DNA of 64,000 nucleotides from a virus. Below the pieces are notes generated by a model. That model was given only the letters and a program-made list of their open reading frames with translations, made no database searches and was not told the DNA's origin. Position 1 is the first letter of the stretch, and the number at the start of each line of letters is the position of its first letter. The translations under genes and the position numbers were made by a program. The stretch lies in the IMG/VR virus record IMGVR_UViG_3300022745_000022, positions 20,344 through 84,343 of that record; one strand, 5' to 3'. Of this stretch, positions 1 to 64,000 are shown in pieces.

Positions 1-282
1 GAACTGTTCGGGCTGAAAAGCCTGCCAGCCACTATGGTATTGGTATGGATGGCACGCAGGGCCGGTCCTCAGGGAGAGGTGATTCTTGATCAGCCTGCAC
101 GAAAGCAGCTCATGACTGAGCTTAATATCTCCAAGCAACACCTTACAAACCAGCTTGCTACGCTGCGAAAGATGGGTATAATCACGCAAATTGATGGTAC
201 CCGGGAAGTTACGCTTGCAGATTTCGTACCTTACGGAACCACCGACCGTCTGGATTATCACCTCTTATTCGTGAAACCATGA
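1..282 (+). CDS. 5'-truncated small DNA-binding (winged-HTH / RepL-like) protein
   Basis: Frame is open from base 1 (ELFGLKSLPAT-MVLVW...), so the gene starts before the window. The segment LMTELNISKQHLTNQLATLRKMGII has the wHTH pattern. RepL-like wHTH genes commonly precede the crAss-like capsid module. Confidence 0.45.
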   Translation, partial: ELFGLKSLPATMVLVWMARRAGPQGEVILDQPARKQLMTELNISKQHLTNQLATLRKMGIITQIDGTREVTLADFVPYGTTDRLDYHLLFVKP

Positions 283-545
283 TCGATTCCATGCAAGCTC
301 AACTGAGCACACTATTCCGCCGCAGCACTGTCATCGTCTACGTAGTGGTCATCATGTGCTCCTCCATCTGGTGCGTCATCGGGTATCAATGCGGCCACCA
401 CGCCGCCGTGAAAGTGATGCACGTGGCCCTTGACTCGGTAATCCACCGAAGCGACTCCATCACTGGTGATTACCGTGAGTTCCAGGATTCCACGCTCAAG
501 GAGCAGCTCAGGAATGCACTTGAAAACACTGAGAAGATACCGTGA
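279..545 (+). CDS. Hypothetical membrane-anchored protein
   Basis: 88 aa, ATGA/GTGA-coupled to both neighbours. One hydrophobic stretch (VIVYVVVIMCSSIWCVIG). Confidence 0.55.
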   Translation: MIDSMQAQLSTLFRRSTVIVYVVVIMCSSIWCVIGYQCGHHAAVKVMHVALDSVIHRSDSITGDYREFQDSTLKEQLRNALENTEKIP

Positions 546-1303
546 TACAATACGAGGACAGCTCCCACACATACTCCTTCCGTGGCCAGCGCTACATCTC
601 GGTCACGCAACTCCTGCACTTCGTTACTCCGCAGTTTGATACAGAAGCTCAGGCCAAACGCATGGCTGAGAATCACGGCGCCACGCCAGGCTACTGGAAG
701 AAGCGATGGGCCGCCCAGTCCAAAGCTGCAGCCGAGCAAGGAACCAATTTCCACAACACACAGGAACTACTCACCGAAAGCCAGGGCTTCGAGATGAGAC
801 TGGGTAAGCCACTACGCGTACGTAACGCGGACCAGCAGTCGATGGCCACCTGGAACTACAGCTCCTGGTTGGATGGCGTCTACACGGAGCTACTACTCTG
901 GGATCACCACTGGCAGCTCGCCGGTCGAGTGGACAAGACCATATTCCGCACAGACACGGTGGGTCGGTGGGCGGATATTGATGACTACAAGACCAACAAG
1001 AAGATACGCCAGCGCGGCTGGGTGGAGAACGGCATTCCCAGGACCCTGCTCACACCACTGACCCACCTTGAGGATTGCGAATACAACAAGTACGCACTGC
1101 AGTTCAGTCTGTATCAGTTCATGCTCGAGCGCATGGGCTTCAGGGCAGGTACGCGTCGCATGCTGTATCACCCACCACTGTTACCTGACCTCTCTGACGA
1201 TCCGAACGAACGCCGGCAGAAGCCGATTATATACGAACTTCCTTATCTTTACGATGAGGTACAGGAACTCCTCGATTACACATGGAAACTAAGAAGCCTT
1301 TGA
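542..1303 (+). CDS. PD-(D/E)XK (RecB/Cas4-like) nuclease
   Basis: Motifs YISVTQLL, GTNFH, LAGRVD, IDDYKTNK, YALQFSLY. Position upstream of the terminase is typical of crAss-like phages. Confidence 0.85.
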   Translation: MIQYEDSSHTYSFRGQRYISVTQLLHFVTPQFDTEAQAKRMAENHGATPGYWKKRWAAQSKAAAEQGTNFHNTQELLTESQGFEMRLGKPLRVRNADQQSMATWNYSSWLDGVYTELLLWDHHWQLAGRVDKTIFRTDTVGRWADIDDYKTNKKIRQRGWVENGIPRTLLTPLTHLEDCEYNKYALQFSLYQFMLERMGFRAGTRRMLYHPPLLPDLSDDPNERRQKPIIYELPYLYDEVQELLDYTWKLRSL

Positions 1304-1521
1304 AGGCCACTGACCTGGAGGTGTGCAACAGGGATTGCCTGAAGCATGCTTCCCGCAAGACAGGAGAATCCCTCCCGGCAGTGACCGCCATCATCACCCA
1401 CTTAAGCACCTTCGTAGGGGACCGTCTCTGGGATCCCAACGTGGAATCGATGCAGGTGCCTTCCTTCGGCAAGTTCAAAGCCAAGCCTGTAAACTACCAG
1501 ACGTATGCAAAACCTCTTTGA
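1282..1521 (+). CDS. Small HU/IHF-like DNA-binding protein
   Basis: 79 aa. The segment IITHLSTFVGDRL...SMQVPSFGKFKAKP resembles the HU/IHF helix-2 plus 'V.i.gFGkF' strand. IHF-like genes are known in crAss-like capsid modules. Confidence 0.5.
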   Translation: METKKPLKATDLEVCNRDCLKHASRKTGESLPAVTAIITHLSTFVGDRLWDPNVESMQVPSFGKFKAKPVNYQTYAKPL

Positions 1522-2251
1522 GTTCGACATACACAGTGGCTTCATCAAGTTGAACCGGGAATGGATAGCCATGGTCCCTGAGTTCAAGGAGATCATCCAG
1601 GCCAAGACTCCGAGCAGGGGGGATACCGAGAACAAGAAGAAGCTACACGCCATCAAGGTATTCACCTACATCTTCATGCTGGTGGACTTCAAAAGTCCGC
1701 TACGGAACATGGATCCTGCAGAGAAGGTGAAGGAAGCGCTACGGGTATCGGAGCTCACCGACAAGGATATCAATGACAAGGTGAAGAAGGCTCTGGCCAC
1801 TTACGAGTGGTACCAGGAGAACTCAGCACGATCGCTACGCACACTGAAAGCCATGCGCGGTAGCCTGGACAAAGCTGACCGGTACTTCGAGAACGTCGAC
1901 TTCTCAGCCGTGGATAAGAAGGGAGAGCTCAAGTACTCCATGAAGGATTACCAGGCGGTGTTCAAGAACATGGCCGATACCTATAAGTCATTCGAAGAGT
2001 TCGAGCGCAGGGTGTATGAGGAACTCATGCAGGCTGCACGTACCATCCGCGGTCAGCGTTCCCTCGGTGGTAAGGAAGGTACCCGCAAGGAATGGCAGGA
2101 AGGCAAGCGTCCGGAGGCCGATACCAAGCGCATACAGGAGCTGACCAAGGAGCTATCGGAGATGGGCATCCGCATGTCGGAGGAGGATGAACCAGATCCT
2201 GGTATTGAAGACACCACTGAAGAAGAGGAGGACATAGATGGGCTTCCATAA
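1505..2251 (+). CDS. Conserved crAss-like protein immediately upstream of the terminase (small-terminase candidate)
   Basis: 248 aa, helical and charged with an acidic C-terminal tail. Overlaps the large terminase start. Function is inferred from position only. Confidence 0.5.
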   Translation: MQNLFEFDIHSGFIKLNREWIAMVPEFKEIIQAKTPSRGDTENKKKLHAIKVFTYIFMLVDFKSPLRNMDPAEKVKEALRVSELTDKDINDKVKKALATYEWYQENSARSLRTLKAMRGSLDKADRYFENVDFSAVDKKGELKYSMKDYQAVFKNMADTYKSFEEFERRVYEELMQAARTIRGQRSLGGKEGTRKEWQEGKRPEADTKRIQELTKELSEMGIRMSEEDEPDPGIEDTTEEEEDIDGLP

Positions 2252-4331
2252 GCTTGCCAATACACAGTATTTCCGTGAAGCCGCCAGGGATTTCATATCC
2301 AATGGCGGCTATTACACACGTGCCCCTGAGGGTTCGCGTGAGTACCAGCAGTACTGGGACATGTGGGAAGAGCGCTGCAAGAACGGCATGTCCACCGGTG
2401 GCCTATGGGTACCGGGACGTCATGTCTTCTATATGAACTTCACACCTATCATGAAGATCGCTGACGGACAGATACACGCGGCGATGAAAGAGGCCCGTGG
2501 CAAGGGTGGGCAGATCAGCAAGATGACCATGGAGCGTATCCTTGACTTCCCGCGCTTCTATGAGATAGACTACGAGTGGTACAACTTCAAGAACATCGCA
2601 TGGTTCGGTGGCTCATTCATGGGTGTGGAATCCCCTGGCGCCCAGCACCTGGTCTGCGCCAAGGCGCGCGGTGCCGGCTTCTCCTTTAAGGAAGCCTCCG
2701 ACGGTGTGTACAACTTCACCTTCATTCCACGCTCCAAGTCCTACTACTTCGCGGCCCTCGAGCAGTACCTGTCCAATGACGGCATCCTGAACAAGGCAAA
2801 GGACATGCTCGACTTCATCAACGATCACTGTCCCGAATGGAAACAGAACCGTGTGAAGAGTGACCAGGTACTGAAGATGAAGGCTTCCTATATGGATGAA
2901 CGTGGCGTGGAACGCGGTAACATGGCCGAGATGCTTGGTGTGGTCATCAACAACCCCAACAAGACCCGCGGTAAGAGGGGACGCAAGGTTACCTTTGAGG
3001 AAGCCGGTTCCTTCACCAACCTGAAGAAGGCACTCAAGGTGTCGCTCGGTTCCATCAAGGATGGTGGTGTGACGGTGGGCCAGATTTCCGTGTTCGGTAC
3101 CGGTGGTGAAGAAGGCCCATCCATCGAGGGCCTGGAGGACATCTTCAGCAACCCACGAGAGTACGAGATGCTCGCCTTTCCCAACGTATACGAGGATGGG
3201 ATGGAAGAGACGGAGATTGGCTACTTCGTGCCGGCCACGCGGACCAACCCCGTGTTCATGGATGAGGAGGGCAACGTGGACATGCGTGCAGCCTATGATT
3301 ACGAGCTGGAACAACGCGAGCGTGAGAAACGCAAGCCGGATCCCAAGGAGTATGACGGCTACATCGCGGAATACCCCATTTTCCCCAGTGAGGTGTTTCA
3401 GCGCGTGACGGTGAATCCGTTCATGGCCAGGGAACTGAAAGCACATATCCAGCGCATCCAGCGTTCTTCCACCATACAGTCCCTGCTTCGCCACGGTGAC
3501 TTCATCGGCAGCGGGCCCAAGCTCAAGTTCGTAGCGCAACCCAAGAACGTAGCACGCCCGATCGAGAATTATCCGCACACGCGTGAGGATAACCTGGAGG
3601 GATGCGTGACCATCGCCGAAGAGCCGTTCCGTGACCAGAAAGGCCACGTCCCCAGAAACATGTACAAGGTGGTCTTTGACCCCTATTATAAGGAAGAGTC
3701 AGATAGCGTGACCTCGCTATTCTGCATCCACGTCCTGAAGCTGTACAATAGCATTGATCCCAAGAACCAAGGCCTTCCGGTAGCGTGGTTCCGTGGCCGT
3801 CCACAGGACCTGGACCGCGCATACCGCATCCTGTTCGACCTGGCCGACTGGTACAACACAGATGTGCAGGGTGAGATCGCCGGTGGTGGTCAGGGTGTGC
3901 TGGACTATGCCAAGCGCCTGCACCTACTGGAAAAGGTCTGCTTCGAGCCGGAATCCCTCAACAACAAGGAGATCGACAAAGGTGCCAACCGTCGCTACCT
4001 GATGAACATGGCCACGGAGCGCAAGCGCATCGGCCTCACTTACCTGGTCGACTGGCATGCACAAGTGCGCCATATAGGTGAGGATGGAAGGAAATATCGG
4101 GTACTTCACCAGCTCTACGACATTGTCGCATGCAAAGAGATGCTTAAATTCGACGGGAAAAAGAACGCGGACTCCATCTCCTCGCTGGTGGTAGGCATGT
4201 TCGAACTCAGGGAAGAGGTCTATCGGCAGGAAACCCAGCGCTCCGATGAGCGTCGAAAGGATGACTTCCTGAACAGGCCACTGTATGTGGAGGTGGAGGA
4301 TTACGATTCAGAAACAACTACAAGCTATTGA
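2238..4331 (+). CDS. terL: Terminase large subunit
   Basis: Walker A variant KARGAGFS, Walker B VTFEEAG, coupling motif VFGTGG, RNase H-like nuclease motif VVFDPY and C-terminal DSISS. Size and order match crAss-like phages. Confidence 0.93.
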   Translation: MGFHKLANTQYFREAARDFISNGGYYTRAPEGSREYQQYWDMWEERCKNGMSTGGLWVPGRHVFYMNFTPIMKIADGQIHAAMKEARGKGGQISKMTMERILDFPRFYEIDYEWYNFKNIAWFGGSFMGVESPGAQHLVCAKARGAGFSFKEASDGVYNFTFIPRSKSYYFAALEQYLSNDGILNKAKDMLDFINDHCPEWKQNRVKSDQVLKMKASYMDERGVERGNMAEMLGVVINNPNKTRGKRGRKVTFEEAGSFTNLKKALKVSLGSIKDGGVTVGQISVFGTGGEEGPSIEGLEDIFSNPREYEMLAFPNVYEDGMEETEIGYFVPATRTNPVFMDEEGNVDMRAAYDYELEQREREKRKPDPKEYDGYIAEYPIFPSEVFQRVTVNPFMARELKAHIQRIQRSSTIQSLLRHGDFIGSGPKLKFVAQPKNVARPIENYPHTREDNLEGCVTIAEEPFRDQKGHVPRNMYKVVFDPYYKEESDSVTSLFCIHVLKLYNSIDPKNQGLPVAWFRGRPQDLDRAYRILFDLADWYNTDVQGEIAGGGQGVLDYAKRLHLLEKVCFEPESLNNKEIDKGANRRYLMNMATERKRIGLTYLVDWHAQVRHIGEDGRKYRVLHQLYDIVACKEMLKFDGKKNADSISSLVVGMFELREEVYRQETQRSDERRKDDFLNRPLYVEVEDYDSETTTSY

Positions 4332-4332
4332 T

Positions 4333-6741
4333 ATGGAAGATACAAGGGAAGTGCATCGCAGTGGCGTGAGTATCGGCCGGCCCAACCAGATCGTGCCCTA
4401 CTCAGAGAAGACTGACGAATGGTTCCACCAGAACTGTGACTTCTACATCCAGAACAGTTGGCAGATGGCCAGCGGGAGCAACACGGAGTATGCGGACCTG
4501 GACACCAAGACGCTGTACGATGTGTACAACAACGTCTTCCCGATGAAGTGGTTCTCGCACCTTACGGATCCACTGAACGCAAAGGACCAGAAGTACAAAC
4601 GCTTCCCTGCCAAGATCCGCCCGCTGAATATCCTGCGCACTTCCATCGACCTGCTCCTGAACGAGCTCCGTCAACGCCCCTTCGTCGTGCAGGTGGTTAA
4701 CACCGGTGAGAAAGCATACAACGAATATCAGGAGAACCTGCAGAAGAATATGGTGCAGAACCTCACCCAGCACTTCATGGCCATCGCTGAAGAAGCGGCC
4801 AAGCAAGCCAATGTGCAGGGTATCGGTAATGCCAAGGGCACACAGCAACAGGAACAGCAGGCTCCGCAACTCGATATCCCCGCCAAGGTCGCTGAACGCT
4901 TCCACGCCACATACAAGGACAACCAGGCCATCATGGCCCAGCGTTGGTTCGGTAAGAACCTCGACAAGATGCGCTTCCATCGCAAGCGCTCCCAACGCTT
5001 CAAGGACTTCCTGATCGGCGGCTTCGCGTACAGCTATAAGAACATCGTCAATGGTGAACTGGTCTATGAACGCGTGCCGGTCATGGAACTCAAGTATGCC
5101 AAGAGCCCCAACGAGGTCTTCGTCAACAAGTCCTCCTGGGCCGTACGCCGTCAGTGGCTTACCGTAGCGGATGTGGTAGAGCGATTCCACTCCTCGCTGA
5201 CCAAGGCCACAGTTGAGGAGATCTACTCCAAGGCCAACCTCGGAGCGAACGTTCCCTTCACCGGACCACTGTTCTTCGACTACCTGACCAACAATGCCTC
5301 CATGAGCCGTGACCTGGTTCCCGTGTATCACGTGACCTGGCGCGGTAAGAAGATGGTCAAGATCCTCTCCTATCCGGATCCCATGACCGGTACCATCGAG
5401 ACCATGGAAGTGGATGAGGATTATCCAGTGGACGCTACAGCGGGGGAGACCTCCAAGATAGAGTACCGGGATGAGGTATATGAATGCTGGAGGATACTCC
5501 AGGATATCTACGCAGAGCCCGGCCCCATCGTGGTACAGAATGGTAACCTGCCGTACAACGGACGTGCCTTCTCCGATACCCACTCTTCCAACATCAGTGT
5601 CATGAAGATCGGCTTGCCGTTCCAGATGATGGTGATGATCATCAACTGGACCATCGAGCGCATGATCGCCAAGAGCAAGGGCAAGATCCTGCTCATGGAC
5701 GTGAATGCCATCCCGGAACACGGGGACTGGACGGAGGAGAAGTTCTTCTACTACGCAGAAGCCATGGGTTATGGTCTCATTGACCGTGACCGTCGCAAAG
5801 TGGATAAGAGTTACAATCAGTACCAGGTGCTGGACATGAGCATGTACGACCAGATCAAGCAGCTCATCGACCTGCAGAACCACTACCGGCAGATGTGGGA
5901 CGACGTCCTCGGCATCACACTCCCACGGAAGGGCCAAACCTACGCATCTTCTTCTCCCACCAACAACGAACGCTCACTTTTCCAATCGAACATCATCACC
6001 GACAACATCTTCACGCTGTTCGAAGAGATCGATGAAGAAGACCTCAACGACCTGCTGTCCTACGCCAAGATCCTAACGGCCAATGGTGCCAAGGCGCTCT
6101 ACACCTCTGACCTGATGGATATGGAGCTACTGAACCTGGACCCAGCGGAGTTCATCGACGCTGAGCTGGAGCTGTACGTACGCACCTCGGCCAAGGAACA
6201 GCGTCGCCTGGATGAGGCCAAGAGCACCATGAAGCAACTCATACAGAACAAGGCATCCGCCACACTCATCCTGGAGATGATCGCTTCAGAGAGCTTCGCG
6301 GAGATGAAGACCAAGGTGGCCTACATCGAAGATCTTGCCCGGCAGGCCGATGAAGCCAGTGCGGATAACGAAGCCAAGCGCCAGGCAGACGCCGACGAGC
6401 GCGCCAAGGGCTTCGAAGAGTTCAAGACCATGCTGCAGCAGACGCTTATCAATACCGAGTGGGACCGTAAAGACCAGAACACGGTCATCAAGGGCGAGTA
6501 CGATACTGCGGCTCGCGAAAACCAGGGACTTGGCGGCGGAGTGGAAGATGGCCAGGCCATTGCAGACCGCATCCTCAAGCAGTTCGATGTTATTACTGGT
6601 GCGCAGGTCAAGCGCGAGCAGATCGCCAGCACGGAACGCACCACCAACGACAAGCTTGCCGTAGAGCGCGAGAAGATCGAGAGCGCAGAGCGCATCGCGG
6701 AAATGCAGGACAAGACCAATCGCCAGAAAAAAACCTCTTAA
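4333..6741 (+). CDS. Portal protein
   Basis: About 800 aa directly after TerL. Segments KIRPLNILRTSIDLLL, LPYNGRAF, IAKSKGKILL and NQYQVLDMS match crAss-like portals. ATG 4333 is preferred over the track start 4285, which overlaps terL. Confidence 0.88.
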   Translation: MEDTREVHRSGVSIGRPNQIVPYSEKTDEWFHQNCDFYIQNSWQMASGSNTEYADLDTKTLYDVYNNVFPMKWFSHLTDPLNAKDQKYKRFPAKIRPLNILRTSIDLLLNELRQRPFVVQVVNTGEKAYNEYQENLQKNMVQNLTQHFMAIAEEAAKQANVQGIGNAKGTQQQEQQAPQLDIPAKVAERFHATYKDNQAIMAQRWFGKNLDKMRFHRKRSQRFKDFLIGGFAYSYKNIVNGELVYERVPVMELKYAKSPNEVFVNKSSWAVRRQWLTVADVVERFHSSLTKATVEEIYSKANLGANVPFTGPLFFDYLTNNASMSRDLVPVYHVTWRGKKMVKILSYPDPMTGTIETMEVDEDYPVDATAGETSKIEYRDEVYECWRILQDIYAEPGPIVVQNGNLPYNGRAFSDTHSSNISVMKIGLPFQMMVMIINWTIERMIAKSKGKILLMDVNAIPEHGDWTEEKFFYYAEAMGYGLIDRDRRKVDKSYNQYQVLDMSMYDQIKQLIDLQNHYRQMWDDVLGITLPRKGQTYASSSPTNNERSLFQSNIITDNIFTLFEEIDEEDLNDLLSYAKILTANGAKALYTSDLMDMELLNLDPAEFIDAELELYVRTSAKEQRRLDEAKSTMKQLIQNKASATLILEMIASESFAEMKTKVAYIEDLARQADEASADNEAKRQADADERAKGFEEFKTMLQQTLINTEWDRKDQNTVIKGEYDTAARENQGLGGGVEDGQAIADRILKQFDVITGAQVKREQIASTERTTNDKLAVEREKIESAERIAEMQDKTNRQKKTS

Positions 6742-6750
6742 CATTTACAT

Positions 6751-7860
6751 ATGGATCAACAACAGCAGACCGAAGAAGTAAAGAAGATCTCCATGGCAGA
6801 CCTCGACCAGCCCGAACGCATCCCGTTCCAGCCGGTGGAAGGTGCGCCGAAGGACCTGAACGAGGAAGCCCAGAAACAGAAAGCCGATGATGAGACGGGG
6901 AAGACCGACGACAAGCCCACCCCTGCAGCGACCACTGAAACCAAGGCTGAGGAGACCAAGCCGGAAGGTGAAGAAGAAGAAGATAAAGTAGATGCTGCAC
7001 CTGCAGGTACCGAGACTGATGAAGATCCTCTGGAGTTTTTCAAGGAAGTCGATCGGGTACGCGGTATGTCAGTGGCCGTTGAATATGGGGATGTGTCCCC
7101 GAACTCACTGGAGGGTATCGTACTCCGTGAGCGTGCTATCGAACAACAGGCCATTCAGCGTTACCAGGCAGATCTCACCCAGACCATGCCACGTGTGGCT
7201 GCATATCAGCTCCACATACAGCGCGGCGGTACCGACGAAGAGTTCTTCGGCAGAAAAAATCTTGCCCTTCCTGAGTACGAGATGTTTAAAAATGATGTAG
7301 GTTTACAAAAGCAGATCTACAAGAACGACCTTCTGCGCAAAGGACTCGGTGAAGACGAAGTCGAAGCACTGATAGGTATCGCTGAAAAGTCCAACAAGCT
7401 CGCTGCGGAAGCTGACAAGGCTTACAAGGCACAGGAGCAACGGGACAAGGACGAGTTGGCCAGGCTGACTCAACTTGCCGAAGAGGACACGCGGAACTAT
7501 CAACAGAAGGTGGCCGAGCTGGGAACCCTACTTGACACAGCGATCAAGTCCCCGGCAATGAACGTGGTCATTCCCGACAGTGAGCAGAAAGGCTTCCGGG
7601 ATTTCGTCAACGAGATGCTGCAGACCGATGGCAAGGAGTTTTACCTGGCCCAGCCGCTGAAGAAAGAGACCATTGACGCGGTGATGGCAGCCATGTACTT
7701 GCAGTTCAAGAAAGGTGACCTCTCCAAGATCGTGGAGCGCAAAGCCCGTACGCTCAACGTCGCCAAGAATTCCCAAAAACTCGACAGCAGCAAAAAGACC
7801 GTCGCTACGGCCGAACAGGTGACCAAGAAAACGGTGACCTTAGGCGAACAGCGGTGGTAA
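6751..7860 (+). CDS. Acidic scaffold-like capsid assembly protein
   Basis: 369 aa with a very acidic low-complexity N-terminus and coiled coils. Lies between portal and MCP as in crAss-like phages. Confidence 0.6.
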   Translation: MDQQQQTEEVKKISMADLDQPERIPFQPVEGAPKDLNEEAQKQKADDETGKTDDKPTPAATTETKAEETKPEGEEEEDKVDAAPAGTETDEDPLEFFKEVDRVRGMSVAVEYGDVSPNSLEGIVLRERAIEQQAIQRYQADLTQTMPRVAAYQLHIQRGGTDEEFFGRKNLALPEYEMFKNDVGLQKQIYKNDLLRKGLGEDEVEALIGIAEKSNKLAAEADKAYKAQEQRDKDELARLTQLAEEDTRNYQQKVAELGTLLDTAIKSPAMNVVIPDSEQKGFRDFVNEMLQTDGKEFYLAQPLKKETIDAVMAAMYLQFKKGDLSKIVERKARTLNVAKNSQKLDSSKKTVATAEQVTKKTVTLGEQRW

Positions 7861-7886
7861 TAACACGTTAAAAACCCCGTAGCAAT

Positions 7887-9425
7887 ATGAACATGCTCCC
7901 CAGACTCAAGTACCAGGTGACCGAGCACATACTCGACACCAAGAGTCTTCTGGACGAAGAGAACTTCTACCATCAGAAGCAGGGTTCTCCTTCCGAACTC
8001 ACCCAGAAGCTCACCTACATCCTGGGCGACTACAACAAGAACTACCCCATCTCCCTGATGACCGTCGGTGGCGTTGGATTCGGTGGTAACGCGTTGAAGC
8101 GCACGGCTGTAGAGCTCGATGATCCTCAGTTCACCTATCCTGTGATGGGAAGGATGACAAAGGCATCGGTGGTTACCAAGACCATTTACATCTCCACGGA
8201 CAAACCTGGTCTTGGTAACCAGGAATTCAAGTTGTACTTCAACGACAACATCATCAAGCGTTTCTATGTGATCCAGTCCGCCAAAGGCGTTCAGGCTCAC
8301 GTCCGCAAGGATCCGGAACTGATCGGTGGTTTGTGGGAGTACACCTGCGTACTGGACCCCGCCACGGCATCTGACTACTGTCCCTTCACTGAAGTGGACA
8401 TGGGTGCAGCCTGGATCGGCTTGTACAGTGCGGTACCTGAAAGCCGTTCCCGTTCCACGGAAAGCGTGATGGCGATGCCCGGCCGGTATAAAAACCAGAT
8501 GGGCTTCCTGCGTCACGGCATGTCTTGGGCTGGTAACTCTGCCAATAAGATCATGCGCCTGGAGATCACTGCCCCGGACGGCACCTCCACCAAGGTGTGG
8601 ATGGACTGGTTCATGTGGCAGTTCGAACAGCAGTGGCTCTCTCAGTGCGAGAACGCCTACTGGTACAGCCGGTACAACCGCCTGACCGATGGTAGCGTAC
8701 CACTGAAGGACCTGTTGACCGGTAAGGTCATCCCCCGCGGTTCTGGCATCCTGGAACAGATCCAGAACAAGAGTACCTATTCCAGCCTCAGCTATGACTT
8801 CCTGCAGAACCTCATCGGTGACGCCCTGTACAACCAGGACGACCAGCAGGGTCGCGCACTGACCATCCATGGTGGTCGTGGCTTCCTGCGTGAGTTCGAT
8901 ACGGCCATGAAGGCCAAGGGTGTCAGCATGCTCAGCAACTGGGGTATGGTTGCCGACAAATTCGTGAATGGCACCGGCTATAACCTCATGCTGGGTGGCT
9001 ACTTCGACGGGTTCTACCACATCGATGGCTACGTCATCAAGGTGAAGCACAACCCTGTCTTCGACAAAGGCCAGGTTGCCATGGCACAGGTTGCCGGTGG
9101 TTACACTCACCCGGAGACCGGTTGGGCATTGGAATCGTATCGTGGCGTCTTCATCGACGACAACGACTACGATGGACAGCCCAACATCCAGCACGTTGCT
9201 CAGAAAGGCCGCGCATTCCTGCACGGTGTAGTTTCTGGCATCACGCCGGCTCCCAAGTCCATCCTCGCCATGACCGGTGAACTCGGCTCCCTCTCCAACG
9301 AGGCCAAGGCAGCCCTGATCTCCACCGACATGGACGAATCGTCCTACACCCGCTTCAAGAGCGCCGGCATCCAGATTCTGCGTGCCAATACTTGCTTCGA
9401 CCTGCAATGCGTTGCTGGTCAGTAA
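7887..9425 (+). CDS. Major capsid protein (crAss-like, HK97 fold)
   Basis: 512 aa with motifs PGRYKNQMGFLR, RGSGILEQI, GGYFDGFYHIDG.VIKVKHNPVFD and C-terminal GIQILRANTCF. Strong codon bias. Followed by a strong terminator. Confidence 0.9.
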   Translation: MNMLPRLKYQVTEHILDTKSLLDEENFYHQKQGSPSELTQKLTYILGDYNKNYPISLMTVGGVGFGGNALKRTAVELDDPQFTYPVMGRMTKASVVTKTIYISTDKPGLGNQEFKLYFNDNIIKRFYVIQSAKGVQAHVRKDPELIGGLWEYTCVLDPATASDYCPFTEVDMGAAWIGLYSAVPESRSRSTESVMAMPGRYKNQMGFLRHGMSWAGNSANKIMRLEITAPDGTSTKVWMDWFMWQFEQQWLSQCENAYWYSRYNRLTDGSVPLKDLLTGKVIPRGSGILEQIQNKSTYSSLSYDFLQNLIGDALYNQDDQQGRALTIHGGRGFLREFDTAMKAKGVSMLSNWGMVADKFVNGTGYNLMLGGYFDGFYHIDGYVIKVKHNPVFDKGQVAMAQVAGGYTHPETGWALESYRGVFIDDNDYDGQPNIQHVAQKGRAFLHGVVSGITPAPKSILAMTGELGSLSNEAKAALISTDMDESSYTRFKSAGIQILRANTCFDLQCVAGQ

Positions 9426-9447
9426 TGCGCTGTTGTTAGGAACATAG

Positions 9448-9480
9448 GGGGTCTTGGGAAACCAGGGCCCCTTTTTATTT
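9448..9480 (+). terminator. Rho-independent terminator after the MCP
   Basis: GGGGTCTTGG-GAAA-CCAGGGCCCC forms a 10-bp stem (two G-U pairs) with a GNRA loop, followed by TTTTTATTT. Confidence 0.9.
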
Positions 9481-9490
9481 GAATTTCCAC

Positions 9491-9498
9491 TACATTTG
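9491..9498 (+). promoter_or_regulatory. Candidate Bacteroidota -7 promoter element TACATTTG
   Basis: Exact TAnnTTTG match 20 nt upstream of ATG 9519, just after the terminator. No correctly spaced -33 TTTG was identified. Confidence 0.4.
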
Positions 9499-9518
9499 AG
9501 AAACAAACTTTCAACAGC

Positions 9519-10490
9519 ATGATCACAAAACCACTTGGTAAAGGCCAGCATCCTAACAGTAAGTTGGTCACCATCAGACGGGTCATCACCCAGCTTGAGC
9601 GCGTACAGAACCAGGCACTGGACTTCATGTCCATGAGCATCAAAAGCATCGGCTCTTACTGGGCCAGCAGCACGGACCGTCGAGTGGGTACCGGACTTGA
9701 CATCAACGAGATCGCCCTTCTCCTCCCCGCAGTCCTCGGTGTCTCCGCAGACGATAAGACCTTCCACCAGGAAGTCAAGAAATTCTATGACAGCATGAAG
9801 ACCAATGTTCCCTTCGGTGACGGTGTCACCCTGGAGATTGGACTCATGCTGGACAACAATGAGCCACTGACATACAGGGACCCCAAAGAGCCCACCCTAC
9901 GCAACCTTCCCATCAACTCCGCAGACTACATCCGCTATCGTCATGCTCTTGGTCACCCCAACGTGGTGGCTGACGAGGAATCCGCATATGGTAATCCACT
10001 GGCCCAGTTCTACATCCACGATGAAGACCTGGTGGCCAAGAAAGACCAGGCCGCCATGGACATCGAACAGGAAGCCTTCGGATATTCCAAGGAAGTGGAG
10101 TCCGACGAGAAACGCCTCAACGACTTCCTCATTTTGGCCGGCATCAACCCGATCGAGATTCCCAAGCTCGTCGACCGTCGCAAGCGCCTGCGCAAGATGG
10201 TGGAAGAAGATCCGCAGAAGGTCATCAAGCTGTACAAGACGGATCACTTCCAGGAACGCGTCAAAGTCAATGCCTTCCTACAGGTCGGTATCTTCAAGAT
10301 GGTAGGCAACGCCGTGTTCCAGTCTTCCGACAACAAGAAGCTCGCAGAGAGCATCGATGAACTGGCCCTGAAGTTCACCGTCGACGAGATGAGCGAGGAA
10401 GTCCTGATCTGGAGCCAGCAGTACGACGACATCACCACCAAGGCCAAGAACGCAGCGACCGGCCGTCGGAAGCTGAACCCACTGGTCTGA
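9519..10490 (+). CDS. Conserved crAss-like protein downstream of the MCP, function unknown
   Basis: 323 aa with LPIN.ADYIRYRHALGHP.V motif. Syntenic position right after the MCP. Confidence 0.6.
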   Translation: MITKPLGKGQHPNSKLVTIRRVITQLERVQNQALDFMSMSIKSIGSYWASSTDRRVGTGLDINEIALLLPAVLGVSADDKTFHQEVKKFYDSMKTNVPFGDGVTLEIGLMLDNNEPLTYRDPKEPTLRNLPINSADYIRYRHALGHPNVVADEESAYGNPLAQFYIHDEDLVAKKDQAAMDIEQEAFGYSKEVESDEKRLNDFLILAGINPIEIPKLVDRRKRLRKMVEEDPQKVIKLYKTDHFQERVKVNAFLQVGIFKMVGNAVFQSSDNKKLAESIDELALKFTVDEMSEEVLIWSQQYDDITTKAKNAATGRRKLNPLV

Positions 10491-10502
10491 AACCCATAAG
10501 CC

Positions 10503-11546
10503 ATGGACGTACGGGAAATGCATATTGAGATCGGGCAGGCTACACAGTCAGTAGCCTCTAATAAGCGCCGGAAACTGTTGCCTCCTGAGGTGGACTGGAT
10601 CCTGAACAAAGTGGCCTACCGATATCTCGGCCTCCATGCAGGTAACCTTAGAGACAATCCCGGAGCGGCGGATTCCCTGACCCACCTGAACAGGATTCAG
10701 ACGGTACTGGGAGTCCGCCCGCTACCGGCCTTTGCACTGGGTACCGATCAGACCTTTGCAGTCATGCCCCATACCGTAGCTGAGCTACTCAGTGTGGAGG
10801 TCTGTGTGAACAACTTGTGCGGAGCTCCAAAGGAGACCTTACGCGAGCAGAAGCTCCTACATGTCCTACGCCTCAAGCCCACCACAGCTTCCTCCAACTT
10901 CTATGAAAACGTAACCCTGACCCTGAACGGCAACACGATGTTCGACATGCAGGCCCACACCCAGGCCCGCAACAGGACCTTCACCGGCTTTCCATCGGCC
11001 ACTGAACTCTGGCGTATTGCTGAGATGCTACTCGTGGAGCTGGGAAACCAAGGTTACAACGTGTACTTCGAAACCTACAATGGCCGCTACTTCCCACAGT
11101 CCATCATTTTCTCTGAACTCCCTTCCACCACCATCAACCTAACCATCGACGGTACCACGACCACGGCTGTGGAGCAGACCCTACTGGTCACCAGCTATCT
11201 GGAGAAGAACAAGATCTGGGTCCCCGGTCGGCTGCATTTCCAGACCCGACTGCCGGGCATGCGCAGCAGTGCTTTCGCGGACACCTACTATCGGAGCCCA
11301 CTATGCCACCTCACCGACAACGTCGTTCAGGTAGACTTGGACAAGAGCTTTACAGTAAGTGATATGCGCCTGCATTTCCTTCGCAATATGCGCCGCATTG
11401 ACTTAGATTTGGGACAGGATTGCGAACTACCAGAAGGCGTCCATCCTGACATCTGCGACCTGGCAACAGAATACATCAAGGTACTCAGGGAAGATCCGGA
11501 CTGGGAAGTGAAGCTCAGAGATAACATGATAAGAACCACCATTTAA
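10503..11546 (+). CDS. Head-tail connector / tail ring protein
   Basis: N-terminus MDVREMHIEI...LLPPEVDWILN and C-terminus CELPEGVHPDICDLA are typical of crAss-like ring proteins. About 150 aa of extra sequence lies in the middle. Confidence 0.65.
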   Translation: MDVREMHIEIGQATQSVASNKRRKLLPPEVDWILNKVAYRYLGLHAGNLRDNPGAADSLTHLNRIQTVLGVRPLPAFALGTDQTFAVMPHTVAELLSVEVCVNNLCGAPKETLREQKLLHVLRLKPTTASSNFYENVTLTLNGNTMFDMQAHTQARNRTFTGFPSATELWRIAEMLLVELGNQGYNVYFETYNGRYFPQSIIFSELPSTTINLTIDGTTTTAVEQTLLVTSYLEKNKIWVPGRLHFQTRLPGMRSSAFADTYYRSPLCHLTDNVVQVDLDKSFTVSDMRLHFLRNMRRIDLDLGQDCELPEGVHPDICDLATEYIKVLREDPDWEVKLRDNMIRTTI

Positions 11547-11556
11547 AAACATTACC

Positions 11557-12549
11557 ATGTACAAGAACAGGTATTTCAAAAACCCCTTCAGTCAGCTCGC
11601 CAGCTTCATCGGCATCACCACGGACCTGGATTACACTGCCCAGACCACCCTGGCCAACTTCATCGCCAACTCCGTGAAGGCTGGTGACATCGGTATCTTC
11701 AACGCCTCCAGCGGTGCCCTGATCTCCGGTCTCGGTGCCGTCTCCACCTCCCTTCCGATCGTGATCGCAGTCAACACCGGCCTGATGCCCGGTTCCACCA
11801 CCAAGTACGGATTCAAAGTGTCGCCCTCCTTCAAGGTCGCTGACCTGTCGATGGTGCGCACTCCGTATGTGGCTCCTGTCCTGGGTTCCCGCACGATGGT
11901 CTTCAACGCTGCTTCCGCAGTGGCCACTGGCGACATCCTGACCCTGAAGATCCTGGATCTCACTGCAGGTTCGCACCCGCTGCAGTCCAACGAGTGGAGC
12001 TACACGGTGAAAGCCGGTGACACCTTCGATGGCGCCATGCAGAAGCTGACCGATGCCATCAACGACCAGACCTCCGTGCAGAACGCCGCCCGCGACCAGC
12101 TCGTGAGTGCAGCTTACACTGCCGGTACCAACACCCTGGCCATCACCAACCTGGACTATGGTGTCGTCACCAAGGTCTTCATCCCGACCTCCAGCAAACT
12201 GGCTTCCTTCACCATCGACACCGACACCATCGTCAAGACGGTCCTCGGCTCCGGTTTCCCTGCAGAGGTGAAACTGCTGGAAGAAGCCATGGCGATCGGC
12301 CAGAACATCAGCACCAACTACCCGATGGCCGGCACTGCGCCTGTGGACTACGGTCTGCAGACTTCGGTGGTCGATTACAACGGTGCAGGTGCCCAGTACA
12401 ACTACTACACCTTCAAGACCACTCGCTCCGACTCTTCCAAGATCCCCGGCAAACGAATCGATCTGTGGGCAGACGTCATCTTCCTGGCAGTCAACGCGAA
12501 TGCGACAGCCAAGGCAGAAGAAGAGATCAAGGCAATCTTCGGTCTGTAA
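11557..12549 (+). CDS. Abundant structural protein, probable auxiliary capsid protein
   Basis: 330 aa, Ala/Thr/Gly-rich and beta-rich, with very strong codon bias like the MCP and its own terminator. Size and position match the crAss-like auxiliary capsid protein. Confidence 0.6.
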   Translation: MYKNRYFKNPFSQLASFIGITTDLDYTAQTTLANFIANSVKAGDIGIFNASSGALISGLGAVSTSLPIVIAVNTGLMPGSTTKYGFKVSPSFKVADLSMVRTPYVAPVLGSRTMVFNAASAVATGDILTLKILDLTAGSHPLQSNEWSYTVKAGDTFDGAMQKLTDAINDQTSVQNAARDQLVSAAYTAGTNTLAITNLDYGVVTKVFIPTSSKLASFTIDTDTIVKTVLGSGFPAEVKLLEEAMAIGQNISTNYPMAGTAPVDYGLQTSVVDYNGAGAQYNYYTFKTTRSDSSKIPGKRIDLWADVIFLAVNANATAKAEEEIKAIFGL

Positions 12550-12572
12550 GTTCTTCAGGAAACCCCGTAGCC

Positions 12573-12603
12573 GAAAAGGGCAGCCAACTCGGCTGTCCTT
12601 TTC
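12573..12603. terminator. Intrinsic (possibly bidirectional) terminator
   Basis: GAAAAGGGCAGCC-AACTC-GGCTGTCCTTTTC inverted repeat with an A-tract on the left and a T-tract on the right. Confidence 0.85.
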
Positions 12604-12630
12604 ACTTTAATTACGTAGATTTATCCCACC

Positions 12631-13278
12631 ATGACTCCCAATGAACTTACAGACATCCTGGCCATGGAGATAGGTTCAGTCAATGACTGGGCTTTCAAGC
12701 GTTCAGTGCTTGCCAGGGCCAACGCTACACGGGCTCAGCTCATGAAGCGGACATTGGAGAAGACGCCACAGGATCGTTCCGTGTTCACACAGGCCATCAC
12801 GGTGGACATGGAGAACTTCAACTTCATCGACGGTACGGGACTGGAATGCGTACAGAGCCGTAGTGTCTGTGATATCCCGGTACCGCTGCGTTCCAATAGC
12901 ATCGTGTTCGACTATGTGGGGTCAGTGGATGGTTCGCATGCCTACCGGGAAACCAATATCGGTATGTCCCAGTTCCTGAAAGCGGGACGCATGGGCGCCA
13001 AACTCATTCCATACCGGTACATGGACCCACGACTGTACATAGAGCACCCCAACGTCGCCCGCGTACTCATCGTCGGCATCTTCGCCGATCCGGAAGAGAT
13101 CTATAACCTCAACGCCAAACTCAGTGCCTGCAAGGACTGTGACTTCTGGGAAGCACGGTACCCCTGCAGTGAAGACATACTGGACATCATCATCAAGGAC
13201 ATCAGGGAATCCTGGAGGACGCGCCCTGTAAATCAGGAAGTGAATGGAACCCAGAACAAACCAGATCCTGCTACCTAA
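12631..13278 (+). CDS. Tail ring / adaptor protein
   Basis: 215 aa with FDYVGSVDG, LIVGIFADPEE and YPCSEDILDII motifs, as in crAss-like ring proteins. Confidence 0.6.
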   Translation: MTPNELTDILAMEIGSVNDWAFKRSVLARANATRAQLMKRTLEKTPQDRSVFTQAITVDMENFNFIDGTGLECVQSRSVCDIPVPLRSNSIVFDYVGSVDGSHAYRETNIGMSQFLKAGRMGAKLIPYRYMDPRLYIEHPNVARVLIVGIFADPEEIYNLNAKLSACKDCDFWEARYPCSEDILDIIIKDIRESWRTRPVNQEVNGTQNKPDPAT

Positions 13279-13822
13279 GCATATCTACCTGGATTTCATC
13301 CATGCCTACGTGGTGCAGAACCCGGGTAATATCGTGTGTCGTGTACCGGGCTCCCGTCGTGATGCTGCAGCTCCGTTCGAACTCCGTGATAAGACCGGTA
13401 AGGTACTCATGACCTATGAGCGTTGGTACAGTGCCGTGAAGACATACTTCGAGCATGCCCGTGAGCAGATCATCCTTGGACGCCGACTACAGATCATGTT
13501 CGTTGGTAACATCTACGCCAAACGCATCCAGCGCAACTACCGCAAGAAGGTGATCAACTGGAATGCCACCAACAAGGTGGAGAAAGTGGTCAAAAATGGA
13601 AAGCTGGTCAGTAAGTACAATGTGTATCACACCGACCCTGACTATTGCCGCATCGCCTGGGAACGACGCATGCGTGGGAACAAGCGGCCCCGTTTCAAGT
13701 TCACGCCCACACACAGCTCCAAAACCGTGAAAGGCTTCAAGCAGCAGTTCAGTGACGCGCTGAAGAGCAATCCGCATCTCAAATTCAAGTACGTGTACAA
13801 CGCATACAAGTATGGAATATAA
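13244..13822 (+). CDS. Basic IHF-like protein of the crAss-like tail module
   Basis: Lys/Arg-rich. The segments IILGRRLQIMFVGNIYAKR...INWNATNK and YCRIAWER resemble the diverged IHF family found next to the tail tube gene in crAss-like phages. Confidence 0.55.
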   Translation: MEPRTNQILLPKHIYLDFIHAYVVQNPGNIVCRVPGSRRDAAAPFELRDKTGKVLMTYERWYSAVKTYFEHAREQIILGRRLQIMFVGNIYAKRIQRNYRKKVINWNATNKVEKVVKNGKLVSKYNVYHTDPDYCRIAWERRMRGNKRPRFKFTPTHSSKTVKGFKQQFSDALKSNPHLKFKYVYNAYKYGI

Positions 13823-14612
13823 CAAGACCAGCATGAAGGCCGTCATCGGCAAAGTGGTACGCGACCTGAGTCTGCAGGATGCGACCATGATACCGGACAT
13901 CATGGAATGGATGACCGAAGCCATGCAGGACATGCAGACCCGCTGGACCTTGCAACAGACCTGGTATGACGCAGAAGTGTACTTCTACAAGGTGGAGCTC
14001 CCCTGCGGTATGGCCATACTCACAGCAGTAGAGTTCGAAGGCAGGCGACTGCAGGCCCGTGACGTATCCCGTCATACTGGGCTCATTCCCCGTGTCGGTG
14101 ACCTGGAGACTCCGGGCATCTGGGTGTCCTCCGTGAAGAAAGTCCGTACCCCCAATGGGTTCTATTCCTACGAACAGCAGACAGCCAGCATTCCCAACGC
14201 AGTACATGAGGACCACTGGTTCACCGAAGACGGCCCAGGATACATCCAGGTCTCCATGGAATCCGGTTTCGTACGCCTGCACATGAAAGAAGTGGCCGTG
14301 GACAAACAGGGCTATCCGCTCATCGTCGATCAGTATGACTACAAGGAAGCCTTGTACTGGTACACGCGCAAGAAGATGATCGAGAGCGGTTGGTCGGATA
14401 CCGTGCTAAACTGGGACCGCTGTGATCACAACTATTCGGTACATGTGGACCGTGCCCGTGCAGCCATCAAGTACCCATCGACAGCACGCATGGAAACCAT
14501 GATGGACCACGTCATGCTCATTCCGCCACAGAACTTCTTTGAAACCTACGGTAACATAGAACAAGCTTATGAAGTCCCTGAATCGAAATACACGTCCCAA
14601 GGGCCAGCCTGA
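13812..14612 (+). CDS. Tail tubular protein (P22 gp4-like ring)
   Basis: Motifs SMKAVIGKV.RDL, IMEWM.EA, KVELPC and YPLIVD...YKEALYWY. Directly precedes the stabilisation protein. Confidence 0.7.
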   Translation: MEYNKTSMKAVIGKVVRDLSLQDATMIPDIMEWMTEAMQDMQTRWTLQQTWYDAEVYFYKVELPCGMAILTAVEFEGRRLQARDVSRHTGLIPRVGDLETPGIWVSSVKKVRTPNGFYSYEQQTASIPNAVHEDHWFTEDGPGYIQVSMESGFVRLHMKEVAVDKQGYPLIVDQYDYKEALYWYTRKKMIESGWSDTVLNWDRCDHNYSVHVDRARAAIKYPSTARMETMMDHVMLIPPQNFFETYGNIEQAYEVPESKYTSQGPA

Positions 14613-17600
14613 CCAGACTTACCGGTATGGTAAGAACGGTCTCAGCAATGCGACCCTGGGGACGGTGGAGAATGAAGCAGGCTTCGTACTGGAGCCCGCT
14701 GTCCTGCCGTACAAGTTCAATGGCGCTATTGCCACGGATAAGTACCCGGTGGTATTCTCCACCAATAATGTCCACTCGGCGATCGGGTATTACAATACCG
14801 ACACGCATGCCTATGTGCCTATCCTGAATGATGCCACGATGAGCTTCAAGCTGGGATTCCACAGCGACTGGTACATCACCGGCGAGGCGCAGCGCAATCA
14901 CCTTGGTGAGATCGTGGTGGCCTATACCAATAAGAACAAGGTCACAGGATATCTGAACTGCGATAATCCCAATATTGCCCAGCTCGCTGACCTGAGCCTG
15001 TTTCCCATCGTGGAAGCACCAGCTATTGTCATCGGCCAGGAGACCGGGGGGTCCCTGTTCCCGGGAGCCTACTTCGCAATGAGCCGCTATGCCAAGAAGG
15101 ATGGTACCATGACCGGCTTTGTCGGTAACTCCGGCGTGACCATTGTGGCCAATTCCACCGGTAACCAGCTCACTGACCGCGTCATCACGATGCAGTTCAC
15201 GGAGCTGGATACCAAGTACGACTTCCTGGAAGTGGCCATCGTTTCCAAAGTGGCCGGCGCTTACACCACGCCGCAGCTCCTACCAGAGATCCCTATCACT
15301 GCTTCCACGATGCGTGTGGTATACACCGGCACTGAGGTGACCACTGACCTCGCGCTGGAGAACATCCTGATCCCACCGGCGTATTACGAGAACGTGCAGA
15401 CCATTGGTCAGCTCAACGGTAGCTTATACATCGGCGGCCTGGACTCTTCTCCAGTGATCAACATGCAGAAATGGGTGAACATGGTCAACGTGAAGTGGGC
15501 CAGCGAGCTGGTGAATGTTACCACGCCGGAACCAGCCCTTGTCCGCGGTGAGAAGCGCGGCTTCATGCACGAGGAAGTCTATGCCCTGTACCTGCAATTC
15601 TCCAAGCGCTCAGGAGGGTGGACGCAGTGGTTCCACGTCCCGGGCAATACTCCAGCCCCCATTAACCTGGCTCCATCGACCACTGGCCTCGCTGAAGGCA
15701 TCACAGCCAAGCGGTTCCAGATAGAGGATACCATTCCCTCCTTCGACCTGGCCAGTAAGCGCGGAGAGACTGGCGTATGGCAGAATGAGAATGAGGTCTA
15801 CCCGGACAATCCTGACTTTGACTCCTCACCATTTGGCGGCCGTAATCTCCGCGGACAGAAGGTACTGCATCACCGCATGCCTTCCATCACCTGGTGCAAG
15901 ACCAATCTGTACGCCTCAGAGGTCAAGTATGGTAAGGACAGCCTGGACCTGCTCGGCCTATATCTCAGCAACATCGTCATTCCTGCAGAGTACAGTAAGC
16001 TCCTCGATGGCGGATGGCGCCTTGGCTTTGCGCGCAGGGATCTCTCCAACTCTACAGTGGTCGGCCAGAGTGCCCTGCTCCATGGGGCCCGCTTCGGCCA
16101 CTACACAGGAACCACGGTCACGATCGACGTGGCAGACAACAACTACGTATCCACTGGAGGCAACTTCCACAGCGCACGCCAGCGCACCGGTCACGTACCG
16201 GACAAGGCTGTCGGTGTGGACCGCAAGGTGATGCGCATGCACCCCTTTGACCTGCTATTCAGTAAGCCGACAGTGGCTCCTCAATACCTGTCCACCCACC
16301 TCAAACTGCGTCGCAACAACCTCATCTCAGAACAGGAGATCCTGGAGGACTTCGATCTGGGCAATGACACCAAGATCGGCCCCATCGTGTACCGCATCGA
16401 CTACCTGGCCAAAGGCATTACACCCACCGTAGTCAATATCCTGCAGCGGTACCGTAAGCTCATAGACCCCACTTACGTCCCCAACAACCTCTCGGTGAAT
16501 AAGTGGAACAACGTGGATCTAGAGACGGCTTACGGTGCCAACCTGAGTTCCCCTGTGCTCGACGATGCAGACGTCCCCCGGCAGAACGTGCGCGAGCAGG
16601 ATAGCCGCCAAGACATCAACTACTGCGCAAACTGGGAGGTCACCTTCCTGAGTAACATGATGAACCTCAGGGATGACGTGTATTCCCCATTCACACGCCA
16701 GACCATGATCCAGGCTTCCAGTAAGATCCTGGGTACGGCCGGCTTCGTGACTTCCGGCGACACCTTTGTCAGTGAGTACGTGTTCCACACCTACGGATGG
16801 TGGGACCAGCTCAACACCAAGTTCAGCACCATCGCCGGTACCAAGGTCGTGCGTCGCATCGTGTGCGAGACTGCAGCCAACCTATACGCCCGCTATGAAG
16901 ACCCGGGAAACCTGTACTCGCGATTCTACCCCAAGAGCCCACTGGTCAGGGATGACGCTAACAACTACATCACCCAGTTCGTCGTACAGAAGGACCCTAA
17001 CCAGTTCGGCTATGACAAGGACCTCAATGCGCTGAATGAGCTCACGCTCAGTGTCGGCATACACACGGTCAACGATCCCACGGATACCAAGCACCCATTC
17101 CGCATTCACCGGGGTGGACAGATCGGCCGCCAGGACAAAACCAGGAGCTGGCGCACCTTCCTGCCCCTGGATTACTATGAGATCAAGAAGAACGTGGGAC
17201 CTATCGTCAACCTCAAAGGTCAAGACGATCGTCTACTCATCCACTGTACCAAGGCCCTGCTGGTCACCCAAGACAAGACCAAGCTGGAGAGCGATGTGCT
17301 CAAGGTCACACTCGGCGCCGGGGACATCTTCCAGTTCGATCCACAGGACGCGCAAGCTTCGCCGCTTGGTCACGCTGGCACTTTCCACGACCTGGCCGCA
17401 ATGCTGACCCCGGTAGGCTACTTCAGTGTGGATACCGGTAATGGCATGGTCTATCTCTATAAGGGTAACCAGGTGGACAGCATTAGCAAAGGCCTGTACC
17501 TGGACTTCCTGAAGATCCTGAAGGTACTACCCACCAACGTACTACAAGGAGACGGTATCACCGTGGGCTATGATCCGGAGAAGCAGCGTCTCCTGCTCAC

Positions 17601-18039
17601 CGTGAAGAACGGGCAGCCTGACCGACCGTACAGGATATGGACCGGTGACGCGGACATCAACCTGCTCTCTCCTGGCGACCTGGTTCTGATGGACAATCGC
17701 TTCCTGGAGTATGTCGGTGTCAACGATCCACTGGTCTCTGCAGTCACCTGCGCCACACACCACATCCCGCTCGTAGAGAACTCAGAGTACTTCTACGCGT
17801 CTGGCAGCTACGCCAACGTGGAGATCACCGTGCTGGGTGGCATCTTCGTCGCCACCGTGGAACTGCTCGGCGTAGCGCCCTCAACCTCCGTATTCTATAT
17901 AGACCCCTCAACCAACAAACTATACATTAACGGCGTGGTCAACGGCTTTGCGGTACCGGTGTGGACCCTCACGTGCAGGGCCACCTCCGACACTGGAGAC
18001 ACCACTGACTTCACTGTGGTCATAAATATCGCCCCATGA
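14569..18039 (+). CDS. Tail stabilisation (muzzle, P22 gp10-like) protein, N-terminal/major part, with a C-terminal Ig/cadherin-like extension
   Basis: 1156 aa, beta-rich, with MKSLNRNT.P..QP..TYRYGKN, FMHEEVYA, W.TFLPLDYYEI.KN.GPI and VGYDPEKQRLLLT. The usual C-terminal segment is missing and is encoded by the next ORF. Confidence 0.8.
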   Translation: MKSLNRNTRPKGQPDQTYRYGKNGLSNATLGTVENEAGFVLEPAVLPYKFNGAIATDKYPVVFSTNNVHSAIGYYNTDTHAYVPILNDATMSFKLGFHSDWYITGEAQRNHLGEIVVAYTNKNKVTGYLNCDNPNIAQLADLSLFPIVEAPAIVIGQETGGSLFPGAYFAMSRYAKKDGTMTGFVGNSGVTIVANSTGNQLTDRVITMQFTELDTKYDFLEVAIVSKVAGAYTTPQLLPEIPITASTMRVVYTGTEVTTDLALENILIPPAYYENVQTIGQLNGSLYIGGLDSSPVINMQKWVNMVNVKWASELVNVTTPEPALVRGEKRGFMHEEVYALYLQFSKRSGGWTQWFHVPGNTPAPINLAPSTTGLAEGITAKRFQIEDTIPSFDLASKRGETGVWQNENEVYPDNPDFDSSPFGGRNLRGQKVLHHRMPSITWCKTNLYASEVKYGKDSLDLLGLYLSNIVIPAEYSKLLDGGWRLGFARRDLSNSTVVGQSALLHGARFGHYTGTTVTIDVADNNYVSTGGNFHSARQRTGHVPDKAVGVDRKVMRMHPFDLLFSKPTVAPQYLSTHLKLRRNNLISEQEILEDFDLGNDTKIGPIVYRIDYLAKGITPTVVNILQRYRKLIDPTYVPNNLSVNKWNNVDLETAYGANLSSPVLDDADVPRQNVREQDSRQDINYCANWEVTFLSNMMNLRDDVYSPFTRQTMIQASSKILGTAGFVTSGDTFVSEYVFHTYGWWDQLNTKFSTIAGTKVVRRIVCETAANLYARYEDPGNLYSRFYPKSPLVRDDANNYITQFVVQKDPNQFGYDKDLNALNELTLSVGIHTVNDPTDTKHPFRIHRGGQIGRQDKTRSWRTFLPLDYYEIKKNVGPIVNLKGQDDRLLIHCTKALLVTQDKTKLESDVLKVTLGAGDIFQFDPQDAQASPLGHAGTFHDLAAMLTPVGYFSVDTGNGMVYLYKGNQVDSISKGLYLDFLKILKVLPTNVLQGDGITVGYDPEKQRLLLTVKNGQPDRPYRIWTGDADINLLSPGDLVLMDNRFLEYVGVNDPLVSAVTCATHHIPLVENSEYFYASGSYANVEITVLGGIFVATVELLGVAPSTSVFYIDPSTNKLYINGVVNGFAVPVWTLTCRATSDTGDTTDFTVVINIAP

Positions 18040-18779
18040 ACGGATGCATGAACCCTGCTGCCGCCAACTACAATCCATCGGCCACTATGCCTGATGGAAG
18101 TTGCCTGTTCCTGAAGAGCATCGGTGGCATCTGCTACCTGTTCAAAGAACCCATCGTGGAGCGCAAGGACTTCACGGTCTCCTACTCACTCATCGTGGAT
18201 GACTGGGTATTCTTCCATAGCTACAAGCCGGATGCCTACCTGCAGACCAGGAACAAGCTGTACTGCGTCAAGGACAATAAGATCTACCGGTTCAACGATG
18301 GACCTCACGGCGTGTACTTCGACACCCCGGAGTCCTTCTTCATTGACCTGGTGGTCTCTGACAAGAAGGAAAGCGTGCTCTCCGCCCTTCAGTGGGTGAC
18401 AGAAGTGCTGGATCCCGATGGCAAGGACAGGGAGCACCTGACCTTCACCCACATCACCATCTGGAATAATTACCAGTGTACCGGCCGGCTGGAGGTGAAA
18501 ACTGCCCTTAGGGAGTATGAAGCTTCCGCGCGCAAGAGTAAGGGGGCCTGGAGCTTCAACGATTTCCGCGACCTGGTCAAGGATAATGACCAGCCATTCC
18601 TGGGAAATCTCTTCCAGGATTTTGCCGTGGACACAAGCAAACTTGATGTAAATTTACCCTGGTACGAGAAGGAACTACTGGTCGATGACCATTTCATCGT
18701 CCGCCTGGAATTTGACAACCAACAGGACCTGCAGATACTTCTCCACCAGCATGGTGCACTCATGGATAAAACATACTGA
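18036..18779 (+). CDS. Tail stabilisation protein, separately encoded C-terminal part
   Basis: Contains FTVSYSLIVDDWVFFHSYKPDAY, FTHITIWNNYQCTG and WSFNDFRDL, which normally close the crAss-like stabilisation protein. Begins with a GCMNPAAANYNPSATMPDGSC motif. Confidence 0.7.
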   Translation: MNGCMNPAAANYNPSATMPDGSCLFLKSIGGICYLFKEPIVERKDFTVSYSLIVDDWVFFHSYKPDAYLQTRNKLYCVKDNKIYRFNDGPHGVYFDTPESFFIDLVVSDKKESVLSALQWVTEVLDPDGKDREHLTFTHITIWNNYQCTGRLEVKTALREYEASARKSKGAWSFNDFRDLVKDNDQPFLGNLFQDFAVDTSKLDVNLPWYEKELLVDDHFIVRLEFDNQQDLQILLHQHGALMDKTY

Positions 18780-19519
18780 TGAAACGAACTAACCTCAGAA
18801 AGGTGTACGCAGGCGGTGGAATGATGGGCTGGCAGATGGCTGGCCAGGTCGCCGGTATGGGCGCTTCCGTCCTTGATGGACTGCAGACCAATGCCAAGAC
18901 GCCGTCGATCGGAATGTCTGCTGCCAAAGGTGCACTCTCCGGCGTTGCAGCAGGTGCAGCATTTGGACCATGGGGAGCCGCTATTGGAGGTGTAGTTGGA
19001 GGTGCAGCTGGAGCCATCACCGGTTCCATCAACAAAGGCAAAGAAGAGCGTACCATCAACCGCAATCTGCAGACCATTCGCCAGACTAACCTGGAACGTG
19101 GCGCCGCGGCAGTGGCCGCAGATCCCAGTCTCGCGTACGGCAACGCCGGTGTGAACTACTACGCCAATGGTGGCCGTCTCAACAACCCCATGAATGCCCA
19201 GCCTCAGGTAGGTGGCCAACTCAAACCCCTCAGCTCAGAGGCCACTGAAGTCGAGGGCCCATCGCATGAACAAGGCGGTGTAGAACTTCCCGGGATGGAT
19301 GCTGAACTGGAAGGTGGCGAAACCACTTCCGGTAACAAGGTCTTCTCTGAGCAGCTCGGCTTTGCTCAGCTTCATAAGCCCATCGCCAAGGCCATCGGTA
19401 AGATAGAGACCAAGCCATTCACCCATGAGCGCGTCAATGCCCTGCGACGCCTCAAGGACAAAGAGGAAGAGCTCTTCCAGCAGCAGGAATTTCTCAAGCA
19501 AGCTTTAAACACATACTGA
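18779..19519 (+). CDS. Ejected (cargo) protein 1
   Basis: Gly/Ala-rich hydrophobic segment (GAAFGPWGAAIGGVVGGAAGAI), EVEGPSHEQGGV and AELEGGE motifs, YAGGG and YANGG motifs. Typical of the first cargo gene after the muzzle. Confidence 0.7.
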   Translation: MKRTNLRKVYAGGGMMGWQMAGQVAGMGASVLDGLQTNAKTPSIGMSAAKGALSGVAAGAAFGPWGAAIGGVVGGAAGAITGSINKGKEERTINRNLQTIRQTNLERGAAAVAADPSLAYGNAGVNYYANGGRLNNPMNAQPQVGGQLKPLSSEATEVEGPSHEQGGVELPGMDAELEGGETTSGNKVFSEQLGFAQLHKPIAKAIGKIETKPFTHERVNALRRLKDKEEELFQQQEFLKQALNTY

Positions 19520-19520
19520 T

Positions 19521-20924
19521 ATGGCCACCCTTCCTCCCAAGAAGCCGCTCAAGAAAGTGATACCTCCGACGGTACCACCGAAGATCAGCATTCCACTTCC
19601 GTATGCTGCTGATTACAGCATGCGTCCTGAAGCCGTGGGAATGGCCGATAAGCCGGTAGCTGATCACACGTACACCACTGCAGACACTAGCATCGGGCCT
19701 GGTCAGTATGACCGCACTCAACTACGTGGTGTGGAACAGAATAACACCTTCGCTGCCAAACCCGGGTGGATGACGAAGGTCAGTGGTGCCTTAGGGGCTG
19801 CGGCCCCGTACATCTCCAACATGGTGAACTCGTTTCGGCGCCCACCGATGCCGGCCACTCCGATACCATATAACCCTGTGCACTTCCGTAGGGTGAACTT
19901 CGGTGCCGCCAAGACCGAAGCTGACCGTATGATCGCTGGTCAAGACCAGGGACTGCGCTATCTCCCGGAAAATGAAGCCACGGCCGCACGAACAGCCAAT
20001 ATGATCCAGGGCCTGCGCGCCAAAGGCCAGTACACCATGCAAGAACAAAATGCCAATGCGGAGATAGCCAATGCGGAGGCCACGCAGAATGGACGTGTGG
20101 ACATGGCCAATGTGAACTCCATGAACCAGTTCAACGATTCCCTGGTGGATCGTAACATCGCCATAGAGAACAATGCTAGTGCCAACCTGGCCAATGCCGG
20201 TGACAAGTACGTGGCCATCCAGAATGAGAAGGCCAAACAACAGCTCGAGGCCACCAAGTATGGCATCCTGCAAGGTGTGTATTCTACTTCTGGAGTGGTC
20301 AATCGTCTGGATGCAAGACTCCTGCGTGACCCGGTCACCGGTGAACTCCGTCGTATGGCCCATGGCGGCCTGATGCGTGCTGGTGGAATGATGCGCGTGT
20401 ACGGTACCGGTGGAGAACTCATTGGTGGTCCCGGCGATACAGGAGGTGACCCCTCAGAAGCCAACAAGCCCAACCCCCGATACGCCACTGGCGCACAACT
20501 TGCCTACTACAAGGAGCAACTCAACCAGAAGCTCCGTGAGAAAGACCCGGAGGGCTACGACAACTTCTTCAAGGAGCGCACCAAGATCCTACGCAGTGGT
20601 GACCGCAAAGCGGCTGACCAGTTCGACCAGACCTCCAACTTCAACGCGTACCTGTCACCAGACGAGGTCAAGCGTACACTCGGCGATGAGTATGATAATT
20701 ACCTGAACTCCGTGCGTCAGGCCAGTCAGTTCATACCGGGACAGCAATACAAGCAACTCTACGGAAACACAGAAGGCAACCTCGACCCGGCTCAACTGAA
20801 CTACGGTCGTAGGTTCGCCACGCTGTCCACGCTCACCTCACTGGATGACCATGCCAGTAAGGTGCGTACCGACTACTCATACTCTCCGAAGACCGGAGTT
20901 AAAATGACACGCTCAAGAATCTGA
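19521..20924 (+). CDS. Ejected (cargo) protein 2
   Basis: 467 aa with an Asn/Gln/Ala-rich coiled-coil region, AHGG/RAGG/YGTGG motifs and an extra C-terminal domain. Confidence 0.6.
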   Translation: MATLPPKKPLKKVIPPTVPPKISIPLPYAADYSMRPEAVGMADKPVADHTYTTADTSIGPGQYDRTQLRGVEQNNTFAAKPGWMTKVSGALGAAAPYISNMVNSFRRPPMPATPIPYNPVHFRRVNFGAAKTEADRMIAGQDQGLRYLPENEATAARTANMIQGLRAKGQYTMQEQNANAEIANAEATQNGRVDMANVNSMNQFNDSLVDRNIAIENNASANLANAGDKYVAIQNEKAKQQLEATKYGILQGVYSTSGVVNRLDARLLRDPVTGELRRMAHGGLMRAGGMMRVYGTGGELIGGPGDTGGDPSEANKPNPRYATGAQLAYYKEQLNQKLREKDPEGYDNFFKERTKILRSGDRKAADQFDQTSNFNAYLSPDEVKRTLGDEYDNYLNSVRQASQFIPGQQYKQLYGNTEGNLDPAQLNYGRRFATLSTLTSLDDHASKVRTDYSYSPKTGVKMTRSRI

Positions 20925-20925
20925 C

Positions 20926-23091
20926 ATGCCAAACTACAACGGTTACCGTCAATCGAATTCCACGGAGATCCCACGCTATGTGGGCTCTGCTGTTCCAGAG
21001 ATGTCCGTGGCCGCTCAGATGCTCCAGCAGCGTTATGATCAGTCACGCAACTATGAGGACATGCTGGACCAGGGGATCAACTCCTCCACGTCCACTCCTC
21101 AGGATACGCAACTGCTGGAAGGACTCAAGAACGAGTACCGCGGGAAGATCAAGGAACGCGCCGGCAAGGGGGACTACGAGAACATGGTCCGTGAGACCGC
21201 TCGTGATGCCCGTGAGTTCGTGACCAAGTACCAGCCCATCGCCACCAATCAGAAGGCGGTCCAGGATTACTACACGGACCTCCAGGACAAAGTGGAGAAG
21301 AAGTTCATCTCCAAGGACACCGCTGACGCCCTGTACAATATGAGCGTGAGCTCTTACAAGGGTCTGCAGAAAGACCCGGTCACCGGACAATACACCAACC
21401 ACTTCCGTGGCACCTCAGCAGCGGAGGACATCGACATGTCCAAGTGGGTGGATGAAGCACTCAAGGGACTCAATCCCCAAACACTGGGTTCCACTGTTCG
21501 CAAGATCAATGGTGACTTCTACGAGGAGGTTGGAGGTAGGACAGTGAAGCTGAACATGGATCGTATCTGGCCTGCCCTACAAGCTGCCATGGGAAGTGAC
21601 CCCAAGTTCCAGTCCTTCGCGCGCCAGCACGCAATGCTCTCCAGTTACCCTGCCCGCAACCTGAGCGAGGACACCGTGGCCAAGCATCCGGAATTGTACA
21701 ACCAGATCAAGCAGATCCAGCAAGCCAATGGGATATCCTTCCAGGACGCTGCTCAGCAATACTACGGTGCCACTGCAGGTAATGACCTTATGAAGCAGGC
21801 ATATACCATGGGTGCCAAGTACATCCGCGATGACCGTGAGTCCAGCTACAAGAACATGGGCATGACCGAGGTCGCGCAGCATGACTTGGCTGATAAGGAG
21901 AAGGACATCTTCGGCGGTATGATACCACTGAATCTTCCCGGTAGTAAGATGGACACTCCGGATAAGATCATGCAAGGCAGTACTGATCTGCAGACTGCCA
22001 TGCAGAAAGCTTCAAATGATACAGCAGCACTACTACGTAACCTGAAGCAGGTAACCGGTACACGTCCTGACGGTACAAAATACGAGAAGTACATGGATGC
22101 TGATGGTGTGGAACAGACCGATAAAGTTGAAGCCAACCGCCTCACTGTTGCCCAGCTTGCCATGCAAAAGGCTGCAGTTGAAGAACGTGCGGCACGTCTA
22201 CAGAAAGCAGTGGGGCTTACTCCAAAGGAGGTTGCACTTATGCAATCCCTGGATAAACAAGAAGACTGGAGTCCCGCTGCACTCACGGAGATACCAGGTA
22301 TAAAAACCATGGGTATCCTCCATAAGATAGGGGATAAGCTGTCAGCATTGGGTGACAAGTTGAATCCACAATCGACTCGTAACTTGATACTGTCTGCCAC
22401 AGGTCTTGATCAGAAATGGCGCAACTACGAGCAGGCCGTCAAAGAGGACTCCAAGAATTCCACCGTAGAAAGTGGTCTGTTCCAGTTCAATAGTATAGCC
22501 GCTAATAAGAGCATGAACAAGGTATTCACGGACCTGGTACTCAACCTAGATAAAGACGGCATCAAGGCTGGTGCAGTTGGATTGCAGCATATGAATGGAG
22601 ACAAGCTCGAATCTGATGACTATAAGAAGGTACAGGGAGAATCCTCTTTTGCTGGATGGGCTTTGGATCCTGGAAGCAATAAGATTAAACTGGTGTTCAA
22701 AGCCGGCCATATGGGTGAATCCAAAGGGGAGCTCAAAGGTGAACAGGGACTGTATATGATGGATGCTCCCCCTCAGGTGTACGAGTATCTGCGGAAAAGT
22801 GGACAATCGGAAGCTACCCATCTCGTGCTCTCTCAAGCGATCGGTTCACTGGAGAACTACGAGAATAAGAAGGTCACGCTTCCATTCCACGATGGCACAG
22901 TAACCGTGTCGCGGCGTACACCTTATGATCAGGAAAATCCAGATCCACGCGTAGTCGGTAATCAGAACCCGCAGTATGTGATGACCTTTGAATTCCCAGA
23001 TGGTAAGCGTGAGCTACTTGCACAGGATAAGGATGAGGTCATCGCCAAGATCATAGGTAACCACAACATCATAGAAAAAGCCAAAAAGTAA
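20926..23091 (+). CDS. Ejected (cargo) protein 3
   Basis: 721 aa, helical, N-terminus PRYVGSAVPEM...QQRYD. Lies in the cargo cluster ahead of the giant genes. Confidence 0.55.
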   Translation: MPNYNGYRQSNSTEIPRYVGSAVPEMSVAAQMLQQRYDQSRNYEDMLDQGINSSTSTPQDTQLLEGLKNEYRGKIKERAGKGDYENMVRETARDAREFVTKYQPIATNQKAVQDYYTDLQDKVEKKFISKDTADALYNMSVSSYKGLQKDPVTGQYTNHFRGTSAAEDIDMSKWVDEALKGLNPQTLGSTVRKINGDFYEEVGGRTVKLNMDRIWPALQAAMGSDPKFQSFARQHAMLSSYPARNLSEDTVAKHPELYNQIKQIQQANGISFQDAAQQYYGATAGNDLMKQAYTMGAKYIRDDRESSYKNMGMTEVAQHDLADKEKDIFGGMIPLNLPGSKMDTPDKIMQGSTDLQTAMQKASNDTAALLRNLKQVTGTRPDGTKYEKYMDADGVEQTDKVEANRLTVAQLAMQKAAVEERAARLQKAVGLTPKEVALMQSLDKQEDWSPAALTEIPGIKTMGILHKIGDKLSALGDKLNPQSTRNLILSATGLDQKWRNYEQAVKEDSKNSTVESGLFQFNSIAANKSMNKVFTDLVLNLDKDGIKAGAVGLQHMNGDKLESDDYKKVQGESSFAGWALDPGSNKIKLVFKAGHMGESKGELKGEQGLYMMDAPPQVYEYLRKSGQSEATHLVLSQAIGSLENYENKKVTLPFHDGTVTVSRRTPYDQENPDPRVVGNQNPQYVMTFEFPDGKRELLAQDKDEVIAKIIGNHNIIEKAKK

Positions 23092-26000
23092 TGCCGGGCA
23101 TTGAAGATCTGAAGGACTCCTACGACACCACTGGCCCCGGGCCTGGTGACTCCATGAAAGGTAAGCGTGGGTCTATCAATGCTATACAGGATATCCCCAA
23201 GAATCCTGGAATGGCCATGAGTGGTCAGATCAACTCAGGTCAGGACGCCAGCAAGTACCCGTTTCAGCTCAAAAGCGGTGCTGATAACGATCTGCTCCGT
23301 GCACAGAACCAGGGCTTCTGGAAGACGCTAGGACTCCGTGCAGCCAACTTTATTCCCAACGTCCTCACCGGTACGGTAGAGACAGTGGGCTATGCAGGAT
23401 CCCTCTTTGGAGAATGGGGTAAGGATCGCGACTATTCCAACGAGCTCACGCGCCAGATGCAAGCCTGGCATGACCCCTTCGGTGAGACCTACCGGGAACA
23501 CCCCAATCAGACCTTCGACTTCACAGATAGCGCGTGGTGGCTGGACAACATGTTCCAGCTCGGGGAATCTGTAGCACAGTTCGCACTTCCAGCCATGGGA
23601 GAAGCCAAGCTCTTCGAAGGGCTGGCTAAGACTGCGTCGATCGGTCGTAAGTCATTCAAGGCACTCTCCCTCGCAGGTGAAGTAGCGACTTCAGCTTCTC
23701 TCGCCTACGCTGAAGGTGCCATGAGCGGCTACCAGATCTACGACCAGGTGTACAAAGCACGCTTCGATAAGCTTCGCTGGCAAGGCGTAGATGACGAGAC
23801 TGCTCACCAGCAGGCCCGTGAGGATGCTTCCAATGCCGCGGCCACCACGGTGCAGATGAACGTGGCCATGAATACGCTACTCAACATGAGTGAGCTAGCG
23901 CCACTATTCAAGCATTCCGAAGCTCGCGTCCTGGATTATATGCGCCAGAACGGTAAGCGCCTGGCGGGAGAGACTGCAGAACAGTTCGACAAGCGACTCC
24001 TTCAGGAAGCCACTGAAAGCGGGCTATTCAAGAATCGCAAGGGACTCACCAGTTACGCAGGTGTAGCCTTTCAGGAAGGCCTAGAGGAAGTCAATACCCA
24101 GTATGCAGAATACGAAGGACGCCGGCAAGGCATCGATGGCAAGAAGCGTGACCTACTCAGTGCACTCACTGACTTCGGCCAAGCGCTTACGGATGTCTCC
24201 AACCAGGAAGGCATGCTCAACTTCGCCCTTGGCTCACTTGGTGGCTTGGGTAATGCCGTGGCAATCGACCATCTCCCCGTGAACCGCGTGGCTACAGTGG
24301 ACGACCAGGGAAAGAAGACCTATCAGTTCTACACCGGTAAGGCCATAGAGGCTGACCGCACCCACGCCCAGTTCAAGAGTATCGCCGACGCCTTGGTCCA
24401 TGACTACGGGTACATCGACAACAAGCTCCAGGAGCTACATGAAGCCACACTGAGGGATGATCACATCGGTGCTGAGAAGGCGCGACTGGATCTCTTCGAC
24501 ACATTGGCCATGCACAGCGTCAGCACCGGTGCAGGTAACAACCTCATCTCCACCTTCAAGGAAATGCTGGGTACGCCCAACACGTCACGTCACGCAGAGT
24601 ACCAGCAGCAGATGGAAGCGCTGGAGAAGCAGCTTCAACAGACCACTGACCCCGAAGAGGTCAAGGCCATTCAACAGGCCAAGTTCGACCTGATCCAGAA
24701 GATCAATGCCAATACGAGCGAGGCCATGGATAAGGGCTTGGCCATGAACTTGCAGGACCATTCCTATCAGCAGCGTGCACAACAGTCGATTGACGACATT
24801 GAGCACTATCAGAAGCTATTCGATAATGTCCATGCCAAGTTCAACACGGACGAGGAGAAGGAGATCGGTGTACCGAACTATGTGTTTGCAGTCATGGCCG
24901 GTCAGTACCGTCTGAACAAGATGGTGGAGCGCGGTAACATGGATCTGGCCAAACTGAAGGCTGACCACATGCTGGCCTTCGCCGGCCTTCCTGCCAATAC
25001 TATCGAGATGTACAACCGCGCGGCGGTGCAGTTCCAGGACACACTGGAAACTCACCAGCGCCGCATCGGCCGCATCCAGGGGGACCTGAATCAGCTCCGC
25101 GCTGCACTGGAGAAGGGAGACGATGGGATGGTGAACAAGATCCTGGACAAGTATCGCCTGCTCGGCTACACTGGGGAGAACCTGTCTGCAAAGCTCATCG
25201 AGCGCATGCAGGACATGATCAACAACTCCAATGAGGCCATCAAGGACGCGCACGCCAGCTTGGAGCGCGATACCGGTTATGCCAAGTGGAAGGAGAAACA
25301 TCCTGACGGTAAGCTGGACGAGTACGGCCAGGAGCTCACCAAGAAGTTCGGCAGTTCAGCCGCCATCAAGGATATGGAAGGTCAGCTCATGACCATGCAG
25401 CAGATCGCAGAGAATAACAATGCCCGTGTGCACGACCTGCTCCATGACAGCGATTCCATCAAGGCTGTACAGCGCAAGCTCATCAAGAACATCAAGGACC
25501 AACACGCCATGCTAGAGGAAGAGACCAAAAGCAAGGCCGTGGAGAAAGAACTCCAGGCCGCTGCTGAGCGTGCACATGTGGAGGGTAACATCAATGCCCT
25601 CAGTGATCAAGAGCGCACGCACCTCACGGAGCTCCACGAACACATGCAAGCCGAAGGTGTAGCACGTGCCGGTATGCAGAAGGCTCAGGAAGACCTGAAC
25701 AAGCTCAACGTCACCTCGCACAAAGCCTGGAACGTACCCTGGCAGGCAAAGCATGCACTGGCCAATCGTGAACTGTCCAAGCACAGTAAGAACCTGGCCG
25801 TGGCTCAGCAGCGCCAGGAGGAGATCCGTGCCAAGCTGGACGAGATCCGCACGGCCAAGATGGACCAGGGAACGCCAGCCGTGGCGCCAGTGGCCGCTCA
25901 AGAGAGAGCACAACCAGAACAAACTCAACCTGTCGATAATGGGACAACTGATCAATCTACCGAACCATCCACCGAAGCAGCGCAACCGGCTGCACCTGTG

Positions 26001-28235
26001 GTGGAATCACCGGCTACAGGACCTGGGGTGGTGGCTAATGAGACTGGCGGACAAGCTCCTGCGGCTCCGCTGACCACTGACTCAGAGCGGAAGGCCATGA
26101 AGTACCTCACTCAACTTGACCGGTTACCTGCTGAGGTCATCAAGGCATTCGAACAGGTAGAGACTGCACTGAAGAGTGGCCTGCCCCTGGACATGGACGC
26201 GTTCTTCCGCCGGGGGGATATCGTCGAGGCCCTGGAACAGAACCTGGTCGCCAGATTCCTACTCAAGCGTTCACTGGAGCTGCTAAAGGACTACGTGGAC
26301 TCACTTCCCAAGACTGAGCGGCCGGTAGATACCAGCGCTCCTGCAGAGGAGCAAGTGGAGCAGGAACAGGCTCAGCCGGAAGAGACTGTCATCCAGCCGG
26401 TGGCCATGATCCCCTCAGAACCCCCTACCCGAAACGCCACTGACATTGAAGTGGAGGGCGATTACCGCGAGCACGTCGGTAAGAAGCGCATCAGCGCGCT
26501 GACCATGGCCAACAACACCTTGGAGACCACTGACTACACGGATAACAAGGGCAATTACCGCATTGCTGGTCGTGACCTCAATCCAAATACGGATCCTGAT
26601 GTTACTGACCCGAAGAAGCTACTGGCCGGTACCAAGGTCACGCTGGAGGTGGATACCTCCTACGATGGCCTGACCTGGGACCCCACTACTCCCAATACCA
26701 AGATCAAGGTCACCTATGCTGACTTCGCAGACGAGAAAGGTAACGTGACGGACATCGACAATGTCCCGATCCGTATCCTGGGCCCGGATGGCAAGGTAAA
26801 AGGCTACGTGCCCACGATCGATTTTCTCACCCGTCGCTTTCCTGGAGCTACAGGTCCTGAAGGCTTTCGCAACATCGTAGCCGTGCACACGATCCCGGAT
26901 GGGAACGGCGGCACCATAGAGGTGGATAACCTCACCAAGCAGATTAATATCCTACGCAGCTTGCGTAACCGTATCGTGAAGAACGGCAAGATCGAGACCA
27001 CACTGGGAGAGAAAGGTGCCGGCACGGTGATCCGTAATGTCACCGACCAGGGAGATGGTACTTTCTATCCCACCCGTGGTATCGCTGTGTCCAAGTCCAA
27101 GCCAGCAACGAGCCTACTCCCGGATTACAAGAACCTGAAGCTTGTCATCATACAAGATGGTCTGGCCTACACTTCTTTCGGACGTGACGTACCTGTGGCC
27201 AACAATCCTGCCGAACTCAAGCAACGCCATAACACACCCGCGGTACTGTTACCTGGCGCCAATGGCCAGGGTATCGCTGAGCCGCTGTACATGCCCATGA
27301 TCAACAGCCACCTGGACTTCAGCTCCATCGAGCGTGCCATCACACTATACCTCAGCCAGGACCAGAACAAAGAGGAGATCGCTGCGTTCTTCAAAGAGAG
27401 TGGGCTCAACCTGCGCAACTCCAAGGATCTGCGCAAGTACATCAACCGTCAGTTCACCTACATGGAATCCTTCGATGCCAGTCACACGGCATTGAATGCC
27501 AAGGTGAGTCCCAAGTTCCTGTTCAACGTGACAGAGCCTACGGACAAGCTGGCCAGTATCATGGTAGGCTGGTCCGCCAGTGGCCAACGCCCGGAGTTCG
27601 CCTCCCTGGCAAACGGAGAGCTCAGTGAGAACTTCAAGAACATCCTACGCAATGGTCTGGTGACTCGCTTCCGCAATGTGAACTTCGACGACGGCATCAA
27701 TACCAGCGGTGAATTCACAGAGCATTACTACTCGGTGGATCCCCGCACTAAGAAGGGTTCCTGGAAGACCAGGAAGTTCAGCAACTATAACGAGTACATC
27801 CTGACCAATGCAGAGACCTATGCGTACGGTCGTAACCAGATCGGTGACCGGTACGTGTACACGGCCAATCCCAGCATCCCATTCGGAGAGGAGCTAAAGC
27901 CGGCAACCGACCCGGGTCCCGTAACCGTGACCAGCCTTAAGGAAGAGGGCCCTGCATCAGCCACTGTCCCCGCGCGTGTGGATATCAATTCCGCGGACGC
28001 TGCGGATCTGCTGGATAGTATGGGCCATTTCTACCCGGGAACCGCTTCCACAACGAGCTACATAGAGCCATCAGAAAATATGCGCCCCCTGTCGATCGAT
28101 GTATTGCAGGAATTATCTAACTTCACTCCGCCCGGCAAGCACAACGGCCTTTCGGTGGATGATGCGATGAAGCAGCTCCTGCGAAATGGCATAGGGTATC
28201 TTGCTGAAGGGTATAACCCGTTCATCAAATGCTGA
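23091..28235 (+). CDS. Giant ejected protein of the vRNAP locus
   Basis: 1714 aa. The N-terminal DNDLLRAQNQGFWKTLG and EGLEEVNTQY motifs are typical of crAss-like giant cargo proteins. Long coiled coils, a Pro/Ala/Glu linker and a beta-rich C-terminal part. Confidence 0.75.
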   Translation: MPGIEDLKDSYDTTGPGPGDSMKGKRGSINAIQDIPKNPGMAMSGQINSGQDASKYPFQLKSGADNDLLRAQNQGFWKTLGLRAANFIPNVLTGTVETVGYAGSLFGEWGKDRDYSNELTRQMQAWHDPFGETYREHPNQTFDFTDSAWWLDNMFQLGESVAQFALPAMGEAKLFEGLAKTASIGRKSFKALSLAGEVATSASLAYAEGAMSGYQIYDQVYKARFDKLRWQGVDDETAHQQAREDASNAAATTVQMNVAMNTLLNMSELAPLFKHSEARVLDYMRQNGKRLAGETAEQFDKRLLQEATESGLFKNRKGLTSYAGVAFQEGLEEVNTQYAEYEGRRQGIDGKKRDLLSALTDFGQALTDVSNQEGMLNFALGSLGGLGNAVAIDHLPVNRVATVDDQGKKTYQFYTGKAIEADRTHAQFKSIADALVHDYGYIDNKLQELHEATLRDDHIGAEKARLDLFDTLAMHSVSTGAGNNLISTFKEMLGTPNTSRHAEYQQQMEALEKQLQQTTDPEEVKAIQQAKFDLIQKINANTSEAMDKGLAMNLQDHSYQQRAQQSIDDIEHYQKLFDNVHAKFNTDEEKEIGVPNYVFAVMAGQYRLNKMVERGNMDLAKLKADHMLAFAGLPANTIEMYNRAAVQFQDTLETHQRRIGRIQGDLNQLRAALEKGDDGMVNKILDKYRLLGYTGENLSAKLIERMQDMINNSNEAIKDAHASLERDTGYAKWKEKHPDGKLDEYGQELTKKFGSSAAIKDMEGQLMTMQQIAENNNARVHDLLHDSDSIKAVQRKLIKNIKDQHAMLEEETKSKAVEKELQAAAERAHVEGNINALSDQERTHLTELHEHMQAEGVARAGMQKAQEDLNKLNVTSHKAWNVPWQAKHALANRELSKHSKNLAVAQQRQEEIRAKLDEIRTAKMDQGTPAVAPVAAQERAQPEQTQPVDNGTTDQSTEPSTEAAQPAAPVVESPATGPGVVANETGGQAPAAPLTTDSERKAMKYLTQLDRLPAEVIKAFEQVETALKSGLPLDMDAFFRRGDIVEALEQNLVARFLLKRSLELLKDYVDSLPKTERPVDTSAPAEEQVEQEQAQPEETVIQPVAMIPSEPPTRNATDIEVEGDYREHVGKKRISALTMANNTLETTDYTDNKGNYRIAGRDLNPNTDPDVTDPKKLLAGTKVTLEVDTSYDGLTWDPTTPNTKIKVTYADFADEKGNVTDIDNVPIRILGPDGKVKGYVPTIDFLTRRFPGATGPEGFRNIVAVHTIPDGNGGTIEVDNLTKQINILRSLRNRIVKNGKIETTLGEKGAGTVIRNVTDQGDGTFYPTRGIAVSKSKPATSLLPDYKNLKLVIIQDGLAYTSFGRDVPVANNPAELKQRHNTPAVLLPGANGQGIAEPLYMPMINSHLDFSSIERAITLYLSQDQNKEEIAAFFKESGLNLRNSKDLRKYINRQFTYMESFDASHTALNAKVSPKFLFNVTEPTDKLASIMVGWSASGQRPEFASLANGELSENFKNILRNGLVTRFRNVNFDDGINTSGEFTEHYYSVDPRTKKGSWKTRKFSNYNEYILTNAETYAYGRNQIGDRYVYTANPSIPFGEELKPATDPGPVTVTSLKEEGPASATVPARVDINSADAADLLDSMGHFYPGTASTTSYIEPSENMRPLSIDVLQELSNFTPPGKHNGLSVDDAMKQLLRNGIGYLAEGYNPFIKC

Positions 28236-28236
28236 C

Positions 28237-28953
28237 ATGGCTACATGTAACTTTCAAGCCCCGAATGGTAGGACATCGCTCCTTCACGCGGGGCTTTCTC
28301 AATTGATAGGAGACAAGCTTGCTGACGTTGCTTGGCTCAAGCTTCGCGATTCGCGAATCATGGAACGTACGGACAACTGGAGCAAACTGGGTCTGGACGA
28401 GAATGGTGAACCCACCGTGACCTCCACACTCCAGCTCCTGGGTGTGGGTAACCATGTACAGGCCCAACAGCTCGGTAAGCTCATCACGCGCTGGAACCTG
28501 CGCCCACGGCCGGGTGCACTCACCACCTTCTACGGCAACCGCAGCCTGGCGCAAGCCATGGCCAAGCAGCTCAGGGATAAGAGCGGTGACCAATACAACC
28601 TCCTGCATATCCGCTACAACCCCACCACGGCTGACATCGAAGTCTCCCCCAAGCAGATCACCGAGAAAGTACATTATGCACCCAGCCGTAAGGAACTGCG
28701 CGAGCAACCCAATGCCGATGAACAGCGCCAACAACTCGAGCAGGAACGGGAGAAGGCACTCTCTGAAGCCTCCAAACCCTGGATGCAGCTGGACTTCATC
28801 ACAGATCCCAAGTTGCTGAACACGAAAGTAAAGCAGACGGTGCAGGTGGAAGATAGCGATGAGGAACTGGAACGGGAGATCACCATCGGCAAGCTACAAG
28901 CCCCGGTGAAACGGGAATTTGAAATACTGCGTAAACTGCTGGCTTGTATATGA
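28237..28953 (+). CDS. Small protein resembling the N-terminal segment of crAss-like giant virion proteins
   Basis: MATCNFQAPNGRTSLL...LGLDENGEPT. ATG 28237 is preferred over the track TTG at 28201. Confidence 0.55.
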   Translation: MATCNFQAPNGRTSLLHAGLSQLIGDKLADVAWLKLRDSRIMERTDNWSKLGLDENGEPTVTSTLQLLGVGNHVQAQQLGKLITRWNLRPRPGALTTFYGNRSLAQAMAKQLRDKSGDQYNLLHIRYNPTTADIEVSPKQITEKVHYAPSRKELREQPNADEQRQQLEQEREKALSEASKPWMQLDFITDPKLLNTKVKQTVQVEDSDEELEREITIGKLQAPVKREFEILRKLLACI

Positions 28954-29336
28954 GCGACAAAGTCACCATAAGCAGGGTAGAAGCAGAGGCCTTGAAAGCC
29001 AGGGCGAGACACCAGGAGTTACTGGATCTATTAAGCAAGCTTGGCAAGCCGGAAAGCAGCACGCCACTGCTGAAAGAGATCTCCGACAAACTTTCTGCAC
29101 TCACCACTGCAGTAGGCAGCCTTGACTTTACGGTGCCGGAAACAAAGATCCCAGATCTGGATCTTACTCAAGTTGTCAAGGAACTCTCCAAGGTATCGGC
29201 CACGATCCAACATGAGATGGCGCGCCTGCTGGAGAGCCAGCCACGATTTCCTGACGCATACGAATTTAGCTTCTCACGAGACGCTGAAGGTAATATAAAA
29301 TCTCCCATAACTGTAAAAACAATCTATAATGGCTAA
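28950..29336 (+). CDS. Hypothetical coiled-coil protein, first gene of the inserted cassette
   Basis: ATGA overlap with the previous stop. C-terminal YEFSFSRDAEGNIKSPITV motif. Confidence 0.55.
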   Translation: MSDKVTISRVEAEALKARARHQELLDLLSKLGKPESSTPLLKEISDKLSALTTAVGSLDFTVPETKIPDLDLTQVVKELSKVSATIQHEMARLLESQPRFPDAYEFSFSRDAEGNIKSPITVKTIYNG

Positions 29337-29847
29337 GACATACACGGCAGCCACCCTCGGTGCTGCTTTTGCTTCCAACAAATCCATGCTCGCGCTGTTC
29401 AATGCACATGCCTCACGTAAGGTGAAACTGTACCGCGTATGGTTGCTGAACAACCAGACGACAGCCGTCACCGGTGTGGTCACTACGATGTTATTGCGTA
29501 AGATCTCGGCACTCTCCGCCGGTACGGCCGTGACTCCGGTGGCCCACGATTCAGCCAATGCCACGGTGGATCTTACCTCCGTGACCTGTAACACCGGTGG
29601 CACCTTCACCAACACAGCTGATGCCGCTTTCCGTCAGATCCTGTGGTCTGGTGACGAACCTGCCGTGTCTTCGGCCACCTCGGACGAGTTTCAGTGTCTG
29701 GTGCCGCTGAACTGTATTTGGGATTCCACAGGGGATTCCAACATTGAACCCCTCGTCATGAATACCACCGAAGGATGGCATGTAGTACAGCCTGGCGCCA
29801 ACGCTGTAGGTGTACTGGATGTGTTCTTCGAATTCACTATTTCTTAA
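29329..29847 (+). CDS. Hypothetical beta-rich (structural-like) protein
   Basis: 172 aa, Thr/Ala/Val-rich. Shares a motif set with two segments of ORF 30063-31523. Confidence 0.65.
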   Translation: MAKTYTAATLGAAFASNKSMLALFNAHASRKVKLYRVWLLNNQTTAVTGVVTTMLLRKISALSAGTAVTPVAHDSANATVDLTSVTCNTGGTFTNTADAAFRQILWSGDEPAVSSATSDEFQCLVPLNCIWDSTGDSNIEPLVMNTTEGWHVVQPGANAVGVLDVFFEFTIS

Positions 29848-29856
29848 TCCACTCAC

Positions 29857-30066
29857 ATGGCAAAAGACACTCGAACAGTACTGGACAATATCCGCAGCAA
29901 GATCCCCGGAGATGCGAAGCTTTTGGTAGCCTGGTATCGTGAGGATGGGGGTACACTAGTGCTTGCCCAGGCGAATATGTCGCAGGCGGACATTGATAAA
30001 GTGGCCGACAGTCTCAAGATCAATAATATGAAAGAGAAGCAGGCCCGTGGTCGGGTAATCACATGA
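29857..30066 (+). CDS. Hypothetical protein
   Basis: 69 aa, fills the gap, ATGA-coupled to the next ORF. Confidence 0.5.
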   Translation: MAKDTRTVLDNIRSKIPGDAKLLVAWYREDGGTLVLAQANMSQADIDKVADSLKINNMKEKQARGRVIT

Positions 30067-31523
30067 GGTACACGTATCGCATACATGGAGATGGGCTGTG
30101 GCCGTCCAACTTTGGATTCGCATACATGGTCATTCTAAATCCTTCTGGTTCAGGACGCAAGCTTACATTGCGCTCACTGGAGGTGTATGTACAAACCATT
30201 ACCAGCGGTGCAAGTTTGCTTGGAGCAATGCAATGTGCCCTGCACAAGACATCGGCTACCGGACTGTATGGAGAAGACATGTCCATCTACGCCAGCAAGT
30301 TTGACTCCTCAATGACACTGCCATCTTCAGTGGTACTGCGCCGCAACACAGGTGGCTTTTCGCAAAGCGCCATAATCCGTCACCTGGATATTGGTAGGAG
30401 AAGTAGCTCTCCAAATACACTGAACCGCACACTATTTGGAACGATCTCCGGACTAGGAACTGACATGATTCGTCCATCGTACCGCTCGGCCAAGCGTGCT
30501 TCTGCCACAGTCCTGGAGCCGGTAATCCTCAACAATGGAGAAGCCCTAGCCTGTATTGCAGAGAATAAAGACGCGTCGGCTACCAACGTCATTTCTTCTT
30601 CCCCAATGCTCTGCAGTGTACTTGCAAGCGTGAATGGAAAGATGGTCTCTTGGCAATTTACTGCTGTACCCCGACCCGGCCTTGCCCTGTTCAGTTTGGA
30701 GAACACTGGTGCCAATACCGTAAAGCTTCTGGACGTTACGTTCATGGAACTCGGATCCACCGACACACCCACGATACGATTGGTTCCGGTAGGGCAGATG
30801 TACGGCCAGAATGTAGGAGACACATCACATACCGGAATCGCCATCACAAAGATGGACTCTACGTACCCGACGCTCGACGCTACCAAGTGCCAAGTGTACA
30901 CTGACATAGGTATCATTCCTTATGGTGTACCTGAGGTGGCCATTGCTCCATCGTCCACAGGATCCCCACAAGGAATGAATTACCTGCACACCAAAGACTT
31001 CAATGGTCCATTGTACAAAGTATTTCTTCCAGAGATGGCCCATATGCGCATCAACCAGCAGATGAGTGATACACTCGGTTACAGCAATACCATGAAATTT
31101 TCTGACATTGGAGTACGCAAAAGTGCGATTGTCATCAACCCTGGCGAAGGAATTGCTCTTGTCAACAGTGCCGAGACTGCAGTAGGTACTTTCCCTGGTT
31201 TCAGTGGATGGCCCTGTCTTGCCTTTGGCGTACAGGTAGACTCTGAACCGCAAGCTTCCCCTGCACTGTCCATCACTGGTCTGCAAAGTGGCTCTGACAT
31301 TGTGATCCTCTCACCAGGAACCTCCACCGAACTGCTGAATGTTGATGCCAATGCTGGCTCCACGTTCTCCTGGTCGTATGACCCGGATGTGGTGACTGGT
31401 GCAGATGTGTGCATCTATAAGACTGGATATGTACCATATATCATACGCAATCTGTCGCTGGGCTTGTCGGGAGTCTCGATCCCCGTGAGTCAGGTAGCTG
31501 ACAGGAATTATTCAAACCCGTAA
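30063..31523 (+). CDS. Hypothetical structural-like protein with an internal domain duplication and a C-terminal Ig-like/transthyretin-like strand domain
   Basis: 486 aa with two copies of the 29329 domain motif. C-terminus LSITGLQSGSDIVIL...ADVCIYKTGYVPY...IPVSQVADRNYSNP. Confidence 0.6.
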   Translation: MRYTYRIHGDGLWPSNFGFAYMVILNPSGSGRKLTLRSLEVYVQTITSGASLLGAMQCALHKTSATGLYGEDMSIYASKFDSSMTLPSSVVLRRNTGGFSQSAIIRHLDIGRRSSSPNTLNRTLFGTISGLGTDMIRPSYRSAKRASATVLEPVILNNGEALACIAENKDASATNVISSSPMLCSVLASVNGKMVSWQFTAVPRPGLALFSLENTGANTVKLLDVTFMELGSTDTPTIRLVPVGQMYGQNVGDTSHTGIAITKMDSTYPTLDATKCQVYTDIGIIPYGVPEVAIAPSSTGSPQGMNYLHTKDFNGPLYKVFLPEMAHMRINQQMSDTLGYSNTMKFSDIGVRKSAIVINPGEGIALVNSAETAVGTFPGFSGWPCLAFGVQVDSEPQASPALSITGLQSGSDIVILSPGTSTELLNVDANAGSTFSWSYDPDVVTGADVCIYKTGYVPYIIRNLSLGLSGVSIPVSQVADRNYSNP

Positions 31524-31534
31524 CACATTGAACA

Positions 31535-32899
31535 ATGAAAATCGTAGATCCGGATCTGCTTGTGGTGGGTACAGAACTCACCATTGACACCTCCGCAAAG
31601 ACATTCACACTGGTACAAGCCGGTAACCTCGTCTACAAAGATGGCGTCACCATTCAGGCGCTATACTCCAAATTCGTGGAACTCTGGACTACGGCCACGT
31701 ACAACAAGTTCCCCTTCCCGATGTATGCCATTGACGCCCGTTCTGGTCAGTTCCAGTTCGGCACCGATGGCGCCACATTCAACGGATGGAAGCCCGCCAA
31801 TGATGCCACACGCCAGGCCCTGCGCGACGGTGGTTGGAGTGAATACAATAGCGGTGGCACACTGAACCGTCAGTATGTGGGTATTGTTGCACTTGCTTCC
31901 GGCTTCCCTGCCGGCACACAGTTCTACTACCAAAAAGCCTCTGGTGCAGCTGCAGCCAACTTCACTTTCACAGACGGTCCCAACGAAGGCATCCAGGTGT
32001 ATGGTGATGCCACGAACGGGAACTTCGATAACCGCACATACTTCAAGATATTCTGCCGCGCGTACGGTTACACGTATGACGATGCAGTGCTGGGCGATAT
32101 CGGTGAAACCGGTACGGGTGCATTCAAGCTTTCGATGCCCATCTCTGTGAACTCTGACCTAAAGATCCAGGCCAATGATGCCACAGTGGCGGCCAACACA
32201 CCGTACACTTCCATCAACATTACTTACTATGGCACCAACCAGGTGCGCAACATTGGAGGTGTGAACTACAACTTCCGGGTGATCATCGATGGAGCCAACG
32301 CCACGGCAGAGCAGATCTATACCAAGGTACAGTACCTGCTGCGCCAGAATGCAGACATCGACTCTGGTGCCGGTACAGTAACCGGCAACACTGCTGATGC
32401 TCTGTTGTACTTCGTGGGCGACACACTCTACACCACGGCCGGCGTGTACATTGATAACTACAATGTCAATGACATCAACCGCCTCAAGTTCCTTCCCTAT
32501 GGAGCCAGCACAGGAGCGGAAGTAAACTTCCCATACAATGCCACGGGCACACTGAGCTTCAATACCCCACTCATCGGCGGCACTGGCTATTTCAAGATGT
32601 ATTTCACCACATTGCCCGGGTTAAGTAACGACTATGGTGAGTCAGGGGCAGTAGTGGTGAATGATAAAGATGGTAACCCCATACAGGGTGCTGTGAGTAG
32701 CGGGTCCATTACCTTCTCCTTTGCTTACGACAGCAATAACCAGGGAGGTCGTACCGCAGGTACTGACGCCGGGGTTACCGTGGTCGCGGGCAGACCAGGG
32801 TTCGCCAAACCTGTGGTGACCAATTATACCATCACCAGGACCACCGGCCAAAACATAGCATTGGTAGCAGAACAGGATAGAGCATACCTGAACCCCTAA
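31535..32899 (+). CDS. Hypothetical phage structural protein
   Basis: 454 aa, Gly/Thr/Asn/Tyr-rich, starting KIVDPDLL...GVTIQALYSKFVELW...LRDGGWSEY. Ends ...EQDRAYLNP, like the preceding gene's ...DRNYSNP. Confidence 0.65.
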   Translation: MKIVDPDLLVVGTELTIDTSAKTFTLVQAGNLVYKDGVTIQALYSKFVELWTTATYNKFPFPMYAIDARSGQFQFGTDGATFNGWKPANDATRQALRDGGWSEYNSGGTLNRQYVGIVALASGFPAGTQFYYQKASGAAAANFTFTDGPNEGIQVYGDATNGNFDNRTYFKIFCRAYGYTYDDAVLGDIGETGTGAFKLSMPISVNSDLKIQANDATVAANTPYTSINITYYGTNQVRNIGGVNYNFRVIIDGANATAEQIYTKVQYLLRQNADIDSGAGTVTGNTADALLYFVGDTLYTTAGVYIDNYNVNDINRLKFLPYGASTGAEVNFPYNATGTLSFNTPLIGGTGYFKMYFTTLPGLSNDYGESGAVVVNDKDGNPIQGAVSSGSITFSFAYDSNNQGGRTAGTDAGVTVVAGRPGFAKPVVTNYTITRTTGQNIALVAEQDRAYLNP

Positions 32900-32902
32900 G
32901 CC

Positions 32903-33445
32903 ATGGGATACACTTTTGACGGCGCCAACAAGATCATCACACTGACCTCAGGTACCACGAGCATTTCTGTTCGTGATCTCTGGAGCCGGTGGTATGACTG
33001 GTGGGTGCTGTCGAACAACAGCAAATACCCACTGGCTTTCACCAATCTTGGTGGTGACACGATCGACGCCAGTGCCGGTACATTCATTCCGATCTACCTA
33101 TTTCTGCAAAACGGCTGGCGTATCCGACCACAGGAAGCCAACCACACCCTAAACGTAGGAGATGGCATCCTACTTGTGGCTGGTGGCGGGGATCCGTTCT
33201 TGTCCACACTAGGGGCATTCACAGTGCGCATCAACTACCAACAACCAGTGCAGGCCATCAGCTTCGGTTCAGGTGGTGGAGGTATCTCCGCCGAGTTGGC
33301 ACTCATGCTGGAACAATTCCTGACCATTGAAGGCTTCAAGGACGGAGTCGTGGCAGAAAACTCGGCTTCACTGCGCAGGGCAGGATCGGTACAGTTACAG
33401 ATCAGCGGATACGGCACAGGCTTTACAACCGTCGAGAAAATATGA
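32903..33445 (+). CDS. Hypothetical phage structural protein
   Basis: 180 aa, YTFDGANKIITL...DLWSRWYDW...YLFLQNGWRIRPQEA. I recognise this family from uncultured tailed phages; no search was run. Confidence 0.6.
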   Translation: MGYTFDGANKIITLTSGTTSISVRDLWSRWYDWWVLSNNSKYPLAFTNLGGDTIDASAGTFIPIYLFLQNGWRIRPQEANHTLNVGDGILLVAGGGDPFLSTLGAFTVRINYQQPVQAISFGSGGGGISAELALMLEQFLTIEGFKDGVVAENSASLRRAGSVQLQISGYGTGFTTVEKI

Positions 33446-33675
33446 GGCTGAGCTTTGCCATAGGAGGATATCTGGAACCGGTGACCACACCACTACGGTT
33501 CGTACACCATGGCTACCTGTATGAAGAGATCGATGCCCCTGAGACAGTAGTCAAACTCCCGATCGTATTCCCGGTGAGCCTTGAAGTATATGACATACCG
33601 ATACAGAAGCGGAAAGTGGACGATGGTGAAATCTTACTATTGATTAACGCATTCATGAAAACACAGACACGATGA
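33442..33675 (+). CDS. Hypothetical protein, last gene of the inserted cassette
   Basis: 77 aa with RKVDDGEILLLI. ATGA-coupled on both sides. Confidence 0.55.
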   Translation: MRLSFAIGGYLEPVTTPLRFVHHGYLYEEIDAPETVVKLPIVFPVSLEVYDIPIQKRKVDDGEILLLINAFMKTQTR

Positions 33676-36600
33676 GCCTGGCAAATTGTTTGGAAAAAGT
33701 AGACAAAAAGATCGCCAGTCCTTTGCTGGAAAAGTGGCAGAAGCTGGTCGACGATAATATGGAGGAAGTCAAAGCTAACCGCCAGATACTTCGCGAGTAT
33801 GGTGAGGAGCTGAACTCCAGGCTCAACGAGGTGCGCAGCAGAGCGAACCTCAAGTATGCTAATCCTACTTACACTTCACAGAGCGCGGCCAGTATCAACA
33901 AGTCCTACGATGCTAAGCTTCGCAAGCTCTCCCCGACCATGGTCACCGTGGAAGGTGAACAGCTCATGACCTATGAGCCCGTAGAGGAACACTCCTCGGA
34001 AGGCAAGATCGACCTGCACTTCGCCCCGGACGACATGTTCTCCGGCGTGAACACCACCGACGGTGTGTATGACACACTTGGCGAGCCCAACGAGAATCAG
34101 GTCATCATGCAGGAGATCGCTGGTCAGCCTGAGAAGAAGATGAACTTCTCCAATAGAATGCCTGCGGAGCAAGTCACCAAGAATATCCAGGAGTTCTACG
34201 AGATGGCTAAGGAGCAACCCAACAAGGAGTTCCTGGTTCCCTATACTGCAGAATTTCCCAACCGCGCAGGGATGACCGGCTATAGCCCACGGGAGCTGGC
34301 CAATCTCTTCGGCGCATTCCCCATTCCCACCAACGTCATCTTCCAGCGTCAGTTCCGTGGCCTCATAGAGAACGACCCGGGACGCTTCATCGGCAATGAG
34401 ATCCAACTTGTCGACCAGGGCACTAGGGAGCCACTGAAGGTGGACCAGGTCGCACTGGACAAGGCCCGCCGGCAGATGTTCATCGAGATCCGTGATGCCG
34501 ATGGTAACAAGACCGGCAAGTTCTTCTCTTCCCAGCAGCAACTGGAAGCTACCGATGCGGTGATCGCTGAGGTGGCCAAGCGCGTCATCCGTACTGAGGG
34601 CAGGCCGGATGCCTCGCAGATCTTCGAGGATATTCGCAAGCAATTCATCATGCTACTGGACAGGGCCTACACACCAATGGCCGCTGGTACGCGTGTCTTC
34701 AGTGGTGACCTGGATGTGTTCCCCCACATCACACAGGAAATGGCCAAGGCATACAAGCTCAACATGGAGCAGGTCCTGAACTCCTTCGAGGATGTGAAAC
34801 GTGAGGCCGTACGCCGCATGTCCGTTCAAGGCATCAAGGTGCGTACGTTCGATGACTCAGGTACACCGGAGGAACTGTTCAGCCTGGAAGAGGGCAAAGG
34901 CCTGGAGAACTTCGACGATGTGCACTTTGCACTGGATCCCAAAGCCACGGCCTCCACGAAGATGAAGCTGTTCATGAGCACCGTGGAGAATACGGAAGAG
35001 GGCATGAAGAAGCGACCGCGTCCCATCTCCATACCACTGAAGGATGAATACCGCAAGCAGATCGTCGACGGTACACGTGACCGTACGGTGCGCACTCCTG
35101 AGCAGATCAGGGAACTCCGTCTGAATGTCGGAGAGGAGTACCAGGACTCCAGCGTGTTCAAGATCGGCGATCAGATCTACGTGGCCCGCGCGGTCAAGAG
35201 GCTCACGGCTCAAGAGGCCACTGAATACAATGAGAGTCCGCTGCGTGAAGACTACCAAGCCAAGGAAGGAGACACCATGGTCACCATCAAGCCTTACGTG
35301 GAGGAGCATGGCCTGCGCTCAGTGCCCTCTTTCATCGGCACCTCCACACTGGCCAACTTCGACTCCCTCTACGAGGACGTCACCGGTCTACTGGCTGGTA
35401 ACAAGCCCTCCTTCACCAACTACATGGCTATCCTGGAGAACTCCACCAAGCCTGCCGTGCGCAAGCTTGCCGAGAAATTGCAGGATGGTAGCACGCCCAC
35501 TCAGCTCCGCAAGGAGTTCGTGTCGGTGATGACCAAGGCATACACCCAGTATGCTATGCTCCAGTTCAGCATCCAGAAAGATGGTGCAGAGTCCTTCATC
35601 TATAATGCCAACCTATACTCCATCCGCAACACCATCATCAAGGGATGGCAGGAAGCGCAGAAAGCATCCCCCATCGTCACCAAGGATGGGGCCGGCAACT
35701 TGCTCCTGAATAAGGAAGTGCTGGCTGAACTCCGCAACGACTACACCACTGTCCGCGATCTTCATACACGTATCACCAATGGTGATGTCGCTGCTTCGAA
35801 AGCCTTTAAGCTCGCTTCAGAGAACCTGGCCAAGAAGATGCTCACGCTCAATGGTGTGGTGCTCAGCGACGCAGCCTTCGAGGATATGTTCAAGGGCATC
35901 GAGCGCTACACCATGGGCACGGACTTTACCGGCTCCTGGTTCCGTCAGTGGGCGATGACCAAGCAGGGCCAGCCGAACGGTATATTCTCCGCTTTCATGG
36001 AGCGCCTACTGGGCATGGATACCGATACGGTGACCAATGCCATCGAGCAGAACAACCCGCTGTACATGGAGCCCAAGACGATGAAGATCATCGCCAAGGT
36101 GGCCACCAAGTATCAGGAGGTTCTGTACAACAGCTCGCACAAGAATGTCAACGGCGATAACATCTGGGATTACACCCTGAACACATACCTCTCCGATAGG
36201 CATGCAGATCTCATTGGTGATGACCCCACCTATCGGAATAAGCTCAAGGACACCTACCTGGCACAGAACAACTGGCTGCTGAAGATCCTGGAGGAGAAGC
36301 CAGCCATGCGCGACAACATGGAGCTCTACTACCTGGAGGCCATGAAGAAGCAGTACGGTACGGCATCTGCGGAGCGCAGCGATATGAGTGACCGTGACCA
36401 ACTGTTCATGGCCCTGCACCTGATGATGAACCGCGGTGCCGCACAGATGCACATGGTAGCGCTTACACACTCTGACAAGACGCGTACCCCCGTGTACATG
36501 CGTATGCCACGCACGCAGGTGGCCACTGCAGAACAGATCTCCATGGAACTCGTCGACCGCTTGCGGTCAGTGGTGTATGGAGAGTTCGACCGCATTGCCG

Positions 36601-39600
36601 GCCACAAGGATGTGAAGTTCCGCCAGCAGCAGTATGAGAAAGGCAAGGGCATGTTCTACTTCCTACCGGAGTTCAACTACGAAAACATGCAGCAGTTGAT
36701 GAAGGAAGGTGTCATCACGGAAGCGGAGTTCGGCAATATCTGGATCACCAAGGACCAATTAAACGTGCCGGCCAAGACCACTTCCGATGCAAAGGCCGTG
36801 GTGGATAAGCTCCTATATCGCTTCATCCAGAACGAGACGGCCGTAACGCGTGCCAAGCTCGTGGATGCTGGATTGGCTAGTCCCAAGGAGGGCACCCATA
36901 AGTTCAACACGGACTACCTGAGCAAGATCATGGGTGCGCAAACCAGTAGCCGTATCATAAAGGATCGTGAGAACACTACTTATACCATCCACGGAAAGTC
37001 CGTGCTCCAGGATGGACGTCCGGTTACGGCGGAGATGTTCCTGAACCATGCCCTGGATTTCGTAGCCATGGACTATGCCATGAATAGCTTTCTGATCAAC
37101 ACGGCCATGTCCACGCTCATCATGGGTGACCCGGCCCAGGTGTTCAAGACTGACCTGGAAACCACACTCAAGGAATACCAAAAGCGTCTCGCTGGCCCGA
37201 TCGCTCCGGGCAAAGTGGCCGAGTGGGCAAAGCCCACGTATAAGGCCATCGTACTGGACGACATCAAGCTTGGTCTGCAGTACACCGGTCTCAACGCATA
37301 CTTCAAAGGAGTCAACATCACCGACGCCCAGGAATATGTCACTGTCCAGGAACACCTGGATACTCTCCACACTTACGGCCAGATCACAGACCAGATGTAC
37401 AAGGAAATGGTGGCTGTCATCTCTCCTGCCGGAGACTACAAGTTCACCGGTGCACAGATGAAGATCCTCATGAGCATCACCAAGCCGGTGTACTACGGTT
37501 CGCAGAACGTGGAGAACAAGGCCCTTCTGCACGACTACATTAAGAGCTCCGCCCTGCCACTGTACCCGGGTTTCACCCAGGGCAACAGCAAGCTGGACTT
37601 GCTCCGTCGCCAGATGGAGCTCAGTGGTATCAGCAGGGCACACTTCCTGTCTGCACAGAAAGAGGGTGCTCCGGTACCGGCCGATGTGTTCGGTGACGAG
37701 AGTCTCCTGAACGACGGTCCCTGGGATGTGAACAAGACTCCAGGCGTCATCACGCTGAGTCGTGAGAACTGGCGCATCCAGCAAGACGTGCCACACGATC
37801 CGGACAAGAACAAGATCAAGGTCTTCTCGCAGTTCAATAAGCTCTTCGTGGCTGACCTTCCTGCCGGCATCTCGGTAGAGACGATGGATGGCCGCACACT
37901 CACGCGGGACCAGATCCGCGAAGAGAAGGAGAAGCTTCGCGTCAACCTACTGACCAAGAACCTGAACGAGTTCATGGAGGATGTTGGTGTCGAGCAGACT
38001 GAGGATGGCTTCGTGCTGCGCAACAAGGCCAAGCTGGTCAAGCGCATGCAGGAGATGGCCCGTGATAAAGGCTACTCGGCCAATGAGCTGCTTCCCATCA
38101 CGACCATGGAGGAAGGCATGCCCATGGCTCCCCTATTCTTCACTTCACTGGCCCAGCCCATGCACAATATCATGATGAGCATGGTGGACAAGGTCAACGA
38201 GGTCAAGGTCATGGGTAAGTCTTACGTGCAAGCTTCTTCCGCCGGCATCGAACAGTTCAGCACCAGCATCCCTGAAGGCGTACGCTGGGTGAAGGGTCGT
38301 ACCAAAGGTGAGCTACAGTTCATGAAGAAGAATGCCGATGGGTCAGTGGCTGCTGCAGAGGTCCTCATTCCGTTCCACTTCTTCAACAATGGCCAGAAGA
38401 TGTCCCTCGATGCATTCCTGGATGAGAACGGTGAAGTGGATACCGACAAACTCCCGGCGAACCTGCTGGAGATGATCGGTATTCGTATCCCTACCTCCAA
38501 GCACAACTCAGCACTTCCCATTCGCATTGCCGGCTTCCTGCCGGAGAATATGGGAGATACCATCATCGTTCCTCCTGGCATCACCACGCAGATGGGTTCC
38601 GACTTTGACGTGGATAAACTCTATGTGTACCGCCGGCCGTACAGCATGCAGGAGGGTAAGCTCTCATCGACCACTGACGACGAAGCGCAGTACTTCGACC
38701 TACAGTGGAAGGTGATGACTTCCCCCGACATGTACGACACCGTCCTCAGTCCACTAGACAAAGAGGACCTCAAGGATGAAGCCAAGCTGGCCTCCAAGAA
38801 AGCTGAAGAGGGGAACTTCTTCGGTGGCGTACGTCAGCTCTCTGACTTCATCTCCCAAAAGGATGCCAAGAGCCTCATCGGCTTCAGTGCACTCACCAAC
38901 ACACTGCTCGCTTCCATCCAGCACTTGAATATCCGCTACGGTCATGTCGAGCTGGGAGAAGACGAGAATGGCAAGAAGACCAGGGAGTTGGTGAATGACT
39001 ACATCACCACCTTCGCCAACCTGGAACTCGGCAAGCTCTCCGGTTACGGCAAGTCCTCCTACAAGGGAGAGAACCGTACCAAGATGGACAATATCGGCAT
39101 CATGATGAGTGAATTCCTGGACCACTCCAAGAATAGGACCATTGATAAGATCAACCTCACCATGCATACGTACGCCGCAGCTTCAGCGCTCATGAGCCTG
39201 GAGGATGGTATGGAGAATGCACTCCCGCTGACCTATGCTTCCCGATTACTACAGCAACCCATCATACGTGAGTTCAATTCCCGCATGAGTCGCGGCGCTG
39301 ACATGCTGGAAGGTTACACTCCCGGCCTGAAGGAGAACGTGTTCGACAACCTGTTCAAGTCCCTGGTTAAGAAGGGAGCCAACATGGAAGAGGCTGAGAA
39401 GATGTCCTTCACGGACACCCAGCTCCAGTATCTACTGGATCATCCTCGTACAGACGCTTCCTACTACACCATGCAGTATGCATTGCTCTCCGCCTTCCAG
39501 AAACTGGATGAGATCGGGCAGCGCATGAGTGAGATCAGTAGTCTGGTGAACCAGGACGTGAAAGGCACCGGTGGCGACCTGTTTACAGCCATGGATAAAC

Positions 39601-42600
39601 TCTACAAGGCTGACAATGTCCTCGGTGACAACATCCTGCTCAACGCCAGTGACATCCTCGCCGGCGAGCGTGGTTGGCTTTTCAACAACATTAACGGCCT
39701 GGCGGTGGATACCTTCCAGGACTTCCTTCCGCACAAGGAGATCTACTTCAGTGCACTCGCCGACATCGCCAAGATCACCGGCCGCAGTACCGTGACCAAG
39801 CTGAGTAATGACGTCAAGAAAAGCGTGGTCAAAAGTCTGCAGTCCTTCGTGTACAGCGGTATGTCTTCCATGCGCCTCGGCGATCCCACTGCGGAACGTG
39901 CCCGCCTCCTCTATGACACCACTGAAGGACCGTCGCTCGCCAAGCGCGTTCTGGAAGCCAAGTACGACTGGGGAAAGAACAACTACTTCCTCTCCCGCCT
40001 GGTGACCGATATCAAGAATGCCAACGAGCCGGCCCAGGTATCCTTCCTGGCGGCTAAGGCATCGCGGGTCGATGACCAGGAAAACGTGAAGGGTTGGCTG
40101 GAACTCCTGACCAGCGAGAATCCAGTGGCCGTTCGGCTAGGTGAGGACCTGCTCAAATATGCCTATCTCACCGGTGGTGTGCAGGACGCTTCCAACTTCG
40201 TTAAGTACGCTCCCTTCGGCTACCTCATGGGCATCGGCTGGTTCCCCGAACTCCGGGAAGCCTACGACAACCTGCATAATATCCTCCAGGGTCCATTCAT
40301 CGAACAGTGGATCCGTCACAACCCGGAGAAGACCATCCAGTTCTCCAACAAGTTCAAGGAGAGTGGCAGGGAGATCGAAGGCATTCCTGAGCGCGTGGAG
40401 CTCCCGCTTCCCAGTACCGTGGAAGCCACACACCCGGTGATGAAGCTCATCCCTAAGGGAGAGAACGAGCTTCCCCCTTACCTGTCTTACCGTGCACCTG
40501 ACGGCCGGGTGATCCTGTACCAGCAGACCGCTGCCGGCGTCTTCACACGCATCGACACCCTCGGTGACAAGACCACTGATGAGTACAACCGTACGAACAC
40601 TCGTGCACGCTCCATCATCCCCAGTAACCGAGCACTCGCCGACTGGACTGTGGATAGGAAAGCCAGCGCACGGGAAGCTTCTCTGATTGACCTCATCATG
40701 GAGCACACACTCCCGAAGCACTTCGTGGAAGCAGGACTCTCCAAGGTCACCACCACAGGTGAGGAGCTGCAAAAGCAGGTCCTGCCCAACCTGGTCAACA
40801 ATGGGAAGATAGATCCTGCAGCTTCTGCCATCTTCAAAGAGGTCATACGCTCCAAGGCTCTGGACCTTCCCCCGGTGATATCCACCTCACACCTGACGGC
40901 TAGTATCCCTACATCCTACACTGGTGTGTACGTAGGCGACAAGTTCAACCTCATCGGCTTGAACCCTGCCAAGATCAATTCCCGCAGCTTCCTGTCTGAA
41001 GTGCTCGCACATGAACTCATGCACTGGATGACAACGAACGTGCTCAAGCGCACATCAGGTACCGAGAAGGTCAAGACCGCACGGGCCAACCTGCAACGCG
41101 CCTTCGAAGAAGCTGCAGCACTGCGTGATGAGTTCGGCTACCAGATGCAGGACATCGATGAGTTCGTAGTAGCAGCAACCACTGTCCCCGAATTCATGAA
41201 GGCACTAAACCAGATCCAGTCCAGTGAGAAGGTCTCCCTGCTCAGTAAAGTGCTGGAGTTCATCGCTAACATGTGGCATGCCGCAGCAGAGCTCATGGGT
41301 ATGAAGGTGAACCGTGATTCCTTACTCGACCTGGTGTTCACCAACGTGGCCCTGCTTCGCAACAACGATCGTGGCCTACGCGTCTTGACGCCAGTGGACT
41401 ACGAATACAATGGTCAGACGGTACGCATCGGGGTTGATACCAAGGGTAAGGCCCTCAAGGTCGATCATGGCTTCATGGAAGACGCCCCAGAGCCGCAGCG
41501 CCAGTATGAGATCTCCAGGATCCTCTCCGAGTACAATCGCTCAGGTGCGGACATCGCTGATTCCCTGTTCGATATGGGTGGTGGACGCATTGCCAACCAG
41601 TTCCAGCGAGAACAGCTCTCCAAGCTGCAGGACTTCATTCAAGATCCCACACCGGGAGTCTATATCCTGGAAGGCGGCAAGGGCATCGGTAAGACCACTA
41701 TGGTACAGCATCTACAACAGGTCAACCCCGACCTGAACTTCGCCTGGAACAACGAGAACATGAGTGGCTTCCATCCAGAGACCACTGACATCCTGGTACT
41801 GGACAACACAGTGACTGAGTCCATGCATCCCAAGACAATCATCATCCGGGATACCGATGAGGTCTCCGAGGAGCGTTTCCAGGAACCACCGAACGCACGC
41901 TTCTACGGTGGCGCTTCGACATTCGCGGATGCACGTTCCATCGGCCCGTGGACATACAGGACACCGGAGGAAGCTGCACAGGCTGCTCAAGAGGCCTGGG
42001 ATTCCCTGCGCCTACTCAGTGACCTCAAGGACAACAAGCTGCTGTTCTACGGAGAGTCCAATGCGCCGTTCGAACAACCGCAACCCATGAGCCCACTGAT
42101 CTCCAAGATGGTCAGCAAGCTGCAGGACCAACGGCACACTGTGCTCAATAGCTTGGATAGCCCGGAGGTCAAGAACGACAGAAAGAAGCGGGCTGCGAAG
42201 ATCGTGCAGCTCAAGAAGATAGACGATGACATCGACCTGATGAAGAAGCAGAACAACCTGCGCGCCATCTCGACAGTCGGTGAACGTCAGCTCAACTGGA
42301 TCGCGGACTCCCTGGAGAAAGGAACACTCTCCCCTGCAGAGATCACCACGGCCTGGAGGGTGACCGATACATGGCGTAACCTGCTGGAGTATCTCTATGG
42401 TGGCGATACCACACTAGCTATTGGCCAGGAGATAGATCCTGACCTGGCCAAGGTATCCTCCCGTGCAGTGACCATGCAGCAAACCATGCTCAAGAAGAAC
42501 CTGATACCAGCCATGATGGAGATCAGTGAAGGTAGGCTCAAGGCCATCGACTTCGGCTCTACACTCAAGGATATGGATATGGGTACACACTTGACCATGT

Positions 42601-45329
42601 CACTGAACCGTGCCGGTGCACAGCTCGGTCAGGAGGTGGACCTCCTGCTCAAGAACGCGGCCCGTCGCAAAGAGGATGAGATCAACCGGTTGATCAAGCG
42701 GCTCAACGCTTTGGACAAGCTCATGGGTAAGGATAAGCAGGCCATCATGAGTAAGATGCTCGCCAATGGCCATGACCTCTCTCTTATCCAGAACTACACC
42801 ACCAAGTGGTTCAAGGACAGGGCTGGACTCTGGATGGAACGCCAGGGTAAACTCAAGCGTATCGGTGAGCTCAAAGGTGACCCGCAATCCATCGCCAAGA
42901 ACATCAAACGCATCTGGGATAACTTCTGGGCCAAGGCAGACACCATCGGTGTGTACGCCAACGTCAATGAGCTGTTCGAAGAGAACGGTGACCTGAAGAC
43001 GGACATCTCTGCTGAGCGTAGCAGGCTTGCTGAAGCACTGGGCAGTGAAGAGCATGCGGATGCCATGATCAACGAAGCACAGAGTCTATACCACCAGTTC
43101 CTGGAGGATCGTGAAGCTTACTATGAGCAGATCGATTCTCGTAAGGATGAAGGTGTCATCACCGATATCGAAGCAGATGCCGAGAAGCTGGAGTATGATA
43201 AGGCGCATTCTCCACGCAGGTTCTTCGCTAAGGAGAACGGGTTCAGTACCGGTGATCGTTATGCGGTCATCAAACCCCGCGCATCCTCCACGCAGTACCA
43301 CGATAGCGTGTTCAAGGAGATCATGAATGACGCCCGCATGAAGCAGGTGTATACGGAGATCAGCTCCATCCTGCGGGAAATGAAAGGCTACCTGCCACAG
43401 TACATCAAGTCCAACCTCCATGAGAACTTTGTGCCAGTGGTCTATCGTAACCTGCTCACGGACATGAGCACCAAGGAATACCTGCAATCCATTGGTCGCC
43501 AGCAAGTGGACTCCCTCACCGCAACTGAATACGAGGAGGGTCGCCAGAAGGCCACTGACATCCCTATACGCTTCGTGAACTACGACGTCAAGAAGGATGC
43601 CGAGTATTCCCGCGACCTGATGCGCACCACGGAGCTCTTCGGAATGATGGCCCTGCATTACAAGCACATGTCCGCCATCAAGGATGCCACGGAGATCGGC
43701 ATCTCCATCACCAAGGAGATCGACCGGATGCGCCGTGACGGTACCGCGCCTGGTGCCGTACTCACCAACCTGGTGAAGAGCATGGAACATGCCCGCGACC
43801 ACATCATGTACAAGAACGCGCGTATGCTCGAGGGCGGACTGGGAGTGAAGCTCTACAGTCCCAATCCCATTACCAACTACCGCAAGAGCAAGGAGGTTGA
43901 TAAGCTCAGGGCCAAGCGCGCAGACCTGGAGAAGGAATACCTTGATCCGCCACCGGACCGTACGCTGATGGATATCCGCAAGGACATCGACGCTGTGGAC
44001 GTGGAGCTGAGCAAGTTTGAAGGCCAGCAACTATACCTGTCCAAGATAGGCGACAAGCTCATCGGCATCAACCAGTTGAAGGCCCTCGGCTTCAACCCGC
44101 TGTCCGGCTTCGCCAACCTTTCCTTCGGCATCGCTTCACTGACCACTTATGCCAACGGTCGTCAGGACTTCACGATGAAGGAAGCTATGCGCGCCATGAA
44201 CATCATGAACAGTGCGCTGGGCAAGTGGTTCACCTTCGGTAATGTGAACTCCGAGACTGCGCAGAAGATCTATGCTCTCATGGAGAACACAGGTATGATG
44301 AGTGAGATCGTGGACACGCAGTATGGGGATTCGAACCTGCACAGCAGTAAGAAGAAGTGGAAGCGCGTGATCGATCCGTACGCATTGCTCCGTTCCTCTG
44401 ACTACTACATGAAGGGCGCCATCCTAGTGGCCACCATGCTCCATCACCAGGTGGATGTGTCCGAAGGGGGTGTATCCAAGAGGGTCTCCTTGTGGGACGC
44501 CTATGACCATGAAGGCAACTGGAAGTTCGATGAGCAGAAAGGCTGGACGGAAGAGCGCCCCGAGGAACGCTCCGAATGGGAGAAGTTCCGCAACCGCTCG
44601 CTTCGCGTAAGTCAGATCATCATGGGTAACATGGATAGGAACTCCCCGAAGTTCATGAACAAGTACATCCTGGGTAGACTCATTGGTCAGTTCCGCGCTT
44701 CTTGGCTTCCGGAAGGTTGGGCCGCACGCTTCGAGGATGAGAAGAACGACGTACAGCTTGGGCGTACCATCAAGGGTAGGTACCGCACGTACGCGGATAT
44801 CGGACTGGGAGGTTCAGTGACCATCATGCTTCGTCAGCTACTGGGTTCCATTAGCAAACAGGATCCCTTCACCGACGTACGCCTCAAAGGTGGTACGCGT
44901 GCAGGTGAACTGGTAGGAGATTCTCCAGTGGACATGGAGAACATGCGTAGGAACTTCACCGGTCTCATGTGGACGTTGTCCATGATGGCCGCAGTGCTCA
45001 TGCTGAAAGCAGCCATGCCCGACGATGATGACGATTACGGTAAGGAAAGTCTCATGCTCGTGTTAAACATGATGAACCGCCTGAACCAGGACTTGCAGTT
45101 CTACGGTTCTCCGGATGTGGCCAACAACCTGATCCGTAACGCTGTGCCAGCTTTCGATGTGGTCAACGATTACCTACGTGCAGTGTCCGCCACCAAGAAA
45201 GCACTGCTCATGGATGACTACGATTGGGACCAGGCTGCGTTGAAATGGACCAAGGCCACCCCGTACCTGAACAACATCAACAAATTCAAGTACTGGAGCA
45301 CGCACGACATCAGCACCATTAGCAGATAA
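33672..45329 (+). CDS. Virion-packaged DNA-dependent RNA polymerase polyprotein (two-barrel, crAss-like vRNAP)
   Basis: 3885 aa. Catalytic MGSDFDVDKL at 38592-38621, GIRIPTS at about 38478-38498, EYQKRL and TDAQEY beta-like motifs, and a zincin motif HELMH at 41010-41024. Confidence 0.93.
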   Translation: MSLANCLEKVDKKIASPLLEKWQKLVDDNMEEVKANRQILREYGEELNSRLNEVRSRANLKYANPTYTSQSAASINKSYDAKLRKLSPTMVTVEGEQLMTYEPVEEHSSEGKIDLHFAPDDMFSGVNTTDGVYDTLGEPNENQVIMQEIAGQPEKKMNFSNRMPAEQVTKNIQEFYEMAKEQPNKEFLVPYTAEFPNRAGMTGYSPRELANLFGAFPIPTNVIFQRQFRGLIENDPGRFIGNEIQLVDQGTREPLKVDQVALDKARRQMFIEIRDADGNKTGKFFSSQQQLEATDAVIAEVAKRVIRTEGRPDASQIFEDIRKQFIMLLDRAYTPMAAGTRVFSGDLDVFPHITQEMAKAYKLNMEQVLNSFEDVKREAVRRMSVQGIKVRTFDDSGTPEELFSLEEGKGLENFDDVHFALDPKATASTKMKLFMSTVENTEEGMKKRPRPISIPLKDEYRKQIVDGTRDRTVRTPEQIRELRLNVGEEYQDSSVFKIGDQIYVARAVKRLTAQEATEYNESPLREDYQAKEGDTMVTIKPYVEEHGLRSVPSFIGTSTLANFDSLYEDVTGLLAGNKPSFTNYMAILENSTKPAVRKLAEKLQDGSTPTQLRKEFVSVMTKAYTQYAMLQFSIQKDGAESFIYNANLYSIRNTIIKGWQEAQKASPIVTKDGAGNLLLNKEVLAELRNDYTTVRDLHTRITNGDVAASKAFKLASENLAKKMLTLNGVVLSDAAFEDMFKGIERYTMGTDFTGSWFRQWAMTKQGQPNGIFSAFMERLLGMDTDTVTNAIEQNNPLYMEPKTMKIIAKVATKYQEVLYNSSHKNVNGDNIWDYTLNTYLSDRHADLIGDDPTYRNKLKDTYLAQNNWLLKILEEKPAMRDNMELYYLEAMKKQYGTASAERSDMSDRDQLFMALHLMMNRGAAQMHMVALTHSDKTRTPVYMRMPRTQVATAEQISMELVDRLRSVVYGEFDRIAGHKDVKFRQQQYEKGKGMFYFLPEFNYENMQQLMKEGVITEAEFGNIWITKDQLNVPAKTTSDAKAVVDKLLYRFIQNETAVTRAKLVDAGLASPKEGTHKFNTDYLSKIMGAQTSSRIIKDRENTTYTIHGKSVLQDGRPVTAEMFLNHALDFVAMDYAMNSFLINTAMSTLIMGDPAQVFKTDLETTLKEYQKRLAGPIAPGKVAEWAKPTYKAIVLDDIKLGLQYTGLNAYFKGVNITDAQEYVTVQEHLDTLHTYGQITDQMYKEMVAVISPAGDYKFTGAQMKILMSITKPVYYGSQNVENKALLHDYIKSSALPLYPGFTQGNSKLDLLRRQMELSGISRAHFLSAQKEGAPVPADVFGDESLLNDGPWDVNKTPGVITLSRENWRIQQDVPHDPDKNKIKVFSQFNKLFVADLPAGISVETMDGRTLTRDQIREEKEKLRVNLLTKNLNEFMEDVGVEQTEDGFVLRNKAKLVKRMQEMARDKGYSANELLPITTMEEGMPMAPLFFTSLAQPMHNIMMSMVDKVNEVKVMGKSYVQASSAGIEQFSTSIPEGVRWVKGRTKGELQFMKKNADGSVAAAEVLIPFHFFNNGQKMSLDAFLDENGEVDTDKLPANLLEMIGIRIPTSKHNSALPIRIAGFLPENMGDTIIVPPGITTQMGSDFDVDKLYVYRRPYSMQEGKLSSTTDDEAQYFDLQWKVMTSPDMYDTVLSPLDKEDLKDEAKLASKKAEEGNFFGGVRQLSDFISQKDAKSLIGFSALTNTLLASIQHLNIRYGHVELGEDENGKKTRELVNDYITTFANLELGKLSGYGKSSYKGENRTKMDNIGIMMSEFLDHSKNRTIDKINLTMHTYAAASALMSLEDGMENALPLTYASRLLQQPIIREFNSRMSRGADMLEGYTPGLKENVFDNLFKSLVKKGANMEEAEKMSFTDTQLQYLLDHPRTDASYYTMQYALLSAFQKLDEIGQRMSEISSLVNQDVKGTGGDLFTAMDKLYKADNVLGDNILLNASDILAGERGWLFNNINGLAVDTFQDFLPHKEIYFSALADIAKITGRSTVTKLSNDVKKSVVKSLQSFVYSGMSSMRLGDPTAERARLLYDTTEGPSLAKRVLEAKYDWGKNNYFLSRLVTDIKNANEPAQVSFLAAKASRVDDQENVKGWLELLTSENPVAVRLGEDLLKYAYLTGGVQDASNFVKYAPFGYLMGIGWFPELREAYDNLHNILQGPFIEQWIRHNPEKTIQFSNKFKESGREIEGIPERVELPLPSTVEATHPVMKLIPKGENELPPYLSYRAPDGRVILYQQTAAGVFTRIDTLGDKTTDEYNRTNTRARSIIPSNRALADWTVDRKASAREASLIDLIMEHTLPKHFVEAGLSKVTTTGEELQKQVLPNLVNNGKIDPAASAIFKEVIRSKALDLPPVISTSHLTASIPTSYTGVYVGDKFNLIGLNPAKINSRSFLSEVLAHELMHWMTTNVLKRTSGTEKVKTARANLQRAFEEAAALRDEFGYQMQDIDEFVVAATTVPEFMKALNQIQSSEKVSLLSKVLEFIANMWHAAAELMGMKVNRDSLLDLVFTNVALLRNNDRGLRVLTPVDYEYNGQTVRIGVDTKGKALKVDHGFMEDAPEPQRQYEISRILSEYNRSGADIADSLFDMGGGRIANQFQREQLSKLQDFIQDPTPGVYILEGGKGIGKTTMVQHLQQVNPDLNFAWNNENMSGFHPETTDILVLDNTVTESMHPKTIIIRDTDEVSEERFQEPPNARFYGGASTFADARSIGPWTYRTPEEAAQAAQEAWDSLRLLSDLKDNKLLFYGESNAPFEQPQPMSPLISKMVSKLQDQRHTVLNSLDSPEVKNDRKKRAAKIVQLKKIDDDIDLMKKQNNLRAISTVGERQLNWIADSLEKGTLSPAEITTAWRVTDTWRNLLEYLYGGDTTLAIGQEIDPDLAKVSSRAVTMQQTMLKKNLIPAMMEISEGRLKAIDFGSTLKDMDMGTHLTMSLNRAGAQLGQEVDLLLKNAARRKEDEINRLIKRLNALDKLMGKDKQAIMSKMLANGHDLSLIQNYTTKWFKDRAGLWMERQGKLKRIGELKGDPQSIAKNIKRIWDNFWAKADTIGVYANVNELFEENGDLKTDISAERSRLAEALGSEEHADAMINEAQSLYHQFLEDREAYYEQIDSRKDEGVITDIEADAEKLEYDKAHSPRRFFAKENGFSTGDRYAVIKPRASSTQYHDSVFKEIMNDARMKQVYTEISSILREMKGYLPQYIKSNLHENFVPVVYRNLLTDMSTKEYLQSIGRQQVDSLTATEYEEGRQKATDIPIRFVNYDVKKDAEYSRDLMRTTELFGMMALHYKHMSAIKDATEIGISITKEIDRMRRDGTAPGAVLTNLVKSMEHARDHIMYKNARMLEGGLGVKLYSPNPITNYRKSKEVDKLRAKRADLEKEYLDPPPDRTLMDIRKDIDAVDVELSKFEGQQLYLSKIGDKLIGINQLKALGFNPLSGFANLSFGIASLTTYANGRQDFTMKEAMRAMNIMNSALGKWFTFGNVNSETAQKIYALMENTGMMSEIVDTQYGDSNLHSSKKKWKRVIDPYALLRSSDYYMKGAILVATMLHHQVDVSEGGVSKRVSLWDAYDHEGNWKFDEQKGWTEERPEERSEWEKFRNRSLRVSQIIMGNMDRNSPKFMNKYILGRLIGQFRASWLPEGWAARFEDEKNDVQLGRTIKGRYRTYADIGLGGSVTIMLRQLLGSISKQDPFTDVRLKGGTRAGELVGDSPVDMENMRRNFTGLMWTLSMMAAVLMLKAAMPDDDDDYGKESLMLVLNMMNRLNQDLQFYGSPDVANNLIRNAVPAFDVVNDYLRAVSATKKALLMDDYDWDQAALKWTKATPYLNNINKFKYWSTHDISTISR

Positions 45330-45387
45330 ACTATATAGTAAGTCGCATAATTTTCAACAGTATCTCAAAACTCATAACTTTAGCACC

Positions 45388-46128
45388 ATGTCACTGATAC
45401 CTAAGATCACAGTCTCCAACCAGGACAAGGATTTATATGCCAGTGTCATGGTTCAGGATGCCACTGGCGCTTACAACTCCACCACCAATCCTGGTGGGTA
45501 TGGAGCTCCCAACCCCGGAACAGGCGCTGTACAGCGCACCCTGCTGCGAGAAGAGTACCTTGGGGATGCAACCCCCAAGGACTGGGAGGCAGTAACCAAT
45601 CTGGCCACACTCGGTGGAGCTTTCCAATGGGTACACGGCTTCCGTGAAGGCGTTACCCGTATCGGCTACCTGGTCGTGGTCTCCGGTGGCAGCGGCCTCA
45701 GTATCCTGATGGGGAACTACAACTTCACGCTCCCGGCCGCAGATACCTTGCTGGTCGGTGCCACGCATGTGGAGATCGCCGGTGTCCTCTATGAGATCGA
45801 CAAGGGTAAGCCACTGACCTCCTCTGGTGGGTACTTCAGCACGCCTAGTGCGACGGACCAGTTGAATGTGGCCTACAACGTCGGGTACAGTGGTTACGTG
45901 TACACCCTGTGGAACTTCCAGGGTGAGGCCGCCCTGATGAAGGATATCGCCAGCTCAGCCTGTACTTCACTGGAGTGTGGCAAGGAGCAGTTCGACTCCC
46001 TCATGGCGCGCTACCGGTTCTACCTGGGTGCACAGTACAACTTCAACCTGGCCATCTATTCCAAAGCCCATAACCAGGCCATAGCACTGAGTCCCAGCTT
46101 CACCACTTCAAAGTGTGCATCATGCTGA
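45388..46128 (+). CDS. Conserved structural protein (tail hub / fibre-attachment candidate)
   Basis: N-terminal QDATGAYNSTTNPGGYGAPNP motif, Cys-containing C-terminus. First gene after the vRNAP. Confidence 0.5.
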   Translation: MSLIPKITVSNQDKDLYASVMVQDATGAYNSTTNPGGYGAPNPGTGAVQRTLLREEYLGDATPKDWEAVTNLATLGGAFQWVHGFREGVTRIGYLVVVSGGSGLSILMGNYNFTLPAADTLLVGATHVEIAGVLYEIDKGKPLTSSGGYFSTPSATDQLNVAYNVGYSGYVYTLWNFQGEAALMKDIASSACTSLECGKEQFDSLMARYRFYLGAQYNFNLAIYSKAHNQAIALSPSFTTSKCASC

Positions 46129-46721
46129 CCCTGGAATACAACGCAAGGCTGGCAAAGGCGGAGAGCAACTTCCAGGCGCGAGCCTACGAAGACCTCATCC
46201 GGCAGATCTATACCATGGAGACCTGTAATTGCGGGAATCTGGAGTTGCTCTGGATGGCTGCACTGAAGTATTATATCCCCGGCTCAGCTTCAAATATCAT
46301 TACGGAAGCCGAGCTTCAATGCCTATTCTGCAGGATGGGGGCGGGTATGGAGAATATCGTCATTCCCGAAGCCCCGCCCGTGGTAGTTACAACCTTCCAC
46401 GCAGACTGGGCTTGGGTTTCAGTGGATCCCTATGCGGCACTCTTCGGTGGGGTGGACGTGCTCACGTATCAGGGTGGCGGAGACTTCGTCTCTGGCAACC
46501 CGATCGTGGCTGACTTCCGGCCCTCAGGCATTAACCAATACCTGGTCGTGCGTTACGACCCGGCACAGTCCGATAAGACGACCTGGTACAATGACCAGTT
46601 CAACTATGGCACATTGCCCGACTCGAACTTCCGGTCCGTGTTCGCCGCCAGTGGGTATAAGTATATCGTGTCCCGCCTGGCCCTGAGCCTTAACCCAGGA
46701 GAATTCACAAGGTTCTCTTAA
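46122..46721 (+). CDS. Hypothetical structural protein
   Basis: Overlaps the previous stop. Helical N-half with CNCG, beta-rich C-half. ATG 46122 is preferred over GTG 46113. Confidence 0.5.
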
Positions 46722-46732
46722 ACTCATACGAC

Positions 46733-47374
46733 ATGTCATTCAATGCCACACAGCACATAGTCTTCAACAAGCCGGTGGGTATCGCGCAAGCGTTGCCCAC
46801 TGACGCGCGTTCGTACTTCTATGATGCAGTGAACTTCACCTACCGTCCTTACCAGAACACCGCTGAGGTGCTCGCGTACCTCGACCAAGCCAAGTATCGC
46901 AAGGGCCAGTTCCCCATCATCATCAACACGGGGGGTACACTCTCCGGGGGCCTGATCACCGGGGGCGTGAACGAAGAATGGTGGTTCAAGGATGGTGCCA
47001 GTGATGCTGACCTCGTGCAGAAGTCAGGTTCGACACTGGCCGGACCTCCCGGTCCAACGGGCCCTGCAGGCGCCACTGGCCCCCAAGGACCTGTCGGTCC
47101 GCAAGGCCCGAACGGCTCACAAGGTCCCATTGGTCCCAGAGGTCTAACAGGACCTGCCGGTCCTGCTGGTATCGGTGTTCCCGCTGGCGGTGCCACACGC
47201 ACCTTCCTGGGGAAAGTGGACGCTGCGGATTATAACGCCAACTGGTTCGTCATCAGGGAACTGCCCGTCGGTGGCGCACCAATGGATATCCTGGCCATCA
47301 ACATGCTGGGAGACCCTGAATGGCAACCGCTGAATGACCTGCTCGCCAGTAGGGTATTGACCGGAACTCTTTAA
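46733..47374 (+). CDS. Short collagen-like (Gly-X-Y) fibre protein
   Basis: About 14 Gly-X-Y triplets at about 47040-47170, followed by [24 protein letters not shown], a common phage fibre linker. Confidence 0.8.
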
Positions 47375-47387
47375 CAACAGAAATACC

Positions 47388-50300
47388 ATGAAGAAACTAC
47401 TCACAGTTCTCATCGCAGCGTCACTGGCCTTCGTGGTCAATGCGCAGACCTACCTGAACGGCTCCGGTCTTCCATCTTCGTACACAGGGTTCATGTCCCA
47501 GGGACTCACCAAGAGTACCACCACCTGGGTGGACGGTGTAGCCAACTCCGTGGAGACGATCGGTAATGGAGAAGCTACTTCCTTCGCTGCAGACAATCGG
47601 CAGGACTATGCCACCTATGGCCTGGTTACCACGCGCTCCAATACCGCGATGTCCGCTCCCTTTGCCATTGCCCAAGGAAATGTCGGTGGTTCCTCCACCA
47701 CACTGCAGGCTGTGGAGAACGGTGTGGACGTGGGTACCCAGGTGAACGTCTCCTATGTTATGAGTCGCATCGCATACACCAGCGGTCAGATCCTGTATCA
47801 ATACTCGAGTGATAGTACCAACTGGACCACCTTCTACACATCCACCGTATCACCCACTGGCTCCTACTATGTGGCCGTGCAGATCTACGGTGGCCCGCAC
47901 ACGGTGCGCAAGTGGTTCAAGACCGGCTCTGCCACAGCGAGCCCGGTGAATACGGTGACCACTCCGGTGACCGTCAACACGCCAGCTACCACCACGACCC
48001 TGACTGGCTCTGTAACCACCTCCAGTGGCACCATCACCGGCGTACTGTGGACCCAGCTCTCCGGCCCCAGCTCAGCCTCCATCACCGCACCGACCTCCAA
48101 CTCCACGGGGGTCAGTGGTCTTGTAGTAGGGGCCTACGTGTTCACCTACACCTCTACCAACAGTCTCGGGAACTCCACTGCATCAAATGTGACAGTGAGT
48201 GTAGTCCAGGTCAGCACGACGCCCACTGCCTCCACGCAAGGCTCCATCACCGTGGTCACCCCAACGACACTGGCCTCGCTTAACGGCTACGCCAGCACAC
48301 CATCCGGTACCATCAGCTCCCGCGCCTGGACCATGGTGAGCGGCCCTAATAGTCCGACTATCGCCAATGCCGCCGTGGATACCACGCTCGTCAGTGGCCT
48401 TGTGGTGGGTACCTATGTGTTCCGCTATACAGTGACCAACAGCTTCGGCGTGTCGGTCTTCTCAGACTTGACCATCAACGTGATCAATGCAGGAGCATCG
48501 ACTGCCTTTTCCTTCACTAACATCGCATCGACCACTGACCTCCCGGACTACGGTCGTGGCCTTGAACAGTGGACCAATGACCAGTGGGCAGTTCCCTTCC
48601 CAACCAACGGTAGTCCGCAGACGGGAAACTGTTATGACAACTACTACAGGTTCAAGTGGTGGGAGATCCAGAACGATGACTCCTCATTCACCTGGACCTT
48701 CTTTGACTCCAAGATCAACGCTGCCATCTCGGCCAACCGCAAGTTCAACCTGGCGGTGATGCCCATGGCAGAAAGTGATCCCAAGGCCAGTGCTGGCGGA
48801 CACCCGATGTCCTACCCGCTGTTCATGCACACCCTGATGCAGGCTGAGGGTACCCCGGACTGGTACTCCACCAGTCTCGGTCAGTGGGTCATCAACTGGA
48901 ACTCTCCGCAGTACCTGAGGGCCTGGGGTAAACTCCAGCGCATGATCCGTGATCATATCAATGCCGGCTCCTTCAATGGGGTGCCATACAAGAATGTGAT
49001 CGGCATCGTGGATATCCGCGGCTTTGGTAACTATGGGGAATGGCACACCTACCCCTGGACAGGTGAGATCACCTCGCCGTACCAGCCCACCTTCGCTACC
49101 ATCAAGTCCATCATCGACTCCAACCTGACCTACTTCCCGAACTACCTGGCGGTCATCCAGCATGAGGCGTTCGGTGGTACCAATGACGGTAACGCACAGC
49201 CCAACCTGCAGGGTCAATACTACGCACTCACAGCCACCAACAACAAAGGCCAGATCGGCTGGCGTCGTGACAGTTGGGGTTGGGCCGGTACCTGGTTCCC
49301 AGGCTTCCTGGAAAGCAACCCCACATCCTACGCAGGTAATGCATTCTCCCCGCTCATCATGAACAAGTGGAAGCTTGCTCCTGTGACCGGCGAACCCATG
49401 CAGTGCTGCACGCAGGACTACGGATTCACAGGTAACTATTACGGAGACCTTCCAAGACAAGCCGCCCTCTATCACCTGAGTAAGCTGGGTAATGGCAACT
49501 TGGAAGCCATAGGTACCTCCGCCACTAATGGTAACATGCAGACCACGGGTCATGCAATAGGCCACCGACTCATCTTGACCGGCGGTAATGCCTCCGCGCT
49601 CACTCCTGGTTCTTCCTTCACAGTGAATCTGGACTGGCAGAACGTAGGATCCACTCCTGCGTACTACGATTGGTTCGTGACTTACGAGCTCCGCTCCAGC
49701 ACGGGTACAGCGGTTTGGACTGGCACCAGTGCCTTCCGTCCCCGTCTGTTCCTGCCGGCCTCCACCTCCACGCGTGCCACGGACAACTTCACGCTGACCA
49801 ACACGGTACCCACGGGCTCCTATGGCCTGTACGTGAAGATCATCGACAGCCTTGCCTACATGGCGCCGATGAAGCTTGGCATCAACGGCCGTACGACCGA
49901 TGGTGCTTACCTACTGCAGAACGTGACAGTGGGCTCAGCTTCGGCTACCATCAGTGCAGGATCACCGCAGACTATCCAGGCACCTGCTTCCAGTGTAACA
50001 CTCTCCGCAACACAGACCGGCGGCCTCACAACTCCTACTTGGACACAGATCAGTGGTCCCACCACGGCTACCTTCAGTGCTGCTACGAGCATGACCACCA
50101 CGGCCTCCGGCCTGGTACCCGGCACTTATGTATTCAGCGTGACCATGTATTCCGGTGCCACGCCATACACTTCTATGGTGACCGTGACCGTGGTACAGGT
50201 ACATGTGAACACAGCACCAACGGTGAATGCCGGCTTTGACCAGAGCCTGCTTTACCCTGCACAGACCTCCACCACCCTGAATGCCACAGGTACCGATGCT

Positions 50301-51014
50301 GACGGCTTCGTTGCTTCTTATCAGTGGACCCAGGTGGCTGGTCCCAATACCGCAGTGATCGCCACACCAACACTGGCCACCACCCTCATCAGTGGACTCA
50401 CCACCGGCACGTACCGTTTTGCTGTTGTGGCTGTGGATAACCAGAGCCTGGCTTCTGCACCGGATACCGTGCAGATCGTCCTGAGCAGCGTGGTCAACAC
50501 GCCGCCAGTGGCCGTTCCTGGGCCGGCACAGACGATCAACACCTCTACTACTTCCCTATCCGGTACGGGTACCGATGTGGATGGCACCATCGCCTCCTAC
50601 CTTTGGGTCAAGGTCTCCGGTTCCGGTGGCGTGATTGCCAGCCCTACCTCAGCCACCACCACAGTGACCGGCCTCTCGGTAGGCGTCTATGTCTTTAGCC
50701 TCATGGTGACCGACAATCTAGGGGCCACTGGCTCCGCGAATCTGACCGTGACGGTGACTGCTTCAGGAGGCACCTCTTACAAGTACGTGAAAAGTGCAAC
50801 GTCCAGTACCATATACACGACCACGCCTCCACATCGGAAAGTGGTCATCCTATACACGGATAACTCCACGGAGGTGATCGAGTACAACTCAGGCGGCGCC
50901 GTTATCATGGTGGTGCGTCAAGGGTACTCTTACATCGACGGGTTCCGCAGACTGGTGGTGTACATTCGGTACTCCGACGGCACATACAGGATCATCTCAA
51001 AAATCGCCATCTAA
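47388..51014 (+). CDS. Signal-peptide protein with five PKD/REJ-like Ig repeats and a GH-A-type TIM barrel plus DUF4832-like domain
   Basis: Signal MKKLLTVLIAASLAFVVNA|Q. Repeats of the form W(T/V)x(L/V/I)(S/A)G...GLxxGxYxF (2 before and 3 after the catalytic part). Glycoside hydrolase-like YYRFKWWEIQ, DIRGFGNYGEWH and PVTGEP, then GHRLIL...WQNVGSTPAY. Confidence 0.75.
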   Translation: MKKLLTVLIAASLAFVVNAQTYLNGSGLPSSYTGFMSQGLTKSTTTWVDGVANSVETIGNGEATSFAADNRQDYATYGLVTTRSNTAMSAPFAIAQGNVGGSSTTLQAVENGVDVGTQVNVSYVMSRIAYTSGQILYQYSSDSTNWTTFYTSTVSPTGSYYVAVQIYGGPHTVRKWFKTGSATASPVNTVTTPVTVNTPATTTTLTGSVTTSSGTITGVLWTQLSGPSSASITAPTSNSTGVSGLVVGAYVFTYTSTNSLGNSTASNVTVSVVQVSTTPTASTQGSITVVTPTTLASLNGYASTPSGTISSRAWTMVSGPNSPTIANAAVDTTLVSGLVVGTYVFRYTVTNSFGVSVFSDLTINVINAGASTAFSFTNIASTTDLPDYGRGLEQWTNDQWAVPFPTNGSPQTGNCYDNYYRFKWWEIQNDDSSFTWTFFDSKINAAISANRKFNLAVMPMAESDPKASAGGHPMSYPLFMHTLMQAEGTPDWYSTSLGQWVINWNSPQYLRAWGKLQRMIRDHINAGSFNGVPYKNVIGIVDIRGFGNYGEWHTYPWTGEITSPYQPTFATIKSIIDSNLTYFPNYLAVIQHEAFGGTNDGNAQPNLQGQYYALTATNNKGQIGWRRDSWGWAGTWFPGFLESNPTSYAGNAFSPLIMNKWKLAPVTGEPMQCCTQDYGFTGNYYGDLPRQAALYHLSKLGNGNLEAIGTSATNGNMQTTGHAIGHRLILTGGNASALTPGSSFTVNLDWQNVGSTPAYYDWFVTYELRSSTGTAVWTGTSAFRPRLFLPASTSTRATDNFTLTNTVPTGSYGLYVKIIDSLAYMAPMKLGINGRTTDGAYLLQNVTVGSASATISAGSPQTIQAPASSVTLSATQTGGLTTPTWTQISGPTTATFSAATSMTTTASGLVPGTYVFSVTMYSGATPYTSMVTVTVVQVHVNTAPTVNAGFDQSLLYPAQTSTTLNATGTDADGFVASYQWTQVAGPNTAVIATPTLATTLISGLTTGTYRFAVVAVDNQSLASAPDTVQIVLSSVVNTPPVAVPGPAQTINTSTTSLSGTGTDVDGTIASYLWVKVSGSGGVIASPTSATTTVTGLSVGVYVFSLMVTDNLGATGSANLTVTVTASGGTSYKYVKSATSSTIYTTTPPHRKVVILYTDNSTEVIEYNSGGAVIMVVRQGYSYIDGFRRLVVYIRYSDGTYRIISKIAI

Positions 51015-51838
51015 TGAGCGTACTCACAATATCAACGGATATAGCATTACCAGGCAACCTGCCTGGTATGCTGTATCTTCCAGAAGTTCCGGAAACCGTT
51101 GCTGACGGTGTGTTCTCCATCGACGACGGTGCATCCATCTGGGTACGCCGACTCTGGGATAGTGGAGAGTTCATGGCGTCATGGCTGAGCTACAGCGCGG
51201 CACCATCGGACAAGACCAGCTTGCTGAATACCCTACTGGCGGACTCACGCTGCAAGATCCTGGTAGTAGACACTTCGGTGACCATCAACGGAACCGTCAC
51301 CGTGCCCTCCGGTAAGCTGCTCCGCTTCCAGAACGGAGGTGGGTTCACCGGTACCGGCACATTGATCAATCCGGTCTTCGAGGGAACGCTCAGCCTATCC
51401 CCCATCGGTCCGTCTATCGTACTCACCAATGCCACTTGGTTCTCCGAGCATCGGCTTACCACTGACGCCGAAGCGAACTCACTGGGCCTGCGCCAGTATT
51501 ACAATACGGCGACCAACACTCAGCGCATCAAGAACAATACCACCTGGTACGACATACCGACCACCGGTACCACGATCTACACGCTAACCCCTTCCACGGA
51601 CAGCTCGCAGGTCGTTCCGGCCGGCAAGATGATCAAGTGGATTACTGTGAAGAACGCCACTGGTCTGGCTGCATTCAAGATCGGCACCACGGTAGGCGGT
51701 TCTGACCTAGCCGTTCCACAGTCCGTCACTGCCGGCGTATCCACCACCTTCAGCATCCTGCTGGACAGCGATGCCGGCATCACGCTATACTTCGGAGGCA
51801 TCACCTCTGCGACAACCATCAAAATCTATACTGAGTAA
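51014..51838 (+). CDS. Tail-fibre-associated protein
   Basis: 274 aa. The N-half resembles tailspike N-termini (TINGTVTVPSGKLLRFQNGGGFTGTGTL). The C-terminal jelly-roll-like part is VPAGKMIKWITVKN...FKIGTTVGGSD. Confidence 0.55.
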   Translation: MSVLTISTDIALPGNLPGMLYLPEVPETVADGVFSIDDGASIWVRRLWDSGEFMASWLSYSAAPSDKTSLLNTLLADSRCKILVVDTSVTINGTVTVPSGKLLRFQNGGGFTGTGTLINPVFEGTLSLSPIGPSIVLTNATWFSEHRLTTDAEANSLGLRQYYNTATNTQRIKNNTTWYDIPTTGTTIYTLTPSTDSSQVVPAGKMIKWITVKNATGLAAFKIGTTVGGSDLAVPQSVTAGVSTTFSILLDSDAGITLYFGGITSATTIKIYTE

Positions 51839-51848
51839 ATCATACCCA

Positions 51849-54800
51849 ATGTTCAAGAAGATCCTGCACTATCTGGTTCCCATGATCCTGGCTACAGCTA
51901 GTCTCAAAGCACAGGTAATCACCGCACAGCGCATCGTGGCTACGGAGAACTTTCGTGCGCCACTGGATACACTCATCAACCCGCAGTACATATGGGAGGT
52001 GCGCTTCCGCCCGCAGGACACCTCGTGGTATACTGCTCAGGCGATGATTGGCCAGAAGTGGCTGAAGACAACCGTACCATCTGCAAATATATCCGGCGGG
52101 ACCGGTACGGTGACCGCTGTGAATGCCGGATATGGCATTTCCGGCGGTAACATTACAACCAGCGGCACGCATTCCGTGGATACTACATCCATCAGTACCA
52201 AGGCAAACGCCCAGAAAGTGGTAAATGACAGCTCCGCCATACTGCGGGCTCTTGCCAATACCAAACAAGCTACCCTTGTTTCCGGCACGAACATTAAAAC
52301 CATCAACGGTGTGCCCATCCTCGGATCGGGAGACACCACGGTTTCGGATTTCATCAACGCCAAGCAATACGGCGCGAAGGGCGATGGATCAACCGATGAT
52401 AGTAAAGCCCTGGTGCTCGCATACGCTGCCGCTCGGACACAAGGCAAGGACTTGTTCATCCCCGGTGGTACGTATGTGCTCAACTCGTTCTGGAACTTGG
52501 ATGGATCTGCCAACACGACGAACGGCATCTTTTTTCAGATGGGCAACGGATCGCCTCCCAACTACCGGAACGTCCGCGTTTTCGGTGAGGCCAAGACCAA
52601 GCTCACATCCTCTCTCAGCACGAACGGCGCAAGTGGTCAGGTTATATATTTCCAATGCCTGTACAATACCTCCGGGGTAACCTTTGAAAACATCTTCTTT
52701 GAGAGCACCCACAGCATCACGACCAACCAGGTTGTCGCAGTTCAGTATTCTGTCGGCTCCGCCGGAAGCACCGCATTTTATCCCCGCGTGGCCAACTGCC
52801 GGTTTGAGGGGTTCTCTCCCTCGATTCAGCTGAATGGTACGGTAAATCCGATCATCACCGGCAACGTATTCAACGCCCCGAAGGGTAGGGAGCAGGCGCA
52901 AAACAATACCAATCCGGCCTGTTTCATCACGATGTCCAGCACCAACACGGGTGCGGTCATCAACCCGATCATCACCAACAACTTCGCCAACGGATACTCT
53001 GGCACCGCATCGATCACCACCATGACCCAGAGGGCGATCATGGACAACTTCGTACAGGGTGATTGCATCGGTGGCTTGATTGCCAACAACGTGACCATCA
53101 ACCTGGGAACGGAACACATCATCGTGGCGGGGTACAACGGCTCAGGACAGACCAACGCACCGCTGCTGATCACAGGGAACGTGATAGATTGCTCCATCCC
53201 TTCCGGCACATGGGCGCTCCAGACCTCGACCCCGCTCACCAATACGGTGGGCATTCGTGCTGATAAGATGAACGTCAATATCTCCAACAACTTCATCTAC
53301 AACGCCACATGGGGCATCCTTCTCTACGGCGCGAACTACCCCAGCACCCAATACAAGAACACGGTTGTGTCGAACAACTCGGTATTCATGGATCAGGGCG
53401 CCAACAATACCAGCGTGGTGGTGCAGACGGGCATCCAGGTGCAAGGGTTCAACAACGCATCTTTCAAGCTGCTGAACGGCATGGTAACCGGCAACCAGAT
53501 CGTATTCGACAGTACCACCCTGCGCGGAACTGCTCAGGCTCTTTCGCTCAATGACTGCACCGGCATTCTGGCAAGGGACAATACCATGATCGTTCGCTCT
53601 GTGACCAAGGGCGGCAACAACCTCTATTTCATTTCGGCAACCAGGTCAACTGGAGATGCTGTTCGGAATATCGTACAGGATTCAACCATCCTCACCTCAT
53701 ACATCAGTTCGACCAGCTCCACCATCAACAGGTACGACTTGCAGTGGGGTACGATTGGCGGCACACTATCCAACCAGGCAGACCTTCAGGCCGCACTCAA
53801 CGCCAAGCAGAACAACCTCACGCTGACCACGACCGGCACCAGCGGAGCGGCTACGTTGGTAGGCTCTACCCTGAACATTCCGCAGTATTCCGGTGGGGGT
53901 TCTGGCATCACGGCTTTGACCGGTGACGTGACGGCTTCCGGTTCTGGCTCAGTAGCGGCCACCATTGCCAACGGCGCAGTAACGGTTCCCAAGCTGGCCA
54001 CCTTCAAGACCTACCCGGCAGAAAGGCAGCTCGGCACCACCTATGAGAAATACGGATGGACAGGGGCGGAAATGGGAGCGGACTTCTCGCCCGGTTCATC
54101 CATAACCATGGCCCTGAATGGAAACTACCCCCAGCTGACATCTTCGACCATCGTATGGGGCGGCACCGCCATCACGCGCTTCCTTCCGAGCAACCCGAGC
54201 CTGCTGCCGTACAAGAAGATCGAGTGCGACTACAAGATTGTCTCCTCACTTGGTTCCAACATCGGATTCGGGGTCTCCTTCTATTCTAACAATACCGCCG
54301 GCGCAAACTGGGGCTATACCACCTATCTGGCCTCCAACGCCTCTCCGGGCACACCCCACCTTGCCAAGCAGGATGGCACCCTGGACCAGACCGGCACCAA
54401 CATATCCTTCAGCGTGGGCGACGTCATCCGTACCACGCTTGAGTTCAAGGATTCCGTGGTGGTGGCCACTTTCCAGAATCTGACCACGGCGGGAGCAGTG
54501 ACCACGATTACCAAGACCCTCGCCTCCAACACCACGCCCTACACGGCCAACACCGGCACCTGGGCTTTGCAGAACTTCTCCGGCACCTACGAGGTCCAGC
54601 GATTGAAAGTATCCTCCACGAGTACAATCAACCCGACGCTCATGGTGGCCTTCGATTCCAAGGGCCAGATCAACGCCAACAACTTCGCCAGCCGGTTCTC
54701 GTCCCTGCTCAATCTCAGGTATCCCACTGTCCTCAACTACTCAGGTGGTGGCGACATGTTGAAGGACTTCATCGACAAGCGCTCTGAGATCAACCGCATC

Positions 54801-55967
54801 AACCCAGAACAGGTCCTCATTGGACTTGGTTCCAACGACCTACGCTACGGGAACTCTCTGGCCGTCACCGAATATAGGGTGGACCAGATCGTAAATATGT
54901 TCAGTGGATCTTCCACTAAGCTAGCCTTTACGATCATCCCGGAAGATAGTACCGGCGGTGGTACAGGGACAGGCATAGGCCTGACCGCATTGAAGAACTA
55001 CCTGTCGTCCACTTACCCCTCCAACTACATTGACCTGTGGACATTCATGAGCACGTCGAACGTGCTGAAGTCCACATACAATAGTGGGGAGGGTATACAC
55101 CCGAATAACGCAGGTCATAAGGTGATCGACTCGCTCATTGCAGCCAGTGGCTTCTTCAGCACTCAGTCCCCCAATAGATACACGCCCTACAAGTACACCG
55201 ATGGGATCGTAGTCGCTACTGGCGATAGCATCCACCTGGATTACAAAGTGTCGCGTGGTGCGAACTTCATGCCCCGGTTCAATGACAGCTTGAACATGGT
55301 ACCGTCACTGGTAAAAGATGATGGTGCACAGGTGCTCGTCTCCAAGAACCACAATGCTACAGCTCCCGCGTCAGGTGCGCTTGTCACAGTTGATGGCGCT
55401 ATGGCCTTTAAAGGAATCTTAGGATCTTCTGTATACTACGACAGAACTAACCCATCGAACTGGCATGGGATCTACTCAAATAGTAATAATCTGACGCTGG
55501 TATACAACAATTCGGACAACTTCTATTTCAACTCAGCAGGTGAATTCATCATACGCAACGCGACCGGATTCAATGACATTGGGGCCTACTCCCTGCAGAA
55601 CGCCGGCAACTCGTACTTGAACAGCACCGTCACACTGGGCTATAACACCACTGGTGCCAGTACTGACTCCTTCCTGGTCAAGAATGGTGGAGACATCAAG
55701 ATGCTAGCTGCGCCCCTACAGGGTTCAGCAGCGCTCAACTTTCCCAGCACGAACGCACAGAATTCCTCTGATCTCACGATCACCGTGACAGGTGCGGCAG
55801 ATGGGGATGTGGTGGAGCTCGGAGTTCCCAACGCAGCCGTGCTCACCAATTCGAACTACACCGCCTGGGTGAGTGCCACGAACACCGTCACCGTGAGGTT
55901 CAATAACTACTCATCAGGTGCTCAGGACCCGGCGAGTGGCACGTTCAAAGTCAGAGTTGTGAAGTAA
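51849..55967 (+). CDS. Tailspike-like depolymerase: signal peptide, pectate-lyase-like beta-helix, lectin-like domain and SGNH esterase
   Basis: Signal MFKKILHYLVPMILATASLKA|Q. Fibre linker KQATLVSGTNIKTING, beta-helix start INAKQYGAKGDGSTDD, SGNH blocks AFDS / SGGG / GLGSND / EGIHP. ATG 51849 is preferred over the track start 51771. Confidence 0.8.
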   Translation: MFKKILHYLVPMILATASLKAQVITAQRIVATENFRAPLDTLINPQYIWEVRFRPQDTSWYTAQAMIGQKWLKTTVPSANISGGTGTVTAVNAGYGISGGNITTSGTHSVDTTSISTKANAQKVVNDSSAILRALANTKQATLVSGTNIKTINGVPILGSGDTTVSDFINAKQYGAKGDGSTDDSKALVLAYAAARTQGKDLFIPGGTYVLNSFWNLDGSANTTNGIFFQMGNGSPPNYRNVRVFGEAKTKLTSSLSTNGASGQVIYFQCLYNTSGVTFENIFFESTHSITTNQVVAVQYSVGSAGSTAFYPRVANCRFEGFSPSIQLNGTVNPIITGNVFNAPKGREQAQNNTNPACFITMSSTNTGAVINPIITNNFANGYSGTASITTMTQRAIMDNFVQGDCIGGLIANNVTINLGTEHIIVAGYNGSGQTNAPLLITGNVIDCSIPSGTWALQTSTPLTNTVGIRADKMNVNISNNFIYNATWGILLYGANYPSTQYKNTVVSNNSVFMDQGANNTSVVVQTGIQVQGFNNASFKLLNGMVTGNQIVFDSTTLRGTAQALSLNDCTGILARDNTMIVRSVTKGGNNLYFISATRSTGDAVRNIVQDSTILTSYISSTSSTINRYDLQWGTIGGTLSNQADLQAALNAKQNNLTLTTTGTSGAATLVGSTLNIPQYSGGGSGITALTGDVTASGSGSVAATIANGAVTVPKLATFKTYPAERQLGTTYEKYGWTGAEMGADFSPGSSITMALNGNYPQLTSSTIVWGGTAITRFLPSNPSLLPYKKIECDYKIVSSLGSNIGFGVSFYSNNTAGANWGYTTYLASNASPGTPHLAKQDGTLDQTGTNISFSVGDVIRTTLEFKDSVVVATFQNLTTAGAVTTITKTLASNTTPYTANTGTWALQNFSGTYEVQRLKVSSTSTINPTLMVAFDSKGQINANNFASRFSSLLNLRYPTVLNYSGGGDMLKDFIDKRSEINRINPEQVLIGLGSNDLRYGNSLAVTEYRVDQIVNMFSGSSTKLAFTIIPEDSTGGGTGTGIGLTALKNYLSSTYPSNYIDLWTFMSTSNVLKSTYNSGEGIHPNNAGHKVIDSLIAASGFFSTQSPNRYTPYKYTDGIVVATGDSIHLDYKVSRGANFMPRFNDSLNMVPSLVKDDGAQVLVSKNHNATAPASGALVTVDGAMAFKGILGSSVYYDRTNPSNWHGIYSNSNNLTLVYNNSDNFYFNSAGEFIIRNATGFNDIGAYSLQNAGNSYLNSTVTLGYNTTGASTDSFLVKNGGDIKMLAAPLQGSAALNFPSTNAQNSSDLTITVTGAADGDVVELGVPNAAVLTNSNYTAWVSATNTVTVRFNNYSSGAQDPASGTFKVRVVK

Positions 55968-56007
55968 CTGTATAACAGCCACCATTAACCTGAATCATCC
56001 TATCCAT

Positions 56008-56015
56008 TATCTTTG
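56008..56015 (+). promoter_or_regulatory. Candidate Bacteroidota -7 element TATCTTTG ahead of the lysis cassette
   Basis: Exact TAnnTTTG match in the intergenic gap after the tailspike gene. Confidence 0.45.
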
Positions 56016-56016
56016 T

Positions 56017-56322
56017 ATGCAACACGAAAACGCGTTTCAAATGCCAGATAAGGAACAATTCGAGGACCTGGTTGACAAGGTCAATCAGATATTCCAAGCT
56101 TTGCTCGGGAATGAGATTTCAAAGGATGGTGGTATCGTGAAACGTCTGGTCACTGCGGAGTCAGAGATACAGAGGATAGATGCCAGACAGGACAAGCACG
56201 AAGCCCAGCTCAGCAAGTACAAAGCCTGGGTGTATGGTGCATGGGCCGTGATACCGATCGCAGTCAGCATGCTGGTGTACGTGATCAACTTCTTCCTGTC
56301 CCACCCATCCACCACCAAGTAG
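56017..56322 (+). CDS. Holin-like / XhlA-like membrane protein
   Basis: Coiled-coil N-part plus one C-terminal TM (WVYGAWAVIPIAVSMLVYVINFFL). The true start may be ATG 56041. Confidence 0.55.
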   Translation: MQHENAFQMPDKEQFEDLVDKVNQIFQALLGNEISKDGGIVKRLVTAESEIQRIDARQDKHEAQLSKYKAWVYGAWAVIPIAVSMLVYVINFFLSHPSTTK

Positions 56323-56341
56323 TCACCATAAAACAACAGAT

Positions 56342-56740
56342 ATGAGCAAAGAGAATGTAGTAACACTCATCAGGGCCCTGCTCACGGTAGTAGGCTCCTT
56401 CTTCGTGGGTAAGGTCCTTGCCGGCCATACCATCGACACCCAACTCTGGCAGTTGATCGGCGGCGCAGTGCTGACCGTGATCTCCACTGTATGGGGGATC
56501 TTCGATAAGAGCATCGCCGTGGAAGCCGCCGAAAGCGTCGTACGTCAGGTGGCTCTTGCCGTCGGTGGCGTACTCGTGGCTTTGGGCAAACTCTCACCGG
56601 ATAACCTGCAGACATACATCGGTGTCATCGCAGCCTTACTCCCGGTGATCCTATCCTTCCTGAGTAAGAAGAAATCGGTACAGTTGGCCACTGGCAAGAT
56701 CGAAGCCGGCCAATTGAAGGGTGTAAAGCAAGCCGCATGA
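56342..56740 (+). CDS. Holin with four predicted TM helices (tandem duplication of a 2-TM unit)
   Basis: Two similar halves, each R-x-x-L...GG/GS-x-x-V...G...(W/F)-x-x-x-x-K. Basic C-terminus. Confidence 0.7.
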   Translation: MSKENVVTLIRALLTVVGSFFVGKVLAGHTIDTQLWQLIGGAVLTVISTVWGIFDKSIAVEAAESVVRQVALAVGGVLVALGKLSPDNLQTYIGVIAALLPVILSFLSKKKSVQLATGKIEAGQLKGVKQAA

Positions 56741-57279
56741 TCCGCGCTATGTCATACATCTTAGTAGTGGTAGGGGTCATCCTGGTCGGGTGTAACCCCT
56801 ACTCTGCTTTGACACACAAGCTGCCGGAAAGCTCGCAGGACTCAGCAAGTCTCGCCCTACGCTGCCTGGCCACTTTCCCTGAGCGGGATACCAGCTTGAA
56901 GCCAGGACAGGTGGACACCACCATCCACTTTGAGATGGATTCTGTACAACTGAAGGCCTTCAAGCATCAGCTCGACTCCCTACGCCAGCGTATCATCGAT
57001 TCCCCGAATGTGGTGTTCAGCACCGATACCCTCATCAAGACATTCATAGAGCACTGCAAGCCGGTGGTCAAGGAGATCCGTGTACATTCCACTGACACTC
57101 TTCGCATCAAAGATGCAAAGGCTGAAGCCATGCTCAGGCAATCGTTACTGATCAACGAAGACCTCAAGCGCAAGCTGGCCAGCACTGGGAAGTTCATCTG
57201 GATGTTCTGGCTACTGCTCACCTTCATGATCCTCGAGCACATAATGATCATCGTCATCTTCCGTAAAAAACTGTTCTGA
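56737..57279 (+). CDS. Unimolecular spanin candidate
   Basis: N-terminal lipoprotein signal with lipobox LVG|C (Cys19), and a C-terminal TM ([23 protein letters not shown]) followed by RKK. Lies in the lysis cassette. Confidence 0.7.
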
Positions 57280-58538
57280 TGGCTGAATACCCCAAGATGG
57301 ACCAGGAAGAACCACACCCGGAAGGATGTGATTGTGGCTGTAAAGACCAGACTCCTGTGTCTGCTATCGGCATTCCCGGACCTCAGGGGCCTGCTGGTCC
57401 CAAAGGAGACAAAGGGGATATCGGCGATCCTGGTCCTCCAGGACCTCCCGGTCCTCCCGGTATTCAAGGTATCATTGGACCTGAGGGACTTCCCGGTGAT
57501 CCCGGTCCCAGAGGTCTTCCCGGAACCGTAGGCATTCAAGGCCCTCCTGGTATCCCCGGACCGGCCGGCGCTGACGGTGCTCCCGGTCCTACTGGTCCAG
57601 AAGGCCCTGAGGGTCCTGCGGGTCCTTCAGGAGGTCCTGCCGGTCCCAGTGCTTATGATGTAGCTGTCACCAATGGGTTCGTCGGTACGGAAGCTGACTG
57701 GCTGGCCTCCCTTGTAGGACCCACTGGCCCCACAGGTCCAACAGGTAGCACTGGTCCTGCTGGAGCGGCTGGCTTGGATGGCCCGATAGGCCCCGCTGGT
57801 CCAACTGGTCCTACGGGACCAACCGGTGCTACCGGTCCCGCAGGGCCTACCGGACCTACTGGCCCTATGGGTCCCGGCGGTGGAGATCCTGGACCTCCCG
57901 GACCGACAGGTCCTACAGGCCCAGCGGGTCCAACCGGTCCTGCAGGTCCCGGTGGTGCTATTGGTCCGGCTGGCCCTACTGGTCCCGCAGGTCCTACTGG
58001 TCCTGCCGGCCCAACGGGAGCAACAGGCCCCGCCGGCGCAACAGGTCCGGCTGGTCCCACAGGAGCTACCGGACCTTCAGGAACAGATGTCTCAGAGTAC
58101 GGGGACCTTCTACCGGCCACTGGCTTCCCATTTGCCTATGCTACGGGTACCGGCCCCTTGAGTAAACTGCTCAGGGTCGGTGGCAGTACACTGGTGGATC
58201 GCTCCCTGAAAACCATCACACTGAACTCGGTGATCTACCTCACCAACACCTTCTTCGTGTCTGGTGTGTGGACCAAGATCGCCACGGTGCCGACCAATTT
58301 CCGGCCGACGAATACGGTCCAGTGGGATATCCCCAAGCGCGTGGACGCTACCCAGTTCACCAACTTCGGCGGCACAGGGATGACCGGTACCAGTTTCCTC
58401 ACGGAGGCCAGTGCCAGGATAAAGCCCAACGGTGACCTGGAGGTCTACATGACCGGACCATCGTACGCCAACCTGGGGGGAAGCTCGATCCTCATCCTGC
58501 CGCTACACATCACGTACTTCTATATCTCCGGAGCATGA
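57279..58538 (+). CDS. Collagen triple-helix repeat fibre protein
   Basis: Long Gly-Pro-X runs interrupted by [24 protein letters not shown], a common phage collagen spacer. Globular C-terminal domain ([16 protein letters not shown]). Confidence 0.88.
57373..58080 (+). repeat. Degenerate 9-nt tandem repeats encoding Gly-X-Y
   Basis: Runs such as ggtcct/ggtccc/ggaccg + acN/gcN throughout. They also create the mirror antisense ORF 57653-58120. Confidence 0.9.
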
Positions 58539-58804
58539 ACCTCGTGAACATTGCCAAAGGCTGGGCCAACGTGGCCACACACCAGAATCTGGAGCTGATC
58601 CTGGAACGCCTGGCTGTGTGTGATGTCTGCCCGCACAAGCGGCAACTCTCTCCCGCTGGTCAGCTCCTGATCACTGTCTTCAATTCAGAAGCGAACACAT
58701 TCTACTGCGCGCTCTGTGGTTGCCCACTGGCGGCCAAGACTTCAGTGGCCACTGAGAAGTGCCCTGAAGGCGCGTGGAACGCAAAAGAAACCTCATACTA
58801 CTGA
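58535..58804 (+). CDS. Small Cys-rich (Zn-binding, DUF6171-like) protein
   Basis: ERLAVCDVC...[12 protein letters not shown]....EKCPEGAW pattern. Confidence 0.7.
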
Positions 58805-58805
58805 T

Positions 58806-59291
58806 ATGGTAACATCACTGGATTTTTATAAGCACTACGGAGACCCGGCCTCTCAGAAGTTCAAGGACGCACACATGGTCATCTGGGACGTACCCACGGA
58901 ACTGGAGATCGGTTTCATACCCAAGAAGATCTATTGTAACAAGGACATCATTCCCGTGCTCAGCGCAGGATTCAAGAACCTGATCGACACCGGTCATGTG
59001 GAAGAACTGCTCACCTGGGATGGCTGCTGGAACTTCCGCCCCATGCGGGGAGTGGAGGACAAGTACAAGCAGGCCGAAGACAAGGGTGACTTCCTGGCCG
59101 CGGCACGCTACCTGAGCGTACACTCCTGGGGATGCGCCGTGGATATGAACGCCTCATTAAATCCGCTGGGAGCTGTACCGAAGTTCTCCCCGGAATTTGT
59201 AAATTGTTTCGTCAAGGCAGGCATGGACTGGGGCGGATACTTCAAGCGTCTCGACGGCATGCACTTTCAGTTGGCCGCTTTACCTCAATAA
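58806..59291 (+). CDS. Endolysin, M15 family Zn peptidase (L-Ala-D-Glu type)
   Basis: Motifs WNFRPMRG, SVHSWGCAVDMN, WGGYF and DGMHFQL. ATG 58806 is preferred over the track start 58716. Confidence 0.9.
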   Translation: MVTSLDFYKHYGDPASQKFKDAHMVIWDVPTELEIGFIPKKIYCNKDIIPVLSAGFKNLIDTGHVEELLTWDGCWNFRPMRGVEDKYKQAEDKGDFLAAARYLSVHSWGCAVDMNASLNPLGAVPKFSPEFVNCFVKAGMDWGGYFKRLDGMHFQLAALPQ

Positions 59292-59297
59292 TGCACC

Positions 59298-59732
59298 ATG
59301 AATATCATCGTACGCCACATCCACGAAGTCAAGGATGATACTGGAAGCGTAGCCAGTCACATTCAACAATTCATCAAAAACCAATTTTCAAATCTCAAAT
59401 CACAAATCATGAATGAACTCGAGAATCTCCAAGCACAGATCGCTACCCTGCAGGCCAGCGTAGACGATACCCAAGGTAAGTACCAGAAGGCCATCGACGA
59501 CCTGGAAGTGAGCAACAAAGCACTGACCGACGCCAATACCGCGGCCAATGCCGCCATCGCCACGCTTCAGGCTGCCAATACTGACCTGCAGAACCAGATC
59601 GCCAATGGTGCCACGCCGGCTCAGCTCCAGGCCTTATCGACCACGATCGGTGGTGTGATCACGGACCTGACCACCACTCAGCCCATTGTAGGTGCCACGG
59701 ATGTTCCTCCTGCACCGGCCCCTGCAGGTTAA
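59298..59732 (+). CDS. Hypothetical coiled-coil protein
   Basis: 144 aa with heptad Ala/Gln/Leu-rich helices. Last gene of the late module. Confidence 0.6.
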   Translation: MNIIVRHIHEVKDDTGSVASHIQQFIKNQFSNLKSQIMNELENLQAQIATLQASVDDTQGKYQKAIDDLEVSNKALTDANTAANAAIATLQAANTDLQNQIANGATPAQLQALSTTIGGVITDLTTTQPIVGATDVPPAPAPAG

Positions 59733-59747
59733 TCTCAACAGGACCAG

Positions 59748-59783
59748 AAAAAAAAAGCCCTCCAAGTGGAGGGCTTTCTTATT
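59748..59783. terminator. Bidirectional intrinsic terminator between the convergent late and early modules
   Basis: A9-GCCCTCC-AAGT-GGAGGGC-TTTCTTATT perfect stem, flanked by an A-tract and a T-rich tract. Confidence 0.92.
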
Positions 59784-59792
59784 ACACGCCGG

Positions 59793-60314
59793 TCACAGTT
59801 CGATGAACTCTGAGTGCTTCGGTGGCTGGATGAGTTCTCCGGTGAGCATCTCCTGTGGAATATTCAATTCCTCGGATAGCTTGGAGATGAGTAGTGGTGA
59901 CCTGTACAGCGCCAGTAGCCTGGCATCTGAGATCACGGCTCCATTCATCTCTTCCTGTTTCCACTTCAGCCCTGAGTTCTTGATAATGGCTCGTTTGGCA
60001 ACATCAGGGAACTCGCTGTACTTACCTTGCCGGAACAGTTGAAAGGTGCGCGACCACCTTGCAGATAGCCGGAAGACATGCATGAACGCATTCCCATCTT
60101 CGATCAGGTCAATATGGTAGTTGGATTTGTAAGGATCTTCTGCACCATATCGATCATATACGCGCACCGCCAGCTTGGTGCCGGTGAGGTCCACGTAAGT
60201 ATTCACGAAGTTGTTCGGTCCAAAGTTAAACTGATTGAGTTCAAGTAAAGGCAACAAGTACGTCGCACAGAGGTTGTACTCGTGGATGACCCGTATCACT
60301 GACACTTCACTCAT
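59793..60314 (-). CDS. Conserved hypothetical protein of Bacteroidota phages
   Basis: YLLPLL...FVNTY...LFRQGKYSEF pattern, co-oriented with the replication genes. Confidence 0.55.
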   Translation of the reverse strand: MSEVSVIRVIHEYNLCATYLLPLLELNQFNFGPNNFVNTYVDLTGTKLAVRVYDRYGAEDPYKSNYHIDLIEDGNAFMHVFRLSARWSRTFQLFRQGKYSEFPDVAKRAIIKNSGLKWKQEEMNGAVISDARLLALYRSPLLISKLSEELNIPQEMLTGELIQPPKHSEFIEL

Positions 60315-60326
60315 TTCATAGTGGGT

Positions 60327-61073
60327 TTAACCCAATGTATCCTCAAGACTGTTCTTGGCCTTGTAAATAATCGGTTGAAGCAAAGATAATGGAAGTTCAA
60401 AGAACGGGGACTGTGGGTGATTGGGGCTCATCATCATGACCGTGGAGAGTGTCTCCTGGTAAATGATGTAGCCGTAGTATTCACCGAAGTACTTGATGTA
60501 CATGTCAAGGGGAGTCTTGCCCTTCTTGACCTGCTCCAGGTACTTGACCTCACCCATGCCGGGAATGCCCTTGATATTGTCAGTGGTGTCTCCACAGACC
60601 ATCTGTTCATCAAAGAACTCCTGGGCTTTTCCCGGGGTGATGGTGATCAGCTCGCCGGTGTTGTAGTTGTACAGCTTACCGGGGATCTGCCGCAGGTCTT
60701 TGTCCGGAGAGCAGATAATGGTATCTTCCCGTGTGCAGGCATGCCATGATACAATGTCGTCGGCTTCCAGGTCAGGGATGGATTCAAACTTCCACTCTTC
60801 GTACAAATGGGCCATGATGGCCGGTCTCCATCGTTTGATCTCCTCATTCTCCGGACGTCGCGTTCCCTTGTAGGGAGCGAACTTGTAGATCTGGTTGCGG
60901 AATACAGGACTACTGGAGAGTGCCCCGATGTATTGGTCAGCTTCGATAGTAACCATGATGTTCTGCACGAAGTTGTCCACGGAGTACAGCACCAGGTTCT
61001 GGTCCGCTTCATCACGGAGATTCCAGGCTATGGTGTAGCCGATGGAATCTCCGTCTATGAGCGCTGTTGTCAT
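60327..61073 (-). CDS. 5'-3' exonuclease / flap endonuclease (T7 gp6 / PIN-like)
   Basis: Motifs ALIDGDSI, YKGTR, LEADDIV, SPDKDLRQIPG and GDTTDNIKGIPGMG (H3TH). Confidence 0.92.
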   Translation of the reverse strand: MTTALIDGDSIGYTIAWNLRDEADQNLVLYSVDNFVQNIMVTIEADQYIGALSSSPVFRNQIYKFAPYKGTRRPENEEIKRWRPAIMAHLYEEWKFESIPDLEADDIVSWHACTREDTIICSPDKDLRQIPGKLYNYNTGELITITPGKAQEFFDEQMVCGDTTDNIKGIPGMGEVKYLEQVKKGKTPLDMYIKYFGEYYGYIIYQETLSTVMMMSPNHPQSPFFELPLSLLQPIIYKAKNSLEDTLG

Positions 61074-61573
61074 GGATGAAGGGATAATTCAGCGAGTCGT
61101 TTTTCCAACCGGTCTGCCTCTTCCGATAGACCACTGGCCCTGAGCCCGTTCAGCATCTCATCCTTGCTGTTGAGCAGGAGATGAGCTGCCTGGCGGAACT
61201 TTAGGAGTTGGAAGTAGTCGTCCATGAACACGATGGCAAATCGCCCGCGTTCCATGAACTTCCCTTCCTTGGACTTACCAGTCTTGCGCCAGAGTACGGC
61301 TGGAATACGCTCCATGTTGTGGTCCTGTTCGCGTAGCCCCATGAGGAGCTGCTCGAATTTGACCGGTGACGCACTTGTCTTGGCTTGGAAATCATCGATC
61401 ATCCTGCCATGCTCCGCCTCATTGCGGTTGCACACATCAACACCACTGGCATCCCGGGAACGGTTCTCGCTACGCGTGGTCACTGCGTGCGGGTAGATAC
61501 CCATCGACCGCAGTGCGGTAACGATGGTCCTTTCCCACCTGTGTCCCTCTGATCTGTTCCTGGATGATCCCAT
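61070..61573 (-). CDS. Holliday-junction resolvase-like PD-(D/E)XK nuclease
   Basis: N-terminus SRNRSEGHRWER, then D..GVDV and FQAK. Typical of phage HJR-like nucleases. Confidence 0.7.
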   Translation of the reverse strand: MGSSRNRSEGHRWERTIVTALRSMGIYPHAVTTRSENRSRDASGVDVCNRNEAEHGRMIDDFQAKTSASPVKFEQLLMGLREQDHNMERIPAVLWRKTGKSKEGKFMERGRFAIVFMDDYFQLLKFRQAAHLLLNSKDEMLNGLRASGLSEEADRLEKRLAELSLHP

Positions 61574-61574
61574 G

Positions 61575-62747
61575 TCAGAATGTTTTGAGCAGATTGATCT
61601 GCATGATCTTGTCGTTGGCAGCTTTCACCGCCGCGGCACTCTCCTGGTTGGCTTTGTCGATGCCTTCTTTCACCATCTTGGCGTAGTCAGCATCGGTGAT
61701 GGCCGCATAGGACGAGGAGTTGTAGTACCCACGGTTGACCGCCTTGAAGGTCGAATGTACGAAATACCTCCGTACACGCAGGGCGCCACTACCGTCGTCG
61801 GTGATGGCACCGATATCCATCGGATCCACGAAGATATTGTGTGTGACCGTGCCATCATTCTGGTAGCCACGGATGTAATCCAGGTTACCGATGTGCAGGC
61901 CTGGAACGCAGGACGCATGATCATTGCAATCCACCAGTTCCCAGCTTTCCAGCATGTGAACATGACCGACCTTGATGATATGGCCCAGCTTGTCTCCGCA
62001 GAAGAAGGCATCGCCGCCGTTACGCATGACGGCCGGCTGGAATACACGGTCCTCCACGTACTCCGGATCGATGTAGGACTTCAGGCCGGAATTCTCATCC
62101 ACGGTCCAGTCCCTGCGCTCGACCAGCTTGATGGTGCCTTCTTCCTTGTTGTCCACGACGAATTTCTCGGTGAGCTCATTGCTCACTTTGTAGCTGTTCA
62201 ACAGGCCTTCCTGGGTGAGGCTGGTCTGGAACATCGTGGCCTGTTCCTTGGCATAGGCTTCAGTGGCCCCTGCAGTGATGAGCTGCTTCTTCAGCTCCGG
62301 GTCCACGTAGGTCGTGTTCAGGTAGTTGGCGAACCTCAGGCACTTCTCATGGGAGTAGTTGGGATTGCGCATGAACCTGACCAGGCCCTTGATCACGGGA
62401 GTGACGTCGTTCTTGGTCTCCACGGCCTTGACGATGCGCTGTACGAAAGCGCCAGGGATGGCATGCTTTCCGAGGACACCATCCTTGTACAGGAAGAATT
62501 GACCGGTGGCCTTGTTGATGTGCAGGTAAGGGGTCATGTGCTCGATGGTCTCCGAGTAGTCGTTGGCCGTGAGCACGTTGAATTCCGTCACCAGGGCATT
62601 GAAGCCCTCGATGGTAGTAACCTGGGGAAGCTTGCCGATGAGCTCCAGCATCTTGGAGTATTTCTCATCGCTATAGGTCGTGATGTATGCCTTCCCGTTG
62701 CACACACCGGTGATGTTGTCCTTGACACGATTTGCCGTGATCATCAT
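61575..62747 (-). CDS. rIIB: rIIB-like protein
   Basis: C-terminal SCVPGLHIGNLDYIRGY...IFVDPMDIGAI..DGSGALRVRRYFV resembles the T4 rIIB conserved block. Follows a long upstream partner gene. Confidence 0.7.
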   Translation of the reverse strand: MMITANRVKDNITGVCNGKAYITTYSDEKYSKMLELIGKLPQVTTIEGFNALVTEFNVLTANDYSETIEHMTPYLHINKATGQFFLYKDGVLGKHAIPGAFVQRIVKAVETKNDVTPVIKGLVRFMRNPNYSHEKCLRFANYLNTTYVDPELKKQLITAGATEAYAKEQATMFQTSLTQEGLLNSYKVSNELTEKFVVDNKEEGTIKLVERRDWTVDENSGLKSYIDPEYVEDRVFQPAVMRNGGDAFFCGDKLGHIIKVGHVHMLESWELVDCNDHASCVPGLHIGNLDYIRGYQNDGTVTHNIFVDPMDIGAITDDGSGALRVRRYFVHSTFKAVNRGYYNSSSYAAITDADYAKMVKEGIDKANQESAAAVKAANDKIMQINLLKTF

Positions 62748-64000
62748 TGGACTGGTTTATACGTGAATAGAATATTTGCGTTGCGCTCATGGATGAGCTG
62801 GCGCACCTCTTGGGTGAACTCAGCGTTGGGCTCATGACGATCCCAATCGAAGTACTGCAGGATACCATGTACCGGTTGAAGCAGGTCCCATAGCGTGTTG
62901 ACTGCATCATAGACTGGAAGATCAATGGCATCTGCATTGTTCACATCTCCCGGATCGCCGAACATGGTGGCTACCATAGCCGTGATGGCCTCGTGCTGGT
63001 TAGGGTTGTCCCTGACGAACAACTGGAGGTTGGATACCTTGGCCAGGTAGCTGAGCAGCTCTTCGTTATCCACTGAAGTCTTGTAGTTCTTATGGACATA
63101 TGAGGTCAACTCGGCATACTTCTTCTGAATATCCGGGTTGACGCCTGAGAACATGATCAGGTACTCCATGGCATCCATGCGCGCTTTGATCAATCGTGCA
63201 GTATTGAACTGCTTGAGTTGCTTTGACATGGTGATGGTTCCTTGCTTGATATCCTTAAAGAAAGTCTGGATGTCCTGGAAGTCTTCGAAATACCTGTGGT
63301 ACTTCTCTCCCACCAGCATGAGCCGGATGTGAGGGTTAAAGAATCTCCGGGCTTCCAAATTCACCTCGTACTTATCGCTACTCTCCAGAAGCTTTGGAGT
63401 ACGGTCACGCAAGTAAGCCCTACTGATACCTTCTTCCGTGACATAGCGCCGTGTGCCTTGATACGCAGATGTAACTTGCGTAGCAAGCATCAACAGTGGC
63501 ATGTCATTGAATGTGGCCACATAGACCTCATCAATCGCCCAGTTATCGACACTCTTCGGCTTGACCTCGTACTGGATTTTGGTGCTATTGGCAGATAATC
63601 CGTAGATGGGGATGGTACCTTGAAGCTTGCGACGATCAGCAGCGCTCATATTACGATACTTGACTTTGGCAGCAGGCGCTTCTTCCACGATCTCCTCTTC
63701 CTCGGTTTCCTCTTCAGTGGCCTTGAACTCTGCAGGAACGATCACATCGTCGTAGTCCATGAAGGAAGGCTCCTCATCCAGGGACTGATAGACGAACTGC
63801 AGCGCATCCTGTACGGCCTGCCTATCTTCGTCAGTGGCCTTGTAGCTGAGGAGGTCACTGCTTCGGGTTGCATCCTCCGTACGTTGCACCTTGCGGTATT
63901 TGTAGATCATCTTCACGAACTCCTCATAGTCAAGGTTACCGAAGTTGCGCGCATAGCGCTCATCTTCCGACTTGTACGGTATGACAACCTCGATGTATCC
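62744..64000 (-). CDS. 5'-truncated large protein, probable rIIA-like partner
   Basis: Frame stays open from GTG 63916 to the window end (GYIEVVIPYKSEDERY...), so the gene starts outside the window. rIIA identity is inferred only from adjacency to the rIIB-like gene. Confidence 0.5.
   Translation of the reverse strand, partial: GYIEVVIPYKSEDERYARNFGNLDYEEFVKMIYKYRKVQRTEDATRSSDLLSYKATDEDRQAVQDALQFVYQSLDEEPSFMDYDDVIVPAEFKATEEETEEEEIVEEAPAAKVKYRNMSAADRRKLQGTIPIYGLSANSTKIQYEVKPKSVDNWAIDEVYVATFNDMPLLMLATQVTSAYQGTRRYVTEEGISRAYLRDRTPKLLESSDKYEVNLEARRFFNPHIRLMLVGEKYHRYFEDFQDIQTFFKDIKQGTITMSKQLKQFNTARLIKARMDAMEYLIMFSGVNPDIQKKYAELTSYVHKNYKTSVDNEELLSYLAKVSNLQLFVRDNPNQHEAITAMVATMFGDPGDVNNADAIDLPVYDAVNTLWDLLQPVHGILQYFDWDRHEPNAEFTQEVRQLIHERNANILFTYKPVQ

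Follow-up and report, generated by a model that had tools for sequence, protein, structure and literature searches.

Predicted Sec leaders on two fibre-type enzymes of a crAss-like phage of Bacteroidota

Esterase tailspikes and exported proteins of described phages

SGNH-esterase tailspikes are known from Escherichia coli phage G7C (gp63.1), and acetyl-esterase tailspikes from Vi-specific Salmonella phages. These are virion receptor-binding proteins that de-O-acetylate surface polysaccharide, with the SGNH module set within a fibre-like chain as in one of the two proteins described below (ORF 2), but they carry no signal peptide and are assembled in the cytoplasm. A tblastn search of ORF 2 against 50,697 phage records detected no sequence similarity to them and returned only a match to its tip domain. 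Exported coliphage proteins encoded beside fibre genes are also known, namely lambda Lom, T5 Llp and phi80/N15 Cor. They resemble the present case in adjoining receptor-binding genes and in the export of their products; however, they are receptor-masking outer-membrane proteins or lipoproteins of small size, made early or in the lysogenic state, whereas the proteins considered here are fibre-type enzymes of 1200-1400 aa inside a late operon.

A further likeness is found in Cellulophaga phage phi10:1 (KC821618), in which gp091 to gp094 all start with a Bacteroidota-type signal followed by Gln, like ORF 1 and ORF 2, and are annotated as 'structural protein, experimental MS/MS', an annotation rather than peptide data. 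As at our locus, gp091 to gp095 are large and close the tail gene row just ahead of holin-like and lysis genes. In addition, gp093, which has homologues in 33 Cellulophaga phage records (including phi19:1, phi19:3, phi46:3, phi13:2 and Ingeline), is a pectate-lyase-like beta-helix weakly similar to the start of the ORF 2 beta-helix. However, phi10:1 is a siphovirus with a marine flavobacterium as host, its proteins have neither the lectin plus SGNH core nor the PKD-glycosidase, and they bear an MS-based structural annotation that ours lack. In the literature searched, no paper comments on their leaders.

A positive n-region, an h-region, small residues at -1/-3 and Gln at +1 form the signature of Bacteroidota signal peptidase I substrates (PMC10653852). 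Such Q-rule signal-peptide proteins have been reported in Porphyromonas gingivalis phages (Matrishin et al. 2023, PMC10367356; again in PMC10653852), where signal peptidase I leaders likewise expose Gln (PMC10367356). These, however, number five, have no known function, are encoded by temperate phages and were discussed as secreted host-surface modifiers and not as tail-module fibre or tailspike enzymes (PMC10367356). They were the only such case in the literature searched, which did not describe leaders on phage fibre or tailspike enzymes.

Two leader-bearing ORFs and their modules

The stretch of DNA analysed here (the window, 64,000 nucleotides) belongs to the complete 94-kb genome of a crAss-like phage recovered from a freshwater metagenome; a Bacteroidota host was supported. 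Sequence analysis confirmed the original prediction that its two giant ORFs, ORF 1 (47388-51014, 1208 aa) and ORF 2 (51849-55967, 1372 aa), open with a Sec leader of the signal-peptidase-I type followed by Gln (Table 1). Both had also been described as carbohydrate-active and as lying among fibre and collagen genes. In agreement with this, Pfam identified five K319L-like PKD repeats and DUF4832 in ORF 1 and a pectate-lyase-like beta-helix and GDSL/SGNH domain in ORF 2, collagen-repeat ORFs lie upstream and downstream of the pair, and the fibre or tailspike type of both proteins was supported.

Table 1. Features of the leader-bearing genes and their neighbours (window positions)
Feature	Position	Strand	Evidence or details
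Signal-less collagen-repeat fibre (upstream fibre), 213 aa	46733..47374	+	Pfam Collagen and PHROG tail-fibre matches
ORF 1 signal peptide (predicted), 19 aa	47388..47444	+	MKKLLTVLIAASLAFVVNA then Gln
ORF 1 phage-only N-terminal domain, aa 20-200	47445..47987	+	BLAST
ORF 1 K319L-like PKD repeats, two	47988..48512	+	PF22352; 37-46% identity to PKD repeats of Bacteroidota T9SS cargo
ORF 1 glycoside-hydrolase module, aa 375-850	48510..49937	+	TIM barrel and beta-sandwich, DUF4832 type
ORF 1 K319L-like PKD repeats, three more	49938..50762	+	Pfam, BLAST
ORF 1 phage-only C-terminal domain, ~85 aa	50760..51014	+	
Signal-less fibre/adaptor-like protein, 274 aa	51014..51838	+	
ORF 2 signal peptide (predicted), 21 aa	51849..51911	+	MFKKILHYLVPMILATASLKA then Gln
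ORF 2 fibre linker repeats, block 1	52071..52346	+	BLAST
ORF 2 right-handed beta-helix, depolymerase-type module	52338..53741	+	Pectate-lyase/rhamnogalacturonase-like; PF12708, 34.4 bits
ORF 2 fibre linker repeats, block 2	53739..53984	+	BLAST
ORF 2 legume-lectin/ConA-like beta-sandwich	54006..54650	+	AF2 and Foldseek
ORF 2 SGNH carbohydrate esterase (predicted)	54651..55160	+	PF13472
ORF 2 variable C-terminal tip domain	55593..55967	+	
Holin	56342..56740	+	PF23987 (Pam3 gp28 family), E 6e-23
Unimolecular-spanin-like lipoprotein	56737..57279	+	N-terminal lipobox LVGC, C-terminal transmembrane helix
Signal-less collagen-repeat fibre (downstream fibre)	57279..58538	+	Pfam, PHROG
Endolysin (Peptidase_M15_4)	58806..59291	+	Match at G000 79446-79616 (window 59103-59273)

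Leaders were called with our own heuristic (cut-off of 2.3 for the 9-aa Kyte-Doolittle mean), a conservative one that recognised just 38 out of 70 true T9SS cargo proteins. Among 39 window ORFs it flagged ORF 1 and the lipoprotein at 56737 only; the weaker h-region of ORF 2 (ILHYLVPMILATASL), which contains H, Y and P, reached a best mean of 2.17, just under the cut-off. The ORF 1 leader combines an n-region of +2, an h-region of about 14 aa, V-N-A at -3 to -1 and Gln at +1, and leader and Gln persist despite sequence drift in phage orthologues 36-66% identical overall (P0004, ..VGYS before QT; P0008, ..TGFA before QT). In ORF 2, the leader and first mature residues (MKRIIPILLLFLPALVSG followed by QVTQYTAKRIVATD) align with those of its relative P0153 (...SLKA followed by QVITAQRIVATE). 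The originally proposed ORF 2 start at 51849 (MFKK) is also the gene caller's start in the public collection (P0123, 1372 aa); a start at 51771 in the open reading frame list was rejected, as it overlaps the upstream gene ending at 51838. Judged by their sequences, both leaders look genuine and under selection. No promoter or terminator signals above chance were found for either gene, and both are packed inside the late operon. O-glycosylation sequons were not enriched in ORF 1 (4 versus 4.5 expected), about two-fold enriched in ORF 2 (10 versus 4.9, p 0.02) and numbered 6 versus 0.6 expected in the spanin-like lipoprotein.

The N-terminal domain of ORF 1 gave BLAST matches only in P0004 and P0008, was absent from 117 other homologues, and possibly adopts a concanavalin-like lectin fold, following a lectin/GH43_C2-like Atlas hint (score 0.86) that serves as a lead only. 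The glycosidase module scored 37.6 bits with PF16116 (cut-off 29.2), and its AF2 model (pLDDT 80.7) retrieved GH14, GH5, GH35 and GH158 barrels in Foldseek (E 1e-9 to 1e-6). Two glutamates stand out in the alignment of homologues, Glu551 (GEWH) being kept in at least 90% and Glu669 (GEP) invariant. This module is 35-43% identical to Bacteroidota homologues (DUF4832 matches include P0006, P0010 and P0013) and the PKD repeats are 37-47% identical to those of Bacteroidota T9SS cargo proteins, with MAGs named Chryseolinea, Ohtaekwangia, Cyclobacteriaceae and Phnomibacter among the PKD-domain matches, not the DUF4832 ones. All of the Bacteroidota PKD-DUF4832 homologues bear a Sec leader, as does ORF 1. 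However, theirs leads directly into the glycosidase and a T9SS sorting domain closes the protein, whereas phage ORF 1 has N- and C-terminal domains of its own. The C-terminal domain, common only to P0004 and P0008 and with only weak Rib-like Pfam matches, takes the place that the sorting domain holds in homologues from Bacteroidota genomes and metagenomes. Because the phage version has its own terminal domains yet keeps the leader, the latter is not inherited baggage.

The linker motifs of ORF 2 (KQATLVSGTNIKTINGxxILGSGD and LTLTTTGTSGAATLxGxxLNIPQY), predicted to be classic fibre linkers, indeed recur in fibre-like proteins on other phage contigs. Block 1 matched P0124, P0126, P0127, P0128, P0129 and P0130, and the contigs examined for P0126 and P0130 were both phage. 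Relatives also align across the beta-helix (residues 164-631). In the AF2 model (pLDDT 78.8 overall, exceeding 85 for most 10-residue blocks within the lectin-like part), the lectin-like domain resembles legume lectins (Foldseek TMt 0.54-0.63) and, paired with SGNH, makes up a CE2-like unit of two domains that members of the signal-bearing family share as their conserved core. The same unit of beta-sandwich and SGNH occurs in the CE2/acetyl-xylan esterases 2waa, 2wao and 7tog (Foldseek E 3e-9 to 1e-7), although TM-scores (0.24-0.41) and identity (10-14%) are low and those are free bacterial enzymes. Across 25 aligned relatives, the SGNH Ser and His are invariant, Asp is present in at least 90% and the GSND block is conserved; the catalytic acid position in ORF 2 itself reads as Glu. 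The ORF 2 tip is common to P0170, P0194, P0205, P0158, P0174 and P0179, is 37% identical to a Caudoviricetes record, and is replaced by unrelated tips in other family members.

Relatives, shared modules and sorting signals

The heuristic assigned signal plus Gln to 81 and signal only to 13 of 149 representatives related to ORF 2, and signal plus Gln to 71 of 90 relatives of at least 800 aa (~80%). All eight gene contexts examined were phage contigs or a prophage, with the genes mostly closing a tail-like row near lysis genes, and none of 20 sampled proteins had a longest contig above 146 kb. The original prediction of an undescribed system holds in that the combination was absent from the literature searched, but it is not special to this phage, since hundreds of related phages known only from uncultured sources share it. 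The structural and late genes scanned in the cultured crAss-like Flavobacterium phage FPSV-S29 include no such proteins, which means that particles of the crAss-like type can do without them.

Modules are exchanged with signal-less fibres at both ends. The N-terminal ~95 aa of the upstream fibre recur right behind the signal peptide in giant ORF 2 relatives (46-61% identity to P0188, P0187, P0203 and others); in nine signal-bearing giants the homology begins at the predicted +1 or +2 residue, the Met of the fibre aligning with the +1 Gln. Over its first ~105 aa the fibre/adaptor-like protein shares 41-55% identity with the start of the L003/L004 (664/810 aa) and L002 (397 aa) proteins; this domain heads a beta-helix tailspike in related phages, and the C-terminus of the fibre/adaptor-like protein resembles the tip of signal-bearing P0177. 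Tips, too, are exchanged between signal-less and signal-bearing proteins, that of the downstream fibre being common to signal-bearing P0201 and P0231.

Profiles for type A or B T9SS C-terminal sorting domains found none in ORF 1, ORF 2 or the 149 ORF 2 relatives, versus 77 of 119 ORF 1 homologues, and hhalign gave the ORF 1 C-terminal domain a probability of 0.7% against the T9SS CTD profile. Export should therefore stop in the periplasm. This bears on the proposal that the enzymes strip the host's own capsule, which would require passage through the outer membrane; only action within the periplasm is still compatible with it.

Where the proteins may mature

ORF 1 and ORF 2 are best explained as modular receptor-binding-type proteins (fibres or tailspikes with enzymes), apparently made as Sec pre-proteins. 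We tentatively favour the originally proposed model of fibre maturation in the periplasm, with attachment to particles once the cell lyses. What the sequences show is that leaders are present and conserved, how the domains are arranged, that a sorting domain is lacking, that the proteins have a phage-only distribution and that they share modules with signal-less fibres; from this we infer the whole chain of export and docking. Late in infection, both proteins would be translocated into the periplasm, where signal peptidase I would cleave before Gln and the host would cyclise Gln to pyroglutamate. They would fold in the natural environment of PKD, lectin, glycosidase and esterase modules and, having no T9SS sorting domain, remain there until the adjacent holin, endolysin and spanin merged the compartments and allowed them to dock on cytoplasm-built particles.

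Periplasmic maturation draws indirect support from the N-domain shared with a signal-less fibre and starting at the cleavage site, and from the signal-bearing phi10:1 proteins annotated as MS-detected virion proteins. Also in its favour are the leader and Gln kept in diverged orthologues and most large ORF 2 relatives, the ORF 1 leader kept beside phage-own terminal domains, the tips traded with signal-less fibres, the phage contexts at the tail-row end near lysis genes and the late-operon packing. Against it stand the sub-threshold hydrophobicity of ORF 2, the sequon counts, the FPSV-S29 result and the several signal-less fibre candidates of the same phage, which could suffice for adsorption; moreover, we know of no mechanism described for attaching fibres after export.

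The main rival, which we consider credible if rather doubtful, holds that both are exported free enzymes that never form part of the virion, acting either in the periplasm on nascent or recycling surface glycans or, as also proposed originally, after lysis as a soluble depolymerase/esterase that clears capsule and debris so that progeny escape trapping (receptor destruction or public good). Leaders without an outer-membrane sorting signal, enzymatic modules in both ORFs, an adjoining lysis cassette, the phage's own signal-less fibres and the cytoplasmic assembly of known tailed phages all agree with it, and MS detection in phi10:1 could reflect a co-purifying secreted protein. However, free enzymes would hardly account for a fixed place in tail-like gene rows across several unrelated phage types, for fibre linkers, classes of N-domain that are conserved and tips that vary and are swapped, all as in receptor-binding proteins, or for the virion annotation of the phi10:1 counterparts.

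It is unlikely that the hydrophobic N-termini serve no export function during infection, with the proteins joining tails uncleaved in the cytoplasm (the segment lying, for instance, inside a trimer or a baseplate socket) or only a minor fraction being exported. The weak ORF 2 leader and the cytoplasmic virion assembly of all studied tailed phages fit this, and the phi10:1 detection in particles is equally compatible, but n-region, h-region, -1/-3 residues and +1 Gln are conserved over ~80 diverged proteins, and the same N-domain works without such a segment in the upstream fibre. Surface display through T9SS or another route, modifying receptors of the infected cell and excluding superinfection (the capsule-stripping proposal taken literally), is highly improbable: ORF 1 has T9SS-cargo homologues in Bacteroidota genomes and metagenomes and receptor-masking proteins such as T5 Llp and phi80 Cor are encoded beside receptor-binding genes, but the sorting domain is missing here and a late-operon position without promoter or terminator signals of its own fits classical superinfection exclusion poorly.

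Taken together, periplasmic maturation would make docked ORF 1 and ORF 2 glycan-binding, glycan-cutting or de-O-acetylating host-recognition organs. The analysis suggests that these host-recognition proteins mature outside the cytoplasm, the compartment in which tailed-phage particles are built, and, on the strength of predicted leaders, export leaders on fibre-type enzymes are a widespread habit of uncultured Bacteroidota phages.

Leaders of two giant ORFs in a late operon

The original prediction had both giant ORFs of the fibre region beginning with a Sec-type leader followed by Gln, and as far as sequence can tell this observation is real. The predicted glycosidase protein (ORF 1) starts with MKKLLTVLIAASLAFVVNA and then Gln, and the fibre-type esterase protein (ORF 2) with MFKKILHYLVPMILATASLKA and then Gln. 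We take 51849 as the start of ORF 2, in agreement with the public protein collection, whereas the listed start 51771 runs into the preceding gene. Leaders were called with a heuristic that looks close to the N-terminus for a 9-aa hydrophobic window of KD at least 2.3, with net positive charge upstream of the window and a small residue and Gln downstream; its sensitivity is ~54% (38 of 70 genuine T9SS cargo proteins recovered), which makes it conservative. ORF 1 has the positive n-region and h-region (~7-15 residues) of such a leader, with MKK and a 14-aa h-region (KD 2.68), and ORF 2 has MFKK and a 15-aa h-region whose KD of 2.17 is borderline, narrowly below the cut-off. Two of the 39 window ORFs were flagged, ORF 1 and one lipoprotein. 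Small or aliphatic residues occupy positions -3 and -1 before the +1 Gln in both ORFs (V-N-A in ORF 1, L-K-A in ORF 2). Moreover, the leader and first mature residues of ORF 2 align with those of its relative P0153, and leader and Gln are retained in both phage orthologues of ORF 1 (VGYS before QT in P0004, TGFA before QT in P0008), their leader sequences having drifted. The pattern corresponds to the Q-rule, by which signal peptidase I cleaves before Gln and the Gln is then cyclised (PMC10653852).

The source record (94,294 bp, rated complete by CheckV), of which the window covers bases 20344-84343, has a large terminase, portal and major head protein that match crAss-like PHROG families. Identity of the terminase to its counterparts in gut crAss-like phages and in Flavobacterium FPSV phages is ~29-30%, and the window stretch is contained in freshwater metagenomes. 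A + strand gene block runs from the terminase through a giant vRNAP-like ORF to ~59.7 kb, where a strong bidirectional terminator marks the operon end; no other strong terminator-like site lies within 44.5-60.5 kb. ORF 1 and ORF 2 occupy the part of this block that separates the giant ORF from the lysis genes; collagen-repeat fibres flank them, and they are tightly packed, with gaps of 10-13 nt or overlaps. Promoter and terminator signals around them are at or below shuffle expectation within the late operon. Such packing without signals above chance makes them unlike a moron or receptor-masking gene of the Lom, Llp or Cor type, which is small, has its own promoter and terminator and stands outside the late programme; at 1208 and 1372 aa and with no signals of their own, they do not fit that type. 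The Bacteroidota -7-type motif seen at the head of the lysis cassette is not enriched window-wide (10 matches versus 15.6 expected).

Features of the late operon and of related phage loci (window positions unless a locus or record is named)
Feature	Position	Strand	Description
Giant vRNAP-like ORF	33672-45329	+	3885 aa
Collagen-repeat ORF	46733-47374	+	signal-less
ORF 1	47388-51014	+	1208 aa, leader and Gln
Fibre-type ORF	51014-51838	+	274 aa, signal-less
ORF 2	51849-55967	+	1372 aa, leader and Gln
Bacteroidota -7-type motif	56008-56015	+	TATCTTTG, 2 nt upstream of ATG of ORF 56017, head of lysis cassette
Lysis genes interleaved with fibre genes	56017-59291	+	holin, spanin-like lipoprotein, collagen-repeat fibre, small ORF, M15 endolysin
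Holin	56342-56740	+	lysis gene near ORF 2
Unimolecular-spanin-type lipoprotein	56737-57279	+	180 aa, N-terminal lipobox ILVGC, C-terminal transmembrane helix; directly after holin
Collagen-repeat fibre	57279-58538	+	419 aa, signal-less
M15 peptidase endolysin	~58806-59291	+	lysis gene
Terminator-like hairpin	59751-59780		13 bp, GC-rich, T-runs both sides; between convergent late (+) and early (-) blocks
Third leader and Gln ORF of this phage	G000:C1 (whole record) ~11630-12112	-	160 aa, MKNFIVLILVSMFHVHGMA then QY; outside window, early/other genome arm
Beta-helix tailspikes	L003:4762-6753, L004:3161-5590		664-810 aa, in P0004-carrying phage
Siphovirus-like locus	L005:10001-16539 (also L006)		terminase, SPP1-type portal and capsid genes present
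Loci L007, L009, L013			ORF 2-type protein adjoins endolysin genes
Loci L010, L011, L017			ORF 2-type protein at fixed position after 1.5-2.3-kaa giant protein and three small genes
Prophage locus	L016:10001-23996		beside SusC/SusD genes of Bacteroidota chromosome; 146-kb contig

Domain make-up of the two proteins

Pfam assigns ORF 1 five K319L-like PKD repeats and a DUF4832 module, the latter above the Pfam cut-off. An AlphaFold model of residues 375-850 (pLDDT 80.7) shows a TIM barrel with a beta-sandwich that distantly resembles GH14, GH5, GH35 and GH158 enzymes, with a TM of only about 0.4 for GH14, GH5 and GH35. From sequence and model, the module is predicted to be a DUF4832-type, clan GH-A-like glycoside hydrolase, with the conserved Glu551 and Glu669 as candidate catalytic residues. 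Homologues of ORF 1 include many Bacteroidota proteins from genomes and metagenomes. A T9SS sorting domain ends 77 of the 119 homologues, and the DUF4832-bearing ones carry the glycosidase directly behind the leader. In ORF 1, the leader heads a phage-only N-domain of ~180 aa which, like the C-domain of ~85 aa, is common only to P0004 (66% identical) and P0008 (36% identical, on a 48-kb phage contig immediately downstream of head genes); the leader as baggage of a captured host gene was therefore rejected. A Sec-exported endolysin was rejected as well, given that the phage has an M15 endolysin and that the relatives of ORF 1 are polysaccharide-type enzymes. In the ESM Atlas the C-domain had no usable match and the N-domain only weak lectin-like leads.

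In ORF 2, a short N-domain is followed by fibre linker repeats and a beta-helix of pectate-lyase-like type; a second set of linkers then leads to a legume-lectin-like beta-sandwich joined to an SGNH esterase, and the protein ends in a variable tip. PF13472 scores 32.4 bits on the full protein, slightly below the 32.9 cut-off. Sequence and model nevertheless point to an SGNH/CE2-like enzyme, with a beta-sandwich followed by Ser in block I, Gly and Asn in blocks II and III, and the Asp-x-x-His position of block V. In an alignment of 25 relatives, Ser and His never vary and at least 90% of the proteins have the Asp; ORF 2 itself reads FDS...GSND...EGIH, with Glu replacing Asp. Furthermore, its lectin and SGNH unit resembles CE2 and acetyl-xylan esterases (AlphaFold model and Foldseek). 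Among IMG/VR and GenBank phages, pattern scans gave no close relatives of either protein, and tblastn returned nothing beyond a tip-domain match for ORF 2 and no match for ORF 1. Searching the PDB by sequence yielded no useful match.

Signal-bearing relatives in Bacteroidota phages

An exhaustive, profile-free search with ORF 2 yielded 2382 relatives at E<1e-3, and leaders were counted in the best 149 representatives. Within this set, 81 carry leader and Gln and 13 a leader only; in seven more the leader and Gln pattern follows a long n-region. Of the representatives of at least 800 aa, 71 of 90 have leader and Gln. All fetched contexts of ORF 2-type proteins were phage contigs or prophages, the longest contig being at most 146 kb in 20 of 20 sampled cases. 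Within those loci, leader and Gln mark large fibre-like proteins and their neighbours, with one small exception, and the remaining flags are mostly on lipoproteins and other small proteins of membrane or lysis type. In the siphovirus-like locus, two adjacent proteins lie between portal and capsid genes, a leader and Gln fibre-repeat protein (882 aa) and a leader-bearing PKD/CBM6 protein (476 aa), next to a 542-aa protein with ADP-ribosyltransferase domains (PF01129, PF03496). The prophage carrying the leader and Gln SGNH fibre protein P0164 ends beside an HTH regulator and SusD/SusC-type genes; this context provides a direct link to a Bacteroidota host and shows that temperate phages have such proteins too. 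No large signal-bearing proteins were seen in the structural and late genes scanned of the cultured crAss-like Flavobacterium phage FPSV-S29.

The ORF 2 family combines a handful of recurring N-terminal classes with conserved middle modules and many unrelated tips. This modular build, with a conserved N-part, linkers or beta-helix and an exchangeable tip, is that of receptor-binding proteins, and by its sequences the family behaves like them. Modules are also shared with signal-less fibres of this phage. Nine signal-bearing giants have an N-domain like that of the collagen-repeat ORF preceding ORF 1 (46-61% identity). In the alignment, the initiator Met of this ORF falls on their +1 Gln, which makes the leader a separable addition whose length is exactly as predicted. 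The tips of the 274-aa fibre-type ORF and of the 419-aa collagen-repeat fibre recur at the ends of signal-bearing proteins, and the N-terminal ~105 aa of the former head a beta-helix tailspike in the P0004-carrying phage. The phage studied here encodes this anchor-like domain and the beta-helix in two different genes, of which the beta-helix one has acquired a leader. The original suggestion of an export-dependent receptor-binding or receptor-destroying system is partly supported, for the leaders and for the receptor-binding type of the proteins; the feature is not special to this phage, which is one instance of a widespread and essentially unpublished habit of Bacteroidota phages.

Possible routes from the periplasm

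We infer that Sec exports both proteins, that cleavage before Gln would be followed by its cyclisation, and that the proteins would fold in the periplasm and be retained there until lysis. Holin, spanin-type lipoprotein and M15 endolysin would then merge the compartments, and the periplasm-matured proteins might dock on particles. We favour this docking tentatively, given the resemblance of the proteins to receptor-binding proteins in build and evolution and given the annotation of Cellulophaga phage phi10:1 (KC821618). Its gp091-gp094 are found where the tail gene row ends, upstream of a GH108 lysin and holin-like genes. They carry the annotation 'structural protein, annotation based on experimental MS/MS proteomics analysis', and all four, together with the pectate lyase gp095, start with a textbook leader and Gln. 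Weak similarity links gp093 to the beginning of the ORF 2 beta-helix, and 33 Cellulophaga phage records from several genera contain homologues of it. The annotation may bear on the virion presence of ORF 1 and ORF 2 only by analogy, and co-purification is possible.

Nearly as likely as docking is that the proteins stay free, acting in the periplasm on nascent glycans or, after lysis, as a soluble depolymerase or esterase. A study of P. gingivalis phages described Q-rule leaders in phage proteins of unknown function and discussed them as secreted host modifiers (PMC10367356); within the literature searched, it was the only report of such leaders in phage proteins, and that on Flavobacterium and Cellulophaga phages with signal peptides and tails held no description of signal-bearing fibres.

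It is rather improbable that the leader is an unused N-terminus that stays uncleaved.

T9SS export was rejected for both proteins. Profile-profile comparison of the ORF 1 C-domain with a 26-sequence T9SS CTD profile gave a probability of 0.7% (hhalign), Pfam at permissive E (up to 10) found no T9SS CTD, and home-made type A (PF18962) and type B (PF13585) HMMs at E<1e-5 detected one in 0 of 150 ORF 2 family members, versus 77 of 119 ORF 1 homologues; the count was likewise 0 of 149 among the best 149 of the 2382 relatives. Surface display for exclusion, the remaining alternative, is highly unlikely for proteins that carry no such outer-membrane sorting signal.

Tailed-phage particles are thought to be built wholly in the cytoplasm. 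Functional analogues are the esterase tailspikes of G7C and the Vi phages and the exported receptor-masking proteins Llp, Cor and Lom. Both differ from ORF 1 and ORF 2: the tailspikes lack a signal peptide and assemble in the cytoplasm, and the receptor-masking proteins are small outer-membrane proteins or lipoproteins. We consider it possible, at well short of even chances, that a large group of tailed phages of Bacteroidota, this crAss-like one among them, uses two-compartment assembly. Enzyme-bearing fibres would then be Sec-exported, pyroglutamate-trimmed and perhaps O-glycosylated in the periplasm, and would join the particles built in the cytoplasm only once the inner membrane has been opened by the holin. 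Bacteroidota O-glycosylation sequons are not enriched in ORF 1 (4 versus 4.5 expected) and modestly enriched in ORF 2 (10 versus 4.9, p 0.02), and the sole striking enrichment is in the spanin-like lipoprotein (6 versus 0.6, p<0.0005). To our knowledge, two-compartment assembly is known for no tailed phage and would be of a new kind; tailspike enzymes and secretion under the Q-rule are known kinds.

Taken together, the window adds to the evidence that many Bacteroidota phages send receptor-binding-type enzymes through the secretion pathway of the host. Leader and Gln also offer a simple sequence marker for assigning uncultured phages to Bacteroidota hosts. If confirmed, this routing would alter the picture of fibre assembly, and the depolymerases of these phages would need export, pyroglutamate formation and possibly glycosylation when expressed. 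It would also change tail-fibre gene recognition in viromes, since pipelines may discard signal-bearing proteins as 'host-like', and would affect host-range engineering in crAss-like and other Bacteroidota phages.
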